A DNA stretch of 64,000 nt, taken from positions 3,330 through 67,329 of the forward strand of contig CALKWM010000009.1 of assembly GCA_938004065.1 (NCBI GenBank), read 5' to 3'. Position 1 is the stretch's first letter. Every line of letters begins with the position of its first letter. Below the pieces are notes generated by a model. That model saw only the letters and a list, made by a program, of their open reading frames with translations, was not told the origin of the DNA and did not search any database. Source of the DNA: an uncultured bacterium. GTDB taxonomy: Bacteria > Patescibacteriota > JAHJAL01. Below are positions 1-64,000 of this stretch, one piece after another. Both the position numbers and the translations under genes were made by a program.

Positions 1-16
1 AACGGTTACCGGAATT

Positions 17-2236
17 GTGACTACATATCCGGGAAACCCCATCAATATTGATGATGATTTTGTCGGATCATTTACTGCAGGTGGAGCCGCTCCAGCGATC
101 ACAGTGATAAGCGTAGCCGGAGATTCAACCGCCCCGTATGTCGATACTACCGATGATGGTTATACATTGGTAGAATACACCACCTCTCCTTTAGCGATTG
201 AATGCCATTGGGATACGATTGACACTGATTATGATACTATGGCAAATACATGTTTGTCAGTTACTCAGTGTGTTTTAAATCTTACTGGTGAAGGCGGTAA
301 AACCATTTATATGCGATGTGATGATGGTGCTGGACATAAAGCAACCACTTCTTATGTGCTAAATTACACAATCCAGGTGGCATCTGGACCACCCCCATCG
401 AGCGGTCCCCCAATTATTCCTCCTCCCACGTGTACACCACTATTGCCGGAAACCCGTGTTTTACCATGTCCCACCGGACAAACTGGTATGATAGTGGAAC
501 GCAGGATATCTTCCTGCCCTGGACCGTTGTGGGGATCATGGTCAATTGTGTCAAATACTTGTACAACCACACCTCCGGTTGAACCACCAGTGGAGCCACC
601 GGTAGAACCACCGGTAACTCCTCCCCCACCCAGTACAGAAATTGTTAAACATTATATTCCAATTATCGGGTGGACATTTCCAAATTCACTGGTAACGACT
701 GAGAACGATATCGATAATCAGTCAAACTACTCCGGTTTGGACGGATTGTTTGAAAGTATGATGCTGTTTCCTGAAAATCTCGGCGATATCGATACCTTGA
801 TTAGATCTTACTTTGCTGATTTGGGTATTCGCACTCGCGATGTCAATATCGCAATCGATCAAGACTCCATAAAACGAGGGGATACCGTCTACGTATTATT
901 GCCACCTACCCTTAAGCTTTCCAGTAGCGAAGTTTATCAAGGTGAGGAGATGAATTTCAAAGGCACGTCAGCCCCCAATATCGAGATAAATATTTATATA
1001 TTCAATGACAACGATTATCGATTATATACGGTTTACTCAGATGACTACGGTTTTTGGCAATATGACTTCCCGGTTGATTTACCAACCGGAGAATATTTCG
1101 TTTATGCGGTTGGTGGTAATCAGTATGGGTACATCAGTATCCCAAGTGAAATGCAAAATTTTTCTATCTATAAACAGATTGTACCGAGTGGGATATCGGA
1201 AGTGATTCCCCTGCAAAGATATCAACAGATACTGGAAAGTGACGATGTTTCAGGGTTGATGGAAAATGTTGCGCAGATTAATTTCTGGTTTGCTTTGAGT
1301 TTGATTGGCCTATCTTTGTTCGGGTTGATTTTTGAGATATTTAGCTTTTTCTTGTTTTTATTTAATAACATTACTTCATGGTTAGGTATGGTACCGGCAC
1401 GCGATCCTTGGGGTGTGGTGTATGATAGCGAAACCAAAGAGCCGGTTGATTTGGCGATAGTACGTTTGTACGAAGCAAAAACGAAAAAATATTTACAAAG
1501 CAAGGTAACGGGCAAAGATGGGCGTTATAGTTTTATCGTCAAAAAAGGCAAATACTTAATTCAGGTTACAAAACATAACTATACATTCCCGGCACAAGGT
1601 AATTTTGGTGAGTATGATGGCCGTTACACCAATCTGTATTTTGGTGGTATTTTTGAAATTGGTGATGATAATGAATCGGTTGATTTGAACATCCCGATTA
1701 CTCCGAAAGAATCAATCAGACAGTCAATTTTGATAGAAAAAAAATACCATATAAAAATGTTTCGATACTATCTCGGTAAATTTTCTTTTCCGGTACTTTT
1801 GATCGGTTTTGTTTTGAGTGTACTGGTAATGATAATGTTTCCCGGGTGGTTAAATGCCTTGGTTACCCTTTCATATGTAGTGGCAATAGTATTTCATTTC
1901 TATAAATCGTCAACTTCGCTAAAGCCATGGGGAATGATCTATGACTCCAGAACAGGCGATCCGGTGCCTATGGCAATCGTGAAAATAATCGAGCCGGAGT
2001 ATGAACGAGTTTTGGAAACCAAACTAACTGATTTTGCCGGCCGATTTTCATTTTTAACCGTACCCGGCAAATACAGAATAGTTGTGGAAAAAGACGGATA
2101 CGAATTCCCCACCAATTCTTGCGAATTGGTGGCAAAAGGCAAAAAGATTGACTGGTATTGCGGACAGAAATTCGAAATCAAAGACATGAAACAATCTTTT
2201 ATTGATTTTGATATACCTATTGATTTAAGAAATTAA
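17..2236 (+). CDS. Membrane protein with a Pro-rich tandem repeat and two carboxypeptidase-regulatory-like (CarbopepD_reg) beta-sandwich domains. The frame is open to the window start, so it may be 5' partial
   Basis: 739-aa ORF starting at GTG at 17 with no upstream stop in frame. Carries a PPVEPPVEPPVEPPVTPPPP repeat and two G(V/M)(V/I)YDSxTxxP(V/I)xxAIV...GxDGRYSF segments typical of CarbopepD_reg. Hydrophobic helices lie mid-protein and before the second repeat. Confidence 0.45.
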   Translation: MTTYPGNPINIDDDFVGSFTAGGAAPAITVISVAGDSTAPYVDTTDDGYTLVEYTTSPLAIECHWDTIDTDYDTMANTCLSVTQCVLNLTGEGGKTIYMRCDDGAGHKATTSYVLNYTIQVASGPPPSSGPPIIPPPTCTPLLPETRVLPCPTGQTGMIVERRISSCPGPLWGSWSIVSNTCTTTPPVEPPVEPPVEPPVTPPPPSTEIVKHYIPIIGWTFPNSLVTTENDIDNQSNYSGLDGLFESMMLFPENLGDIDTLIRSYFADLGIRTRDVNIAIDQDSIKRGDTVYVLLPPTLKLSSSEVYQGEEMNFKGTSAPNIEINIYIFNDNDYRLYTVYSDDYGFWQYDFPVDLPTGEYFVYAVGGNQYGYISIPSEMQNFSIYKQIVPSGISEVIPLQRYQQILESDDVSGLMENVAQINFWFALSLIGLSLFGLIFEIFSFFLFLFNNITSWLGMVPARDPWGVVYDSETKEPVDLAIVRLYEAKTKKYLQSKVTGKDGRYSFIVKKGKYLIQVTKHNYTFPAQGNFGEYDGRYTNLYFGGIFEIGDDNESVDLNIPITPKESIRQSILIEKKYHIKMFRYYLGKFSFPVLLIGFVLSVLVMIMFPGWLNALVTLSYVVAIVFHFYKSSTSLKPWGMIYDSRTGDPVPMAIVKIIEPEYERVLETKLTDFAGRFSFLTVPGKYRIVVEKDGYEFPTNSCELVAKGKKIDWYCGQKFEIKDMKQSFIDFDIPIDLRN

Positions 2237-2239
2237 TGA

Positions 2240-2345
2240 GTTGTGCTAATTAGAAAAACAAAATATGGTTTGGATGGATCCCCGATCAAGAAGCGTTTCA
2301 CTTTCTTGTCGAGGATGACAGATAAAAAAATAAACTAGCACAACT
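2240..2345. repeat. Inverted-repeat element copy with terminal inverted repeats GTTGTGCTA(A/G)TT
   Basis: gttgtgctaattag...ggatggatccccgatc...caagaagcgtttcactttcttg hairpin...tcgaggatgacagataaaaaaataaactagcacaac. The ends are reverse complements of each other. Confidence 0.55.
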
Positions 2346-2395
2346 TATAAATTAAAAAAACATATAATAATTCCCCCTTAAAATAGTAAAGGGGA

Positions 2396-2956
2396 TTATT
2401 TTTCCAGATCAATTTTTGGATGCTGACGTTTAAAGAATAAATTTATCAGATAGATGAAAACAATAGCAATAAGCCAGCCAAATAATGATTCCATAAGAGC
2501 AAAATGTAAAATGTAGGACAGCGTGTTTTCCAGTTGAAAATTTAAATGCAGAAACGTAAATGCACAATTATATACCAGAAATGCAAAGAGAAGATAACTA
2601 AAACTTAAGACGTGAGAAACGTGTCTTTTTTTAATATAGAGAATTACTAAAAATAAAATGATTTGCAACAGACCGATAGCCAAGAAATCATTTGCAGAGT
2701 ATAAAAAATTCAGTAGAATGGTCAAAATCAAGATTATCGCTGATTGAGAAAAAGGCAAAGCATAGGTGCCGGCCACCAGATAAGAAAGGGTCAATGGCAG
2801 AACCATGCTTGAAATATTTATATTATATGGAAAAGCGGTTTGGACAAAAAATAGTATCGGGACGAAAAAATACACTAAAAATATTTTCATAAAAATCTTG
2901 GTAAAAAAATAGGCGGAAAAATATTTTCTCCGCCTTTTTTGATAGTTGATGAACAA
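2396..2956 (-). CDS. Polytopic membrane protein, hypothetical
   Basis: 186-aa ORF that is almost entirely hydrophobic helices. No recognisable motif. Confidence 0.4.
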   Translation of the reverse strand: MFINYQKRRRKYFSAYFFTKIFMKIFLVYFFVPILFFVQTAFPYNINISSMVLPLTLSYLVAGTYALPFSQSAIILILTILLNFLYSANDFLAIGLLQIILFLVILYIKKRHVSHVLSFSYLLFAFLVYNCAFTFLHLNFQLENTLSYILHFALMESLFGWLIAIVFIYLINLFFKRQHPKIDLEK

Positions 2957-2970
2957 AAAAAATTAAATTT

Positions 2971-3819
2971 TTATCGAAGACGACCGCTGATTACCTTGAG
3001 GGACTTGCGCTCAACAGACAATTCAGCCGGGGTGCGAGCGATTACTTCATTGTTGGACCAGAAGAAAAGAGGTTTCTCGCTACGAATTTCAAATTCTTGA
3101 AGGTGAAAAAGACTGATGTTTTTTGATTGCATTTCTTTGACATTGCTGTTAAGGGAAAAAAGCACATCACCCGATCCAAGCTGATCACTAAAACCCAGAT
3201 GCAAACATTCATCTATCATGCTTTGGCGGATAGATTCGATGTTGTTGCCAAATGGACGTAAATTGGTAACCACCAAACCGGAAATAGTAGCTTCTACTTG
3301 ATACTGATCGCGAACATTGACCGTGATCTGGTTTTTCTTGTCTTCGTCAATTTTCGGTTTGGAGGATAACAATTTGGAAAAGATTGATTGTTGTTTTATT
3401 TCCGGCGGCATGTCCGGAGATTGATTGGCCAGTAGTTCGGTTATGAAAAATTTATTGTTAATCACTCCGGTATCCATCAGCAATACTCGGCGAGCGGCAA
3501 GAATTTCCAGAGAGTTTTTCCAATTTCCCAATCCAAGTGAGTTTACCAGCAAACTATCCTCCAGGGGCAAGATACCTAGTGCGATTTTTGAATTTACTAA
3601 ATTGATAGCCACTTTATTGGCAAGAACTTCTCCGCCAACGGCAACAATTGTACTAAATCCTTTGTCGATCGCCCCCTTGACTTTATCTTCGACGTCGGCC
3701 AGATTGTCGATAAAATCAAACTCGCCCAGGATGTCAAAACTGACGAGAATTTCCGTAGCTTTTTGTTCGATTTTATCAAATTCTTTGCGTTTGCTATTGT
3801 CAACCAGATAGTAATACAT
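2971..3819 (-). CDS. Diacylglycerol/lipid kinase catalytic-domain-like protein (YegS/BmrU/LCB5-like) with a degenerate GGDGT motif
   Basis: FSTIVAVGGEV...LGILPLEDSLLVNSLGLG...LLMDTG..NNKFFI matches the DAGK_cat layout, but GGDGT is replaced by GGEV. Confidence 0.45.
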   Translation of the reverse strand: MYYYLVDNSKRKEFDKIEQKATEILVSFDILGEFDFIDNLADVEDKVKGAIDKGFSTIVAVGGEVLANKVAINLVNSKIALGILPLEDSLLVNSLGLGNWKNSLEILAARRVLLMDTGVINNKFFITELLANQSPDMPPEIKQQSIFSKLLSSKPKIDEDKKNQITVNVRDQYQVEATISGLVVTNLRPFGNNIESIRQSMIDECLHLGFSDQLGSGDVLFSLNSNVKEMQSKNISLFHLQEFEIRSEKPLFFWSNNEVIARTPAELSVERKSLKVISGRLR

Positions 3820-3833
3820 ATGTTTAGTATTGG

Positions 3834-4199
3834 TTATATTTCGTAAATTGGTTCGTATTGATCGATTTTGGAATCGAGTTTCTCACGTTGCTTTTTTGAT
3901 GTGCCGATAAATGCCGCTCCTTCGTCTATAATTAGACAACTGGAAGTTAGATCGCCCAGTAGTTTAGCGGTTTTGGTTAAGTGAATCTTTTTGGCGGTAA
4001 CTTCACCTTCATGAGTTCCGGACAAATTATAATCAATACATTCTATAACACCTTTTACAACACCTTTATCGTCAATATCAACATTTTTATCGGTATAAAC
4101 CGATCCTTCGATGCGACCGGAAAGGTATATCGAAGCTTGAGTTTTGATTTCTCCCGAGATAGTGGCATTTTGACCAATTAAGATATCCTGCCAATCCAT
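3834..4199 (-). CDS. Bactofilin-family cytoskeletal protein
   Basis: 121 aa with beta-helical repeats of the form ISGEIKTQASIYLSGRIEGSVYT..VDIDDKGVVKGVIEC and a C-terminal ..IDEGAAFIG. Confidence 0.7.
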   Translation of the reverse strand: MDWQDILIGQNATISGEIKTQASIYLSGRIEGSVYTDKNVDIDDKGVVKGVIECIDYNLSGTHEGEVTAKKIHLTKTAKLLGDLTSSCLIIDEGAAFIGTSKKQREKLDSKIDQYEPIYEI

Positions 4200-4350
4200 A
4201 AATTTTTATTTATTTAATTTGGCTTTATTATACTACGCTTGAAGAATTATTCTCAAATATACGGGACAAATATTGACGTAAAGATAATTATAGACAATAT
4301 TGTGATTTTACTGGTATAATCCGTGACGAATCAAAGTATCGGATAATATT

Positions 4351-4674
4351 ATGAAAAAAATCAATTTAAATGTTTTGCTGGCTATCAATTTATTTGTATC
4401 CTGGTTATTGTACCTGTCAAACAATATGAGTTTTTCAGGTTTAAAATGGATAACTTTACTCAGTCTGGCAATTTTTTTGATGAAAAGAACAAAACTCATC
4501 ATCTTGGTTTTGATATTTTTAACACTTTTTTTGCCGATAGTAGCTTATCTTGAGCAGGACTTTTGGATATATTGGGGATATAGTATGTTTATCTTGATGA
4601 TAGTTTTTTGGTTTGGTTTAATGTTTAAATCACATGATAAAGAAGAAATATATCAGGGAAATAGCGGTAAGTAA
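4351..4674 (+). CDS. Small membrane protein, hypothetical
   Basis: 107 aa with three hydrophobic helices. Overlaps the queG start by about 40 nt. Confidence 0.3.
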   Translation: MKKINLNVLLAINLFVSWLLYLSNNMSFSGLKWITLLSLAIFLMKRTKLIILVLIFLTLFLPIVAYLEQDFWIYWGYSMFILMIVFWFGLMFKSHDKEEIYQGNSGK

Positions 4675-5638
4675 TGGTTTTGATTTGTGCGCGGTTATTC
4701 GTCCGGGTTTAGTTGAAGGATTTGATATATTTGCACAATGGTTGCAGGATGGTTGTCATGCCGATATGAAATGGCTGGAAAAAAATTTGGACAAGAGATG
4801 CGATACCAAAATGATAATGGAGGATTGCCAATCAATAATCGTGTTAGGAGTATCGTATTTTAATGGTGATAATATCAATGATGGAAACAACGCGATCATT
4901 GCCCGTTATGCGTGGGGTGATGATTATCATGATGTTTTGCAGAAGAAATTAAAAATAATAATTGAAAAAATAAAAAATATTTATACAAAAAATTCCCCCG
5001 TAGGGGCGATCCCTCGCGGTCGCCCGAATCTCGTTTCCACAAAGGGCGACCGTAAAGGTCGCCCGTACGACCCGAATTCCAATTTCAAATTTTATACCGA
5101 TACCGGACCGATATTGGAGAAAAATTTGGGGGCGATGGCCGGATTGGGTTGGATCGGGAAAAATAGTTTGCTTATCAATCATCAAATCGGTTCGTATTTT
5201 TTTATGGCAACGATTTTCACCAATTTGCAAATAGATGAATTTACCGAAGAAAGTATGGGCGGTTGTGGCACCTGCCGTAAATGTATTGATGCTTGTCCAA
5301 CCGGAGCTATCAGAGAAGATCGCACGATTGATTGCCGGAAATGCATTTCCTATCACACTATCGAAAACAAGGGTCAAATACCGCCGAAGATTAAAGATAA
5401 AATAAACAATCGAATATTCGGTTGTGATATTTGTCAGGAAGTCTGTCCCTGGAATCGGTTTGCCAAACAAACGAGATTGTCGGAATTCGAGACAAAAAAT
5501 AACCGTGATAAATTAACTATGGAACAGATTAGAAATATAGACCGAGAGGAATATCAGCGATTATTTAAAAATTCCGCGGTCAAGCGGGCGAAGTTTGAGG
5601 GTTTGAAGAGGAATGCGGGGGGAGGGACACTATCTTGA
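4634..5638 (+). CDS. queG: tRNA epoxyqueuosine(34) reductase QueG
   Basis: Two ferredoxin-type clusters, CGTCRKCIDACPTGAI and CDICQEVCPWNRF, plus the HTIENKG and WGDDYHDVL regions typical of QueG. Confidence 0.8.
   Translation: MIKKKYIREIAVSNGFDLCAVIRPGLVEGFDIFAQWLQDGCHADMKWLEKNLDKRCDTKMIMEDCQSIIVLGVSYFNGDNINDGNNAIIARYAWGDDYHDVLQKKLKIIIEKIKNIYTKNSPVGAIPRGRPNLVSTKGDRKGRPYDPNSNFKFYTDTGPILEKNLGAMAGLGWIGKNSLLINHQIGSYFFMATIFTNLQIDEFTEESMGGCGTCRKCIDACPTGAIREDRTIDCRKCISYHTIENKGQIPPKIKDKINNRIFGCDICQEVCPWNRFAKQTRLSEFETKNNRDKLTMEQIRNIDREEYQRLFKNSAVKRAKFEGLKRNAGGGTLS
4995..5074. repeat. GC-rich palindromic repeat module inserted in-frame within queG. It belongs to the GTAGGGGC / GGGCGACC..GGTCGCCCGTAC family
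   Basis: cccccgtaggggcgatccctcgcggtcgcccg ... aaagggcgaccgtaaaggtcgcccgtacgacccg. A sharp GC jump in AT-rich coding DNA. It shares GGGCGACC, GGTCGCCCGTAC and GTAGGGGCG strings with 17236-17307 and 61601-61737. Confidence 0.55.
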
Positions 5639-5764
5639 TAAATTGTTAAATTGTTGTATAAATTGCCTTCCAGCCGATTTGTTGATGATTATTGAAATAA
5701 TGTAATATTGTTAAAAACACCATCTCCAAATAAATGGTGTGTTTTGTTTTGGTACTGTTGAATA

Positions 5765-6997
5765 TCATTTTTCACTTATTTCCTGCCAGAAACTGATACT
5801 AACCAAAATCAACATCAACATGGCGCTCATCAAGGTGGCGGAAACGAAAGTAGATAAATCTTGATGAAAATTTGTATAAATGACTACCTGGGAGACGGCG
5901 GAAATTAATAGAGTGAAAGCAAATCCCCAACCTTTTTGTGACAGTAAATAATTGACCAATAATTGCACAATGCCGATGATACCGATGGCCAAACCAACCA
6001 GTCCCAGTAAAATGCCTGGATTGTGAAAATTGGTACCAAACAAAATGCTGAAGATCAATCCCGGGAAAGAAAAATACATCACAACTGCGATACCAACAAT
6101 GGCGATAACCATCAGTAAAGCGTTTTTGGTAAGAGCTATTCTCTTGTTGCGATTGGTGATCTGGCTAGTGAACGGGAACATGGCCATGGCGATGCTAAAC
6201 GGTGCAAAGTAAACGATTTTACCCAATGTAGAAAGGGCGGTGTAGAGACCGGCGTCGTAGCTGTTTAAATATTTGTTGGCCATCAAAACATCGATGCTGA
6301 TAAAAAAGAGGATGCCGATCGTACCGACAAACATTCTAAGCGATTCGTTAATAATGTGTTTTTTGGATAATTTTAAATCTATTTTTTTTACGGTAACCGG
6401 TTTGATGTTTGTACGAATGTAAAATATCGTGATCAAAAAAGCGGTCAAAAGCGACAGAGTAATGCTGGCAATGGTGAAATTGGCCAAGTGTAAATAGTAG
6501 CCGATAGCCACACCGAGCAATAATTTGGCAACACCTTCGATAATCAACGACAAGGACAGATCGGAAAAAGCGAACATTCCTTGCATCAGTCCCCTATTCC
6601 AGGCCAGGTGAAAGAGAAATAGCAGTGAAAATGAAAGAATAACGATCCCCAAATAGCCATCGAGATGAAAATAATCTACAAAAAACACAGAGGAGATTAA
6701 AAATACAACAAATGTTGCCAAACCAAAGAAATTGATATATTTGGTGGTGCGATGGTAGAGGGCAGATATCTTGTCGCAGTCATTGTCAAAGGTGGCGGTC
6801 AATTTGGCCATAGTGAATTGCAGGGCCGATAGCGGAGTGGACATGATGAGATAGACCGAAAGCAATGCGCCCAGCATGGCGTATTCAGCAGGGACCAGTA
6901 TGCGGCCCAATGCCAAATGGAAAAAATACGCACCGGCGTTGCCGATCATAGAACCGACGAATAGGATGGCAGAGGATTTTATGAAGTTTTGTTTCAA
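5765..6997 (-). CDS. Polysaccharide/oligosaccharide flippase-like transporter (MOP superfamily, Wzx/MurJ-like)
   Basis: 410 aa with about 12 predicted TM helices. N-terminus SSAILFVGSMIGNAGAYFFHLALGRIL..EYA is typical of polysaccharide biosynthesis protein families. Confidence 0.5.
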   Translation of the reverse strand: MKQNFIKSSAILFVGSMIGNAGAYFFHLALGRILVPAEYAMLGALLSVYLIMSTPLSALQFTMAKLTATFDNDCDKISALYHRTTKYINFFGLATFVVFLISSVFFVDYFHLDGYLGIVILSFSLLFLFHLAWNRGLMQGMFAFSDLSLSLIIEGVAKLLLGVAIGYYLHLANFTIASITLSLLTAFLITIFYIRTNIKPVTVKKIDLKLSKKHIINESLRMFVGTIGILFFISIDVLMANKYLNSYDAGLYTALSTLGKIVYFAPFSIAMAMFPFTSQITNRNKRIALTKNALLMVIAIVGIAVVMYFSFPGLIFSILFGTNFHNPGILLGLVGLAIGIIGIVQLLVNYLLSQKGWGFAFTLLISAVSQVVIYTNFHQDLSTFVSATLMSAMLMLILVSISFWQEISEK

Positions 6998-7056
6998 GAT
7001 TTAATTTATTATTTAAAGTTATTCTATTTTTATCTCCCCCTTAATATAGGGGGAAT

Positions 7057-7392
7057 TTATGATTCACAACCGAAAAACTTAAAGGTATTAGTTTTGAAAT
7101 CATAATATGGAATACCATTTTCACATTTAAATGTCTGGCATTCAATACCATCTGGCATTGGTGAACATATTTTTTTAGTTTTTGGGTAATAAAAATAAAT
7201 AACTAGCGAGACAAGTAGAAGCAGGAATAATAAAAATTTAGTTTTAATATTGAATTTAAAAAAAATAAAAAACAGAAGGGCTGCCATCAAAATAATAAAT
7301 ATAAAATCAAAGAAAAATACTACTCTTGTAGAAAATAATAAACACGCTAATACAATAAAAACAGTGACTGTAATCCAATTAAATTTAAACAT
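7057..7392 (-). CDS. Small membrane protein with a Cys-rich C-terminus, hypothetical. The start is moved to the second Met
   Basis: The ORF extends to 7425, but its first 11 codons are encoded by the GGATCCCCGATC arm of an intergenic repeat. The second Met begins a typical TM helix, MFKFNWITVTVFIVLACLLF. Confidence 0.35.
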   Translation of the reverse strand: MFKFNWITVTVFIVLACLLFSTRVVFFFDFIFIILMAALLFFIFFKFNIKTKFLLFLLLLVSLVIYFYYPKTKKICSPMPDGIECQTFKCENGIPYYDFKTNTFKFFGCES

Positions 7393-7403
7393 ATGAAATA
7401 ATT

Positions 7404-7490
7404 TTCTGGATCCCCGATCCCGCATTCGCTGGACAAGTTATCGGAACGCGATGACGCTTCCGATTCGAGGATGACAGTATAAAATATTAT
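7404..7490. repeat. Inverted-repeat element copy (GGATCCCCGATC ... TCGAGGATGACAGTATAAAA)
   Basis: ctggatccccgatcccg ... tcggaacgcgatgacgcttccga hairpin ... ttcgaggatgacagtataaaat. It shares a right arm of about 30 nt with copies at 2272, 27423, 40393, 50585, 51838 and 54591. Confidence 0.55.
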
Positions 7491-7519
7491 TTTATAAAAC
7501 TCATTCTTATTTTAACTTA

Positions 7520-10030
7520 TTATTTAATTACAAAATTTATTATTTTGCCGTTAATATAAATTTCTTTGACAATCTTTTTGCCTTGCAAATATTTGATTAT
7601 ATTTGGGACTTGTTTGGCTAGCGATAAAATTTCTTCTTGACTCAAATCAGTGGCGACGGTCATCTCTCCCCTTCGCACACCATTGATTTGAACGGGAATT
7701 GTGATTAGGTCATTTTGAAATAATTTTTCATCATATTGCGGCCAATTCATCAGGCAAATGGATTTAGAGTGTCCCATTTGTTGCCACAATTCTTCAGCAA
7801 TGTGCGGACAAGCCGGTGATAACAATAAAAGCAGAGCCTCCAAAGTTTGTCGCCAAGCAATTGGATCTTTGGCGATAGGTAGTTCTTTTTGAAAAGCAAT
7901 AAGGTCGTTGGTAAAAATCATCAGGTGCGAAATAACCGTATTGAACGACATTTTTTCATACTCACCACTGATTTTTTTAATTGCTTTGTTGACCCGCACC
8001 GCCAGTTGTGTCTCGGCAATTTCGCCGGCGTCATACAACCATTGCTCGGGGGTTTCTAGGATAACATCGTTGGCGATGATGATATCCTGGGCTAAATTCC
8101 ATACTTTGTATAGCCAGCGATTTACACCTTTGATGCCATTGGTATCCCAAATAGCGGTATCCGGATAAGGAGCGATAAACATTTCATAGGCCCGTAGAGT
8201 GTCAGCACCGTACTGTTTGATGATGTCATCAGGATTGATAACATTTCCTCTGGATTTAGACATTTTGATGCCACCCTCACCCAATATGTAACCATGGGAA
8301 ATCCTCTTTTTGAACGGTTCATTGGTAGGGACCAAACCTTGATCAAAGAGAAATTTGTGCCAGAAACGCGAATATAATAAGTGTAATGTAGTGTGTTCCA
8401 TTCCCCCGTTGTAGAGATCAACCGGTGTCCAGTATTGCAGATTTTTTTTGGAAGCAAATTCAGTATCATTGTGCGGGTCGGTAAATCGTAGCCAATACCA
8501 ACTGGAACCGGCCCATTGAGGCATGGTGTTGGTTTCCCGTTTGGCCGCGCCACCGCATTGCGGGCAGGTGGTATTAACCCAGTCGGCGATGTTAGCGAGC
8601 GGTGATTCACCGGTGGCGGTCGGACTATAATTTGGTACTTCGGGAAGTTCGAGTGGAAGCTGGTCTTCGGGTAATGGAACCTCACCGCACTTTTCACAAT
8701 AAACGATCGGAATTGGTTCACCCCAATATCGCTGGCGGGAAAAAACCCAGTCATTGAGTTGATAGTTGATAGTTTTTTCTCCCATTTTATTTTGCGCCAG
8801 TTTGGCAGTAATTTTTTCGATTGCTTCCGTGCAGGATAAATTATCGAACTCGCCGGAATTGATTAAAAACCCATTAGCTATATCGGTAAATGCTTCTTTG
8901 GATAAATCTAACTCTTTTTCTCGGCTATCGATGACCTGAGTTATGGGCAGATCAAATTTGCGGGCAAATTCAAAGTCACGCTGGTCGTGAGCCGGAACGG
9001 CCATGATGGCGCCCGTACCATAATCGGACAAAACATAATCAGCCACCCAGATCGGAATTTCCTGATTGTTGATTGGATTGATAGCATAGGCACCGGTAAA
9101 GACACCGGTTTTGTCTTTGTTTTCCTTTCTTTCGATATTGCTTTTGTTTAGTGCTTTTTGTATGTATTCTTGAACTTGTACTTTTTGTTCTTGGCTAACG
9201 ATTTTTTGGATTGACTCATGTTCCGGGGCCAATGCCAAAAATGTGGCACCAAACAATGTGTCCGGTCTAGTGGTAAATACCGAGATTGGATGAGATTTGT
9301 CCGCCGAGTCGGCGGATGTAACTTGAAACTTAACAGAGGATCCCTCACTGCGTCCGATCCAATTGATCTGCATCGCTTTGACTTTTTCCGGATAATCGGC
9401 ATCATGCAAATCATCAATCAAACGATCGGCATAGGCAGTGATGCGCAACATCCATTGTTCCATTTCTTTTTTGGTAGTGACGGCACCGCAACGGTCGCAT
9501 TTACCATCCACCACTTCCTCATTGGCCAATCCCACCATACACGAAGGACACCAATTGATTAAACTTTTTTGACGGTAAGCCAATCCATTTTTATATAATT
9601 GTAAAAATATCCATTGTGTCCAACGGAAGTATTTGGGATCAGTTGTGTCAATTTCTCTATCCCAATCAATGCTTAGCCCCAGACTTTTGACCTGCCGGCG
9701 ATAATTTTTGATATTTTCAGCGGTTTTTTGAGCGGGGTGAGTACCGGTTTTGATAGCATAGTTTTCAGCCGGCAAACCAAAAGCGTCCCAGCCGGTCGGA
9801 AATATCACATTTTTTCCCTGCATACGTTTGATACGGGCGATAGCATCCATAGCCGAGTCGGCGCGACAGTGGCCGACATGAAGTCCTTCGCCTGACGGAT
9901 AAGGGAATTCAAATAAAATGAAATATTTTTCTCTATTTTTATCATTGTCCAAGGCAGTAAAGATTTTCTCTTGCTCCCAAACAGATTGCCATTTGGGCTC
10001 GATTTGCAAGTGATTATATTCTTTTTTCAT
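7520..10030 (-). CDS. leuS: Leucyl-tRNA synthetase
   Basis: 836 aa with the HIGH motif (PYPSGEGLHVGH), KMSKS, a CP1 editing domain and zinc-binding cysteines. Bacterial-type LeuRS. Confidence 0.95.
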   Translation of the reverse strand: MKKEYNHLQIEPKWQSVWEQEKIFTALDNDKNREKYFILFEFPYPSGEGLHVGHCRADSAMDAIARIKRMQGKNVIFPTGWDAFGLPAENYAIKTGTHPAQKTAENIKNYRRQVKSLGLSIDWDREIDTTDPKYFRWTQWIFLQLYKNGLAYRQKSLINWCPSCMVGLANEEVVDGKCDRCGAVTTKKEMEQWMLRITAYADRLIDDLHDADYPEKVKAMQINWIGRSEGSSVKFQVTSADSADKSHPISVFTTRPDTLFGATFLALAPEHESIQKIVSQEQKVQVQEYIQKALNKSNIERKENKDKTGVFTGAYAINPINNQEIPIWVADYVLSDYGTGAIMAVPAHDQRDFEFARKFDLPITQVIDSREKELDLSKEAFTDIANGFLINSGEFDNLSCTEAIEKITAKLAQNKMGEKTINYQLNDWVFSRQRYWGEPIPIVYCEKCGEVPLPEDQLPLELPEVPNYSPTATGESPLANIADWVNTTCPQCGGAAKRETNTMPQWAGSSWYWLRFTDPHNDTEFASKKNLQYWTPVDLYNGGMEHTTLHLLYSRFWHKFLFDQGLVPTNEPFKKRISHGYILGEGGIKMSKSRGNVINPDDIIKQYGADTLRAYEMFIAPYPDTAIWDTNGIKGVNRWLYKVWNLAQDIIIANDVILETPEQWLYDAGEIAETQLAVRVNKAIKKISGEYEKMSFNTVISHLMIFTNDLIAFQKELPIAKDPIAWRQTLEALLLLLSPACPHIAEELWQQMGHSKSICLMNWPQYDEKLFQNDLITIPVQINGVRRGEMTVATDLSQEEILSLAKQVPNIIKYLQGKKIVKEIYINGKIINFVIK

Positions 10031-10188
10031 GATGTTTTACTATATAAAGGGTAGAAATAATTGCTGTATGTTTTAATTTTACAACAGATTAGATACGAAT
10101 ACATATTTTTGATTGCAGATAAATCATATATGTATTATAGTGGAGGAGATTTTGAAAATTTAAAAATATAGGGGGGGGAATACAAATA

Positions 10189-10452
10189 ATGAATAATGAG
10201 TGGATTGGTGACGATCGAGATGAGCGTTTAGAGGAACTAATAATTGATGATAATTTTTTTGAGGAAATGGATCGCCTGATGCAGATCAATGAGCAGTACT
10301 TTGTTACAAAAAACAAACCTAGCAAAGTTGAAATGTATCAGGGGATGGAAAAATGGTTCAAAAAGCTCAAGTACGAGCTGATAGTTGAGCCGAAAGCATT
10401 GATTTTCATTGCCAATAGTCTGCCCCGTTTTAACTTGGGTAAAGGGCGATGA
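10189..10452 (+). CDS. Hypothetical small acidic protein
   Basis: 87-aa ORF with no motif. It is preceded by a GGGGGGG run. Confidence 0.25.
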   Translation: MNNEWIGDDRDERLEELIIDDNFFEEMDRLMQINEQYFVTKNKPSKVEMYQGMEKWFKKLKYELIVEPKALIFIANSLPRFNLGKGR

Positions 10453-10563
10453 ATATTAAAAAATTTAAAAGTTTAATACACATTTTCGTAAATATCGGGA
10501 ATGTGTATTTTTTATGGTTTAAATCCTTGATTTTTTTGATATATCTTGTTATAATAGTGGGAT

Positions 10564-11979
10564 ATGTTTAAACTATTTATCAAACAAATCATCGAGGGAA
10601 AAACAACAAATCATCCGGTCAAACCGGCAGAAATTATCGATGCCAGATGGTATGACCGATTTGAAAAACTGGGATCTTTTCAAGCATATAAATTTTTTGA
10701 GGGTAACAAGAAATTCCGTGACCAGCAAAGGAAATCTTTCTTAAATATGGATACGAGAAATCCAGTATTTGATTATCCTTTGATCAATCAGGTAGAAATA
10801 CAGATACACAGCCAAGAAGTGATAAAGTTGAATAGAGATATCTCAAATAAAGAGAAAAATCCGATTGTACTGCACACTTATTTGCCCAAGATCGAGGAAA
10901 AACTGGCAGAATTGAATTTGATGAAACTGGCATATAAATTATCTCAAGAACAAAAAAGTGTAAATTCGGAAAAATTGGGGAAGGAATTTCAGATCATTTC
11001 AGAAAAATTGTATGGGAAACCGACAGAAAAATTGTTTGCCCATAGTGTCGCCAAAACCAGAGCAAAAATCAGGTTATTTATCGGTAAAAACGCTCCCACC
11101 GATGCGGCGGCCATGGATTTGCTGGCAGTATTGCCGGAAATCGAAGAAGAGACGTTTTTCAGCGCATTGGAGAAAAATCAATTGGAAAAATATCTGGCCA
11201 GATATTTCCTGATTGATGATGCATTGGAGATGATCAATTTATCTGAGATTGGCGGTATGCTTGGAGCTTCTGAAATAAAAAAGTATTTTGAGAAATTGCT
11301 CTTGAGTATGGGAATCACTGACTGGAAGGTAAAACTAGCAAAAAATTTAATGTCAATTTCTATCGATCATCAAAACAAACAGATAATTATCCCCCGCTGG
11401 CGAAAAATGAATCGTGATAAATTGAGGATGTTGATGGTGCATGAGATAGGGGTTCATGTTCGACGGCGATCAAATGGCGAAAACAGCCCCCTGAAACTTT
11501 TGGGGCTGGGTTTGCAAGGATATGAAACCGGTGAGGAAGGGTTGGCCGGCATTTGTGAAGATATTTTAAAAGAATCATATGATATAACTTTTGGCAGTTT
11601 GGTAGGATATTTGTCAGTGGGGATGGTTTACGGATTGGATGGGGTAAAGCGGGATTTTCGAGATTTATTTGATATATTGCATAAATTTTATCGTTTTAAA
11701 ATTGTCAAAAACTGTGAAAATACCGAGAAGATGGATTTGAACAAAGTGGACCGGAAGGCAAAAAAATTGGCATGGTTTAGAGCTTGCCGGATATTTCGCG
11801 GTAGCGGTGGGGCGATAAAAGGGGTTTGTTTTACCAAGGATATAATCTATTTGAAAGGTCGAATGTGTGTGTGGGACCAAATTCGTAACGAGAGCAAGGA
11901 ACTGTCGAGATTGTTTTGCGGTAAGTACGACCCTTGCAATCCGGAACATGTGCGGATTTTGGATGAGTTGGGGATGTAG
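10564..11979 (+). CDS. DUF1704-like putative metalloprotease (HExxH + QEGLA-type motif)
   Basis: 471 aa. HEIGVHVRR gives an HExxH motif, and GYETGEEGLAGICE resembles the QEGLA motif of the DUF1704/TIGR02421 family. Confidence 0.4.
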   Translation: MFKLFIKQIIEGKTTNHPVKPAEIIDARWYDRFEKLGSFQAYKFFEGNKKFRDQQRKSFLNMDTRNPVFDYPLINQVEIQIHSQEVIKLNRDISNKEKNPIVLHTYLPKIEEKLAELNLMKLAYKLSQEQKSVNSEKLGKEFQIISEKLYGKPTEKLFAHSVAKTRAKIRLFIGKNAPTDAAAMDLLAVLPEIEEETFFSALEKNQLEKYLARYFLIDDALEMINLSEIGGMLGASEIKKYFEKLLLSMGITDWKVKLAKNLMSISIDHQNKQIIIPRWRKMNRDKLRMLMVHEIGVHVRRRSNGENSPLKLLGLGLQGYETGEEGLAGICEDILKESYDITFGSLVGYLSVGMVYGLDGVKRDFRDLFDILHKFYRFKIVKNCENTEKMDLNKVDRKAKKLAWFRACRIFRGSGGAIKGVCFTKDIIYLKGRMCVWDQIRNESKELSRLFCGKYDPCNPEHVRILDELGM

Positions 11980-12032
11980 ATAATTTTTAGATAATAATGC
12001 CCATAGATATTGTGCCTAAAAGAGGTGCTTTT

Positions 12033-12782
12033 TTAATATCCTTCCAGGACTTCCTCAACGCTTTCCACAAATTTCAATGGTTGCGGACAAATGTTTTCTG
12101 ACAAAACCATATCGTCAAATAACAAATATTTGCCACTGAAAAAAACTTCTTCTCTGGTCGCCCAGAAATTTTCCTGATCCAAAGTTCGCTCAATCAATGT
12201 TCCCTGCGGGTTTAGAGTATGGAAAATATAGAAAATCACATCTTGAACAAAAACTCCCGATTTACGAAAACGTAATTTGTGATAAATTTCTTCCAGTATC
12301 AAATTTTGTGCGGACAATCCTGTTTCTTCGTACAATTCTCGCCTGGCTGCATCCTCGATTGTTTCTCCAAATCTTACTTTTCCGCCAAGTTTACCGACAT
12401 AGTTCAGATAAGGTTGTTTGAGTCGCCGATACAACAAGTGCTCGATCTGTCCGTCCGGGTTTTGGCGGATAGCGTGAATGAGGACGGAGGTTTTGGGTTG
12501 CCGTTCAACCAGATCAACGTTATCATCCAACAGGTTGACGTAATCTTTGCCTTTGTCGGTCAATGAATACTGACCGTTTTTTGACACCAGATTGAGAGCG
12601 AGGAGTTTTTTCAAGTGATAATTCATGTGTTCACTGGCTAGTCCCTCTACCAATAGATCATTAAAACGGAGGGATTTGGAGTGGGAAAATTTTTTAAGGA
12701 TTTGTTTTTGAATCGAGTGGAGTTTAGGGTTGTTTGGGTCCATAGTTTGTTTTTTAAAAAAAATCATGATAAATACTTTCAA
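12033..12782 (-). CDS. NUDIX hydrolase with an N-terminal winged-helix (MarR/ArsR-like) domain
   Basis: Nudix box GGKVRFGETIEDAARRELYEETGL. The N-terminal ~80 aa are HTH-like (LNLVSKNGQYSLTDKGKDY). The true start may be the downstream Met at about 12743. Confidence 0.65.
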   Translation of the reverse strand: MKVFIMIFFKKQTMDPNNPKLHSIQKQILKKFSHSKSLRFNDLLVEGLASEHMNYHLKKLLALNLVSKNGQYSLTDKGKDYVNLLDDNVDLVERQPKTSVLIHAIRQNPDGQIEHLLYRRLKQPYLNYVGKLGGKVRFGETIEDAARRELYEETGLSAQNLILEEIYHKLRFRKSGVFVQDVIFYIFHTLNPQGTLIERTLDQENFWATREEVFFSGKYLLFDDMVLSENICPQPLKFVESVEEVLEGY

Positions 12783-12930
12783 TTTGATTGTAATGGAGTA
12801 AGTAAATGAGAAACAACTGAAATATTTTTTAGTTTAGAAACGTTTGCATGCTTACCTATTGACTTATGGCGATTTTTATACTATATTTCTGCTAAAGTTC
12901 TTTAAAAAAAATATTTGAGGAGGGAAAATC

Positions 12931-13284
12931 ATGACAAAAAATCAATTGGATTTTTTTGAAGAGAGATTCATCATAAATCTCGATTCGATTTGTATCTTTA
13001 GAAAAGCCCAAAGTCGTGTAAACCGGACGACTTTGGCCTATGAAATACTGGAGAAAAAAATCCAGGATTTCTATGGCGATCTGGGAACGTTTTTAAGAAT
13101 AATTTCTCAATCTGAAATTGAGAAATTTTACAGAAATTATCTTTCCAGGTTTACCAGATCCCATCAAGAACTGGAAGAAGTCTCGATCAGGGAACTGAGA
13201 GACTTTGAAATAGCTTTAAATATTTTAAAGCTAAATAAATTGCAGAAAAGTGCGGAGAAAAGGAAAATAATGTCCGCAGTATAA
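12931..13284 (+). CDS. Hypothetical protein
   Basis: 117-aa ORF, helical, no motif. Confidence 0.3.
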   Translation: MTKNQLDFFEERFIINLDSICIFRKAQSRVNRTTLAYEILEKKIQDFYGDLGTFLRIISQSEIEKFYRNYLSRFTRSHQELEEVSIRELRDFEIALNILKLNKLQKSAEKRKIMSAV

Positions 13285-13389
13285 AAAAATTTTACCCCCA
13301 AAGTAAAAACACTTGGGGGTTAATTTAAAGTATTTGAAAATTTGCAAGCATAAACCGCAGGTTAATATATTCCTGCGGTTTTAATTTTT

Positions 13390-14073
13390 TTAAGCGAAAC
13401 ACAATTCAAGTTGAATCACTTTTCGCCATTTGACCAGATTTTTAAAACTTTCCAGATCGCTTTTGATGATCATGATTTCGTCCAATGAAATAAAGCTTCC
13501 TTGGAGAATTTTTTGGATTATTTCCAAATTCAATTCTTTAGTATCAGACGAATTATGATATTTTTTTGATAATTTCTCCACTTCCCGTTGGAGCAAGTCC
13601 CGGGAGTTATGAATCAGATCAAATAAACCCCAGAAAAAAGCAAATGCCGGCATAAAAAGCGCGTCATTGGCAAAATAATGGTTCAGATAATCAAATTTTA
13701 TTTTTTGATATATCATTTGGATCGATTCGTCATTTTGTAAAAGAAATTTTATGCTTTCTTCGGTTAAATCAATCTCGTGATCGCATGATGATTGCGCCCG
13801 AAAATAGTTTGTTAGATTTGCCTGTAATGTGCGGGTATGTATACGATGCAGGAGATCGAAAGCTAAGCATACTATTTCCAGATGTCTGGTGGATATATCG
13901 AAATTCATAATTTGAAATAAAATTTCGAAATCTTGAATTTTGGCTTGATCTTCTGGCTCAAACAAACTCAGATATTTCTGTTTCTTCTCCGATGGTTGTT
14001 CGATGAATGAAACCAGAAAATCCATTTTATAACTGATATCGTCAAAATAGCGATATTTTGTAAATTCTCTCAT
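13390..14073 (-). CDS. Hypothetical protein
   Basis: 227-aa ORF, no motif. Confidence 0.35.
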   Translation of the reverse strand: MREFTKYRYFDDISYKMDFLVSFIEQPSEKKQKYLSLFEPEDQAKIQDFEILFQIMNFDISTRHLEIVCLAFDLLHRIHTRTLQANLTNYFRAQSSCDHEIDLTEESIKFLLQNDESIQMIYQKIKFDYLNHYFANDALFMPAFAFFWGLFDLIHNSRDLLQREVEKLSKKYHNSSDTKELNLEIIQKILQGSFISLDEIMIIKSDLESFKNLVKWRKVIQLELCFA

Positions 14074-14323
14074 TTGGTAAAGTACCCTCCTTTGATGGTT
14101 TTTTGGTCGCTTTTATTATTTTATAACAAAATAAATTATAAAAAAACAGGCAATTACAGCAAAATTTATACTTTTTTTTATCGGAAAAAATTAGCCAAAA
14201 AGAAATACGGGGAACTTGACCCCGAATGGTCTTTTTTCAAATATGCTGATTGATTTGTATCGATATATGAATTCTTATATCATATATGAAGATAGTATTT
14301 ATTATCATTTTTGTTATACAACC

Positions 14324-17227
14324 ATGACCTTCAAAAAATTGGAAAATAAAAAATTGCCCCAGATGGAGATGGAAGTGCTGGATTTCTGGAGAGATGATAA
14401 GACTTTTCAAAAAAGTTTGAACAATCGGCAAGATGCAGAGTTATTCAGCTTCTATGATGGACCGCCATTTGCCACGGGAGAGCCGCATTACGGACATATC
14501 CTGGGGTCGGTAACCAAAGACATCGTCGGCCGATACCAAACCATGAAGGGTAAATTGGTAAATCGTCGTTGGGGATGGGATTGCCATGGGTTGCCGATAG
14601 AAAATATTGCCGAAAAAGAGTTGGGAATCAATGGCAAAGACGAGATAGAAAAAATGGGGGTGAAAAAATTTAACGATTTTTGTCGCAGTAAAGTTTTGGA
14701 TTATGTTGATATCTGGGGAAAAACCGTGGAACGGATGGGGCGCTGGGTGGATTTTGAAAATTCCTACAAGACAATGGACGTAACTTACATCGAGTCAGTT
14801 TGGTGGGCTTTCAAGCAGATATATGATAAAGGATTGATCTACGAGGGTGAGAAAGTTTTGATGTACTGCCCTCGCTGTGAAACACCGATGGCCAAAGCCG
14901 AGATTGCCATGGACAATTCCTACAAAACAGTCAAGGATGACACTATCACGGTAAAATTTAAACTAGTCGATGAAGATGTTTTCGCATTGGCCTGGACGAC
15001 AACTCCATGGACTTTGCCGTCCAACCTGGCACTGACGGTTAATCCGCAGATGGATTATGTTTATTTAAAGGACAAATCGGATCAGACGGTGTATCTGATG
15101 GGACAGGCGGTGGTGGGCAAGTATTTCCGAGACGAAAGTGAATATGATATCCAAAAGACGGTCAAGGGAAGTGAATTAGTAGGAAAAAAATACGAGCCGA
15201 TTTTTTCTTATTTCAAAGATTTGCCAAATTCATTTCGAATCATTGCCGGAGATTTTGTAACGGCGGAAGAAGGAACCGGCATTGTCCATACCGCGCCGGC
15301 TTTTGGTGAAGTTGATTATGATGTTTGCAAAGCAAATAATGTCGATTTTGTGTCGCCGGTGGATAAAACCGGTAAATTCACAGCGGAGATTTCGGACATG
15401 GAGGGCAAATTTGTCTTTGATACCAATGGAGAGATTATCGAAAAGTTAATGTCAGAGGGAAAGATTGTCAAAATTGAAAAATACGAACACGAGTATCCAC
15501 ATTGCTATCGATGTTCCACTCCCCTTTTATATCGCGCGATTCCCGCCTGGTTTGTTGATATTCAAAAGGTTAAACCAAAACTGATTGAATTGAATGAAAA
15601 AATAAATTGGATTCCGGCGCATTTAAAACACGGCAGATTTCTACACATCGTCCAAGAAGCGCCCGACTGGAATATTTCCCGTAACCGATACTGGGCTTCG
15701 GCGATGCCGGTCTGGAAATGCGACGATTGCGAAAAGATAAAGGTGGTCGGCAGTATCGAGGAGTTAAAGCAAGAAGCGGTTGACCTGCCAGATGATGTTG
15801 ACGTGGATTTGCACAAAGATTTCCTGGATCCGATTCATTTGCGGTGCGAATGTGGCGGACAGATGACGAGAATCCCGGAAGTTTTGGATTGCTGGTTTGA
15901 ATCCGGTGCGATGATGTATGCCCAATTTCACTACCCTTTTGAAAACAAAGAAATATTCGAAAAATCGGCGCCGGCGGATTTTGTAGCCGAATATATCGCT
16001 CAGACCAGAACCTGGTTTTATTATTGTTTAGTTAGTTCGGCGATTTTGTTTGAAGATGTGCCATACAAAAACATCGTAACTACCGGAACGATTATGGCCG
16101 AAGACGGTAACAAGATGTCCAAGAGTTTGAAAAATTTCCCCGATCCCTGGAAATTGTTTGATAAATTTGGAGTGGATAGCTTGCGGTTTTATCTGATGCA
16201 AGGCCCACTGATGAGTAATGCCGAGTCAATCAATTTTTCCGAGAAACAAGTGGAGGAAGTATTTCGGAACGTGATGATGCGATTGTGGAATTCTTTTACA
16301 TTTTTCAACACCTACGCCGTTATCGACAAATGGGAGCCACATGAAAATCATTCTAAGTCAGACAATATTTTGGATTTGTGGATATTGTCGGAGTTAAACA
16401 TTTTGATTCAAAAAGTAAATGAAGAATTCGACCGTTATGAATTTAAAACTGTAAATCATTTCAATCAATTTATCGACAACTTGTCCAATTGGTACATCCG
16501 CCGTTCCCGCCGTCGTTTCTGGAAAAGTGAGAGTGACAGCGATAAACAAAGTGCTTATCAGACTTTATACACTTGTTTGCTGGAATTAACCAAATTAATG
16601 GCACCGTTTGCGCCGTTCATGTCCGAAACAATATATCGCAATTTAACGGGTGAAAAAGATTCCGTTCATTTGCAGGATTATCCAAAATGCAACGAGTCAG
16701 CTATCAATGAAGAGATTAGCGTCAAAATGAATTTTGTACGGCAAGCAGTGGAAGTTGGTTTGTCCGCCCGAGCCAAAGCAGGCATCAAAGTGCGTCAGCC
16801 TTTAAGCAAATTGACCTTGAAATCAAAGATTGAATCATTGGAAGCGGAACTGGTGGAATTAATTAAAGACGAGGTGAATGTCAAAGAGGTGGAATTCGTA
16901 GGGACAAGTCAAGACATGTCCATACCAACCGCCGAATTGGAAACGACCATTACCGACGAATTAAAAATCGAAGGATTATCTCGTGATATTGTCAGACAGA
17001 TTCAGCAGGCGCGTAAAGAGGCCGGGTTCAATATCGATGATCACATAATTATCGGATATGAAGCAACGGATGATATGCTGGAAAAATCGTTGGTCGGACA
17101 CAAAGAATATATTTTGAATGAAGTATTGGCTGATAGTATGACCCAGGGTGATTTGGCAGATGCGGAATTTCACAAAGAAGCATCCATTGAAAAGATGAAT
17201 TTGAAATTGCATTTGAAACGGGTTTGA
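14324..17227 (+). CDS. ileS: Isoleucyl-tRNA synthetase, type 2 (eukaryote/archaeal-like)
   Basis: PPFATGEPHYGHILGS (type-2 HIGH region), KMSKS and a CP1 editing domain. No C-terminal Cys4 zinc finger. The ORF opens at 14216, but MTFKKLENKKL at 14324 fits IleRS N-termini. Confidence 0.93.
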   Translation: MTFKKLENKKLPQMEMEVLDFWRDDKTFQKSLNNRQDAELFSFYDGPPFATGEPHYGHILGSVTKDIVGRYQTMKGKLVNRRWGWDCHGLPIENIAEKELGINGKDEIEKMGVKKFNDFCRSKVLDYVDIWGKTVERMGRWVDFENSYKTMDVTYIESVWWAFKQIYDKGLIYEGEKVLMYCPRCETPMAKAEIAMDNSYKTVKDDTITVKFKLVDEDVFALAWTTTPWTLPSNLALTVNPQMDYVYLKDKSDQTVYLMGQAVVGKYFRDESEYDIQKTVKGSELVGKKYEPIFSYFKDLPNSFRIIAGDFVTAEEGTGIVHTAPAFGEVDYDVCKANNVDFVSPVDKTGKFTAEISDMEGKFVFDTNGEIIEKLMSEGKIVKIEKYEHEYPHCYRCSTPLLYRAIPAWFVDIQKVKPKLIELNEKINWIPAHLKHGRFLHIVQEAPDWNISRNRYWASAMPVWKCDDCEKIKVVGSIEELKQEAVDLPDDVDVDLHKDFLDPIHLRCECGGQMTRIPEVLDCWFESGAMMYAQFHYPFENKEIFEKSAPADFVAEYIAQTRTWFYYCLVSSAILFEDVPYKNIVTTGTIMAEDGNKMSKSLKNFPDPWKLFDKFGVDSLRFYLMQGPLMSNAESINFSEKQVEEVFRNVMMRLWNSFTFFNTYAVIDKWEPHENHSKSDNILDLWILSELNILIQKVNEEFDRYEFKTVNHFNQFIDNLSNWYIRRSRRRFWKSESDSDKQSAYQTLYTCLLELTKLMAPFAPFMSETIYRNLTGEKDSVHLQDYPKCNESAINEEISVKMNFVRQAVEVGLSARAKAGIKVRQPLSKLTLKSKIESLEAELVELIKDEVNVKEVEFVGTSQDMSIPTAELETTITDELKIEGLSRDIVRQIQQARKEAGFNIDDHIIIGYEATDDMLEKSLVGHKEYILNEVLADSMTQGDLADAEFHKEASIEKMNLKLHLKRV

Positions 17228-17235
17228 GTTTTTTT

Positions 17236-17307
17236 AGGGCGACCGCCCACCCAAGGCGGGCAGGCAAGGGTCGCCCGTACATGTAGGGGCGGACCCGTGT
17301 GTCCGCC
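17236..17307. repeat. GC-rich palindromic repeat cluster downstream of ileS
   Basis: agggcgaccgcccacccaaggcgggcaggcaagggtcgcccgtacatgtaggggcggacccgtgtgtccgcc. Contains several hairpins. Shares modules with 4995-5074, 23431-23521, 54607-54634, 59234-59345 and 61601-61737. Confidence 0.55.
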
Positions 17308-17401
17308 TTTCTTGCATTGGGAAATAATTTTCGTTAAGATTTAAAAGAGTGTTTTTCGATTTTTAAAAATTAATTTTAAAAAAGAAAGGAGAAATAATGA
17401 A

Positions 17402-18298
17402 ATGACCGTAAATTTTATGGAGGAAACGATTTTATCCAGTCTGCAGATTGTTGACATGAAGGTCGGTCCCGACGATATGACTATGGAATTATGGCGAAAA
17501 AGCGAAAATCTGCTGGATTTAAGACAAATCACGTATTTGAGGTTTGATAAAAAAAACAAAATGCGTTTTTATGTCTTGGATTCCAAGAAAATTTTTTTTG
17601 TTTCAGGGGGCACGTTTAATTTTGAATTTATGAGAGAAAATCAAAATCAAACCAAAACCGTTTGCCAAGGCATTGTGCCTAAAGAATTTCAACCGGTTTT
17701 TGTACCCGAAATCGAAAATATGATAGTAAAAGTAACCTCTTGTCATGCTCCGGCCAAGATTTATATATTCGACGAAATTTGTTTATCAAATTACTACGAG
17801 TCGGCCGGATTACTAAATCTGATCGATGAAAAAACAGAAATCGACGGGGTATATTTGCAGAAATTTGAGGGGCAATCGAGCGGACCGTTCGAATTTGAAT
17901 TGCCAATACACCGCCAAAAGAATGGGTCTATTGTTCGTTCGACATTCACCCGGATTAATCCGGGTGAAATTTGTGGTTTTTTTGGTTCAGATCGCACGGA
18001 TCAATTTACCCAACTTTTTTTTGAAAAAGGTAAGTCCGTCGTGGTTTTGTTTGACAATCGAGAGCACTCTTCGACTTTTGGAAAAAAAATAATGCTTTCG
18101 GTTAATGGAACAAAAAACCCGAAGGTGATAACAATCCCATCCGGTGTGTTGTATGCCTATAAAAACATCGGGGAGTACCCAAATAGTATGCTAACAATTT
18201 CATCTCATGAAGATCGTGATGAGCTGAGAATCAAATATAATTCCCGCCGGATTGGTTTTGACTGGCATGAGTTGAAATTCAAGAAATGGTTTGTGTGA
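17402..18298 (+). CDS. Protein with a C-terminal RmlC-like cupin domain (dTDP-sugar 3,5-epimerase / ketoisomerase-like)
   Basis: The C-terminal STFGKKIMLSVNGTKNPKVITIPSGVLYAYKNIGEYPNSMLTISSHEDRDELRIKYNSRRIGFDW matches the RmlC/WxcM cupin core. The N-terminal ~150 aa have no match. Confidence 0.4.
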   Translation: MTVNFMEETILSSLQIVDMKVGPDDMTMELWRKSENLLDLRQITYLRFDKKNKMRFYVLDSKKIFFVSGGTFNFEFMRENQNQTKTVCQGIVPKEFQPVFVPEIENMIVKVTSCHAPAKIYIFDEICLSNYYESAGLLNLIDEKTEIDGVYLQKFEGQSSGPFEFELPIHRQKNGSIVRSTFTRINPGEICGFFGSDRTDQFTQLFFEKGKSVVVLFDNREHSSTFGKKIMLSVNGTKNPKVITIPSGVLYAYKNIGEYPNSMLTISSHEDRDELRIKYNSRRIGFDWHELKFKKWFV

Positions 18299-18452
18299 GA
18301 TAACAAACCAAAAAAAATGGCAGAGAAGTATTCGACAATACTTCTTTTTTTTAATAAAAATTTAATATCTAGATAAAAAAATATTAATACCGACTTTTTA
18401 TAATAGACATCGCATATTAAAAATTTATAAAAAGAAAGGTGTTGAGGAAAAA

Positions 18453-21400
18453 TTGTTCAAATTTAGGTTGCTACCTATGGTCATGGTAGTTTTTTTATTG
18501 ATTTCTACCGGTAACAAATCGGTTGCCGAAGAAGTCAAACTGGATGTTCCTTATCGCAACCAGATCACCAGTTATCCGAATTGGTGGAATAACTGGGCCA
18601 GTTGCGGTTATACCTGCATGATGATGAGCTTGTTGTACGCTGATGCAGTGCCGGAAAGTATGAGCGAATACGCATTGATTGAACAGATGAATAAACACTG
18701 CTCAACAACTTCCGCTGACGGGTCGATGTTTTACAACTGGACAAAAACCGATGATTTTTGCCAACAAGTTTTACCGGATTACAACTTGGATGTCAAATAT
18801 ATCGAGTCGGATTATGAAAACCAAATCAAAGATGAATTAAAAAAAGGCAATCCGGTGATAGTTGGCACGATGATATTTGGTGGATATGGACATGTAATTT
18901 TGATAGTTGGATATCGAGATGACAAATGGCTGGTACACGATCCGTTAAATCGCTGGGGCAAAGAGGTGGAACCGCCGAGCTGGTGGACCGAGGAGGCGGC
19001 ATACTGCGAATACCCGATTGAAAGTTTTTGCTGTTTGTATGGAGTGGTTATCACCAATGATTTTGCACGTAAATATGCAGCAAAAATCGTAGATCAGAGT
19101 CCGTCCGCTATCATTTATGATGAGGAAATGGCAATGCTCTGGGTGCGATATAAAAATACCGGGCGGGAGGATTGGGAGAAAGAAAATATCCACATCGGCA
19201 CAGTCAATCCCAATGATTGTGAATGTATTTTGAAAATTCAAAACCATCCGGAGAGTTATCGCTGGGTGGGAACAAATCGGGTCCAAATGGAACAAGCTGA
19301 AGTTGGCAGTGGTAATGAAGCGTTGTTTGGAATATCGGTATCGACAAATGGATTCAATGTTCCGATAGAAATATGCTTTCGAATGGTTTATGACGATGAA
19401 AATGAGGGGCAGTGGTTTGGACCGGTGGTAAGATGGGTGGTTGACTGCCGGCAAAGTGATATAGAGGAAAATGAAACGACTGATATTTCGTCATTGGCAG
19501 AGGGTGATGAGATCTATTATCATCGTGGTTCGGTGCACAATCATACTACCTGGTCGGATGGCTGCATCAATGTTGAGGGATTGTGCCGACAGGCACAAAA
19601 TGCCGGTTTGGAATACGTGGTAATTTCCGATCACAGTGATTATTTTGATAGTGAGCAAAAATTCCGCTGGTACGTCGATGACATCAATCAGAGCATGCAA
19701 AAAACCGGTCTTTGCGCGGTGGCCGGAATCGAGTATTCAATGCAAAATTACGCCGGACAGGTTTTGGAGGATACGCACGATGGTCGAATTCACATCCTGG
19801 GATTTGGTTACAACAAGGAAAAAGAAACGATAGTGCCACCATTTTTCCCTTGGAGCGAATGGGGGCCAAAGACAACAATCAAGCAACTGGTTGACTGGCA
19901 TTATCAGCATGGATTGCCGATAATAGTTTGTCATCCGGTGATTAGAGGCAATGATGGTTATAGTAGTGCTGAATTGATTAGAAATTGTCAATTTTGCGAT
20001 CCAACTCACGTAAGTACGGTTGAGATATTTGATATCGGCATGGACACCACAACCTGGGGATCAATTGCCGGTAAACTAATGTGGCCATTGATGGAAGATT
20101 TGGAAGGTATGAAGTTGTACAAGGATTACCTGTTTCCGGCCGGATGCGGAGTATCGGCTTGCAGTGATTATCATGGAGTGCCTAGCGATATGCAAAAACC
20201 GGAGGTTTTGGGCAATGAATTCTATCTGACGATTGACGATAATGGCAATGGTTGGATCGATCCGGGATGGGGAGAAAAATTCAAAATCAAAGTGGATCAA
20301 CAGTATATGCGTCTACTGCAATCAATGGACAGAGCCAAAACGACTTATGCCAGTGATTTTAACAGTGTAACAGTAAACGAAGTGGTGGCCGGTTTTGTCA
20401 ATAAACGCACTATCGCTTCTCGATATCATGAAAATTTAAATTTTCTAAAAATTAATGGTGCAGATTGGGCGCCGGGAATTTGGGCCAACAATGTAAAATG
20501 CGAAAATGATGTAAAAATTGAATTTCAAGTCCAGTTCCATGGAGAAACCGGAGTGTTGGATAAATTGAAAGAGGTGGGAATTGTTAGAAATGGAAAAACT
20601 GTTGCTGATCAAGCAGTAAAGTTGGACGATCAAGACCGACTAAATTTTTGTTATATCGATACGGATCTACCAAACGGAATTCACAAGTATTTTGTGGTAA
20701 TTTCCGGATTGGAGGCCAACGATCGGGCACAGGAAAGAATTATCACCAGTCCGATTTATGTCGAAGTAACTGATAAAAATTACAATGCGGAAGAGCCGGA
20801 GATATTGGAAGATGGAACTATGAGCATCCCGATATTTCGGGGTTTGATTCATTTGGGTGATTCAAACTATACCACGCCTTTAAATGTTGGTTTTGCCAAA
20901 AAATACGATGAGGGCAAGGTTGGCAGCTGGTATTTTGATCTGGATTTGGCAGAACTAGCCAATTACGATCAGGCGGTTTTAACCATGACGGTCAGGGGAG
21001 CGGAAAAACTGGATACGAGTTATTATGGTAACCCGATTGATATCAATGGAGTTCAAATTGCGGAATGTCTGGTTAAGGATGGGAATCTGGAAAACAATGG
21101 GAAATATCATTGTTATGTTGTCCCACGGGATTTGTTGTTGAATGGAAAAAATATCCTAATGATCCGATCGATGTCACATTTGATGGGTGGCCAAAGAATT
21201 GATTTTGACGACTTCGAGCTATCAGATATTAAAATACTTTTTACCGGCAATGTTGGAACCAATTTTACCGATGGAGCGATTCTGTCGGCCAAGATCAATG
21301 ATGAGCCGGCAAAATATGAATTGGCGGATAAAAAAGGATTCAGTGAGCAAGAGAAAGAAAAATCACAGGAAATGTATCAGGAATTTGTCCAAAAGGGTGG

Positions 21401-22079
21401 AAAAATTTATCCAAAGGATGATCCGGCTTATAATCAATTGGCACAGATCATGTCACCGATTGCCAGAAAGATGAATTTGTTTGAGCGATATGACGGTGAA
21501 GATTTTAAAGTAGCGATATTTGCCTCTCCGACTCTGGATCCGATTGTTTTGCCGGATGGGACTTTGTTGGTACCGGATGGACTGCTGAAATTGTACCATG
21601 AGGAATTACCCGAGTCATTTTTGTTTCCGATTTTGTCGCAAATGATTCAAGCCGATAAAGGAATTACTTATGAACAAACCAATCGAACTGATTGGTCGAT
21701 GGTTTTGGGTACAATTGGCCTGGTGGCGTCTCAATATACCGGTAGCGGAGGGGAGATTGTTCAAGCTATTGGTAGTGGACTGCTATTGGTGGCGGTGATC
21801 AATCTCAAGGTGGAGAGGGAGGATTATTTTATTTCCGACGCTTATGCCTTGGAAATGCTAAATCGATTGGACTTGGACTGTGATGATGCATTTAGTTTTG
21901 TGGACGCGATTAACACGATGCAGGTTAAAAACCCAAAAAAAATTGAACGATTTTATCTGTACGCACCCGAAGCAACCGAGCGTATGAAGGCATTGAGGTA
22001 TTATTTTTTACTGAAAGAGTGTTATTCTCTTCCCGTAAAACCGGAGGAAATTGATTGGGGAGAAGCGCTGGAAAAATAA
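18453..22079 (+). CDS. Giant secreted multidomain protein with an N-terminal C39-like papain-fold peptidase domain and a PHP-family phosphoesterase domain
   Basis: 1208 aa. Signal peptide MFKFRLLPMVMVVFLLISTG. The Cys motif ASCGYTCMMMSLLYA plus His in GGYGHVILIVGYRDDKWLVHDP give the Cys/His/Asp arrangement of C39-like peptidases. HRGSVHNHTTWSDGCINVEGL..YVVISDHSDY is a PHP-domain metal-binding signature. The C-terminal ~600 aa are uncharacterised. Confidence 0.5.
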   Translation: MFKFRLLPMVMVVFLLISTGNKSVAEEVKLDVPYRNQITSYPNWWNNWASCGYTCMMMSLLYADAVPESMSEYALIEQMNKHCSTTSADGSMFYNWTKTDDFCQQVLPDYNLDVKYIESDYENQIKDELKKGNPVIVGTMIFGGYGHVILIVGYRDDKWLVHDPLNRWGKEVEPPSWWTEEAAYCEYPIESFCCLYGVVITNDFARKYAAKIVDQSPSAIIYDEEMAMLWVRYKNTGREDWEKENIHIGTVNPNDCECILKIQNHPESYRWVGTNRVQMEQAEVGSGNEALFGISVSTNGFNVPIEICFRMVYDDENEGQWFGPVVRWVVDCRQSDIEENETTDISSLAEGDEIYYHRGSVHNHTTWSDGCINVEGLCRQAQNAGLEYVVISDHSDYFDSEQKFRWYVDDINQSMQKTGLCAVAGIEYSMQNYAGQVLEDTHDGRIHILGFGYNKEKETIVPPFFPWSEWGPKTTIKQLVDWHYQHGLPIIVCHPVIRGNDGYSSAELIRNCQFCDPTHVSTVEIFDIGMDTTTWGSIAGKLMWPLMEDLEGMKLYKDYLFPAGCGVSACSDYHGVPSDMQKPEVLGNEFYLTIDDNGNGWIDPGWGEKFKIKVDQQYMRLLQSMDRAKTTYASDFNSVTVNEVVAGFVNKRTIASRYHENLNFLKINGADWAPGIWANNVKCENDVKIEFQVQFHGETGVLDKLKEVGIVRNGKTVADQAVKLDDQDRLNFCYIDTDLPNGIHKYFVVISGLEANDRAQERIITSPIYVEVTDKNYNAEEPEILEDGTMSIPIFRGLIHLGDSNYTTPLNVGFAKKYDEGKVGSWYFDLDLAELANYDQAVLTMTVRGAEKLDTSYYGNPIDINGVQIAECLVKDGNLENNGKYHCYVVPRDLLLNGKNILMIRSMSHLMGGQRIDFDDFELSDIKILFTGNVGTNFTDGAILSAKINDEPAKYELADKKGFSEQEKEKSQEMYQEFVQKGGKIYPKDDPAYNQLAQIMSPIARKMNLFERYDGEDFKVAIFASPTLDPIVLPDGTLLVPDGLLKLYHEELPESFLFPILSQMIQADKGITYEQTNRTDWSMVLGTIGLVASQYTGSGGEIVQAIGSGLLLVAVINLKVEREDYFISDAYALEMLNRLDLDCDDAFSFVDAINTMQVKNPKKIERFYLYAPEATERMKALRYYFLLKECYSLPVKPEEIDWGEALEK

Positions 22080-22439
22080 AAGAAGAAAATAAAATATTTT
22101 AAGAAATGTTATCGCTGAAATTGAAGTGATCCGCTGATTCAGTGGAGAGCGCTCAATTATCAGGGGTCTAATTTGCAATATCAAAATTATCGTTTTAAAA
22201 ATTTTCTAACCGGAATATTCTAATATGTTCCGGTTTTGTAAACTATAGCAAATGATGTTATGAAAATGGTTAAATGGCTAAATTGTTGTATGTTTACAAT
22301 TTTAAATTGGAGATTGGAAATTAATTACATATTGGATATTGATTATTGGATATTGATACTTCCATATTGATCACCCGATTGAAATCCTCCATCTGATTGG
22401 GTTATAATTTATTATGTTACTATTTAAATATTTTTAACC

Positions 22440-23012
22440 ATGATTGAAATATTTTGGGAAGGAAATTCAGCTATCAGAATTGAATCAAAAGATTTAAAAT
22501 TGGGTATCAATCCCAAGAAATCGGATGATTTAAACTTGATCTTGTCGACCGGCAAAAAAAGTTATAAAATCGGGGAAAATCAGTTTTTAATCGATACGCC
22601 GGGTGAGTACGAGGCAAAATCCGCGGTGGTATATGCGATGGTGGATGAGGAAGGACACAAAACCAAGGCAATGCAGATAATTTTTAACGAAATTTCCATG
22701 TTTTACTGCGACAATCTGGATTTTATGCCGGTTGACGATCAGTTGGATGATATGGGTACTATTGATATCGCTTTTATCCCGATGTCGGTGGACAAAGAAA
22801 AAGAAAAGCATATCCAGAAACTTGCCGAAGCGATTGAACCACGAGTGATTATCCCATTGGCGGCAGACGACGACACTTCTGCCGAGGCCTGTTCAATGCT
22901 GGCCAAAACTTTGGGATTGAAATGCGAGCCGGCGATTAAAAGTTACAAGATAAAAAATCGGAGTATTTTACCTGACGAAGAGCAGTTGTTTGTGAGTTTG
23001 GAGAAAAAATAA
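22440..23012 (+). CDS. Hypothetical protein (possible degenerate MBL-fold-like)
   Basis: 190 aa. N-terminus IEIFWEGNSAIRIESKDLKLGINP resembles the first strands of small MBL-fold hydrolases but lacks the HxHxDH motif. Confidence 0.3.
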   Translation: MIEIFWEGNSAIRIESKDLKLGINPKKSDDLNLILSTGKKSYKIGENQFLIDTPGEYEAKSAVVYAMVDEEGHKTKAMQIIFNEISMFYCDNLDFMPVDDQLDDMGTIDIAFIPMSVDKEKEKHIQKLAEAIEPRVIIPLAADDDTSAEACSMLAKTLGLKCEPAIKSYKIKNRSILPDEEQLFVSLEKK

Positions 23013-23239
23013 TATTTTTAAATTGTCATAGAAGAACCTGAAAGCCCTTTACGGCACTTCAAGTGATTCAGGATTTCAAAATTATTATATTGTAATATTG
23101 TGAATTTTGTTTTTTTATCTCCAAAAATTAGGTGCGAAGCAACCATATTTTTGGAGAAAGAGGAGGAGCCATTCGACTCAAGTGAAGCGGAAGGCGGTCA
23201 TACCGGCTTACGCGTAGCGGGGAGAATGCGCGACGATGT

Positions 23240-23323
23240 GGGCGAGTGGCGGAACTGGTAGACGCAAGGGACTTAAAATCCCTCGGTAGCAATACTGTGC
23301 GAGTTCGATTCTCGCCTCGCCCA
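23240..23323 (+). tRNA. tRNA-Leu (anticodon UAA), class II with a long variable arm
   Basis: Acceptor stem GGGCGAG/CTCGCCC, discriminator A, anticodon arm AGGGA-CTTAAAA-TCCCT (U33, anticodon TAA, A37), a 15-nt variable arm and T arm GCGAG-TTCGATT-CTCGC. CCA is not encoded. Confidence 0.85.
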
Positions 23324-23433
23324 TTTGGAAAGAAATATGCGCCCAAGGCGCACCCGCCTATTGGCGGGAGAAGTAAGAATTAAGAAGTAAGTAATAAGAA
23401 AAACCCGTTTGATTCGGGTTTTGCTGTTTGTAG

Positions 23434-23462
23434 GGGCGGGTTTGTAACCCGCCCGTTTTTTT
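23434..23462 (+). terminator. Rho-independent terminator downstream of tRNA-Leu
   Basis: 9-bp GC stem ggggcgggtt/aacccgccc with a tgt loop, followed by T7. A weaker hairpin aaacccg-tttgatt-cgggttt precedes it at 23402-23422. Confidence 0.6.
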
Positions 23463-23750
23463 ACTTGAAATTTACATTTTGTGTAGGGGCAATTCATGCC
23501 TGCCAGCCATGGCGGGTATTGATCTTACGGAATTTTATTTGAGAGAGACTGATGAGTCGCTCTTACACTATGATGTTTTTTCTTAAAAAAATCTGATTTG
23601 ATAAGTTGGTTGTGATTCATAAAAAAGATTTTATGTTATTTCTTATGACTTATTATAAGACGAATTATTTGATTATAAGTACTAATAATAAATTTCCATT
23701 TGGTACTAGGTGTTATATAATGAGTATGTAAGATCAATAATATCAAAAAT

Positions 23751-23969
23751 ATGACATATCGATTTACAACAATTATCAAACTAGAAGACAAATGGTATGT
23801 GGCCAGATGTTTGGAATTGGGGGTAGTTAGCCAAGGAAAAACAGTTGAAGATGCTCAAAAAAATCTAAAAGAAGCAGTAGAATTGTTTTTGGAGGATGAA
23901 CCGAATCCGAAGAAATATTTGACAAAATCATATCCGATTGTCACTACTATGGAATTAAATAATGTCTAA
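23751..23969 (+). CDS. hicB: HicB-family antitoxin (short UPF0150 type lacking a DNA-binding domain)
   Basis: 72 aa. MTYRFTTIIKLEDKWYVARCLELGVVSQGKTVEDAQKNLKEAVELFLED matches the HicB N-domain consensus (Y.a.ie.e.gGy.a..PelPGc.sqG.T.EEA..n.kEA.el.le). Confidence 0.75.
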   Translation: MTYRFTTIIKLEDKWYVARCLELGVVSQGKTVEDAQKNLKEAVELFLEDEPNPKKYLTKSYPIVTTMELNNV

Positions 23970-23984
23970 TACATGTTCGGGAAA

Positions 23985-24186
23985 ATGGCTGTGAAAATAT
24001 TGTGCCGATATTTCGGTTTTTATGTAGTTTCTTAAAAAAGGTAGCAATGTAAAACTAAGAGTAAAGAAGGGAAATAAAAGCATTACTACAATAGTTCCAC
24101 AACACCGGGAATTAGCTAAAGGCACTCTTGATGGGGTATTAGAGTTAGCTGCTGTAGATTTCATAGAATTTCGTAAATATATTTAG
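23985..24186 (+). pseudogene. hicA: hicA toxin gene interrupted by a +1/-1 frameshift at an A6 homopolymer (24034-24039)
   Basis: Frame 0 gives MAVKILCRYFGFYVVS* (23985-24035). The overlapping next frame gives LKKGSNVKLRVKKGNKSITTIVPQHRELAKGTLDGVLELAAVDFIEFRKYI* (to 24186). Joined, they align with E. coli HicA (..GSNHLKLRFHGRRSVMPRHP..IKEPLRKAILKQLGL). Confidence 0.6.
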
Positions 24187-24315
24187 AATTATTATGATTT
24201 AATAAAATTACAAGTTAATTGACTTGTTTTTTGTAATCCCCTATTGCTATCTAGTACATTTCACGGTACACTTTAGACCGTCTAGTTATTATTTTTTAAA
24301 TAAAAGAAAATTATT

Positions 24316-25059
24316 ATGGGAAGATTTAATGATAGAAGATCAGGCGGTGGCAATCGTAGTTTTGGTGGTGGAGGCAATCGTCGATTTGGTGGAGGCGGTC
24401 GCGACAGAGACGAAAGACCACGTATGTTTGGCGCGATTTGCTCAGATTGTGGAAAAGAGTGTGAAGTTCCATTCAAACCAACCGACTCCAAACCGGTTTA
24501 TTGCAGTGAGTGCTTTGAATCAGGCAATAACCGTGAAAACAGACGAAATGATCGCGGTGACAGACGTGGTGGTGATAGAGGTGGATTTGGCGGAAGACGG
24601 GATCGAGGCGATAGACAACAGTATGACGCGATATGCGACGGATGCGGGCAAAATTGCCAGGTACCATTTAAACCAACCAGTGGAAAGCCGGTCTATTGTG
24701 ATGATTGCTTTTCCAAAGACCGCAAGGACAACCGCTTGAATCAAAAGAAATCCGGTAGTAATAACGGAGATCTAAAGCGAGAAATTGATATGATAAATAT
24801 CAAATTGGATACGATTATGGCGTTGTTAACCGGAAAAGAAGCAGGAAACAAGAATCAAGAAGCAAGAAGTTTTAACAAGAAAAATACTGTGAAGGAGAAA
24901 ATAGTAGAAATAGTCGAAAAAATGCCCGTTGATAAAAAAAATAAGAAAATAACGAAAGCCAAGAAATCAGTTAAAAATGACAAAGCTACAAAATCCAAGA
25001 CCAGCAAGAAAGTGGGGAAAGTGAAAAAAGTTGCTAAAAAGGCGAAAGCAAAGAAGTAA
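24316..25059 (+). CDS. RGG/Gly-Arg-rich protein with duplicated CxxCG-x4-VPFKP-x4-KPVYCxxCF zinc ribbons and a Lys-rich histone-H1-like C-terminal tail. Putative nucleic-acid binder
   Basis: 247 aa. N-terminal GGGNRxFGGGG repeats. Two copies of CxDCGKECEVPFKPTDSKPVYCSECF / CDGCGQNCQVPFKPTSGKPVYCDDCF. The C-terminus is KKxKxxKKAKAKK. Confidence 0.55.
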   Translation: MGRFNDRRSGGGNRSFGGGGNRRFGGGGRDRDERPRMFGAICSDCGKECEVPFKPTDSKPVYCSECFESGNNRENRRNDRGDRRGGDRGGFGGRRDRGDRQQYDAICDGCGQNCQVPFKPTSGKPVYCDDCFSKDRKDNRLNQKKSGSNNGDLKREIDMINIKLDTIMALLTGKEAGNKNQEARSFNKKNTVKEKIVEIVEKMPVDKKNKKITKAKKSVKNDKATKSKTSKKVGKVKKVAKKAKAKK

Positions 25060-25123
25060 TTATTGTAAGTTTATTGTTTGGAAAGTTTGATATGTTTGAT
25101 TAAAGTTTGAACAAGTTTGTCTC

Positions 25124-25375
25124 ATGTGGTTTGTTTATATCTTAAAATGTGTTGATAATACGCTTTATACCGGTATTACCAATGATTTGGAGAAGAGATT
25201 ACAAGCGCACAATGATGGTACCGGGGCCAAATATACGCGTGGGAGACGGCCGGTGGAGGTGGTTTTCAAGCAGGAATTTTATTCCAAATCGGACGCGATA
25301 AAAGAGGAGATGCGGATCAAGAAGTTGAACAGGTGTGAAAAATTGATTTTGCTCAAAGAAAACAGGCACATGTAA
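25124..25375 (+). CDS. GIY-YIG nuclease family protein (UPF0213-like)
   Basis: 83 aa. MWFVYILKCVDNTLYTGITNDLEKRLQAHNDGTGAKYTRGRRPVEVV is a canonical GIY-YIG motif. Confidence 0.85.
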   Translation: MWFVYILKCVDNTLYTGITNDLEKRLQAHNDGTGAKYTRGRRPVEVVFKQEFYSKSDAIKEEMRIKKLNRCEKLILLKENRHM

Positions 25376-25402
25376 TAGGTGCCTGTTTTTAAAATTTGCA
25401 TT

Positions 25403-26107
25403 TTAATGAATAAATTTGCTGCACATTTGGAAAATACAATTTGCAGCAATTTGAATAAGCAGACTCTCAGTGTTTCTGCCTTCCCATTTTCTAATTAAGC
25501 CCAATTTTATAAACAACTTTTGTTGCCATTTATTTTTTTGGGCCGGTTGTTGGATTTGATACCATATTAAAAAAGGACAAATCCAAAATAGAATTTTTTG
25601 GAAATTTTGGAATTTCCCTGTGTTTCTAACATGATTATCTACTCTATCAGCTGACAAACATGTAATCTTAACTCTATTGGTAATTCCAAATAGCGCCAGC
25701 AGATTCCACCATAACCCCAGCCAAAATCCGATTGCTTTGGCTTTGGGGTTGTGGAGTTGATCGGAGAAAAAAGTGAATTCCACAGAATTGCGTTTTGCTT
25801 TTTGCAAAGCAAAATAAAAATTCTGGGGAGTATTAACACCATCCTCGATCAGTTTGATAGAAAACCGTCGGTCCGGTATAGTTTTTTTAACTTCAGAGCA
25901 AAAAAATTCTTCCACACTTTTGGCTTCCGAGATTTCCTGTTCCGGTTTTGTCTTTCCACCATTTAAATAAATTGAATCTAATGATTTATTCATAATTTTT
26001 ATCTTAGATATGCAATTTTTTAAATAGTTCTTGTAATTTTCATCCATGGAGTGCAATACTCCATATAAATTGATTACGATTACTTTTTTTTGCAACCGTT
26101 CCACCAC
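25403..26107 (-). CDS. Hypothetical protein
   Basis: 234-aa ORF. The C-terminal half is hydrophobic/aromatic. No motif. Confidence 0.3.
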   Translation of the reverse strand: MVERLQKKVIVINLYGVLHSMDENYKNYLKNCISKIKIMNKSLDSIYLNGGKTKPEQEISEAKSVEEFFCSEVKKTIPDRRFSIKLIEDGVNTPQNFYFALQKAKRNSVEFTFFSDQLHNPKAKAIGFWLGLWWNLLALFGITNRVKITCLSADRVDNHVRNTGKFQNFQKILFWICPFLIWYQIQQPAQKNKWQQKLFIKLGLIRKWEGRNTESLLIQIAANCIFQMCSKFIH

Positions 26108-26505
26108 CTTCCAATTTTTTCAACCACGGTAGTTTTTAAGTCACCGAGGTAGTAAAAAGAAATCATCCCAATGGTGCCACATGCTATCACCGGTGTCAAA
26201 ACCATTAAAACAAAGATAAATGCGAAATCTTCCCAAGTGTAATTATCTTTGCTCTCGCCAAACATCCAGTTGTGGCTTTTGTCTTTGTGATAAGTTTCGC
26301 CACAGACGCATGTGACCCAATATCGGTGGTACAGATCATCGATATATGTCGATAAATCCTCCACCTTTACGGAAGTATATTCACCCGAACTACACTTCGG
26401 ACATTTGATTTTCGGAGAAATGGAATTAGAAAAATCAAATAGAGCAGTTGCTTTGCTATATGCTTCTAATTCTTTTTCTTTTTGTAACTGATTGTGGTGA
26501 TACAT
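26080..26505 (-). CDS. Hypothetical protein with a Cys4 zinc-ribbon-like motif and a C-terminal TM helix
   Basis: 141 aa. CPKCSSGEY...CVCGETYH, then a hydrophobic segment FIFVLMVLTPVIACGTIGMISFYYLG. Confidence 0.35.
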   Translation of the reverse strand: MYHHNQLQKEKELEAYSKATALFDFSNSISPKIKCPKCSSGEYTSVKVEDLSTYIDDLYHRYWVTCVCGETYHKDKSHNWMFGESKDNYTWEDFAFIFVLMVLTPVIACGTIGMISFYYLGDLKTTVVEKIGRWWNGCKKK

Positions 26506-27128
26506 GAAATATCACTCCTCTCTTTTTTAATATACATAATTATTTTTATAATATTTTTTTATAAAGTCAAGGTTTTTTTAGCCAACAAAGATATTCTTAC
26601 AATGTTATATAACATTAAATATGTATTTGGGACTTAAAAAGCAACAAAACGTTACCTTACTTTCATCGGCTTGACAAATTATGATGAAAAAAAACGATGA
26701 AAGAAAGTATGCGGACAAAATCTCATCCGTGTTTTGATCTGAATTTTTACTGGTCAAAGTATATATTCAATCAAGATAATTCAATCTGACACCCAATTTG
26801 GTCAGGTCATATTTTGCAGGCTAAGATTTGAGGCGTGAGTCTTTGGTTTTATCATCTACATTTTTGAATTTATATTTTAGAAAATTTCGAATACCATTGA
26901 ACAAGTTGTTATATTGAAGATACAAATATGGCGGTTACTTTGTCACTATTCGTATAGTAAATCACACTAATTGCTTTGTGGTCGTGGTTGATTTAAGAAG
27001 ACGATAACGATTTATTGCGTCATTTATTATACGCAAATAAAGTTGCCAATTCTTTAATCTATTTTTAATCTTAGTATATTATATTATACATAGATATTGA
27101 TAATCATTATTATTTATAAGGAGTAAAG

Positions 27129-27332
27129 ATGAAAATGGGAATTTTGGGTTGGGTGGCATTTGTTTTGGTGATTGTGGGAGCGCTCAATTGGGGCTTGGTA
27201 GGCATTGCCAGCTTTGATTTGGTGGCAGCGATATTTGGTGATATGTCTTTGATCGCCAGAGTAGTTTACAGTCTGGTAGGTTTGTCGGCAATTTATATGG
27301 TAATCGTTGCACTGACGAAGTCCGGCGAGTAA
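27129..27332 (+). CDS. DUF378-family small membrane protein
   Basis: 67 aa. LGWVAFVLVIVGALNWGLVGIASFDLVAAIFG...VVYSLVGLSAIY matches the DUF378 consensus. Confidence 0.75.
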   Translation: MKMGILGWVAFVLVIVGALNWGLVGIASFDLVAAIFGDMSLIARVVYSLVGLSAIYMVIVALTKSGE

Positions 27333-27422
27333 AAAATTTGTTTTTCCTGGAAAAAGAAAATGAGGCAGATCCCTGCTTCATTTTTTTAATATTTTGATTA
27401 CGTATTTATGAGTAGTGCTAAT

Positions 27423-27500
27423 ATATGTGGCCCCTAGCGTCCGGATTACCGGGCTTATGCTCGAGGATGACAGATAAGAAAAATAACTGGCACCTCATTT
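27423..27500. repeat. Inverted-repeat element copy (…TCGAGGATGACAGATAAGAAAAATAACTGGCACC)
   Basis: Left gagtagtgctaatat... and right ...aataactggcacctc form terminal inverted repeats. Internal hairpin ccggattaccgg. Lies between convergent genes. Confidence 0.5.
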
Positions 27501-27504
27501 TTCA

Positions 27505-27897
27505 TTATTCTTTTTCTTTGTCGGAAAGTATATCGATTTGATTGTGCAGATTGTCAATCTCGATCTTTTTGGTAGTATCTTTCACCTTTTTATCATTTTC
27601 ATATAATATGTTGTTGATGTCTTTGATGCGGGTGATAATATCTTTTAAATTTTCCTCGCTCAGCTGGTCTTCATTTTTTAGAAAAACTTTTTGAGCTTCT
27701 TCGAAGTTTTTTTCAAAACTTTCTTGCTTGTCAATATAGACTTCAATGTTCTTTACCAATTCTTCTTCAGTAGCGGAATTTATCTCCACCAAAAGCGCGT
27801 TGGCGTTGGCCAGCAGGTCGATAATTGTTTGTGAAATTGAAGGCATTTTGGTATTTGATAATGAATAATTATTAAAATTGTTAAATGATTGATTCAA
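27505..27897 (-). CDS. Hypothetical coiled-coil protein
   Basis: 130-aa ORF, acidic and helical. Its start abuts the stop of the upstream ORF. Confidence 0.3.
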   Translation of the reverse strand: MNQSFNNFNNYSLSNTKMPSISQTIIDLLANANALLVEINSATEEELVKNIEVYIDKQESFEKNFEEAQKVFLKNEDQLSEENLKDIITRIKDINNILYENDKKVKDTTKKIEIDNLHNQIDILSDKEKE

Positions 27898-28209
27898 TTA
27901 CAATTTCGATGGAGTAAAATTATTTTTTTCTTGATTGGCTCTAACTAATTGCAAAAATTTTTCCATATAATCATCAAATTTATCTGACGTTTCAGCAAAT
28001 TCTTTTTTTACAACACTGGGCTTTAATATTTCTTCCTTTTCTGGTATTCTGCCCATAGCATTTTGATTTTCTACAATTTTTGCAAGTTGCTTTGACGCTT
28101 CAGGATTTAGTTCATCAGTTTTCCAATCCGGATATTGTTCATTTGATTTTTTTGGACTTCCTGGTCCTTCATAAAATTGACCAATTCTTTTTGTTGTATC
28201 AATGCTCAT
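27898..28209 (-). CDS. Hypothetical protein
   Basis: 103-aa ORF, adjacent to 27505-27897 on the same strand (likely co-transcribed). Confidence 0.3.
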   Translation of the reverse strand: MSIDTTKRIGQFYEGPGSPKKSNEQYPDWKTDELNPEASKQLAKIVENQNAMGRIPEKEEILKPSVVKKEFAETSDKFDDYMEKFLQLVRANQEKNNFTPSKL

Positions 28210-28311
28210 GATTTTTTATTTATTTTTGTTTGTGATTTGAAATTTATCACTGTATTATAGCAAATTTATTGCTATTTTGTCAAGGTTTTGCTAGAATATT
28301 CATAACTAAAA

Positions 28312-28824
28312 ATGTATAATGCAAATATGCAAATAATCACCAATCCCAATCCGATTCTGAGGAAAAAAGCTCTGGAAATAGAGGTTTTTGATGATGAATT
28401 AGGTAGTTTTGCCCAGGAATTTACTGAAACGATGTTGAAATATGACGGAGTGGGATTGGCGGGACCGCAAATTGGCGATTCGAGACGAATCATTGCTATC
28501 AATATCGAGAAAAAAGATTTGGAAGGGCAGGATTTGGTGATGCCGATGGTGTTAGTTAACCCGGAGATTATCGAGATGAGTTTTGAAAAAGTGGAAGCCA
28601 ATGAAGCGTGCTTGTCGGTGTCGGGCAAGATTGCTCCGGTACTGCGATCCAAACAAGTGGTGGTAAATGCTCAGGACGTACAGGGCAATCCAATTCATCT
28701 GGACGTAAATGGTTGGATGGCACGAGTTTTGCAACATGAAATTGATCACTTGAACGGGATTTTGTTTATTGATCGGGTAACGGACAAAGAGCTAATCAAG
28801 GATTATGAAGTGGAGAAAAAATAG
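28312..28824 (+). CDS. def: Peptide deformylase
   Basis: Motifs GVGLAGPQIG, EACLSVSG and HEIDHLNG. Confidence 0.92.
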   Translation: MYNANMQIITNPNPILRKKALEIEVFDDELGSFAQEFTETMLKYDGVGLAGPQIGDSRRIIAINIEKKDLEGQDLVMPMVLVNPEIIEMSFEKVEANEACLSVSGKIAPVLRSKQVVVNAQDVQGNPIHLDVNGWMARVLQHEIDHLNGILFIDRVTDKELIKDYEVEKK

Positions 28825-28930
28825 TATTTAAACTTATAAAACGTATCAAACTAGGGCAAACATATCAAACATTATATAATCTTTAATTAGAAAATCTATT
28901 GTGTTTGACAAATTTTGATATTAGATAAGT

Positions 28931-29890
28931 TTGATAAGTTTAATTAAAACAATGCTAAATAAATCAAAAATTAGAGTAATCTTCATGGGCACTCCGGAGT
29001 TTGCGGTTGAATCACTCATGGCTTTGAAAGATGATGACTACCGGATCGTCGGTGTTTTTACCGCGCCCGATCGGCCGGCCGGCCGTGGGCGCGAAACCAA
29101 GATATCGGCAGTGAAACGTCTTTCATTGGCTTTCAATATGCCTACGAACCAGCCGGAAAAAATCAGAGATAAAAAATGGGTGCACACTATCAAAAAGTTA
29201 AAGCCCGACTTAATCGTTGTCGCCGCTTATGGACAGATTGTCCCGCAGTCAATTCTCGACATCCCAAAGTATGGCTGTATCAATGTTCATGCTTCAATTT
29301 TGCCAAAATACCGTGGGGCTTCCCCTATTCATTTCGCATTATTGCATGGGGAAAAAGAAACCGGAGTAACGATCATGAAAATGGACGCCGGAATGGATAC
29401 GGGAGAGATAATATCCAGTTGTCAGGTATCAATTTTAAAACAGGACAATCTACAATCTTTGCATGACAAATTGGCGGTGGCGGGAGCGGAATTACTCCTG
29501 GAAACTTTGCCCAAATATATTGAAAAAGAAATCATGCCCGCAATCCAAGATGAGGATAAGGCAACATATACTAAAATTCTGAAAAAATCCGATGGACAGA
29601 TCGACTGGAAACGGAGTGCCGAGGAAATTCATGATCAAGTGCGAGCTTTTTGTCCCTGGCCGGGAACTTTTACCCAATGGGGTGAAAAGTGCATCAAGAT
29701 CGTGGAAACAAAAATTTCCGACAAGAAGCTTGAAGCCGGTAAATTTGAGATAATTGACAACAATCTGTATGTCGGGACCGAAACGAGTGCGCTGGAGATT
29801 GTCAGGTTACAGTTGGAGGGTCGTAAATGTTTATTGGCACAAGATTTTATCCAGGGTTGCAGTATGATTGACGGGTATTATTGTAAGTAA
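28931..29890 (+). CDS. fmt: Methionyl-tRNA formyltransferase
   Basis: IRVIFMGTPEFAVESL, NVHASILPKYRGASPI, and a C-terminal Formyl_trans_C domain. Confidence 0.92.
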   Translation: MISLIKTMLNKSKIRVIFMGTPEFAVESLMALKDDDYRIVGVFTAPDRPAGRGRETKISAVKRLSLAFNMPTNQPEKIRDKKWVHTIKKLKPDLIVVAAYGQIVPQSILDIPKYGCINVHASILPKYRGASPIHFALLHGEKETGVTIMKMDAGMDTGEIISSCQVSILKQDNLQSLHDKLAVAGAELLLETLPKYIEKEIMPAIQDEDKATYTKILKKSDGQIDWKRSAEEIHDQVRAFCPWPGTFTQWGEKCIKIVETKISDKKLEAGKFEIIDNNLYVGTETSALEIVRLQLEGRKCLLAQDFIQGCSMIDGYYCK

Positions 29891-29985
29891 TACCAAATTA
29901 GAAATTTGATTGATTTGACTTATCAGATGGCATATAATAAGATTTGTTTGAAGTTATAAATATTTGAAAGGATATAATTGCAATT

Positions 29986-30576
29986 ATGTTAACGATTAGA
30001 TTAGCTCGGTTTGGCAAGAAAAAACAACCATATTACCGTTTAGTAATAAACGAAAAAATTCACCCACCAAAAGGTAACGTGGTGGAGTATTTGGGCAGTT
30101 ACAATCCCAAGTCTAAGGAATTGTTACTGGAAAGGGAGAGGATTGAATACTGGTTAAAGCAAGGTGCAACGTATTCGCGTACCGTGGCCATGATATTTGT
30201 CAAAGAGGGATTGCTAAAAAAAGAAGATCTGCCGGCATTGTTTGTGGTGGAAAAGAAACGCAAGAAGAAAAAAGAACAACCCGAAGAAGCGCCAAAAGCA
30301 GTACCAGCAGACAATCAGCCAGTGGCGGAACCGGTGGAAGTTGCTACCGAATCTGTTCCGGTAGCTGAAACTCCTGTTGTTGAGACTAAGATAGAAGAAA
30401 AACCAAATGAAGAATCAGCAAAGGAAGAACCGGCTGTCAATAAAAGTACCGAAGATGCAAAAGCATCAGAAACTGATTCGTCAGAGTCCAAAACCGATGG
30501 AAAATCAACAGATGAGTCGATGAAAGAACCAAATACTAAGAATGCGGCGGAAAAAGATGAGCAGGAGAAGAAATAA
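29986..30576 (+). CDS. rpsP: 30S ribosomal protein S16 with a long acidic, low-complexity C-terminal extension
   Basis: MLTIRLARFGKKKQPYYRLVINEK...YNPKS..., followed by a PAEV/TE-rich tail of about 100 aa. Confidence 0.9.
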   Translation: MLTIRLARFGKKKQPYYRLVINEKIHPPKGNVVEYLGSYNPKSKELLLERERIEYWLKQGATYSRTVAMIFVKEGLLKKEDLPALFVVEKKRKKKKEQPEEAPKAVPADNQPVAEPVEVATESVPVAETPVVETKIEEKPNEESAKEEPAVNKSTEDAKASETDSSESKTDGKSTDESMKEPNTKNAAEKDEQEKK

Positions 30577-30760
30577 TAGCTATAGAACTATTGTTTCATT
30601 TTAAAACCATTGCTATTTTTAGATTTTTATGTTAGAGTTAAGTTGTTAGTAATTGGCAAGTTATTTCTAAGGTCGAATTTAGATGTAAATTGTTTTAAAA
30701 AAATTACTACAACATTAATTTATTTTTAGTTTATCAGTAAAAAATTTACTAAGGAGAATC

Positions 30761-31057
30761 ATGACTGAAGATCAGAGAGAAGATCAGCAATTTATCGAAT
30801 TTATCGTCAGAGCGATTGTTGACATGCCGGACAAAGTTCGTACAGAACGAACTATTGACGAGAGAGGTGTGTTGATCACTCTTTATGTTGACCCATCAGA
30901 TATGGGCAAGGTAATCGGTAAAGAAGGACGTACAGCAAAGGCCATTAGAGCATTGCTAAAGGTTTTGGGAGCGAAAAATCAAGCTCGCGTAACAATGAAG
31001 ATTGTCGAACCGGAAGGTGGTCGCGCTGTTGATTTGGGTACTGACGAAGACCTATAG
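30761..31057 (+). CDS. KH-domain RNA-binding protein (UPF0109/YlqC-like, rpsP-associated)
   Basis: VIGKEGRTAKAIRALLKV GxxG KH motif. Conserved position after rpsP. Confidence 0.8.
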   Translation: MTEDQREDQQFIEFIVRAIVDMPDKVRTERTIDERGVLITLYVDPSDMGKVIGKEGRTAKAIRALLKVLGAKNQARVTMKIVEPEGGRAVDLGTDEDL

Positions 31058-31174
31058 TATTTTTAACTTTCAATTTGATAGCACCCTCAAAGATGTTTCT
31101 TTGGGGGTGCTATTTTATATTTTGTCAAAATTTTTTGTGTGTATAATAGATATATATTAAATAAATAAGTCCAA

Positions 31175-32149
31175 ATGGATTTTGCATATGAATGGTTAAA
31201 ATTAGCACTGGCCGGCATGATGGTGATGGTTGAGTTATTGGGGGTAAATGACTCTAGTGGTTTGGTTTTAAATTACGCTAAAACGGTTGGGATACCGGAT
31301 TATCATCATGTGCAAGAGGTGAAAAACACCGAGGTTGCGGAGTTCAATCCGCCAATAAAAAGTATCGCATTGCCCACTACTATCCCCTATCTCGACGATA
31401 ATTTCAGTTATCCGGTAGTTGATGCCAGATCAGCCGTAGTGGTTGACATGAATTCGGGAGCGGTGTTGTATGAAAAAAATATCGATGAACGTCGAGCGAT
31501 GGCCTCAACGACCAAATTGATGACAGCCATAGTTGTTTTAGACAATTTAAAGACCGAGCAAATCGTTACCGTTGATTATGAAGATACTCTAATTGAACCA
31601 ATGAAAATGTATTTAACGGCGGGTGAAAGAATTTCCGTTGATAGTTTGATGAAAGCCCTTTTGATACCTTCATACAATGATGCGGCTCTAGTATTGGCGA
31701 GGGCAGCCGGTGAAGGGGAGATTGATAAGTTTGTTGAAATGATGAACCAGAAAGCTTTGGTGATGGGGCTTAAAAATACACATTTTGCCAACTCACATGG
31801 TTTGGACGCACCCGAACACTATTCATCAGCGCGAGATATGGCTTTGATTGCCAGATATGCATTAAATTTCGATTACATTGCCGATATCGTGGCAACTGAC
31901 AAAACAATGGTGTATTCGGAAAGTGGTAACGCTTACAATTTATCCACGACAAATGAATTATTTGATTCCTATTTGGACGTCAGAGGTGTCAAAACCGGCT
32001 TTACCGATGAGGCGGGACAGGTTTTGATCACCAGAGCATACAATGATGAAGGTCAAGATATTTTGTGCGTAGTCATGAATAGTCCTGACCGGTTTCAGGA
32101 ATCAAAAAGCTTGATTGATTGGACGTTTCGAGTGTATTATTGGGACTAA
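31175..32149 (+). CDS. D-alanyl-D-alanine carboxypeptidase (peptidase S11, low-molecular-weight PBP)
   Basis: SxxK (ASTTKLMTA), SxN (PSYND) and KTG (KTGFT) motifs. N-terminal membrane anchor. Confidence 0.85.
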   Translation: MDFAYEWLKLALAGMMVMVELLGVNDSSGLVLNYAKTVGIPDYHHVQEVKNTEVAEFNPPIKSIALPTTIPYLDDNFSYPVVDARSAVVVDMNSGAVLYEKNIDERRAMASTTKLMTAIVVLDNLKTEQIVTVDYEDTLIEPMKMYLTAGERISVDSLMKALLIPSYNDAALVLARAAGEGEIDKFVEMMNQKALVMGLKNTHFANSHGLDAPEHYSSARDMALIARYALNFDYIADIVATDKTMVYSESGNAYNLSTTNELFDSYLDVRGVKTGFTDEAGQVLITRAYNDEGQDILCVVMNSPDRFQESKSLIDWTFRVYYWD

Positions 32150-32259
32150 GGAATTAAACATAGCAATTTATGCAAACTTTTCAAATTTAAAACTATACTA
32201 ATGATGAAGAGAGAAAAATTCAAGACAGAAAAATATTTATTTAAAAATTATTATTTGAT

Positions 32260-32964
32260 ATGAAAAAAATTATATTTGTGATTATGTTGGCAGCAATACT
32301 TTTTCCGACTATTACCTCCGCTGATTCGATGATGATTGAAATGGTCAATTTAACTTTGATAGATCAAGACACACAAAGTGAAATCAGAACAGATAATGGT
32401 TTATACGGCGTCAAAGGCGATTTGACTATTCGATGCTATGGTTACAAATGGAAGGAGTTGGGTTATGGTCAAGGTTTTGATGACAAACCACCAGTAAACT
32501 ATACCCCTGAGGAAGTCTATACAATTAAAGATTATTACAAAAATAGTTATGGTTTGATTGATCTATCTAGCTATATCAAATTTATTACAATTGATTATTG
32601 TAATTTGGAACTGGCATCAGACGAAGGAGCTAAATATTTAGGAGAAAAATACAATCTAAATTTTGCACCAGAAAAGGGTTTAATAGTTGAGAGGAATAAT
32701 TGTCATTTTTCTGAAGATATCATACAGGGTGAGATCTGCAAAATGGAAGTAGCAGTAAAAAAAGTGAATAAATTTGATTGGGAAAGTGATGTGGAGGAGG
32801 ACGATTGTCCCAAGACAATTTGCCCAGTCGATGACGTAAAACCAATAGAAACTGAAAGCAAGCCGGAAGATACAGTCAAAAGTCAGAATACTACTCCAAA
32901 ACAGCAGGGCTTTTGGGGACTGGTGCGATGTTGGATAGTCAGTTGGTTGGGAGGTAAATGTTAA
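32260..32964 (+). CDS. Secreted hypothetical protein
   Basis: 234 aa with a signal peptide (MKKIIFVIMLAAILFPTITSA) and several Cys. Confidence 0.35.
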   Translation: MKKIIFVIMLAAILFPTITSADSMMIEMVNLTLIDQDTQSEIRTDNGLYGVKGDLTIRCYGYKWKELGYGQGFDDKPPVNYTPEEVYTIKDYYKNSYGLIDLSSYIKFITIDYCNLELASDEGAKYLGEKYNLNFAPEKGLIVERNNCHFSEDIIQGEICKMEVAVKKVNKFDWESDVEEDDCPKTICPVDDVKPIETESKPEDTVKSQNTTPKQQGFWGLVRCWIVSWLGGKC

Positions 32965-32968
32965 AAGC

Positions 32969-33307
32969 ATGAGTTACGATCACAAATTTTTGATTGCTCT
33001 TGGTTTTTCGCTAGTAATAGAATTGATAGTGGTTTTGATACTCAACCGACTATTGAAACTAGATAAAAAGCCGGCAGATATTTTGTTTGCCAGCTTTTTG
33101 GCGACTTTTTCCTCGATCATTTATCTGTGGTATATCCTGCCAAATTATTGGAGTGGATGGGATTATCTCGTGATCGGAGAGGTGGCGGTGTTCATGTATG
33201 AGATGTGGATTTATCGGAATATCTTGCAAATCAAGTGGCGGGAGGCATTTTTGCTTTCAATGATTGCCAATTTGGCTTCATTTGTCTTTGGTTGGTTTGT
33301 TTTGTAA
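32969..33307 (+). CDS. Small membrane protein, hypothetical
   Basis: 112 aa with 3-4 TM helices. Confidence 0.35.
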   Translation: MSYDHKFLIALGFSLVIELIVVLILNRLLKLDKKPADILFASFLATFSSIIYLWYILPNYWSGWDYLVIGEVAVFMYEMWIYRNILQIKWREAFLLSMIANLASFVFGWFVL

Positions 33308-33332
33308 ATTTTTGGACAATGATTAATTTATG

Positions 33333-33362
33333 AAAAAAAACCAGGTTAAATCCTGGTTTTTA
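33333..33362. terminator. Bidirectional intrinsic terminator between convergent genes
   Basis: aaaaaaaa-ccagg-ttaaat-cctgg-ttttt: a perfect hairpin flanked by an A-run and a T-run. Confidence 0.55.
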
Positions 33363-33911
33363 CTAGTTATTTTCGACCACTTGGGGTCGAATTATATGAT
33401 TTTTAATAAGAAGTTCTTTTTGACAACAGATATTGTCCCGGCCTTTATAAATTTTAAAGAAATAGCTGTTGTCACTAAAAAGGTCATGCCAGATTTCTCT
33501 GGCTTCTGGACATATTTCATCAAACGGTGGTCTTGATAATGGATAGAATCGCAGATTGGATAACTCGTATGAATCCCTGATTTCTCCACTGCAATCGGAA
33601 AGTCGGTTGCGGAAGATGGCAAAATGGACAAAAAATCGGCCGTCAATCATTGACCCGCGATGAACCAGTTTGGGAAACTTTAGGTCAAGACCGGTTTCTT
33701 CTGCTAATTCCCGAATTACCGCCTGGATATAAGTCTCGTGGTTTTTTAATTTCCCACCGGGTATTTCGATACACCCCCGGTAAGGTTCATGTTGTTTTTT
33801 TCCCATCAAAACTTCCAGTTTTTCATTTATGATGAGAATTTTCGCAACATGAATGTCTTGAAACAATTTTTCAAATTGATTGAAATTCGAATCAATTTGT
33901 GATTTTTTCAA
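33363..33911 (-). CDS. NUDIX hydrolase
   Basis: Nudix box GGKLKNHETYIQAVIRELAEETGL. 182 aa with an unusual C-terminal tail. Confidence 0.65.
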   Translation of the reverse strand: MKKSQIDSNFNQFEKLFQDIHVAKILIINEKLEVLMGKKQHEPYRGCIEIPGGKLKNHETYIQAVIRELAEETGLDLKFPKLVHRGSMIDGRFFVHFAIFRNRLSDCSGEIRDSYELSNLRFYPLSRPPFDEICPEAREIWHDLFSDNSYFFKIYKGRDNICCQKELLIKNHIIRPQVVENN

Positions 33912-34054
33912 AGTGATTCATTCCTTTCTTTTTAAAGATCTCGTATTGATATTATATACTAAAAACAGGTTTGGCAATATGTTTGTCGACTGATAAATAT
34001 ATTTGTATATTGAAATAGGTTAATTTAAGTTGTATTATGGAAATAAAATAATGC

Positions 34055-34306
34055 TTGCAAGAAAGGGGTTACAGATTAAAAATGTATGAATTCAAGGGAA
34101 TTATTGAAAAAATATGTTTTTGTTTACAGGAAAATTCCACATTGGTACATTTAAAAAATGGCGAGATATTAATCATCGATGGAACATACGACAAAGAATT
34201 TTTTTACCTAAATATGCCTGTAATCATCACTTTTGATTGCGACAATAATCTGCTGGCAATTACTCCCGATAAGTACACTTATAATCAATCTTTATTTAGA
34301 AAATAA
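34055..34306 (+). CDS. Hypothetical small protein
   Basis: 83-aa ORF, no motif. Confidence 0.25.
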   Translation: MQERGYRLKMYEFKGIIEKICFCLQENSTLVHLKNGEILIIDGTYDKEFFYLNMPVIITFDCDNNLLAITPDKYTYNQSLFRK

Positions 34307-34380
34307 CTAAATAAAGATTTTTTTTGAGTTTTTATGATAAATGATAACATAAGAGTAAGATAAAAAATAATGAGGAAGAT

Positions 34381-35274
34381 ATGAGTTACGCAATTACTAT
34401 CGATGGGCCGGCCGGCAGTGGCAAATCAACTTTGGCAAAAAATTTACAAAAAAAATTAAATGGTTTCGTTCTGGTTGATACTGGCGCTTATTACCGTTGG
34501 GCTACGTATTTGTGTCTGGAAAATGGCACTGATTTAAAAAGTCGGCAAAAGGTTTATAGTCAGGTTAAAGACAAAATGGAATTGATATTTCTGCCATACC
34601 CCAAAGGCCACCGTTATTACTCAGCAAAAATTTTGCACAATGGTGAAGTGATTAACAAGAAAATACACGGTGCAAAAGTTACGCAGAACGTTCCAATAGT
34701 GGCTCAATATAAAAAAGTTCGTGATTTGGTAAAGAAGAAAATCATATCTTTGTCAAAAACATACAATCTGGTAGTGGCGGGAAGAGATATTGGCACTTCG
34801 GTTTTACCAGATGCGGAAATTAAAATTTTCTTGAATCCCTCCATTGACTCCCGAGCTCGCCGTCGTTATCGAGATCAAGTAAAACAGGGCCGAGCGATTT
34901 CGTATGGAAAAATGAAAGAAGAAATGAATGTACGAGATGAACATGATAGAAATAGAGAGCATGGGCCATTGCAAAAGCCCCTTGATGCATTTGAGATTGA
35001 TAACACCTATCTAACCACTTCCCAATGCCTGGCGGAAACTATCAAACATATTCAAAAAACCAAACCGCAAATTTTGAAATTGGAGAAAGTGGATTGGACC
35101 AAATTTGAGAAAGATTTAAAACCCGCGACTGGTTATTTTGCAACTTCTACACAATATTCCGCGCCCAAAATAGTACCGACGGAATCGATGGCTGAATTGA
35201 AGAAAAGATTGAAAGCAAAGTATAAGTCAGAACAAAATGGAGGAGGTGCTGAGAGTTTTTTTAGAAAACACTAA
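34381..35274 (+). CDS. cmk: Cytidylate kinase paralogue 1 (with a C-terminal extension of about 80 aa)
   Basis: ITIDGPAGSGKSTLAKNL P-loop, GAYYRW, VVAGRDIGTSVLPDAEIKIFL, RARRRY, VRDEHDRNRE..PL. Confidence 0.8.
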   Translation: MSYAITIDGPAGSGKSTLAKNLQKKLNGFVLVDTGAYYRWATYLCLENGTDLKSRQKVYSQVKDKMELIFLPYPKGHRYYSAKILHNGEVINKKIHGAKVTQNVPIVAQYKKVRDLVKKKIISLSKTYNLVVAGRDIGTSVLPDAEIKIFLNPSIDSRARRRYRDQVKQGRAISYGKMKEEMNVRDEHDRNREHGPLQKPLDAFEIDNTYLTTSQCLAETIKHIQKTKPQILKLEKVDWTKFEKDLKPATGYFATSTQYSAPKIVPTESMAELKKRLKAKYKSEQNGGGAESFFRKH

Positions 35275-35376
35275 AAAAAGACGTAGGAATAAGTAAAAAG
35301 GGAAAAGTAATAAGTTATAAGTAGAAGAAGATTGAAGTATCATATTTTTTAATTTTTGTAAGGAAATTATTTATCC

Positions 35377-36060
35377 ATGAAGATAGTAATCACTATTGAT
35401 GGGCCGTCGGGAAGCGGAAAATCGACGCTGGCAAAAAATCTTTCTCGAAATTTGCCAAATTTTACTCTGGTGGATTCGGGATCGTATTTTCGCTGGGTTA
35501 CTTATCTGTGTTTAAAAGATAACGTTGATTTATATAACCGCCGAGAGGTCTATAATCACGTAAAAGAAAAACTGGATTTGGATTTTTCCGATAACAAAAA
35601 AACAGATGAAATGGTAGTTAAATACGATAAAAAAAAGATTAATGACTTTATATTTACGACAAACATTTCTAGGCAGGTATCGGAGCCGGCGCAAAATTAT
35701 CTACTGAGAAAATTGATTAGAAAAAAATTACGAAAATTGGCTGAAAAATGTAACGTGGTACTGGCCGGACGCGATACCGGTAGCTATACTTTTCCCGATG
35801 CCGGTTTAAAAATATTTTTAACCGCAGATATCGAAAAACGGGCCAAACGTCGATTTGATGAGTTAAAGAAAACAGGCAGAGAGGTTGATTTCGAAGAAGT
35901 TTTGTATCAGATGAAAGCACGCGATCGACGCGATCTGGAAGAAAAAGACAGTCCCCTGGTAAAACCAAGAGGAGCGGTGTTGATTGATAATTCCAATCTA
36001 ACCTGTAAACAAACGTTGGAAAAAGTATTGGCGATTTTGAAAAAGAAGAAAATAGCATAA
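35377..36060 (+). CDS. cmk: Cytidylate kinase paralogue 2
   Basis: ITIDGPSGSGKSTLAKNL, GSYFRW, VLAGRDTGSYTFPDAGLKIFL, RAKRRF, ARDRRD. It is about 40% identical to the upstream copy. Confidence 0.8.
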   Translation: MKIVITIDGPSGSGKSTLAKNLSRNLPNFTLVDSGSYFRWVTYLCLKDNVDLYNRREVYNHVKEKLDLDFSDNKKTDEMVVKYDKKKINDFIFTTNISRQVSEPAQNYLLRKLIRKKLRKLAEKCNVVLAGRDTGSYTFPDAGLKIFLTADIEKRAKRRFDELKKTGREVDFEEVLYQMKARDRRDLEEKDSPLVKPRGAVLIDNSNLTCKQTLEKVLAILKKKKIA

Positions 36061-36167
36061 CAATTGAAGGGTAAGGTAAAAAAATAGTATTATGTAGGAG
36101 TAAGCCGTAAGCGATAAGCAATATGCAATATGCAAAAATGGTTTTGATATCGCCTAAAATCATTATT

Positions 36168-36212
36168 TGAATATTGGATATTGATTATTGATTATTGAAT
36201 ATTGATAAAATG
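36168..36212. promoter_or_regulatory. AT-rich direct repeats (AATATTGGATATTGATTATTG) overlapping the secA start region
   Basis: gaatattggatattgattattgattattgaatattgataaa. The same 21-mer occurs at 22330-22350 upstream of gene 22440. Confidence 0.35.
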
Positions 36213-38927
36213 GGTATATTTGATTTTATATTTGGTGATCCGAACAAAAAAGAGATTCAAAAACTCCAACCGATAGTTGAGCAGATAAATAGTATGGGGG
36301 ATGATATTCATAAATTGTCCGACGAAGAATTAAAAGCCAAGACGGACAATTTTAAATCGGTTATTTTGGATCGAGTTGGTAAAGGTGAGGAAGAAACAAA
36401 GATTCTGGATGATTTACTCCCGGAAGCTTTCTGCGTGGTGCGAGAAGCATCTCGAAGGACACTGGGTCTAAGACATTATGATGTACAGATAATCGGTGGT
36501 ATTGTAATCCATCAGGGTAAAATCGCGGAAATGAAAACCGGTGAAGGAAAAACATTGGTTGCCACTTTGGCGCTTTACCTCAACGCTCTGACAGGTAAAG
36601 GCGCCCATCTGGTAACGGTCAATGATTATCTGGCACGTCGTGATGCTGACTGGATGGGAGAAATTTTTCATTTTTTGGGATTGACGGTTGGTGTTATTCA
36701 ACATCAAGAGTCATATCGCTATGACCCGGAAGCCAATGAAGAACAAGATGACGAAGATGAAAATAAAGAAAAGCAAATAAAATTTCGCTTGAAAAAATGT
36801 ACGCGCCGAGAGGCATACGAAGCGGACATCACTTATGCCACCAACAATGAATTGGGATTTGATTACCTGCGGGACAATATGGTAATCGATGAAAAACAAA
36901 TGGTGCAAAGACCACTCAATTTTGCGATTGTTGATGAGGTGGACAATATCTTGATTGATGAGGCCAGAACACCTTTGATTATATCCGGACAAGGCGATGA
37001 GGTGAGTGAAATGTATCAACAGTTTGCTAGAATCGTGCCACAACTCAAAGAAAACGCGGATTTCAATGTGGATGAAAAAATGCGGGCGATAAGTTTAACC
37101 GAAGAGGGTATTAATCATGTAGAAAAATTAATTGGTGTCAACAATATCTACGAAGAAAAGGGCATTAAAACGGTTCATCATTTGGAAGAAGCACTGAAAG
37201 CGGAAATTTTATTTAAAAGAGATCGAGATTACGTGGTAAAAAATGGTGAAATCGTGATCGTGGATGAATTTACCGGTCGTATGATGCCGGGCCGACGATA
37301 TTCACGGGGATTGCATCAAGCTATTGAAGCCAAAGAAGGGGTGGAAATCAAGCGAGAAAGCAAAACTATCGCCACAATTACTTTTCAAAACTATTTCCGG
37401 TTGTATAAAAAACTTGCCGGTATGACCGGTACCGCCGTTACCGAAGCTGAGGAGTTGGCTTCAATTTACAAACTGGATGTAGTGGTAATACCAACCAACA
37501 AGCCGGTGATCAGAGATGATCGCAATGATTTGATATTTAGAAATGAAAAGGGAAAGTATGGTGCTGTGGTGGAGGAAATAAAAAATCGTCATACCAAAGG
37601 GCAACCGGTACTGGTAGGTACTATCTCGGTGGAAAAAAGTGAAACTTTGTCTGAGATGTTAACACGTATCGGTATAGAACACAATGTTTTGAATGCCAAA
37701 CATCATGAGAGAGAATCGGAAATTGTGGCCAGAGCGGGAGAAAAAGGAGCGGTAACAATCGCTACCAACATGGCCGGCCGAGGAACAGATATCAAATTGG
37801 ACCCGGAAGTGATCGAGTTGGGTGGTTTGCACATACTAGGTACGGAAAGGCACGAATCGAGACGAATTGACAATCAGTTGCGAGGCCGAGCCGGTCGTCA
37901 GGGAGATCCCGGTAGTAGCCAGTTTTTTGTTTCTTTGGAAGATGATTTGATGCGGATTTTCGGTTCGGACCGAATCAAAGGAATGATGGAGACATTTGGT
38001 TTTCCGGAGGATCAACCTTTGGAGCATAAAATGCTCACCGGATCGATTGAATCTGCTCAGAAAAAAGTGGAGGGTTACAACTTTGATATCCGAAAAAGCG
38101 TGGTGGATTATGATGATGTAATGAACAAACACCGCGAGGCGATTTACAAAAAAAGGAGAAATATTTTAACAAATGAAGATTTGAAACCGGATGTATTGTT
38201 GATAATCAAAGAAGTGATCAAAGATGTGGTATCGGTTCACACTACCGGGCAGAGAGAAGAGTGGAATTTGTCGGAGATAGTGGAAAATTACAAAACAATT
38301 GTAGGGCATTATTTTCAAGAGCCAAAAATTGACCAGTTTGAAAACCCTGACGGTATCGCCGATTTTCTATACGAAGACGCCTGTGTAAGATATGAACAAA
38401 AAGAAAAGGAGCTTTCCGCTGAGATTATGCGTAAACTGGAAAGATTGGTGATGCTGAGAATTATCGATAACCTGTGGCAGGACCATCTGGATGAGATGGA
38501 TTATTTGCGAACGGGAGTCGGTTTACGCGGATACGGACAGCGTGATCCGTTGATTGAGTACAAGCATGAAGCATACAATCTGTACAAACAGTTACAACTC
38601 TTGATCAATGATCAAATTGCCAAAACGATTTACAAAGTAACTATCATCAAACAACCGATGCAGCCGGTACAAGGGAAAGAAATTAAACCGGAAGCCGGTT
38701 CTTTGACAAAACCGGGATCGGTTGCAACCGCTACATCCACAACTGCCGGTACAGCAGTTAAAACGTATAGTCGCGGAACAAGCCAGAGCAATATACCTCC
38801 CGCTCAAAAAGGACCGTTGCCGACCGGCAAGGTGCAAACCATAACTCGTGATGAAGAAAAAATTGGCCGAAATGATCCTTGTCCATGTGGAAGCGGGAAA
38901 AAGTATAAAAAGTGCCACGGAGCGTAA
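36210..38927 (+). CDS. secA: Preprotein translocase ATPase SecA
   Basis: DEAD motor motifs, preprotein cross-linking domain, and a C-terminal zinc-binding [14 protein letters not shown]. The ORF opens with TTG at 36195, but [19 protein letters not shown] at 36210 fits SecA N-termini. Confidence 0.95.
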
Positions 38928-39134
38928 ATACGATATTTTTATTTTTCAATAACCAAAAATAATTCGATAACAAATTTCGCGGTTTAATGGTTGGTTTTTG
39001 AATGGTTAAATGGTTGGAATATAAAATTGTCATATTGAAATATTGTGAGAACAATCAATGTCAAATAGTTAAATGGATAAAACTTTTTAAACTTGCAGAT
39101 TTGGAAATTTTTTAGTTTGATTTTTAATGATGTT

Positions 39135-39659
39135 ATGCAAAACTGGAAACTTGTTGATAGGAAAAATATTTATAACCAAGGCAGGTTGAAATTTGATCAA
39201 TTTGGCTATGAATTGCCCGACGGCAAACGAAAAGATTATATAGTCAGAGACATCGGAAATGTAGCCAAGGTTTTTGCGGTTACAGCCGAGAGAAAGGCAA
39301 TATTGATTGAGCAATTTCGGGTGGGACCACAGGAGACCGTGTTCGAATTACCAGGTGGTTTTTGTGATAAAAAGGAAAGGCCGGAAATTACTGCCGGGCG
39401 CGAATTGTTGGAAGAAACCGGCTATACGGGAGAGATAGAATACCTGACTAGTTTCTGGAATGATGCTTATTCAACCATGAAGATTTACTGCTATTTGGCT
39501 AAAAATTGCCAAAAGATTTCCGATCAAAAACTCGATGACGATGAATATATTGATATTCATTTGGTAAGCGTGGATTCTCTGAGAAAAAAACTGTTTGAGG
39601 GGCAAATGCGCGATATTGGGATTTGTTATCTGGGACTGGATCGATTGGGTTGGATGTAA
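39135..39659 (+). CDS. NUDIX hydrolase (ADP-ribose pyrophosphatase-like)
   Basis: Nudix box GGFCDKKERPEITAGRELLEETGY. The start is set at MQNWKLVDRKNIY, which is typical of ADPRase N-termini (the ORF opens at 39093). Confidence 0.72.
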   Translation: MQNWKLVDRKNIYNQGRLKFDQFGYELPDGKRKDYIVRDIGNVAKVFAVTAERKAILIEQFRVGPQETVFELPGGFCDKKERPEITAGRELLEETGYTGEIEYLTSFWNDAYSTMKIYCYLAKNCQKISDQKLDDDEYIDIHLVSVDSLRKKLFEGQMRDIGICYLGLDRLGWM

Positions 39660-39947
39660 TTGAATGTCATCTTTTTTATAAAAGCAATATAGCAAAATAA
39701 AAAACTTTGGTTTGTAAGTTATATATTATACAAAAAAACAGGTCATAATAATGATCTGTTTTTTAAACAAAGAAGAATCGCTTTTCTACAGACTGGCAGA
39801 AATACCAAATGCCAATTTGTAGGCAAAATATCCAACTACAATAGCACCGATTACGATCAAGATGACTTTTATGGTATCATTCATAATTTTTTTATAATTA
39901 TTATGGTTCTTGATTATATTGTATAAAATTTTGCCTAAAAATAAAAA

Positions 39948-40328
39948 TCAAGATGAAAGTAGCTTGGGTGGCAGGATATAGCCAATAGCTCCTTTGGCAC
40001 CATAGAATCCAAAAACCAGCGCATAAATAATGAGGATGAAAAATTCCTGCGGGGACGTTTGTCCGGAGGCGGTGAGAATTTGGTAAGACATAGCAATTAT
40101 CAAAAATATGCAGACAATGAAACCAATGGCGCCGGCTTTTTGTTGTTTGTACACTTCAACGTCTTTGGAAAAAGTCAAAGTGCCACCAAGAACACTGCCC
40201 AATGTTAGCAAAAAAACGATCAAAAGATTGCCGAAGTTGAGGAGGGTGTCATTGTAGAAAAATACCACTTGCATGATGGCAAGGATACTGGCAATGATTA
40301 GAAAAATTAAACCAAATTTTGCTTTCAT
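39948..40328 (-). CDS. Membrane protein, hypothetical
   Basis: 126 aa with 4 TM helices. Confidence 0.35.
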   Translation of the reverse strand: MKAKFGLIFLIIASILAIMQVVFFYNDTLLNFGNLLIVFLLTLGSVLGGTLTFSKDVEVYKQQKAGAIGFIVCIFLIIAMSYQILTASGQTSPQEFFILIIYALVFGFYGAKGAIGYILPPKLLSS

Positions 40329-40392
40329 ATAATTTTATAAAAATATTTTTATTGCTATATATTCATATTAGTGAGTAGTACGAATTAAAAAT

Positions 40393-40440
40393 AAGAAATA
40401 TGATGAGGATGACAGATGAGAGAATTAAATAGCACTACTT
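40393..40440. repeat. Inverted-repeat element copy (ATGAGGATGACAGATGAGAGAATTAAATAGCACTACTT)
   Basis: Has the right-arm consensus. The left end is gtgagtagtacgaatt. Confidence 0.45.
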
Positions 40441-40504
40441 ATATATTAGCAAATTTTTTTAGCTATATATTTTTTTTCTTAAAAATAATTTTGTGCGATT
40501 TTCT

Positions 40505-41377
40505 TCATAATAATTTGAATTTTATGACCTTTACCGGAGTGTCCTCCCCTACTTGCATATGGTAATATTTACTATACGTCTGATACATTTCGGCGGGTGA
40601 AGTAAATGTTTCATGGCCGGACAAATCATCATCATTTAATTCGCCAAAGGTTGTTTCTCCGGTTTGATAGATAACAGCTCGAGCGAATTCTTCACGCTGG
40701 TTTTTGGTCATTGAAAGCAGATCGCCGGTTTGTAAATTTTTATCATCATTGATCCGCCAGGTGGTGAATTTTTTACCGGACAAAATCATATCCGGTAATT
40801 TATCGGAAAAATTCAGCTGCTTAAATGTGATCGGATAATTTAGGTCCAAACACAGTGCGACTAATTTGCTGACGGAACCAATGTTGTGTTTTATTTGGTT
40901 GGCCACCACCTGCTGAAATGTTCTTTCATCGGCTTTGCCTTTAGAAAAAAACTTATCGGCTAAGCAGATTATTCTTTCTTCTATCGTTTGCGGAGTCATG
41001 TCGCGATTGGGTAAAGGTAATGATTGATTGGTAATTGTTTCCCGATCCAGACCCAGTCCAACATGGCGCTCACATACCAGAGCCAATTGGGGCAAATTTT
41101 CTTTTTCCAATATTTTTCGACCAGCAATACCGTGTTCAACATATGACAACTTTCCTTTGCAACCGTTTTTTGGACTATCAACATCTTTGATGCCGATGTC
41201 GTGCAACATAGCCGCTTGATGCAAAAATATTCGATCAATGTTCTCGTCCGGATTGAGATCGGCAATTTCCGAAGCTTTAGCACTAACTTGCCGACCATGT
41301 TCGATGAGAATCGGATAAGTCGGACTATCCACCGGGATGTATTTGGCAATTATTTGTTCGGGGTCGATTTGGGGCAT
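40505..41377 (-). CDS. HD-domain phosphohydrolase fused to a C-terminal ASCH domain
   Basis: The HD region has the H...HD pair (MLHDIG) and a later conserved His (VEHG); CERHVGLGL lies further downstream. The C-terminal ILSGKKFTTWRINDD...GDLL...VIKFKLL matches the ASCH beta-barrel. Confidence 0.5.
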   Translation of the reverse strand: MPQIDPEQIIAKYIPVDSPTYPILIEHGRQVSAKASEIADLNPDENIDRIFLHQAAMLHDIGIKDVDSPKNGCKGKLSYVEHGIAGRKILEKENLPQLALVCERHVGLGLDRETITNQSLPLPNRDMTPQTIEERIICLADKFFSKGKADERTFQQVVANQIKHNIGSVSKLVALCLDLNYPITFKQLNFSDKLPDMILSGKKFTTWRINDDKNLQTGDLLSMTKNQREEFARAVIYQTGETTFGELNDDDLSGHETFTSPAEMYQTYSKYYHMQVGEDTPVKVIKFKLL

Positions 41378-41565
41378 GATTATCGGTTATTATATCTAAT
41401 TTATATAGTACAGAAAAAATTGCATTTTTAATATACAAGATAAGATATGAACTTTATTTACACATTGTCATATGTTTTGTTCGTCAAGTAGAATGAAAAA
41501 AATCTTGTGTAATATAATTTTAAAACCGCTGGGAAATTCGTTCAGCGGTTTTGTGATGATTGTGT

Positions 41566-42426
41566 TTAGATCGATTTCAATATCTCGTACGGCAAACCGA
41601 AATCGGCATTGGTATGCAATACGACATCAAATTCTTGCAGATATTTTTCTCGGTAAATGGAGCAATTATCATTGTTCAAAAAACCGATCTTTATCTGCCG
41701 GCACCAGTCAGAAATACTAATAGCCATTTGATGATCATCGATGTGATCGCCGATGACGATGACATCTGTTTTGTCAGATATCTTGTCCCAAAACGGCTGT
41801 TTCGTTAAATCCACTTGATGTTTGTTTAAAGAGTGGATTATCGGCGATGAGTAATTTTTATCGGTAAAATTGAGCCAGTTGGAGACAATATATATATTGT
41901 CTCGCTCGATTTTTTTGAATTTTAAGTATGTTTCAATGAAATTCCCGATTCCGGCGGAGAAAATTATGACCGGTATTTTTTTCCGGTGAGTGTATCGGAT
42001 AAATTCCAGAAAATAATTTCGCATCACCATCTCATCATCCAAAACAATGGACTGAAAGGTCGATTGATCCAAGTTTTCCGCCAGTAGTGCCATTTCCAAT
42101 GTCCACCATTCCCGGGCCATGGCAAACTTTTCATCCTGGCCTATCTCTTGAGTAAATAAGAAAGGATAGTATTTTTGGAAATTCGAATTTGATTGATCAG
42201 ATACGAATTTCGAAATACGCGGTGAGTTTCTGATCAAGGCATTGATGGCCATCGGCAGTCCATTGTGTCTATGGACTGTGCAGGTCATGTCCCAATCGAG
42301 GACAAACAAAAGATCTTTGCCTTGGTTGGTTTGGATATGTCGGAATAATTTCTTTATTTTTGGTTCAATTTTTATAATATCTTTATTGAATTTTTTCGAT
42401 ATGGCATAGTATATTGATCGTTTCAA
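41566..42426 (-). CDS. HAD-superfamily 5'-nucleotidase of the eukaryotic UMPH-1 / pyrimidine 5'-nucleotidase type
   Basis: 286 aa. VLDWDMTCT is a DxDxT motif in the characteristic D(F/W)DMT form. Overall length and spacing match PF05822. Confidence 0.45.
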   Translation of the reverse strand: MKRSIYYAISKKFNKDIIKIEPKIKKLFRHIQTNQGKDLLFVLDWDMTCTVHRHNGLPMAINALIRNSPRISKFVSDQSNSNFQKYYPFLFTQEIGQDEKFAMAREWWTLEMALLAENLDQSTFQSIVLDDEMVMRNYFLEFIRYTHRKKIPVIIFSAGIGNFIETYLKFKKIERDNIYIVSNWLNFTDKNYSSPIIHSLNKHQVDLTKQPFWDKISDKTDVIVIGDHIDDHQMAISISDWCRQIKIGFLNNDNCSIYREKYLQEFDVVLHTNADFGLPYEILKSI

Positions 42427-42895
42427 TATTATCGCCTCCTAATACATAAAGTGATTTTAAGGTACTTGTTACTGATTATATGATGAAAATCCTTGATAGT
42501 AAATAAAAAATCCATAAGAACGAGGCCGAGAACGATAGGCACGACTTAAGAAAATTAATTTTATATTAACTAAAGTTGGTGCATGTTAGCAAAAAGTCAT
42601 TTAACTAATGAGGATAGAGAAAGAAAGAATCCGTATCATAATTTTAAATTTAATTATCTCTGCTAAACTAGCATATCAAAAGCGTTATCATTGATTTTAT
42701 CACCCGAATTTTGTCATTAGATTAAATTTTCTAAAAAACACAAGATTGCCAAAATAATATGACATAATATTCTGTAATTCTTTTTTTTATGAGAACAACA
42801 ATAATCAAGGAAAATGGCAACCGTATTCCTCACCCATCTCGTAAAAATGTGATGTTATATGAGATAATGGTTTTGAAATAAAATAATTTTGCCCA

Positions 42896-44662
42896 ATGAA
42901 ATATTTTTTAAGTCTGCTTGCCTTTTTTGTCTTTGTTCAACCAACGACAACTCTCGCCAGGGAGTATGTTTATGATTGGTATATCAAGGATATGAGAACT
43001 GTGATAAACATCAATCAAGATGGATCGCTGGATATACGGGAAGATATCGTAGCTGACTGTGGCAATTTACCTGATAAACATGGCATCTTTCGAGTTATTC
43101 CCACCACCAAATATCTAACTGATGATGAGGTGATTGAATATGATGTTAGATTGGACAGCATCACTGATTTTAACGGAAAGGAATACAATTACACTCAGTC
43201 GGTTGATAGTTATAACGACACCATCACCTGGAAGATTGGTGATGCCAATGTAACAGTAACCGGAGAAAATGATTATCAAATCAACTACCATGTCGGCAAT
43301 GTAATCCAGGGCAATAACGAAAATTTTGATGAATTTTACTGGAATGTTCACGGCCAGTTTTGGGACATAGAAGCCGATCACGTACTGGCAATAGTCAATT
43401 TTCCCGAGGGATTTGATTATCAAAAACAAGAGACCAATCTGTACAGCGGAACGTTTGGTGGCAATGATGCTATCGCATCATATACATGGATTGATAAGGA
43501 TACGATCGAGATTGAATCGGAACAAAAATTGGGAGTTAACGAGGGTTTGACCCTGTCGGTTACTATGCCAAAAGGATTGACCGACGTTGCCGACATAACA
43601 ATCATTGATCACCGTTGGGCATACCTATTGGCAGGATTATGGTTTATTTTGCAAGCGATATGGATATTTATCACGCCGCTGGTTTTATTGATTGCGTTTA
43701 TCATCTGGTATCGTCATGGGAAAGACCCGGTGGTTAACAAAACAGTGATTGCGCAATACGAACCACCTTTGAAACTTAACCCGATGCAACTCTCCATGCT
43801 GATATCCAACGGCAATTTGAGTGGTCGGGCAATTACGGCCAGTATTGTGAATCTGGCGGTGAAAAAACTAATCAAAATTGAGGAAATTCCAAAAAAAGGA
43901 TGGTTCGGCAGTAAGGATTTCAATATGACTGTACTGAAAGATAAGGGTTCGATTGAATATCAGAGTTTGGCCAAAAGCGAAAAGGATCTTTACAGTTATC
44001 TGTTTGGCAACAGTAAATCAAAAAAATTATCGGCTTTGAAAAATAAATTTTACACCAACATTGATCCACTAAAAAGGCAGGTGCGCGCGGAAGTGGTTGA
44101 TGAGATGAAACTGTTTGACAAAAAAGGTTTTGAATATGGGGATTGGATGTTTGTCCTGCTGGTTTTGTGTATTGTGGGAGGAATATTTGTGATGGCATTT
44201 TTGCCGGTGCTGGGATTGTCACTGATCGCTTCATCGGTAATACTGGGATTTTTTGGTTATTTCATGTCAAAAATGACTCCGGAAGGTGCACAAGCCAATT
44301 GGCAAGCGAAGGGATTTAAACTATTTATGTTAACCGCGGAAAAATACCGCCAGGAATTTTATGAAAAAGAGTTTATCTTTGAAAAATTCCTCCCGTATGC
44401 AGTGGCTTATGACATCGTTAAACAGTGGACAAAGAATATGGAATCAATTTATGGCAAAGAAAAAATGAACAACTACAGCCCGTATTGGTACACCTCGAGT
44501 GTGATGGCGGGTGGTTTTGATGTTGACAGTTTTTCATCAACACTGAATTCGATGTCTTCCAATATGTCTTCGAGTATTTCTTCGTCACCTTCTTCCAGTG
44601 GATCTGGTGGTGGCGGGTTTTCTGGTGGTGGCGGGGGAGGTGGAGGAGGGGGTGGGTGGTAA
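42896..44662 (+). CDS. DUF2207-family membrane protein with a C-terminal poly-Gly tail
   Basis: 588 aa. Signal peptide, a large extracytoplasmic N-domain, TM helices around residues 250-280 and 430-470, and the C-terminus SGSGGGGFSGGGGGGGGGGGW typical of DUF2207. Confidence 0.6.
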   Translation: MKYFLSLLAFFVFVQPTTTLAREYVYDWYIKDMRTVININQDGSLDIREDIVADCGNLPDKHGIFRVIPTTKYLTDDEVIEYDVRLDSITDFNGKEYNYTQSVDSYNDTITWKIGDANVTVTGENDYQINYHVGNVIQGNNENFDEFYWNVHGQFWDIEADHVLAIVNFPEGFDYQKQETNLYSGTFGGNDAIASYTWIDKDTIEIESEQKLGVNEGLTLSVTMPKGLTDVADITIIDHRWAYLLAGLWFILQAIWIFITPLVLLIAFIIWYRHGKDPVVNKTVIAQYEPPLKLNPMQLSMLISNGNLSGRAITASIVNLAVKKLIKIEEIPKKGWFGSKDFNMTVLKDKGSIEYQSLAKSEKDLYSYLFGNSKSKKLSALKNKFYTNIDPLKRQVRAEVVDEMKLFDKKGFEYGDWMFVLLVLCIVGGIFVMAFLPVLGLSLIASSVILGFFGYFMSKMTPEGAQANWQAKGFKLFMLTAEKYRQEFYEKEFIFEKFLPYAVAYDIVKQWTKNMESIYGKEKMNNYSPYWYTSSVMAGGFDVDSFSSTLNSMSSNMSSSISSSPSSSGSGGGGFSGGGGGGGGGGGW

Positions 44663-44790
44663 GAACAACAACTATCAAGATTCAATGATCAATTTATAAA
44701 GAAAAAGACAGCTATTAACATCTAGCTGTCTTTTTTTAAAAACCATATTATTATTTATACGCTCTTTACCCTTTTTTTGAAATCAAATTC

Positions 44791-45333
44791 CTAATCTAGT
44801 TCTTCGGTATATTTTTCTGCCAAATCGTCAAGTCGTGAAATATAATCAGGGGTAAGTTCTTGAGCTATCTGATAAATCCTATCAAATAGTTCCTGTTTTT
44901 TGACTCTACTTATTTGATGATTTTGCAGCAACTTATCCAGGTTTCCTACTACTTCTTCGAAATGTACCAGGTGAATTGTTTTTACTATTTTTTCCTCAAT
45001 CCCTTTCCGAGTAAGTTTTGCAATATCAAATATTAATTTAGAATCTTTGTTAAAATTAATACTCATATTGTTTGTATTGCTTTTTTCGAACAATCTGATT
45101 TGTTCGATAAGTTTGTCATCTGAAACTAGTGGATCTCCAATCATGTGGATGATTTTTTCCACGGTATTATTTTTTTCCCAGATTGGCTCGTCGTCCATGT
45201 CTTTTATTTCTGTCAATAATTTTAGACACTCTAATTTTTGGATTGCTAATAATGAAGATAGCATGTTAATATTCACTCCTTTTTTAAATTTGATGCATAA
45301 ATTGTATGAAATAATTAATGACATGTCAATCAC
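44791..45333 (-). CDS. Hypothetical protein
   Basis: 180-aa ORF, helical. Confidence 0.3.
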   Translation of the reverse strand: MIDMSLIISYNLCIKFKKGVNINMLSSLLAIQKLECLKLLTEIKDMDDEPIWEKNNTVEKIIHMIGDPLVSDDKLIEQIRLFEKSNTNNMSINFNKDSKLIFDIAKLTRKGIEEKIVKTIHLVHFEEVVGNLDKLLQNHQISRVKKQELFDRIYQIAQELTPDYISRLDDLAEKYTEELD

Positions 45334-45388
45334 AAAAACAAAAGACAGGGCTTAAGCTCTGTCTTTTTGTAATGTTTTTACTTTGAAA

Positions 45389-48319
45389 TTAATAAGTCAG
45401 ACTCTGGTCGCCGATATGTTCGTCGAAATCACCGATAAAATCCCACCAGTTTTTTATTTTGTCGTTACCGTCATAGAGATCATTGTCTAGCCCGGGGATA
45501 TTTTGCATCCACCAAACCAGAAATGCTACATTGGCACCATCTTCATTGTATTTATCACAATTGCTTCCACCCCATGTTTTGCAGCTAACCAATTCTTTGT
45601 ATCCCCCATCCGGTTCCCAGTTGGCACAATCCGATTTAACCTCGGTAGTGTTTTTCCAATCGTAATCATATTTACCGTTTGGCGGATAATGTGTCCAACC
45701 ACATCCGGGCTTGATAATTTTATTTGTGGAGTCACTGCCGACGAACTTACCCCAAAATAACAAGTCATCCCAATCGGATGAACTGGTATTGTCTCGGCCG
45801 TCAACATAGTTGAGCACCGCTTCAATCTGGTGAGTGTGGTCTTCCAGCGCCATCCCCACTTCGCGTCCAAAATTGTAGGTGTAGGCGGTATAGGTATTTT
45901 TGCAGATGGGCATATCTTTTTGGCGATAGCTGTTGGAAACATTACCATAGGTGGAATAATTCCATTCACCGTCGATATCGGTACCCATCATCATGTTTGA
46001 TTCCCAACCAACCGGCTCTTCATCTTCGGGAGCATACGCCCAAATCCAAACTTCTTTGACTCCATCATTGTCAACATAATCACAAACATCGATATCATTG
46101 TCCAAGATGTCGTAATAATCAATCATACGGTTACCGGTGTTGTCCCAATAATACTTGTTGGAGACGGGCAATTCCTGCAAAAATTCTTGATCATCAACCA
46201 GATAATAATCTAAAGCCGGGTCAGCGCCCGAGTCTTTGTAACCATGATAGGTACTGCCCTGTTCGAGATAGTAAATCAGGTCTTTGTTGGATTCATCGAT
46301 GTAATCACGTAAATTGTTTAAACTGAGATCTTTCCAGTCTTTCATAACATCGATATCGACATCGTTGTTGTCAACCGGAATATAGCTTAGAGATAATACC
46401 GGCACTTCATAGTCGTTATTGACGTCGTAATCATCATCGTCGTCGTGATCGGTAGTAAAAAATTCAAAATTGGTGTATTGTTTGCTCCTTTCACCGTCAA
46501 TTTCATAAGTTACTTCAAATTTGGCTTCACCATCATAGCGGTATTTGTATTCAGCCACGCCGGAATTGTCGGTATAGACCACAACATCATCGATATCGCG
46601 GCAATTGTTACCGTCTGTGTCGCACCGTTCGCCGGATAACAAAACTTTTTGATTTTCAATTGGATCATCTCCTTCATCATGAACACTGATTTCAACCAAG
46701 GCATAATCGGAGCCGTCACCTTTGATACTAGATCGATTGGCACGAATGTATGAGTTGTCGGGATCGAAATCATTGTCAGAATTGTTGTTATCTTCATATG
46801 ATTTCAATTTACCCCAATAGCGGAAACGATCGTTTTGATATTCAAAACTAAAACGAAAATCAGCTTCATGGCGGGTGGTGAAATACTTGGTGGCTCGACC
46901 GTTGGAATCGGTGGTGAGGTTGTATGAATCTTCGTTATAACCATCTTCATCGGTTTCTTTTTCCATTACTATCAACTCAAACCGTTTGTTTTTGATTGGA
47001 TTGTTGTTGTGATCTTTGATAGTAATATCGACACGAGCTTCATCGTCACCATCGGCCTCGATGTAGCTTTTGTTAATATAGATATCGGAATAATCGTCAC
47101 TGAAATCTTTGTTTTCGTCGAAATCTTTGTCGATTGAGCTAAATTCAACCCAATCTTCGAATTCCTGGGAATTGTACTTGAAACTAAATTCATAGTCGGC
47201 AACAGTTTTGGTGGTAAAGCCATATTTGGCTTTACCGTTGGAATCGGTTTTGATAGTGTAATCGAAATAGTCGTAACTGAGGTCATAGACATCGATTTCG
47301 CGACCCAATAGCGTGATCCATTCGTTTTTGATCGGGTCATCGTTTTTGTCTTTCAAAGTTACCTCGATTGTTTGTTCGTCTTTGCCATCGGACAGGATTT
47401 CGTCGGAATCGATTTCAATGTCGGAGTATTTCTGACTAAAACTGTCGGAATTGTTCTGGTCGTTTTCGTAATTGACCGCGATGGTTAAAACCGGAGCCAG
47501 AGAACCGGGTTCATCAAACCACTGCAGGTTTTCAGCAACTAGCCAGAATTTTTCGGTGAAAAAAGTGGAATTTAAACTAGCCGGTGCTTTGATAGTAAAT
47601 TTAAAATGCCCGATGTCCCCGGGAGAAACATAATCTTCCGTCAGTTCAGCCGGACGATTGTAATTTAACCAGCTATCGTCATAAACATTGCTAGAGCGGT
47701 CTTTGGGACGTGTAGTGGCCAAATGCACCGGGAAAATTGCCGATCGGTTCCATCCTACCGTACCGGTATTTTTGACGGCAAATTCGATTTGTTTTTCTTC
47801 ATTTGCTTTTAAATCGAGATAATAATAATCTATACCGGGAACGATTTCGGCACGATAATTGTTGCTATTGCCGGTAACGTGAATATTCCAACAAATCGGT
47901 TCTTTTTCAATCCAGGACAAATTTTCCAACACCGGATAAAAACATTCGCGATAAGTGCCGTTGGTGGTAGTAGTGGGGATATTGGCGGTAAATGCGAAAG
48001 TATAGGTGTTGTAATTTTTTTCTGTTAGCATGATGCGGTTAAAGGAAATCCATTTATCATAACTGTAAAGCATGCTGTAACGATCACGTGGATCAGCGGT
48101 TCCGAGATGGATGGGATGATAGTAATCATCCCAGCTGGCATAACCGGTATTTTGGATTTTAGTCCAGAGAATAACCGAGTCGCCGGCACGAACTTCGGCG
48201 TCATCGGATTTGGCTTGAATATAGTAATCATATTGTTCACCGGCTTGAGCAATGGTAGCTGTGGCCAAGTTGGAGAGTATTAAAATACTGCCAAACACAA
48301 GGGAAATAAGTTTTCTCAT
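45389..48319 (-). CDS. Large secreted/surface protein with N-terminal repeated domains shared with 61758-63578 and three Big-like (bacterial Ig-like) repeats
   Basis: 976 aa. Signal peptide. Two repeated modules of about 100 aa with (H/Y)P(I/V)HL(G/A)T..P.DR(Y/S)S...W(I/L).(F/Y)NR... and PGDIGHFKFTIKAP. Three repeats TLKDKNDDPIKNE...TDSNGKAKYGFTTKTVADYEFSFKY. Cys-rich C-terminal domain. Confidence 0.5.
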   Translation of the reverse strand: MRKLISLVFGSILILSNLATATIAQAGEQYDYYIQAKSDDAEVRAGDSVILWTKIQNTGYASWDDYYHPIHLGTADPRDRYSMLYSYDKWISFNRIMLTEKNYNTYTFAFTANIPTTTTNGTYRECFYPVLENLSWIEKEPICWNIHVTGNSNNYRAEIVPGIDYYYLDLKANEEKQIEFAVKNTGTVGWNRSAIFPVHLATTRPKDRSSNVYDDSWLNYNRPAELTEDYVSPGDIGHFKFTIKAPASLNSTFFTEKFWLVAENLQWFDEPGSLAPVLTIAVNYENDQNNSDSFSQKYSDIEIDSDEILSDGKDEQTIEVTLKDKNDDPIKNEWITLLGREIDVYDLSYDYFDYTIKTDSNGKAKYGFTTKTVADYEFSFKYNSQEFEDWVEFSSIDKDFDENKDFSDDYSDIYINKSYIEADGDDEARVDITIKDHNNNPIKNKRFELIVMEKETDEDGYNEDSYNLTTDSNGRATKYFTTRHEADFRFSFEYQNDRFRYWGKLKSYEDNNNSDNDFDPDNSYIRANRSSIKGDGSDYALVEISVHDEGDDPIENQKVLLSGERCDTDGNNCRDIDDVVVYTDNSGVAEYKYRYDGEAKFEVTYEIDGERSKQYTNFEFFTTDHDDDDDYDVNNDYEVPVLSLSYIPVDNNDVDIDVMKDWKDLSLNNLRDYIDESNKDLIYYLEQGSTYHGYKDSGADPALDYYLVDDQEFLQELPVSNKYYWDNTGNRMIDYYDILDNDIDVCDYVDNDGVKEVWIWAYAPEDEEPVGWESNMMMGTDIDGEWNYSTYGNVSNSYRQKDMPICKNTYTAYTYNFGREVGMALEDHTHQIEAVLNYVDGRDNTSSSDWDDLLFWGKFVGSDSTNKIIKPGCGWTHYPPNGKYDYDWKNTTEVKSDCANWEPDGGYKELVSCKTWGGSNCDKYNEDGANVAFLVWWMQNIPGLDNDLYDGNDKIKNWWDFIGDFDEHIGDQSLTY

Positions 48320-48652
48320 GGTATTTAATTTAGTAAATATTTAAAAAATGGTTTTACAAGTTAAAAATAACATAAAATTCTTGATTATTCAATACTGTTA
48401 ATGATTTTTATAATTATTGTTTTTTAATATTGAAGCAACAAAAGTGAGATTATTTAAGAACTACATTTACCGGAAATATAAGAAATTCTTCACTTGGTTG
48501 TGATTATTTACAAAATATTTTACCACAATAGCAACGAGGAAAAATCATTGCAATACATAAATTTTCGTAATTAAAACGAAATCATAATTTCCTCTTAATT
48601 TTTTCTTAAGCAATGATTTGCTAATTTGAAATAAAATATAAGGAGGAATAAA

Positions 48653-50167
48653 ATGTTGGCAAAAATTTTTTCAGGATCGGTAGTCGGTCTGGATGGCAAG
48701 TTAATCGAGGTCGAAGTGGATATCGGCCAAGGTAAACCGTCTTTTTTCATGGTCGGACTGCCGGCCAAAGAGGTGGAAGAGTCCGAGGACAGGATAAAAG
48801 CGGCAATTTTAAATGCCGGATTTATCCTGCCAAATCGACGGGTAACGGTCAATCTGGCGCCGGCCAATATCCGAAAAGAAGGGTCGGGATTTGATTTGCC
48901 GATTGCTATTGGAGTATTGAAAGCTGATCGACAAATTGAGATTGCGGTGTCTTCGGCAATATTTGCCGGGGAGTTATCGTTAAGTGGCGAATTGCGTCCG
49001 ATCAGCGGAGTGTTATCCCTGGCAATCATGGCCAAAGAAAACGGCTTCAAAGAAATATTCGTCCCCAAATCAAATGCCCGAGAAGCCAGTTTAATCGATG
49101 GTGTTGAAGTATATGGAGTAAATGATTTAAGTCAGTTAATACTACATTTATTGGGAGAGAAAAAAATCACGCCGACCAAAGCTTTCAGTGACGAAAAAAT
49201 GGTCGAAATAAAAAGCCAGTTTGACATGTCATATATCAAGGGACAAAATCAAGCCAAACGGGCGCTCTCAATCGCTGCCGCCGGAGGACACAATGTGATA
49301 TTTTCCGGACCGCCCGGTAGTGGGAAAACTTTGTTAGCCAGAACACTGCCGACGATACTGCCGCCACTGACCAAGGAAGAAATGCTGGAGGTAACCCGCG
49401 TTCATAGCGTGGCCGGTTTACTGACAGCGGAAAATGCGTTGATTACTCAAAGACCTTTTCGTAAACCACACCATACATCCAGCTCGGCGGCTTTGGTCGG
49501 GGGAGGAAAAATACCGCGACCGGGCGAAATCAGTCTTTCTCATCGGGGAGTTTTGTTTCTCGATGAATTTCCGGAATTTAGCCGAATCACTTTGGAAGCA
49601 CTAAGACAACCTTTGGAAGACGGGATTATCACCGTCAGTCGAGCGGCGGGAAGTTTGCAATTTCCGGCGTCGATCATACTGGTGGCGGCGATGAATCCAT
49701 GTCCTTGCGGGTACGCCTCTGATCCGGAACGGGAGTGTATTTGCACACCGATAAAAATAATCAATTACCAGAAAAAAATTTCCGGACCACTTTTGGATCG
49801 GATTGATTTGCACATCGAGGTTCCGCGGCTGAAGTATGAAAAACTTAAATCGCAAGAAAAATCACCCACTTCAATCGAGATTCGGGAAATTGTAAAGAAG
49901 GCACGCCAAGTTCAATCGAACAGGTATGCGGATTCACCGACGGTGACCAATTCCGAGATGTCGGCCAGAGAAGTTGAAAATTACTGCAAATTGGAGAAAG
50001 GAGCGGAAGATTTGATCAAAAAGGCGGTGGACCAGATGAACTTATCGGCCCGTAGCTATCATCGGATATTGAAGGTCGGTCGTACTATTGCCGATTTGGA
50101 GGAAGTGGACACGATAACCGCCTCCCACATCGCCGAGGCGTTGCAATATCGAACGAGAGTGGAGTGA
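48653..50167 (+). CDS. yifB: YifB/ComM-family Mg-chelatase-like AAA+ ATPase
   Basis: N-terminal Lon/ChlI domain, Walker A GPPGSGKT, Walker B VLFLDEFPEF, Cys cluster CPCG..C and a C-terminal Mg_chelatase_C domain. Confidence 0.9.
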   Translation: MLAKIFSGSVVGLDGKLIEVEVDIGQGKPSFFMVGLPAKEVEESEDRIKAAILNAGFILPNRRVTVNLAPANIRKEGSGFDLPIAIGVLKADRQIEIAVSSAIFAGELSLSGELRPISGVLSLAIMAKENGFKEIFVPKSNAREASLIDGVEVYGVNDLSQLILHLLGEKKITPTKAFSDEKMVEIKSQFDMSYIKGQNQAKRALSIAAAGGHNVIFSGPPGSGKTLLARTLPTILPPLTKEEMLEVTRVHSVAGLLTAENALITQRPFRKPHHTSSSAALVGGGKIPRPGEISLSHRGVLFLDEFPEFSRITLEALRQPLEDGIITVSRAAGSLQFPASIILVAAMNPCPCGYASDPERECICTPIKIINYQKKISGPLLDRIDLHIEVPRLKYEKLKSQEKSPTSIEIREIVKKARQVQSNRYADSPTVTNSEMSAREVENYCKLEKGAEDLIKKAVDQMNLSARSYHRILKVGRTIADLEEVDTITASHIAEALQYRTRVE

Positions 50168-50248
50168 AAATAAACTTTGTAAACTTTAAACAAATGTAGC
50201 CAAACTTACCAAACTTTAATCACACAAGTTTGATATGTTTGAAATTTG

Positions 50249-50557
50249 CTAAGTTTGATAATTTTTTTTATTTATTTCCAACATCTCATCGAAATTATCC
50301 TCCAGTTCGGATTTATTTTTCTTTTTGTGTCCACATTTCACGCATTCGTGAGTGATTGCATACTCATCTTTTTTCTTTTCCACCCAAACCGGTTTCATGA
50401 GACCACCGCAATTTGCTTCCCTATCACCCGGATTGACGTCAACATGCTTGGAGTATAAACAAAACGGGCAATGGTTGGTGTAACCGTTGCCTTGGACAAA
50501 TTGGCCACAATTTTCACAAATAAAATCTTCGATTTGTCGTTGGAATTTTTTGGACAT
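50249..50557 (-). CDS. RNHCP-domain protein
   Basis: FICENCGQFVQGNGYTNHCPFCLYSKH...THECVKCGH matches PF12647 (RNHCP). The start is moved to MSKKFQRQ because the longer ORF's first 17 codons are encoded by the adjacent inverted-repeat element. Confidence 0.6.
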   Translation of the reverse strand: MSKKFQRQIEDFICENCGQFVQGNGYTNHCPFCLYSKHVDVNPGDREANCGGLMKPVWVEKKKDEYAITHECVKCGHKKKNKSELEDNFDEMLEINKKNYQT

Positions 50558-50584
50558 AAAAAAATAATATCTAAATCCCCGAAG

Positions 50585-50700
50585 TCTCATCGATCCCGAT
50601 ATTAACATTCACAAAAATTTATAATCGGGATGGCAGATGCTATCGTTCCTCGCTTTTGACTCCAAAAATGATAGATTAGAGAAATAATTAGTGCTATTCA
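50585..50700. repeat. Inverted-repeat element copy (ATCGATCCCGAT ... ATCGGGATGGCAGATG ... AATAATTAGTGCTATTC)
   Basis: Inverted arms atcccgat/atcgggat. The right-arm consensus is degenerated by transitions. Confidence 0.45.
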
Positions 50701-50716
50701 TCGATTGAGAAAAATT

Positions 50717-51757
50717 CTATTGACCAACATCCCCGCTTTCGATAGATTTTAATAGTTTCTTGGCCTTATCTTTGTGTTCTTTTGTAGTTAATTCATGTTC
50801 CTTGATACCGTGTTTATCTTGAAATTGGTCAATATGACTTTTAAATTCGGGAATTTCGCGGGCGATTTCAATAGCTTCGTGATCGGATGCGGTTACCCCC
50901 AAAAGTGGTTTTAATTCCTCCAAGTCTTTGGATGTGCGCTCTTCTCTATTAGTTATGACGGTATCCAACATCAGATCGGCCACTCTGGCTAAATTTTTGT
51001 TTTTCTTGACAAAAACACCTGTTTTGTAAACTGTTTTATAAATTCGCGGAGAGACTTTCAATTTACGTAATAGTGCGGCAGAGCGAGTCATCAGTTTGCA
51101 GGCCTTGACTCCTTTGGAAGCGATCAGACCGTAGCCGGTCGCATCAAGTGCCAAAAAAATACTACCTTCGATAACTTTATATACCTTTTGTTGTTTAGTT
51201 AATGGGTTGCCATACATATCTTTGCCCACCACTCCTTCGGAGATATCGGAGATCGGCCCGGCAAACGGAACCAGTTTTAGACCGGTGATAAAAACAGATT
51301 TTCCGATTGAATCGCTTTTTTCTTTGGATTCGCGGTATTTTTTATCAATTTCCCTATTTTGTTCCCGGAGCCATTCTACGGATTTTTCTTCCAATGATTT
51401 TTTTACCAATTCTCTGGCTTTGGCCAAGTCGGGACAGTTTTTAATACTTTTGGTGAGAATATTTTTAAGAGAATCGATTTTTGTCTGATACCTTTTGGAA
51501 ACCGGCATATCAGGGCTAGGAAATATTACATCCAAATCTTTTTCTTGGAAACCATCGGCAAGCACTTTATCAATTTCATGATCGGTCAAAGAAGGAGTGT
51601 CGGTGATAGCGGTTTTATCGATATTGTAGTCTTGCTCGGGAGAGTGCTCCTGTAGCAATACATCTTCGACGGCTTCTTCGTAGGCTTTACCTTGATTCTG
51701 TAAATAATCCTTGGACTCACTTGTTTGGTCTGATTTTTGTTCGAAGTTTTTGTTCAT
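50717..51757 (-). CDS. Hypothetical protein, possibly with a pre-toxin TG (PT-TG)-like segment
   Basis: 346 aa. VPFAGPISDISEGVVGKDMYGNPLTKQQK resembles the PT-TG core as recalled from memory (weak evidence). Confidence 0.3.
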   Translation of the reverse strand: MNKNFEQKSDQTSESKDYLQNQGKAYEEAVEDVLLQEHSPEQDYNIDKTAITDTPSLTDHEIDKVLADGFQEKDLDVIFPSPDMPVSKRYQTKIDSLKNILTKSIKNCPDLAKARELVKKSLEEKSVEWLREQNREIDKKYRESKEKSDSIGKSVFITGLKLVPFAGPISDISEGVVGKDMYGNPLTKQQKVYKVIEGSIFLALDATGYGLIASKGVKACKLMTRSAALLRKLKVSPRIYKTVYKTGVFVKKNKNLARVADLMLDTVITNREERTSKDLEELKPLLGVTASDHEAIEIAREIPEFKSHIDQFQDKHGIKEHELTTKEHKDKAKKLLKSIESGDVGQ

Positions 51758-51837
51758 GGTTTCTAAAAAATATTGTTATATTGTAGTATTTCAATGTGTT
51801 TGATATTTGATATCTGAGATTTGAAATTTATCTCTAG

Positions 51838-51903
51838 ATCCTGAATCGCTCGAAACGCTCGTAAAACTCGCTTTCGGGTTCAGGATGACAAAATAACTTC
51901 CTC
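51838..51903. repeat. Partial inverted-repeat element copy overlapping the 3' end of the Clp ATPase gene
   Basis: agatcctgaatcgc...gggttcaggatgacaaaataacttcc. The GGATGACAAAATAA part encodes the last codons (VILSS*) of 51880-54552. Confidence 0.4.
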
Positions 51904-54552
51904 CTCCCCCACTATCTGCATATGCATACCTTCTTTTAATTCACCGGACAGCATTTTGTCGGCGACGACGTTTTTGACCTTGTCTTGGAGAGTGCGGTAG
52001 AGGGCACGGGCCCCGAATTCGGCATTGTAACCCTCGGCGATAAACTGATCCATGGCACTATCGGCAACATCGATGGTGATTTTTTTGTCAGCGAGAGATT
52101 TGTTAATTTTGCCAATCATGATTTGGGCAATTTGTTTGATCTCGTCCGTAGTTAGAGGTTTGAACATGATCACACCATCAAAGCGGTTTAAAAATTCCGG
52201 GCGATAGTAGTTTTTTAATTCTTCCATCAATCGGCTTTCGATCTGTTCAACCGGTAAATTATTTTTGACACCTTCTTGGATGTTGATGGCACCAGCGTTG
52301 GATGTGGCGATAATGATAGCATTATTGAATTTTACTTCCCGCCCCATGCTGTCTTTGATTTTACCCTCATCTAAAACTTGGAGAAACAAGTTTAGAATGT
52401 CCGGATGGGCTTTTTCCAATTCGTCCAACAATACCACGGTAAATGGATTTCTTTTGACGGATTCGGTCAGATACCCCCTCTCTTCGAATTCAGCGCTACC
52501 GGGAGGGGCGCCGATGATTTTTTTGATATCGCCTTTTTCCTGGTATTCACTCATATCGAGACGAACCATGTTGTTCTCATCGGCAAAGTATTCATGCGCC
52601 AAAGCTTTGGTTAATTCCGTTTTGCCGACGCCGGTGGGACCGACAAATAGAAACGAGGCGATCGGTTTGGATTTGTCTTTCAAGCCGGCGCGGGCACGTT
52701 TGATGGCGTCGGCAACTTGTTTAACAGCGATATCCTGCCCGATAACTCGTTTATGTAATTCCGTCTCCAGGTTCAACAATTTGGTAGATTCTGCACCGGT
52801 AACTTGTTCGAGAGGAATATTGGTTTTTTCCTGCATCAGAGCCACAACATCGGCTTTGGTGAGATAAAATCTGTTTTGATTTTTCACGGTTATGGCACAT
52901 TCCTGCAAAACATCGAGGGCTTTACCGGGCAATTTACGATCGGCGATAAAGTCAGCCGAGAGTTCGACAGCGGATTTGACAGCCGGCAGTGTAACCAACA
53001 CATCGGACGAGTTTTCCACGCGATAGGAAATTGATTTGATAACTTCGATTGATTGCGGGATATCCATTTCGTCGATTTCGATCTTGGTCATTTCCGAGAT
53101 GAGTTGTTCATAAGTGGAGATATATTTGGAATATCCTTCGATCGTAGTGGAACCGATAAATTGGATATTGTATTGATTTAAGGTTTCGGTCAAGATACTG
53201 ATGATATCCATGGCGCCGCCGGATGAGGTACGAACGCCGGCCAAGAGATGAAGATCGTCGATAAAGAGGATAATGTTGCCGGCGGAAATGACTTCGTTTA
53301 GTGCTCCCATAAAGTAACGCTCTCCCCCCTGCCCGCCGGAAAATATCTGATTGATGTTTAAGGCAATCAATCTTTTGTCTTTGAGTCGGTCAGGGACGTC
53401 TTCGGCGACCATTTTGTAAGCCAAGCCGTTGACGATAGTGGCTTTACCGACGCCGGCTTCGCCTACCAAGATTAAATTGTTTTGATTCGCTTTTTCGAGA
53501 ATATTGAAAGCGTTAGTGAGCTCTTTGTCTCGTCCGATCAATCTTTCCAAACGTTCGTATTTGGCAAACAAGGTTAAATCCCGACCAAAACTATCCAGAA
53601 TCGGAGTTGGGATAGCTGTCCAAGCACGATTCATGTGTCCTTCCGGCTTGAAGCGAGACACTTCTCGGTAGCGATGAATTTTGGCAATTTGTTGATTGAT
53701 ATTTTCTTGCCAGGTACAAATTTCCAAAATATTTTCGAGACTGATCTTGTACTCGGCAAAAGCATTGGCAATTTCCGGATGAATTTTAACAATCGCTTCG
53801 AGAATATGGTTGAAAGAAACTTTTTCGGAATGGTTATCGGAAGCAATCAGATAGGCACTGATCAATATCCGTTCTATTGTACCGGGAACAAAATTGGTTT
53901 GACTGCTGATTGAATTTTCAATAATATATCTTGTAAATTCTTGAAAATCATTGGGACTGACTTCCATTTTAACAATCAGCCAGTTAAACTCATTGCTGTT
54001 TAACAGCTCATCAAAAAATACCCATTGATTGGGGGCGAGGTGGTATTGGGCGGATTTAATGTAGGTATTATTGATAATTCCGACTAGTTCATCATCAAAT
54101 GACTTGGAGATATCGATATTTTCTTGAGTCAAGTTGTCGGAATCGGAGGAAATATGGTGAATTGGTGGTTTTTTCGGTTCTTGATAAAAGTTGATAAAAG
54201 AAGCAACCAGAAGCGTTCCCAATAGTATCCACCAAATCAGGGGGAGCGGAGCGGAGTAAATAAAAACACCCAGAACGGACTGGTCGTTGGACATGTAGTA
54301 CAAGGCGGACAGAACAAAAATCAATATTACGAGAGTTAGGTTGAGAAAGAAAATCGCTTTTTTAACCAAATTGAAAGTACGAATTGTATCCGGGCCGGTG
54401 ATTTTGGCCGGATTTGTCGGCAGTCCCCAAAACAATTTGGTGGAACCAATCTGGCCATAGAATTTCGCCCCATGACAAGAGGGACAGGCGGGGTTTTCGG
54501 ACGCTTGACAGTCGGGACAGGGAGTAATTTGTAATTGGTCAAATTTAGTCAT
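51880..54552 (-). CDS. ClpC/ClpA-like two-NBD AAA+ unfoldase with an N-terminal Cys4 zinc ribbon and two predicted TM helices (membrane-anchored)
   Basis: 890 aa. CPDCQASENPACPSCHG, then TM helices AIFFLNLTLVILIFVLSALYY and LPLIWWILLGTLLVASFINFY. NBD1 Walker A GEAGVGKAT and Walker B IILFIDDLH. NBD2 Walker A GPTGVGKTELTKALA and Walker B VVLLDELEKAH. Sensor/Arg fingers and a C-terminal ClpB_D2-small domain. Confidence 0.85.
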   Translation of the reverse strand: MTKFDQLQITPCPDCQASENPACPSCHGAKFYGQIGSTKLFWGLPTNPAKITGPDTIRTFNLVKKAIFFLNLTLVILIFVLSALYYMSNDQSVLGVFIYSAPLPLIWWILLGTLLVASFINFYQEPKKPPIHHISSDSDNLTQENIDISKSFDDELVGIINNTYIKSAQYHLAPNQWVFFDELLNSNEFNWLIVKMEVSPNDFQEFTRYIIENSISSQTNFVPGTIERILISAYLIASDNHSEKVSFNHILEAIVKIHPEIANAFAEYKISLENILEICTWQENINQQIAKIHRYREVSRFKPEGHMNRAWTAIPTPILDSFGRDLTLFAKYERLERLIGRDKELTNAFNILEKANQNNLILVGEAGVGKATIVNGLAYKMVAEDVPDRLKDKRLIALNINQIFSGGQGGERYFMGALNEVISAGNIILFIDDLHLLAGVRTSSGGAMDIISILTETLNQYNIQFIGSTTIEGYSKYISTYEQLISEMTKIEIDEMDIPQSIEVIKSISYRVENSSDVLVTLPAVKSAVELSADFIADRKLPGKALDVLQECAITVKNQNRFYLTKADVVALMQEKTNIPLEQVTGAESTKLLNLETELHKRVIGQDIAVKQVADAIKRARAGLKDKSKPIASFLFVGPTGVGKTELTKALAHEYFADENNMVRLDMSEYQEKGDIKKIIGAPPGSAEFEERGYLTESVKRNPFTVVLLDELEKAHPDILNLFLQVLDEGKIKDSMGREVKFNNAIIIATSNAGAINIQEGVKNNLPVEQIESRLMEELKNYYRPEFLNRFDGVIMFKPLTTDEIKQIAQIMIGKINKSLADKKITIDVADSAMDQFIAEGYNAEFGARALYRTLQDKVKNVVADKMLSGELKEGMHMQIVGEEEVILSS

Positions 54553-54590
54553 TTAGCATTTTACATTATTTTACATTTATCATTTATTTT

Positions 54591-54656
54591 GCTGTCATCT
54601 TCGATCTGCCTTGTCTGCCCGCCTTGGGTGGGGGTGGAATCGGGGATGACAGAAAA
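54591..54656. repeat. Inverted-repeat element copy with a GC-rich core (GCTGTCATCTTCGATC ... GAATCGGGGATGACAGAAAAG)
   Basis: Near-perfect inverted arms ctgtcatc..cgat / atcg..gatgacag. The core ctgcccgccttgggtggg is the reverse complement of the module at 17245-17262. Confidence 0.55.
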
Positions 54657-54729
54657 GTTCTAAGTATCAAGGTCTAGTTTCTAATTTTCAAGTGATTTAA
54701 CTTGGAACTTGAAAATTAGATCTTGAAAC

Positions 54730-55041
54730 TTACATGGTTACGATGATATATCCGATTTTAAATATGATCACCACCGGCAATACCAGCCACAATAACATCA
54801 AAACCGCCAGGATTATCAATAATATTAATTGGGTAAATAGTCCCAGGAGTATGCGGCCGGTGCGGATCAAAAAACCGATGGCGCGGCCTTGATAGGTGTA
54901 GTCCTGATACAGTGGTTCCCCGATGTGTTTGATCATCATCGGAATATCGAAAGTGCCCGATATGAGTTGAAAGATATCGTTAAAAGCCGCGTATATCTGT
55001 CGCGTTTGGAACATATAGTACCATTTGAAAAATGTGATCAT
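54730..55041 (-). CDS. Small membrane protein, hypothetical
   Basis: 103 aa. C-terminal TM helices LLGLFTQLILLIILAVLMLLWLVLPVVIIF. Lies 8 nt downstream of the giant gene. Confidence 0.3.
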   Translation of the reverse strand: MITFFKWYYMFQTRQIYAAFNDIFQLISGTFDIPMMIKHIGEPLYQDYTYQGRAIGFLIRTGRILLGLFTQLILLIILAVLMLLWLVLPVVIIFKIGYIIVTM

Positions 55042-55048
55042 GGTTTAA

Positions 55049-64000: not shown

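Follow-up and report, generated by a model that had tools for sequence, protein, structure and literature searches.

GTCAT-headed hairpin repeats dispersed in a Patescibacteria-like genome and their probable kinship with NTS/dRS3 and Ssn-related motifs

What kind of element is the inverted-repeat sequence found near the beginning of the window, the 64,000-nt stretch of DNA analysed here, and again at several other places along it? The initial annotation had described a family of such elements, and the family is real and lies where it had been placed: its core, GGATGACAG, had five exact matches in the window, all on the + strand, where 0.29 were expected and none of 100 shuffles reached five, and TCGAGGATGACAGATAA, with up to three mismatches allowed, had six window matches against 0.11 expected. 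The count of seven full copies and one partial copy, however, was overstated. We recognized seven copies in the window, A to G (Table 1), two of which, E and G, have diverged; only A, C, and D have the full right arm of ~33 nt together with the outer ..T[AG]GCAC arm, and in B and F, both of which possess a left arm, the common part is limited to the 13-nt core TCGRGGATGACAG. The separate "core only" copy reported at 54607-54634 proved to be the interior of F, which had therefore been counted twice. Two further copies, H and I, were found outside the window, in 17 kb of flanking sequence from the same contig. The sequence available for reading, the window plus the flanking loci L010 and L011, amounted to 81,183 bp of a host genome of ~1000 kb, and the density of the repeat within these 81 kb was approximately one copy per ~9 kb. 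A 100%-identical LeuS is encoded in NCBI assembly GCA_036848155.1, on contig DAIUKQ010000001.1 (326,524 bp), where the window corresponds in reverse to positions 65851-129850; 5-7 independent assemblies contain this contig. The best protein relatives are labelled "Patescibacteria group bacterium" or simply "bacterium", and a CPR-like host is therefore probable.

Table 1. Copies of the repeat and the GIY-YIG gene of the window. Fold energies (kcal/mol) are given for the GTCAT strand / the other strand.
Feature	Position	Strand or orientation	Layout	Neighbouring genes	Fold energy
Copy A	2238..2346	(-)	composite; 13-bp outer inverted repeat ATGAGTTGTGCTA / TAGCACAACTTAT, also written ATGAGTWGTGCTA / TAGCACWACTYAT; full ~33-nt right arm; GTCAT hairpin core 2276-2321, minus strand CTGTCATCCTCGAC-(20-nt hairpin)-GATCGGGGATCC, also read CTGTCATCCTCGAC..GATCGGGGATCCAT	begins 2 nt past stop of ORF 17-2236(+); 50 nt past stop of gene 2396-2806(-)	-9.0 / -7.2
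Copy B	7404..7481	(-)	hairpin core only; minus strand CTGTCATCCTCGA-(45-nt two-hairpin interior)-TCGGGGATCCAG	flanked by leuS, 7520-10030(-), and ORF 7057-7393(-)	-18.0 / -15.2
Copy C	27408..27497	(-)	composite; outer arms GAGTAGTGCTAAT / AACTGGCACCTC; full right arm; GTCAT half intact (TCGAGGATGACAG on +), other half degenerate (GGCCCCTAG)	between convergent genes 27129-27332(+) and 27505-27897(-)	
Copy D	40371..40441	(-)	half element: outer arms and right arm GAGGATGACAGATGAGAGAATTAAATAGCAC; without left arm, without hairpin		
Copy E	50585..50700	(-)	diverged (GGATGGCAG); core 50589-50636, GATCCCGAT-(23 nt)-ATCGGGATGGCAG, followed by a 36-nt insert and then outer-arm-like AATTAGTGCTATTC		
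Copy G	51838..51892	(-)	diverged (GGATGACAA); minus strand TTGTCATCCTGAA-(33 nt)-TTCAGGATCTAG	stem provides TGA stop (51880-51882) of ClpB-like gene 51880-54552(-)	
Copy F	54591..54653	(.)	two-headed: CTGTCATCTTCGAT-(33-nt GC-rich hairpin)-ATCGGGGATGACAG		
Copy H	L011 24-132	as window copies	interior like B	within glycosyltransferase ORF	-24.8 / -21.0
Copy I	L011 272-328	inverted	interior like A	within glycosyltransferase ORF	-8.2 / -5.2
Single-domain GIY-YIG gene	25124..25375	(+)	83 aa; PF01541 E = 6e-20; sole nuclease candidate in view		

Read on the minus strand, the copies have the consensus (C)TGTCAT-CCTCGA-(about 21-77 nt of variable hairpin)-TCGGGG-ATC-CAG; that is, the family consists of hairpins whose base is conserved and whose interior is free to differ. 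The left arm had been described as an imperfect reverse complement of the right arm, and every copy as having an internal hairpin; both descriptions hold except for D, which has neither left arm nor hairpin. The arms are asymmetric, with CTG-G-ATCC on one side opposite GGAT-GA-CAG on the other, and the interiors are unrelated between copies except for the pairs A and I, and B and H. A common + orientation had also been noted, and it applies to the window copies, although F is effectively two-headed by wobble and I, beyond the window, is inverted; overall, seven of the nine copies have one orientation, in a stretch of uniformly positive GC skew. The same genome has a second hairpin family, GC-rich and more REP-like (GGGCGACC..GGTCGCCCGTAC). 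The interior of F and a GC-rich hairpin family member at 17246-17269 have 24 nt in common, of which 23 are identical.

Folding of the repeats as single-stranded DNA was computed with DNA parameters for both strands. The fifth pair of the stem is T.G on the minus strand as opposed to C.A on the plus strand, and for this reason the GTCAT strand gives the more stable fold in four copies, A, B, H, and I (Table 1). Copy F carries a GTCAT head on both strands, and there G.T wobbles favour folding of the + strand. In G (ATCCTGAA/TTCAGGAT) and E (ATCCCGAT/ATCGGGAT) changes on both sides of the stem preserve the helix, and in G these changes are compensatory when A and B are taken as the reference. Every copy except E, which has GCCAT, carries TGTCAT on the GTCAT strand. 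Five copies (A, B, E, G, and H) have a C directly 3' of the palindrome, which in the other four is lacking or degenerate; the triplet on the GTC side and the 3' C are both kept in A, B, G, and H. The 3' C was likewise present in 16 of the 18 GC-rich GTCAT hairpins of L007, L068, and L090, three loci from elsewhere that are considered below.

The elements had been said to lack coding capacity, which is incorrect for three of the copies. H and I lie within the ORF of an 846-aa two-domain glycosyltransferase and are read through in frame without stops, and G supplies a stop codon: the partial copy reported to overlap one is G, whose stem contains the TGA. When the glycosyltransferase was aligned with eight homologues of ~380 aa, copy I appeared as an insertion in the interdomain linker that was missing from six of them, and the remaining two had in this position an insert of their own that likewise derives from GTCAT (ACHPRVESSA in P0241 and SLCHSE in P0244). 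Copy H appeared as an insert past the conserved ..AEKLI helix. The repeat-derived peptides of this protein are CHPRGESGALLGRG, and its PDB alignment ends at the element. Coding sequences tolerate repeat copies, and annotators should regard CHPRGES and similar peptides, or VEDDR from the opposite strand, as repeat-derived. We rejected in-frame insertion as a general rule, since most real copies in other genomes are intergenic. The Rickettsia palindromic elements (RPE) that Ogata et al. reportedly described in 2000 are said to be 100-150 bp long and to form whole-length sequence families. By description, RPE are like the repeats presented here in being palindromic and in occurring both between genes and in frame within protein genes, where they add a peptide at permissive sites.

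We then scanned other genomes with the two-arm pattern CCCCGAYC-N18-48-TCGAGGATGACAG, which gave 77 matches in 75 loci. Forty of these extend to the full frame, (ct)(G)GAT-CCCCGATC..G-TCGAGGATGACAG, with unrelated interiors, whereas ~30 are at chance level; these show no extended frame and are situated either within long reading frames of genomes rich in GC or in a single conserved gene of Paenibacillus. The frame GGATCCCCGATC..GTCGAGGATGACAG accordingly occurs in at least 40 places, and the extended matches are distributed among Nitrospirales (19), Proteobacteria (4), Desulfomonilaceae (1), and five Patescibacteria groups, namely Peribacteria (7), Peregrinibacteria (4), Parcubacteria (2), Saccharibacteria (2), and one labelled Patescibacteria group (1). 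The possibility raised at the outset that the motif is restricted to the loci of the window gave way to the opposite result, a widespread frame. Its minimal unit, of 27 nt, was found in locus L027 (GGATCCCCGATCAGGTCGAGGATGACA), and sister hairpins, for example GTCATTCCCGCGAAAGCGGGAATC, adjoin extended-frame matches.

The closest relative by LeuS (L007, GCA_035399985.1) has a compensatory variant of the frame, GTCATACCCGA..TCGGGTATC, in four nearly identical copies ATACCCGA/TCGGGTAT, i.e. TGTCATACCCGA-29 nt-TCGGGTATCTCAT. Sister variants in L068 and L090 are ATCCCTGG/CCAGGGAT, ATTCCCGC/GCGGGAAT, and ATCCTCGCG/TGCGGGGAT. In all three loci the stems are compensatory and GTC-AT..AT-C is retained. 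At the syntenic loci of relatives with 65% LeuS identity (L002-L006) there was neither GGATGACAG nor a GTCAT hairpin, and the spacer containing copy A is 160 bp here as compared with 50-73 bp for the syntenic intergenic spacers of relatives; copy A therefore looks like a lineage-specific gain. The long right arm, searched as GAGGATGACAGATN{5,11}WAAMTRGCAC, had no matches in genome and metagenome contig collections, both of which are without the host genome.

We propose that these repeats belong with the GTCAT-headed hairpins called NTS/dRS3 and Ssn-related motifs (SRM), as a variant that is large-looped and in part composite, and we put the probability of this reading at roughly 60%. In Neisseria, the Neisseria Transformation Sequence (NTS), which includes dRS3, has the sequence CGTCATTCCCGCGMAVGCGGGAATCYRG with arms CGTCATTCCCGCG..CGCGGGAATCYRG, and there is a variant, NTSvar, CGTCATACTCGGG-N5-CCCGAGTATC (Chenal et al., Nat Commun 2025, PMC11893778). 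SsnA, a 94-aa single-domain GIY-YIG nuclease (cd10448), binds and cleaves NTS/SRM hairpins solely as ssDNA and on one strand only, cutting a few nucleotides 5' of the motif, and does not bind RNA (PMC11893778). The three bases preceding the palindrome weigh most for cutting and the C after it for binding; which bases form the loop does not matter, and the enzyme accepts extensions at this position (PMC11893778). The genes encoding such nucleases (ssn) are typically flanked by the repeats, Rickettsia is among the genomes with >300 SRMs, and the published SRM pattern, HGTCWYN(0-2)YYVSBRHN(0-5)WNVSBRGN(0-2)RNCYNB, has a short loop and a total length of about 28 nt (PMC11893778).

The repeats described here share with NTS/SRM a 5' (C/T)GTCAT head, a stem that opens with AT(T/C)CC and closes with GG(A/G)AT, and a C (CAG/TAG) after the palindrome, in this case in A, B, E, G, and H. 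Both are oriented, asymmetric, and present in many dispersed copies with a loop that is free to vary; the dispensability of the loop in the work on SsnA matches the conserved frame with variable interiors seen here. A further likeness is the GIY-YIG gene beside hairpin arrays in two CPR contigs, and NTSvar is paralleled by the variant in L007. There are also differences. Loops are 3-5 nt in NTS/SRM but about 21-77 nt here, where they are often hairpins themselves; the stem CCTCGA/TCGGGG falls outside the published SRM regular expression; three copies are enclosed by an extra outer inverted repeat; no cd10448-type gene was identified in the 81 kb read of ~1000 kb; and the host is Patescibacteria-like, a kind of organism not discussed in PMC11893778. 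With the loop set at 5, 30, or 90 nt, the SRM expression gave 0 matches in 81 kb, the null being a first-order Markov simulation and not a true dinucleotide shuffle. The stems have T/A at the V/B positions, and the loops are far longer than N(0-5). The copies lie outside the SRM motif as published but inside its architecture. The NTS model does not explain why A, C, and D have outer inverted repeats, and a further point against it is that four copies (C, D, F, and I) lack either one arm or the 3' C. Literature searches on palindromic elements in CPR and on the 9-mer yielded nothing useful, and we found no follow-up study to Chenal et al. 2025.

The 83-aa GIY-YIG protein of the window (Table 1) is a candidate for the cognate nuclease of these hairpins. 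It is UPF0213/YhbQ-like, its best PDB matches being the UPF0213 proteins BH0048 and EF2693, and membership in the Ssn clade (cd10448) was not demonstrable; in NCBIfam it had just a weak, sub-threshold match to a group I intron endonuclease. No copies directly flank its gene. The nearest, C, is 2 kb away, as a density of one per ~9 kb would lead one to expect by chance. No GTCAT hairpins were present in the surroundings of two homologues, and pairwise comparison with the GIY-YIG protein of Saccharibacteria detected no similarity. This Saccharibacteria protein, encoded in L068, is a 178-aa product with a C-terminal GIY-YIG domain, and five to six GTCAT hairpins, one of them with the frame found in the window, lie within ~430 bp directly upstream of its gene. 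A homologue with 76% identity in L090, a metagenome contig of Saccharibacteria, has the same hairpin arrangement. The arrays in L068 and L090 indicate that a link between hairpins and GIY-YIG genes exists in CPR. An HMM search for GIY-YIG near the elements in the 75 element-bearing loci detected L068 only.

The structure had originally been called MITE-like, and the part of that description which stands is a dispersed inverted-repeat/hairpin family. A MITE in the strict sense would be a non-autonomous DNA transposon moved by cut-and-paste by a transposase encoded elsewhere, with either the outer GAGTWGTGCTA.. or the inner CTGTCATCC/GGATGACAG as its terminal inverted repeats, and we consider this improbable. 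As in MITEs such as Correia/NEMIS and RUP, the copies are small, non-coding-looking, dispersed, and bounded by inverted repeats. The outer inverted repeats reported for the best copies are indeed present in A, C, and D, with lengths of 10-13 bp, but they are missing in B, F, G, and H. Copy A amounts to an extra ~110 bp in a spacer that is otherwise short in relatives, and the A and I, and B and H, subfamilies suggest copying; yet the interiors vary, there is no whole-length similarity, and the flanks of A, C, and D have no common or duplicated sequence beyond AT-richness, leaving no consistent target-site duplication. No transposase was found among the genes of the 81 kb, which are housekeeping genes. 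Finally, the inner arms are imperfect, asymmetric, and common to several phyla with free interiors, and the frame that they form is that of NTS/SRM. That copies can be read in frame as protein is likewise out of keeping with a MITE.

REP/REPIN-type elements, which are moved by RAYT, an IS200/IS605-like Y1 transposase acting on ssDNA hairpins, are of the same general design as the repeats described here, combining a hairpin, a conserved single-stranded head, strand bias, and intergenic clustering. The REP/REPIN-RAYT systems of Proteobacteria are likewise short hairpins recognized at the level of ssDNA, both being presumed domesticated-transposon systems. The presence of the second, more REP-like family in this genome is in keeping with such an origin, as is the co-orientation of seven of the nine copies on the stretch of positive GC skew. 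We nevertheless regard it as quite unlikely: the head is GTCAT, not GT[AG]G (GTAG in REP/REPIN-RAYT), no Y1 transposase or RAYT turned up in the 81 kb, whether among called or among scanned genes, and the gene adjoining the hairpins in L068 and L090 is GIY-YIG, not Y1. Moreover, the only partner of GTCAT-type hairpins shown biochemically is a GIY-YIG nuclease (PMC11893778), as opposed to the HUH Y1 transposase of REP/REPIN.

A role at the RNA level, either as a 3'-UTR hairpin that stabilizes or terminates the mRNA of the upstream minus-strand gene or as a small RNA, is kept in consideration solely by the gene-sense position of the seven copies in the window. REP-type hairpins protect 3' ends. 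The copies had been thought to lie without regard to the strand of flanking genes, but each of the seven in the window follows a minus-strand gene at a distance of 0-77 nt and has its better-folding strand in the mRNA sense, a placement that an RNA-level role also predicts. No oppositely oriented copies, however, follow the + strand genes of the window, the hairpin is not followed by a U-tract, and the interiors are unconserved. H and I, in opposite orientations within one ORF, are translated. The proposed check against Rfam gave only a tRNA-Leu above the gathering threshold, and nothing overlapped any copy even at E<=1. As SsnA does not bind RNA (PMC11893778), its biochemistry argues in the same direction, and in our estimation an RNA-level element is decidedly improbable. 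We agree with the initial annotation that the copies are not intrinsic terminators, as there is no U-tract on either strand, and we also rejected CRISPR (the copies are not tandem), integron attC sites (they are scattered among housekeeping genes), and, from the sequence, a DGR.

Returning to the NTS/SRM-type reading, we infer a nuclease partner for the repeats of this genome, a site of cutting, and a biological role as follows. The functional unit would be the base of a DNA hairpin on the minus strand of the window, composed of a 5' GTC, a stem running from AT(C/T)CC.. to ..GG(G/A)AT, and a C directly 3', with a loop position able to hold 4 to ~80 nt of any sequence. The hairpin would form once the GTCAT strand becomes single-stranded, as in incoming transforming DNA or in replication or repair intermediates. 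By analogy with SsnA (PMC11893778), a small Ssn-type GIY-YIG ssDNA endonuclease would bind the hairpin and nick a few nucleotides 5' of GTCAT. The predicted nick falls in a conserved T-rich tract on the minus strand, i.e. the A-rich tract that follows GGATGACAG on the + strand, and a nick at this place may account for the conserved A-rich right arm of A, C, and D. In this way the repeats might mark or restrict ssDNA and shape recombination. Given the positive GC skew, which was observed in this one region only, the GTCAT strand of seven of the nine copies would be on the presumptive leading-strand template, an arrangement that would fit avoidance of self-cleavage on the lagging-strand template.

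Going further, one could suppose that the Patescibacteria-like GTCAT repeats are a modular form of such elements, in which a stem base is provided with "cargo" hairpins of 20-80 nt, a second inverted-repeat wrap, and in-frame linker insertions of the CHPRGES type, and is served by a non-cd10448 clade of GIY-YIG proteins, whether the UPF0213-like 83-aa type or the 178-aa Saccharibacteria type. We offer this extension as speculative and consider it rather doubtful; if true, it would add naturally competent, DNA-scavenging episymbionts to the range of the Ssn/hairpin ssDNA system, and it would suggest that a single exact recognition frame has spread horizontally between phyla.

The first description of the Ssn/NTS system dates from 2025 and drew mostly on Proteobacteria. 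The same recognition frame is now found in a CPR-like genome and, in identical form, in Nitrospirales and several Patescibacteria classes. The natural loop extensions found here mirror the engineered ones that SsnA tolerates in vitro, and the locus offers concrete substrates and candidate enzymes with which to ask whether ssDNA is restricted or marked in ultra-small bacteria that depend on DNA uptake.

Two copies of the GTCAT-headed hairpin family, H and I, lie within one coding sequence beyond the right end of the window, where both are read in frame, with opposed orientations, as part of an 846-aa double glycosyltransferase. Homologues of this protein from other organisms, P0241 and P0244, carry GTCAT-derived peptides of their own (CHPRVES and CHSE, respectively) at the same interdomain position.

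In the flanking locus L011, a perfect 11-bp hairpin, GTCATGAGGGGAAA-gtttg-TTTCCCCTCAT, has a GTCAT head and may be unrelated to the main family, because it has no ATCC/GGAT stem and no 3' C. In Nitrospirales loci (L014, L018, L031, L032, L070, and others), the GTCAT-type element is nested or in tandem, and these elements are near-identical and present in many copies per chromosome; three CTGGATCC half-sites stand opposite three GTCG(G/A)GGAC/GATGACAG half-sites.

Coordinates of features in the window and its flanks
Feature	Position	Strand	Note
QueG ORF	window 4634-5638	+	
GC-rich hairpin family	window 4992-5074; 17232-17315; 23337-23371; 61590-61740		
LeuS gene	window 7520-10030		836 aa
NUDIX gene	window 12033-12782		
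Cytidylate kinase genes, two in tandem	window 34381-35274; 35377-36060		
AT-rich motif sites	window 25067-25104, 28911-28948, 50229-50270; also 22320-22370, 36162-36198		
11-bp GTCAT-headed hairpin	extended 70820-70849		L011 ~2730-2759
100-N runs, two	extended -3248..-3149; 70987..71086		flanking loci of the NCBI contig
Double glycosyltransferase gene	L011 1-2098	-	~7.5-9.6 kb past window right end

Several further features of the contig were recorded. The tandem cytidylate kinase genes have a single direct repeat between them, 52 nt long and 81% identical. LeuS of the closest relatives (L007-L009; P0002) is 981 aa long and includes a NUDIX domain; in the window, the NUDIX gene is separate from that for LeuS and nearby. 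The 100-N runs represent either gaps in the assembly or masked sequence. Two short motifs, GTTTGAT(A/T)nGTTTGAT and ATTGGATATTGA, both AT-rich and tandem-like, repeatedly adjoin gene starts and may be promoter or binding-site motifs; similar CAATATCCAAT runs stand beside hairpin copies in the relative L007.

This 38%-GC genome also contains a second family of hairpins, GC-rich, REP-like, and unrelated to the GTCAT family. It takes two forms, (CAAG)GGGCGACC-loop-GGTCGCCCGTAC and GGGGCGGAC-loop-GTCCGCCCGTAC, and the combination GGGCGACC..GGTCGCCC was observed twice as against 0.00 occurrences expected. Four to five such hairpins form an array at the rightmost site. At the leftmost, within QueG, two mutually inverted hairpins are read in frame, and the pair is folded at -44.8 kcal/mol over 114 nt. 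The QueG site is a variable linker, which holds non-palindromic inserts in two relatives at 65% LeuS identity (L002 and L004) and no insert in L007.

The GC-rich interior of copy F, a two-headed variant of the GTCAT family, matched the GC-rich hairpin 3' of ileS at 23 of 24 nt on opposite strands (54610-54633 versus 17246-17269). The two families seem to have exchanged hairpin modules.

Follow-up and report, generated by a model that had tools for sequence, protein, structure and literature searches.

A membrane-anchored Clp/Hsp100 paralog of the CPR/Patescibacteria and its small membrane partner

A gene in a 64,000-nucleotide stretch of DNA from an uncultured Patescibacteria genome (the window) encodes a Clp protein that, on its sequence features, is a member of a large, previously undescribed class-I Clp/Hsp100 subfamily, apparently confined to the ultra-small CPR/Patescibacteria. 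The protein is an additional paralog, distinct from the housekeeping disaggregase: in one locus of the family (L014), a canonical soluble Hsp100 adjoins the membrane-anchored paralog. The gene for a small membrane protein always adjoins the Clp gene, so that the two products are probably a new two-part membrane machine and not an ordinary unfoldase.

From the N-terminus to the C-terminus, the Clp protein is composed of a Cys4 knuckle, a two-helix membrane hairpin, a Clp_N-like domain, a linker, a degenerate D1 and a complete D2 (Table 1). As a preliminary description of this DNA had stated, there is no in-frame upstream start: a stop codon directly precedes the ATG, so the open reading frame cannot be extended. 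The start codon is also conserved, since homologs of 55–75% identity align with the N-terminus from about residue 5.

Table 1. Positions in the window of the Clp gene, its encoded domains and the two genes upstream
Feature	Position	Strand	Basis
Membrane-anchored Clp/Hsp100 paralog	51880..54552	minus	complete ORF, 890 aa + stop, ATG start
Cys4 zinc knuckle, aa 12–26, CPDC-x7-CPSC	54475..54519	minus	cysteine positions
Transmembrane helix 1 (TM1), aa ∼64–88	54289..54363	minus	Kyte–Doolittle, Hessa, AF2
Transmembrane helix 2 (TM2), aa ∼95–123, family-conserved FW...Y..Y(R/Q) motif	54184..54270	minus	Kyte–Doolittle, Hessa, AF2, alignment
All-helical Clp_N-like N-domain, aa 144–299	53656..54123	minus	AF2 secondary structure
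Family-specific N-D1 linker, aa 301–320, KPxGxMNRAWTAxPTPILD	53593..53652	minus	alignment
D1 AAA+ module, degenerate, aa 321–560	52873..53592	minus	motif inspection, family alignment
D2 AAA+ module + D2-small, aa 561–890	51883..52872	minus	Pfam, PDB alignment, family statistics
Partner gene, 103-aa helical-hairpin membrane protein	54730..55041	minus	synteny, family HMM, AF2
Giant 1369-aa ORF, not a conserved component	55049..59158	minus	ends 7 nt before partner gene

The family and its N-terminal region

Full-length homologs with 33–75% identity have names that include Patescibacteria, Magasanikbacteria, Komeilibacteria and Parcubacteria. With the first 320 residues as the query, phmmer yields 73 clusters at 50% identity, mostly 880–930 aa long and aligned from about residue 5. 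Every informative source label in the family is CPR/Patescibacteria, and the single non-CPR label checked looks mis-assigned. Full-text literature searches found neither a membrane-anchored bacterial Hsp100 nor a description of the subfamily, in keeping with the earlier remark that a membrane-anchored Clp is unusual. The motif statistics given here cover 111 members, 33–100% identical to the window protein, with 11 canonical ClpC references as the comparison set.

The Clp protein has the architecture that defines class-I Clp/Hsp100 proteins: tandem AAA+ modules with an AAA_2-type D2 followed by ClpB_D2-small (HCLR clade). The Pfam matches are AAA_2 (PF07724) at residues 629–792 (E 5.5e-57), ClpB_D2-small (PF10431) at 800–879 (E 3.1e-21) and, within D1, AAA_lid_9 (PF17871) at 499–575, with weaker further AAA matches on D1. 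Sequence matches in the PDB are to ClpB, ClpC and ClpA (E 1e-139 to 1e-114). Foldseek searches with the AF2 model (pLDDT 83.8, pTM 0.74) place ClpC, ClpC1 and ClpB on top with a probability of 1.0, and the best structural matches are ClpC–ClpP complexes.

Cysteines occur in the Clp protein at positions 12, 15, 23, 26, 279 and 552 only, the first four forming the Cys4 motif, which is present in 84 of the 111 family members. The knuckle of the window protein has no significant Pfam match. In eight distant members tested, the DnaJ_CXXCXGXG family (PF00684) is the top Pfam family seven times and the second once, with E-values of 2e-5 to 6e-3 and a best score of 25 bits, which does not reach the gathering threshold of 32.7 bits; the Anti-TRAP and BSD2_CRD models also match this region of distant members. 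Membership of the DnaJ cysteine-rich domain was rejected in favour of resemblance only: the matches are sub-threshold, and the knuckle has two motifs and one zinc centre, compared with four CxxCxGxG repeats and two centres. As far as sequence comparison indicates, the knuckle derives from one DnaJ-type CxxCxGxG zinc centre, of which it is a degenerate form.

The membrane hairpin is predicted by several measures. Kyte–Doolittle 19-mer peaks reach 2.72 at residues 66–84 and 2.0 at about 93–123, against values of at most 1.5 elsewhere in the protein. On the Hessa scale, TM1 scores −3.1 kcal/mol and TM2 about 0 (marginal alone), whereas no other part of the protein falls below +5.5 kcal/mol, and 11 soluble ClpC proteins, used as a control, nowhere fall below +5.8 kcal/mol. 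The AF2 model has helices at 54–88 and 102–122 with a pLDDT of ∼90. A hydrophobic N-terminal segment is found in all 111 family members and in none of the 11 canonical ClpC proteins. The charges (+4/−1 before TM1, 0/−1 in the loop and +2/−2 after TM2) agree with an N-in/C-in topology of the hairpin, which would place the Cys4 knuckle in the cytoplasm.

A two-NBD Clp/Hsp100 protein with an N-terminal Cys4 motif and two hydrophobic helices as a membrane anchor is what the preliminary description had proposed, and the Pfam and PDB matches, the cysteine positions, the hydropathy values and the AF2 model all support that proposal. Its Clp N-like repeats fare less evenly. PF02861 (Clp_N) gives no significant Pfam match in the window protein, but it is listed for most homologs, including one of 57% identity (P0010); the AF2 model is all-helical over this region, and Foldseek aligns ∼800–830 columns of the Clp model to full-length ClpC chains. 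Identity in the N-D1 linker that follows reaches 88% within the close clade and 53% among distant members, compared with 16–36% in the flanking N-domain, and the linker is disordered in the AF2 model (pLDDT <50 at 304–310). This conserved segment is a candidate interaction motif.

A degenerate D1 and a conserved D2

In the window protein, D1 has the Walker A sequence GEAGVGKA, the Walker B sequence ILFIDD and the pore-loop region SGGQGGERYF, and the RR finger pair is replaced by SE. Across the family, the catalytic Glu of Walker B is never present (0/111), the Thr/Ser of Walker A is kept in 40 of 111 members, and an Arg at the arginine-finger pair is found in at most 8, compared with 11/11 canonical ClpC proteins; the KYRG pore-loop tyrosine is missing in every member. 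Catalytic competence in both modules (Walker A GKT/S, hhhhDE and arginine fingers) is not found, D1 being degenerate.

The D2 motifs of the window protein are GPTGVGKT, VVLLDE, TSN, RPEFLNR and GAR. The Lys, Thr, Asp, Glu, sensor-1 Asn, Arg finger (R790) and sensor-2 Arg are each present in 111/111 members. In the pore loop, GSAE replaces GYVG, a motif that no family member has. Only 4 of the 111 have a Tyr at the aligned position and 27 have some aromatic residue within the loop region; in the close clade, a Phe lies two residues further downstream (GSAEF). The aromatic pore loop 1 of functional unfoldases (KYRG in D1, GYVG in D2) is absent. The preliminary description had called the protein an unfoldase, a term made doubtful by these family-wide losses from D1 (Walker B Glu, Arg fingers, pore-loop Tyr) and D2 (the GYVG tyrosine). 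Even so, a pore loop without an aromatic residue could hold on to certain substrates.

The modules are closely spaced. The distance from the ‘LP’ of D1 to the ‘IP’ of D2 is 39–44 residues, compared with 100–102 in ClpC and 149–165 in ClpB-like references, and this short spacing gives a ClpA-like arrangement without any M-domain. ClpA residues 168–734 align to query residues 318–881 in one continuous stretch, and ClpB residues 417–518 have no counterpart. A short linker of ClpC/ClpA type, without the ClpB coiled coil, had been described before; the likeness to ClpA stands, but the linker is shorter than that of ClpC and the M-domain is absent.

The check suggested earlier for an IGF/LGF ClpP-binding loop after NBD2 found none. 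No [ILVM]G[FLM] tripeptide occurs anywhere in the Clp protein, and the region from sensor 1 to RPEF measures 31–32 aa in 106 of 111 members (27–33 overall), compared with 37–40 aa, with a ClpP-type loop or a longer insert, in 10 of 11 references (in the remaining one, P0117, it is 32 aa). The region aligns gap-free to Thermus thermophilus ClpB and lacks the 7-aa Staphylococcus aureus ClpC insertion ‘FAGFGG’. Approximate ClpP queries found no clpP in the 327 kb of sequence searched; ClpP is encoded by at least some CPR.

None of the canonical family names fits. ClpA (E. coli type) shares the order N-domain, D1, D2 without a middle domain, but is soluble, with D1 and D2 both active, KYRG-type and GYVG pore loops and a ClpP-docking IGL loop; ClpA identity was rejected because the docking tripeptide is missing and the TIGR02639 score, 526, falls short of the cut-off of 993. 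ClpB/Hsp104 supplies the best sequence match (T. thermophilus ClpB, 1qvr, E 2.6e-139), with a D2 that aligns gap-free and no ClpP loop. The Clp protein differs from it in being membrane-anchored, with a dead D1 and the canonical pore-loop tyrosines gone, and since there is no coiled-coil M-domain, the element for Hsp70/DnaK coupling is missing. ClpB identity was rejected on the missing M-domain, in ClpB a long coiled coil inserted into the small subdomain of D1, and on a TIGR03346 score of 581, where the cut-off is 1232. Structures of ClpC and ClpE also match strongly, but these proteins are soluble and have a short M-domain (∼60 aa), a VGF/AGF ClpP loop and canonical Walker and pore-loop motifs; with the M-domain and the VGF-type loop both missing, ClpC/ClpE identity was rejected too.

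It is very improbable that the protein is a conventional ClpA/ClpC/ClpE-type unfoldase, merely tethered to the membrane, that feeds membrane or secreted substrates into ClpP as an FtsH-like device made from Clp parts. Its class-I Clp fold, with ClpC–ClpP complexes as the best structural matches, would suit this role, as would the presence of ClpP in some CPR and a match to a ClpE structure at E 1.7e-126; in ClpE, an N-terminal zinc-binding element (a zinc finger) precedes the two AAA+ modules, but the Cys4 region of distant family members matches DnaJ-type CxxCxGxG models instead, below threshold. Such an unfoldase would, however, lack an [ILVM]G[FL] loop (the loop region falls 6–8 residues short of that of ClpC), both pore-loop tyrosines (GYVG, KYRG) in 111/111 members, and the catalytic Glu and Arg fingers of D1, and the NCBIfam scores lie far under every equivalog cut-off. 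Neither the Pfam nor the NCBIfam matches listed (best 25 of 47 and 48, respectively) include a peptidase domain, and the AAA_2 and ClpB_D2-small domains occupy the C-terminal part to residue 879 of 890. An FtsH/LonB-type protease was rejected, since the fused protease of FtsH and LonB is missing among these matches.

The many canonical motifs gone from D1 and both pore loops are also what one might see in a Clp paralog that is non-functional and decaying, or in an annotation artefact. This explanation is extremely improbable, being effectively refuted by the conservation pattern: the seven D2 catalytic positions are invariant in 111/111 members at 33–100% identity, the reading frame is intact at every locus, the AF2 model is confident, and the partner family amounts to 2,743 clusters.

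The small partner and the gene neighbourhood

The 103-aa partner encoded at 54730–55041 was overlooked in the preliminary description. A homologous ORF of 103–128 aa lies directly upstream of the Clp gene in 18/18 loci spanning 20–83% identity, and overlap of the stop and start codons of the two genes is frequent. The pairing is also present in a locus found starting from the partner alone (L017), and is borne out by adjacent locus tags (A3J93_04350/04355 and COV55_01660/01665). The partner has the motifs F..WYY and EPLYQDY..GR.IGF.IR, and W..LP lies in a hydrophobic helix at its C-terminus. Members withheld from the family HMM are found by it at E 3e-30 to 3e-11, and a profile search returns 2,743 clusters, all ‘hypothetical’ and with no Pfam domain. 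The AF2 model of the partner has a pLDDT of 92, and its fold has no match in the PDB (best E 4.5); Pfam and NCBIfam matches are likewise absent. The window has a gap of 177 nt between the partner and Clp genes, and promoter and terminator scans at this locus are at chance level; co-transcription is assumed here.

Upstream of the partner gene in the window is the giant ORF that had been put forward as a possible partner of the Clp protein. It has neither a signal peptide nor a TM segment; Pfam, NCBIfam and PDB give no match for it, and a homolog was found in locus L004 alone. Its GC content is ∼30%, compared with ∼38–41% nearby, and it is an indel relative to the syntenic locus L001, which together suggest secondary insertion of the giant gene. 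In 5/9 close-clade loci, the gene directly upstream of the partner is a soluble giant ORF (1369–1573 aa) that lacks a signal peptide and TM segments; it is either 7–15 nt away or has a stop that overlaps the partner start (L005, L007). These giants fall into at least three unrelated families and are absent from L001 (a 75%-identical ortholog), L006, L009 and all 9 distant loci, which tells against the giant neighbour as a conserved partner; it is possibly a clade-specific client. Giant ORFs are also common elsewhere in the same genomes; L002 and L008, for instance, have A2M-like giants.

A more ambitious role for the giants, in which the Clp protein is the motor of a new export or insertion device for large signal-less proteins, is unlikely. 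The 12 TM helices of the hexamer and the helices of the partner would form a conduit coaxial with the AAA+ channel, comparable to Plasmodium PTEX. The tight spacing of the giants in the five close-clade loci points in this direction, the unrelated giant families look like variable cargo, and CPR bacteria, as episymbionts, must deliver proteins to hosts. PTEX (HSP101, PTEX150 and the EXP2 pore) does couple an Hsp100 to a membrane assembly, and HSP101 (6e10/6e11) is among the sequence matches of the Clp protein, but HSP101 is soluble, docks onto a separate pore protein, and has canonical pore-loop tyrosines and two active rings. The lack of threading-type aromatic pore loops, the absence of giants from so many loci, their frequency elsewhere in these genomes and the signs of secondary insertion in the window all argue against an export device.

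A second context is the dcw cluster. The pair lies inside it in L003, L010, L013 and L017, in the order mraZ, rsmH, a 99–119 aa ORF, partner, Clp and mraY, and mraY is nearby in L012. This would accord with a cell-envelope or cell-division factor that remodels or assembles membrane proteins of the divisome or the lipid-II pathway, a role we consider quite unlikely: L003, L010 and L017 represent approximately one lineage, since all three have long-range synteny in common, and there is no dcw linkage in the window, in any other close-clade locus or in L011, L014, L015 and L016.

PADLOC reports only generic Clp-D2 homology (PDC-M37B, DolB), with no matches for the partner, the giant ORF or the downstream genes. 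A known anti-phage defence system was rejected for lack of a multi-component match.

A proposed mechanism and its significance

We think it reasonably probable that the Clp protein is a ClpP-independent, D2-driven, membrane-tethered remodeller that works with the small partner. The protein would form a hexamer anchored on the inner side of the membrane, its N-domain/D1 face turned to the bilayer. D1 would serve as a non-hydrolysing scaffold or assembly ring, comparable to NSF-D2 and PEX1/6-D1, leaving D2 as the sole motor. The small protein may be a stoichiometric membrane subunit or an adaptor that probably touches the TM hairpin of the Clp protein, and its conserved cytoplasmic loop may touch the N-domain or the linker. 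Both the orientation of the hexamer and the contact between the two proteins are drawn only from gene linkage and topology. Running without ClpP, the machine would most likely use the ATP-driven conformational change to remodel, release or gate a membrane-proximal client; processive threading is unlikely because the gripping tyrosines are missing.

The logic of this remodeller would be nearer to that of a Torsin with its cofactor than to that of a threading unfoldase. Torsins are Clp/Hsp100-like, membrane-associated, without aromatic pore loops and dependent on membrane cofactors (PMC5425593). Torsin with LAP1/LULL1, from the eukaryotic ER and nuclear envelope, resembles the Clp pair in its Clp-D2-like module, N-terminal hydrophobic segment and membrane-anchored partner (PMC5425593). 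In contrast with the Clp protein, Torsins have a single AAA+ module, an arginine finger supplied by the cofactor and an ER-lumenal location; the Clp protein has two modules, its own D2 arginine finger in 111/111 members, a cytoplasmic ATPase by its predicted topology and a ∼100-aa hairpin partner without an AAA-like fold. Torsin membership was rejected on the two modules, the D2 finger R790 and a Pfam Torsin match (E 5e-4) below the cut-off.

Other AAA+ systems offer partial parallels. FtsH, archaeal LonB, Msp1/ATAD1 and Bcs1 are hexameric rings that TM helices, N-terminal or inserted, keep at the membrane; FtsH and Msp1 have their substrate-entry face turned to the bilayer. All of these machines are single-ring proteins of the classical or Lon clade with aromatic pore loops, and none is an Hsp100. 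An inactive ring acts as a structural or assembly scaffold in NSF-D2 and PEX1/PEX6-D1, and in plant SMAX1/D53 the Hsp100 fold is re-used without the unfoldase motifs. NSF, PEX1/PEX6 and SMAX1/D53 belong to other clades and have other cellular roles, and none has a zinc knuckle and a membrane hairpin together with a small membrane protein as its dedicated partner.

A bolder reading, which we regard as doubtful, is a CPR-specific membrane machine of hairpin protein and Hsp100 without a counterpart in model bacteria. It could be a single-motor, ClpP-independent exporter, inserter or activator of very large signal-less proteins, conceivable from the unrelated giants upstream in the close clade, or an essential envelope/division remodeller, conceivable because the pair is embedded in the dcw cluster of Magasanikbacteria-like lineages. 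In both cases, if true, Hsp100 would gain a new functional class that works without aromatic pore loops.

In the textbook picture, Hsp100/Clp proteins are soluble, tyrosine-gripping, double-ring threading machines. The family departs from this picture in five ways: (i) a membrane anchor, (ii) a dead ring, (iii) the loss of the canonical pore-loop tyrosines, (iv) no ClpP docking and (v) an obligate small partner. Despite these departures, the seven D2 catalysis positions are kept in every member sampled and the partner family extends to ∼2,700 clusters. Study of the family could reveal how work is done by an Hsp100 ring that has no aromatic pore loops, a question shared with Torsins. A large part of bacterial diversity lies in the CPR/Patescibacteria, reduced episymbionts whose lineage-specific membrane machinery is mostly uncharacterised. 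Two conserved genes for an ATP-driven membrane module offer a concrete starting point for its study, and one that can be cloned.

Domain architecture and predicted membrane anchor

Pfam and NCBIfam place the Clp protein among the class-I Clp/Hsp100 proteins, and the two AAA+ modules (D1 and D2) recognised in the preliminary description are borne out by Pfam, NCBIfam, PDB and Foldseek matches. Among PDB sequences it matches best T. thermophilus ClpB, ClpC of S. aureus and B. subtilis, and E. coli ClpA; the predicted structure retrieves ClpC, ClpC1 and ClpB in Foldseek. Scores fall short of every NCBIfam equivalog cut-off, including those for ClpB (581 bits vs 1232) and ClpA (526 vs 993).

The N-terminal Cys4 motif that had been noted is present as CPDC-x7-CPSC (cysteines 12, 15, 23 and 26), and two further cysteines are isolated. 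The two hydrophobic helices described behind it are supported by Kyte-Doolittle 19-residue means of 2.72 (residues 66-84) and 2.0 (∼93-123), with the rest of the protein at or below 1.5, and by Hessa ΔGapp values of -3.1 for TM1 and ∼0 for TM2; the remainder of the protein gives +5.5 or more, and eleven soluble ClpC controls +5.8 or more. An in-frame stop codon directly adjoins the ATG on its 5' side, which confirms that there is no upstream start that would remove the helices. In an AlphaFold2 model built from a 60-sequence alignment (pLDDT 83.8, pTM 0.74), a small β-rich N-terminal element is followed by predicted helices at 54-88 and 102-122 (pLDDT ∼90), an all-helical domain (144-299) and the two AAA+ modules. 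The order of parts is thus Cys4 element, transmembrane hairpin, N-domain, D1 and D2. Flanking charges (+4/-1 before TM1, 0/-1 in the loop, +2/-2 after TM2) are consistent with an N-in/C-in topology, the only one in which ATPase and Cys4 site are both cytoplasmic.

Full-length searches recover one near-identical protein, 13 at 55-75% identity and ∼50 more of 880-930 aa at 33-40% identity and 97-99% coverage. Their sources, if named, are Patescibacteria (CPR), Magasanikbacteria, Komeilibacteria and Parcubacteria, and they are annotated as ‘ATP-dependent Clp protease ATP-binding subunit’, ‘AAA family ATPase’ or ‘hypothetical protein’. Run exhaustively with the first 320 aa, phmmer yields 73 clusters at 50% identity, mostly aligning from about residue 5. 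The hydrophobic N-terminal segment is present in each of 111 family members scored for motifs and the Cys4 motif in 84; neither occurs in the 11 canonical ClpC references. In distant members the Cys4 element reads CxxCxGxG-x(6-7)-CxxCxG. For seven of eight such members its top Pfam match is the DnaJ_CXXCXGXG family (PF00684), which in the eighth comes second, after Anti-TRAP; E-values range from 2e-5 to 6e-3 and the scores do not reach the gathering threshold. BSD2_CRD is likewise among the matches. The window element, a degenerate version, has no significant Pfam match.

A degenerate and a conserved ATPase module

The window D1 has GEAGVGKA as its Walker A motif, in which the family retains Thr/Ser in 40/111 members and Lys in 94/111. 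Walker B reads ILFIDD, and its catalytic glutamate is found in no member (Asn in 58, Asp in 39). A tyrosine-less loop stands in place of the D1 pore loop KYRGEFE, and the arginine-finger pair, RR in all 11 ClpC references, is SE in the window protein, with Arg in at most eight family members. In D2, the Walker A Lys and Thr, Walker B Asp and Glu, sensor-1 Asn, arginine finger and sensor-2 Arg are each present in 111/111. The D2 pore loop changes from GAPPGYVGYEEGG to GAPPGSAEFEERG in the close clade, where the alignment is gapless, and is 4-5 residues shorter in the distant clade; GYVG occurs in this loop in none of the 111. Family-wide, then, D1 has lost its catalytic residues and both rings their pore-loop tyrosine, and D2 keeps its catalytic residues without exception. 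That the protein is a decaying relic is extremely improbable.

The segment from sensor-1 to RPEF aligns gap-free to ClpB, without the 7-residue ClpC insertion that bears the ClpP loop. It measures 31-32 aa in 106/111 members (27-33 overall) and 37-40 aa in 10 of the 11 references, the other (P0117) having 32 aa. The suggested search for an IGF/LGF loop is accordingly negative: besides the short segment, no [ILVM]G[FLM] tripeptide occurs anywhere in the window protein. ‘VGF/IGF’ tripeptides near residue 870 of distant members were rejected as ClpP loops because they lie within the xGFDPxxGAR sensor-2 motif, off the loop position. Some CPR encode clpP and clpB (bioRxiv 10.1101/2022.03.25.485537). 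No clpP was found in the window and 16 loci (327 kb), searched with approximate ClpP queries. An unfoldase that feeds ClpP is very unlikely.

Between the anchor motifs of D1 and D2 lie 39-44 residues; ClpC has 100-102 here and the ClpB-like references have 149-165. The family has no M-domain. The linker, initially described as short and ClpC/ClpA-like, is indeed short and not ClpB-like, but it is shorter than that of ClpC as well. Apart from the D2 motifs, the best-conserved stretch of the protein is residues 301-320 (KPxGxMNRAWTAxPTPILD; identity 88% within the close clade and 53% across the distant family), which AlphaFold2 predicts to be disordered.

The small membrane partner and its surroundings

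In each of the 18 loci compared, namely the window, eleven found through contig look-ups and six retrieved by scanning genomes with the close-clade alignment, the gene just upstream of Clp is a homologous ORF of 103-128 aa, the partner. In many cases its end runs 4-13 nt past the Clp start or falls 2-10 nt short of it. Clp is strictly linked to this small membrane protein. A single-sequence search with the partner finds only six close relatives; a hidden Markov model from 13 copies recovers four held-out copies (E 3e-30 to 3e-11), and a profile search collects 2,743 clusters at 90% identity, all ‘hypothetical’ and without a Pfam domain. Their taxon-specific names are CPR lineages in all but one case, and a few read just ‘bacterium’ or ‘uncultured bacterium’. 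Starting from a ‘Udaeobacter’-labelled partner (locus L017), Clp is again immediately downstream; this locus is syntenic with Magasanikbacteria loci, so the label ‘Candidatus Udaeobacter sp.’ probably reflects an error of binning or taxonomy. A MAG contig labelled ‘uncultured Gammaproteobacteria’ (L009) also carries a CPR-type pair.

The predicted partner fold (pLDDT 92) comprises an amphipathic, non-membrane-spanning helix (residues 2-31; Hessa +11), a conserved EPLYQDY..GR loop and a helix of 53 residues with a strongly hydrophobic C-terminal portion (Hessa -5.1). No fold in the PDB matches the partner (best E 4.5), and NCBIfam and PADLOC give no match. A known defence system was rejected with PADLOC.

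Clp, partner and other features of the window and of comparison loci
Feature	Locus	Coordinates	Strand	Remarks
Clp ORF	window	51880-54552	-	890 aa, ATG start
Partner	window	54730-55041	-	177 nt upstream of Clp
Giant	window	55049-59158	-	1369 aa, ends 7 nt before partner gene
346-aa ORF	window	50717-51757	-	directly downstream of Clp
RNHCP-domain zinc protein	window	50249-50608	-	downstream of Clp
YifB/ComM-type Mg-chelatase-like AAA+ protein	window	48653-50167	+	downstream of Clp
MATCAP-family ORF	window	10564-11979	+	471 aa
Peptidase_C39_2 ORF	window	18453-22079	+	1208 aa
tRNA	window	23240-23323	+	the one Rfam match at gathering score across the 64 kb
Canonical soluble Hsp100	L014	1840-4497	-	885 aa, Clp_N and NBD_SMAX1 matches
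Two consecutive giants	L005	607-9562		∼1450 and ∼1535 aa
Two consecutive giants	L007	569-9568		∼1450 and ∼1535 aa

Neighbours beyond the partner differ between lineages across the 18 loci. Four of them (L003, L010, L013 and L017) carry the pair within the division/cell-wall (dcw) cluster, arranged as mraZ, rsmH, a small ORF (99-119 aa), partner, Clp, mraY; in model bacteria, ftsI, murE and murF occupy the position between the rsmH side and mraY. This placement belongs to Magasanikbacteria-like genomes; in L012, too, mraY lies nearby. An envelope factor tied to the dcw cluster is a rather improbable reading of the pair. In L014 a canonical soluble Hsp100 divergently adjoins the pair, which makes the membrane Clp an additional paralog, both coexisting in one genome. 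Scanning the operon for promoters and terminators returned about as many as chance alone would give.

The preliminary description also proposed the neighbouring giant as a possible partner. This protein has no sequence match in Pfam, NCBIfam, PADLOC or PDB (the last at E up to 1), and neither a signal peptide nor a transmembrane segment was found in it. Its GC content is ∼30% vs ∼38-41% nearby. With tblastn a homolog appears only in L004; L001, whose Clp is 75% identical and which is otherwise syntenic, lacks it, so the giant is an indel relative to L001. Five of the nine close-clade loci (window, L004, L002, L005 and L007) have signal-less soluble giants directly 5' of the partner; none of the nine distant loci does. 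These giants form at least three families without detectable homology by phmmer, hmmsearch or hhalign. Given this patchiness, the giant was rejected as a conserved partner. It is possibly a clade-specific client of Clp; that the pair acts as an export motor for such proteins appears unlikely.

By eye, the giant's C-terminus (DCLLANWDAPLN...RIDNGGS) resembles a PI-kinase or protein-kinase catalytic loop, a likeness unsupported by PDB sequence (E up to 1), Pfam or NCBIfam. The unrelated L002 giant in the same position has M48-peptidase-like and UbiB/ABC1 kinase-like regions. The paired giants of L005 and L007, directly upstream of the partner-Clp pair, have no domain matches and are unrelated to the window giant; the stop of the second overlaps the partner start.

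Downstream of Clp, the 346-aa ORF bears a Gly-rich hydrophobic stretch, LKLVPFAGPISDISEGVVG, and has no family match, its homologs being confined to L001 (66%) and L004 (52%); the RNHCP and YifB/ComM arrangement is syntenic in both loci. Elsewhere in the window, a 471-aa ORF matches MATCAP (microtubule-associated tyrosine carboxypeptidase, PF08014; E 4e-26), a family unexpected in a bacterium, and a 1208-aa ORF, mostly unannotated, has an N-terminal Peptidase_C39_2 and a weak PHP-domain match. The remaining large ORFs (LeuRS, IleRS, SecA, D-Ala-D-Ala carboxypeptidase, DUF2207 and Big_1 surface proteins) resemble ordinary CPR chromosome content.

A possible mode of action

Of the membrane-anchored unfoldase first envisaged, the anchor stands as a prediction; the unfoldase is called into question by the loss of D1 catalytic residues and pore-loop tyrosines. 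The ClpP loop and M-domain are absent. Clp probably forms a membrane-tethered hexamer in which D1 is a scaffold ring and D2 alone drives the work; in a ClpP-independent complex with the partner, it would remodel membrane-proximal clients. Processive threading is less likely because the pore-loop tyrosines are missing. In function the closest analogue is Torsin with LAP1/LULL1: Torsin is Hsp100-like and membrane-associated, lacks aromatic pore loops and has a membrane cofactor (PMC5425593). Clp differs from Torsin in retaining an arginine finger of its own and in having a second ring, which is dead.

In full-text literature searches no bacterial Hsp100 with a membrane anchor came up, nor did this CPR family, and nothing relevant emerged on degenerate Hsp100 motifs. 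What is new about the Hsp100 fold here is its architecture, the state of its motifs and its partner.
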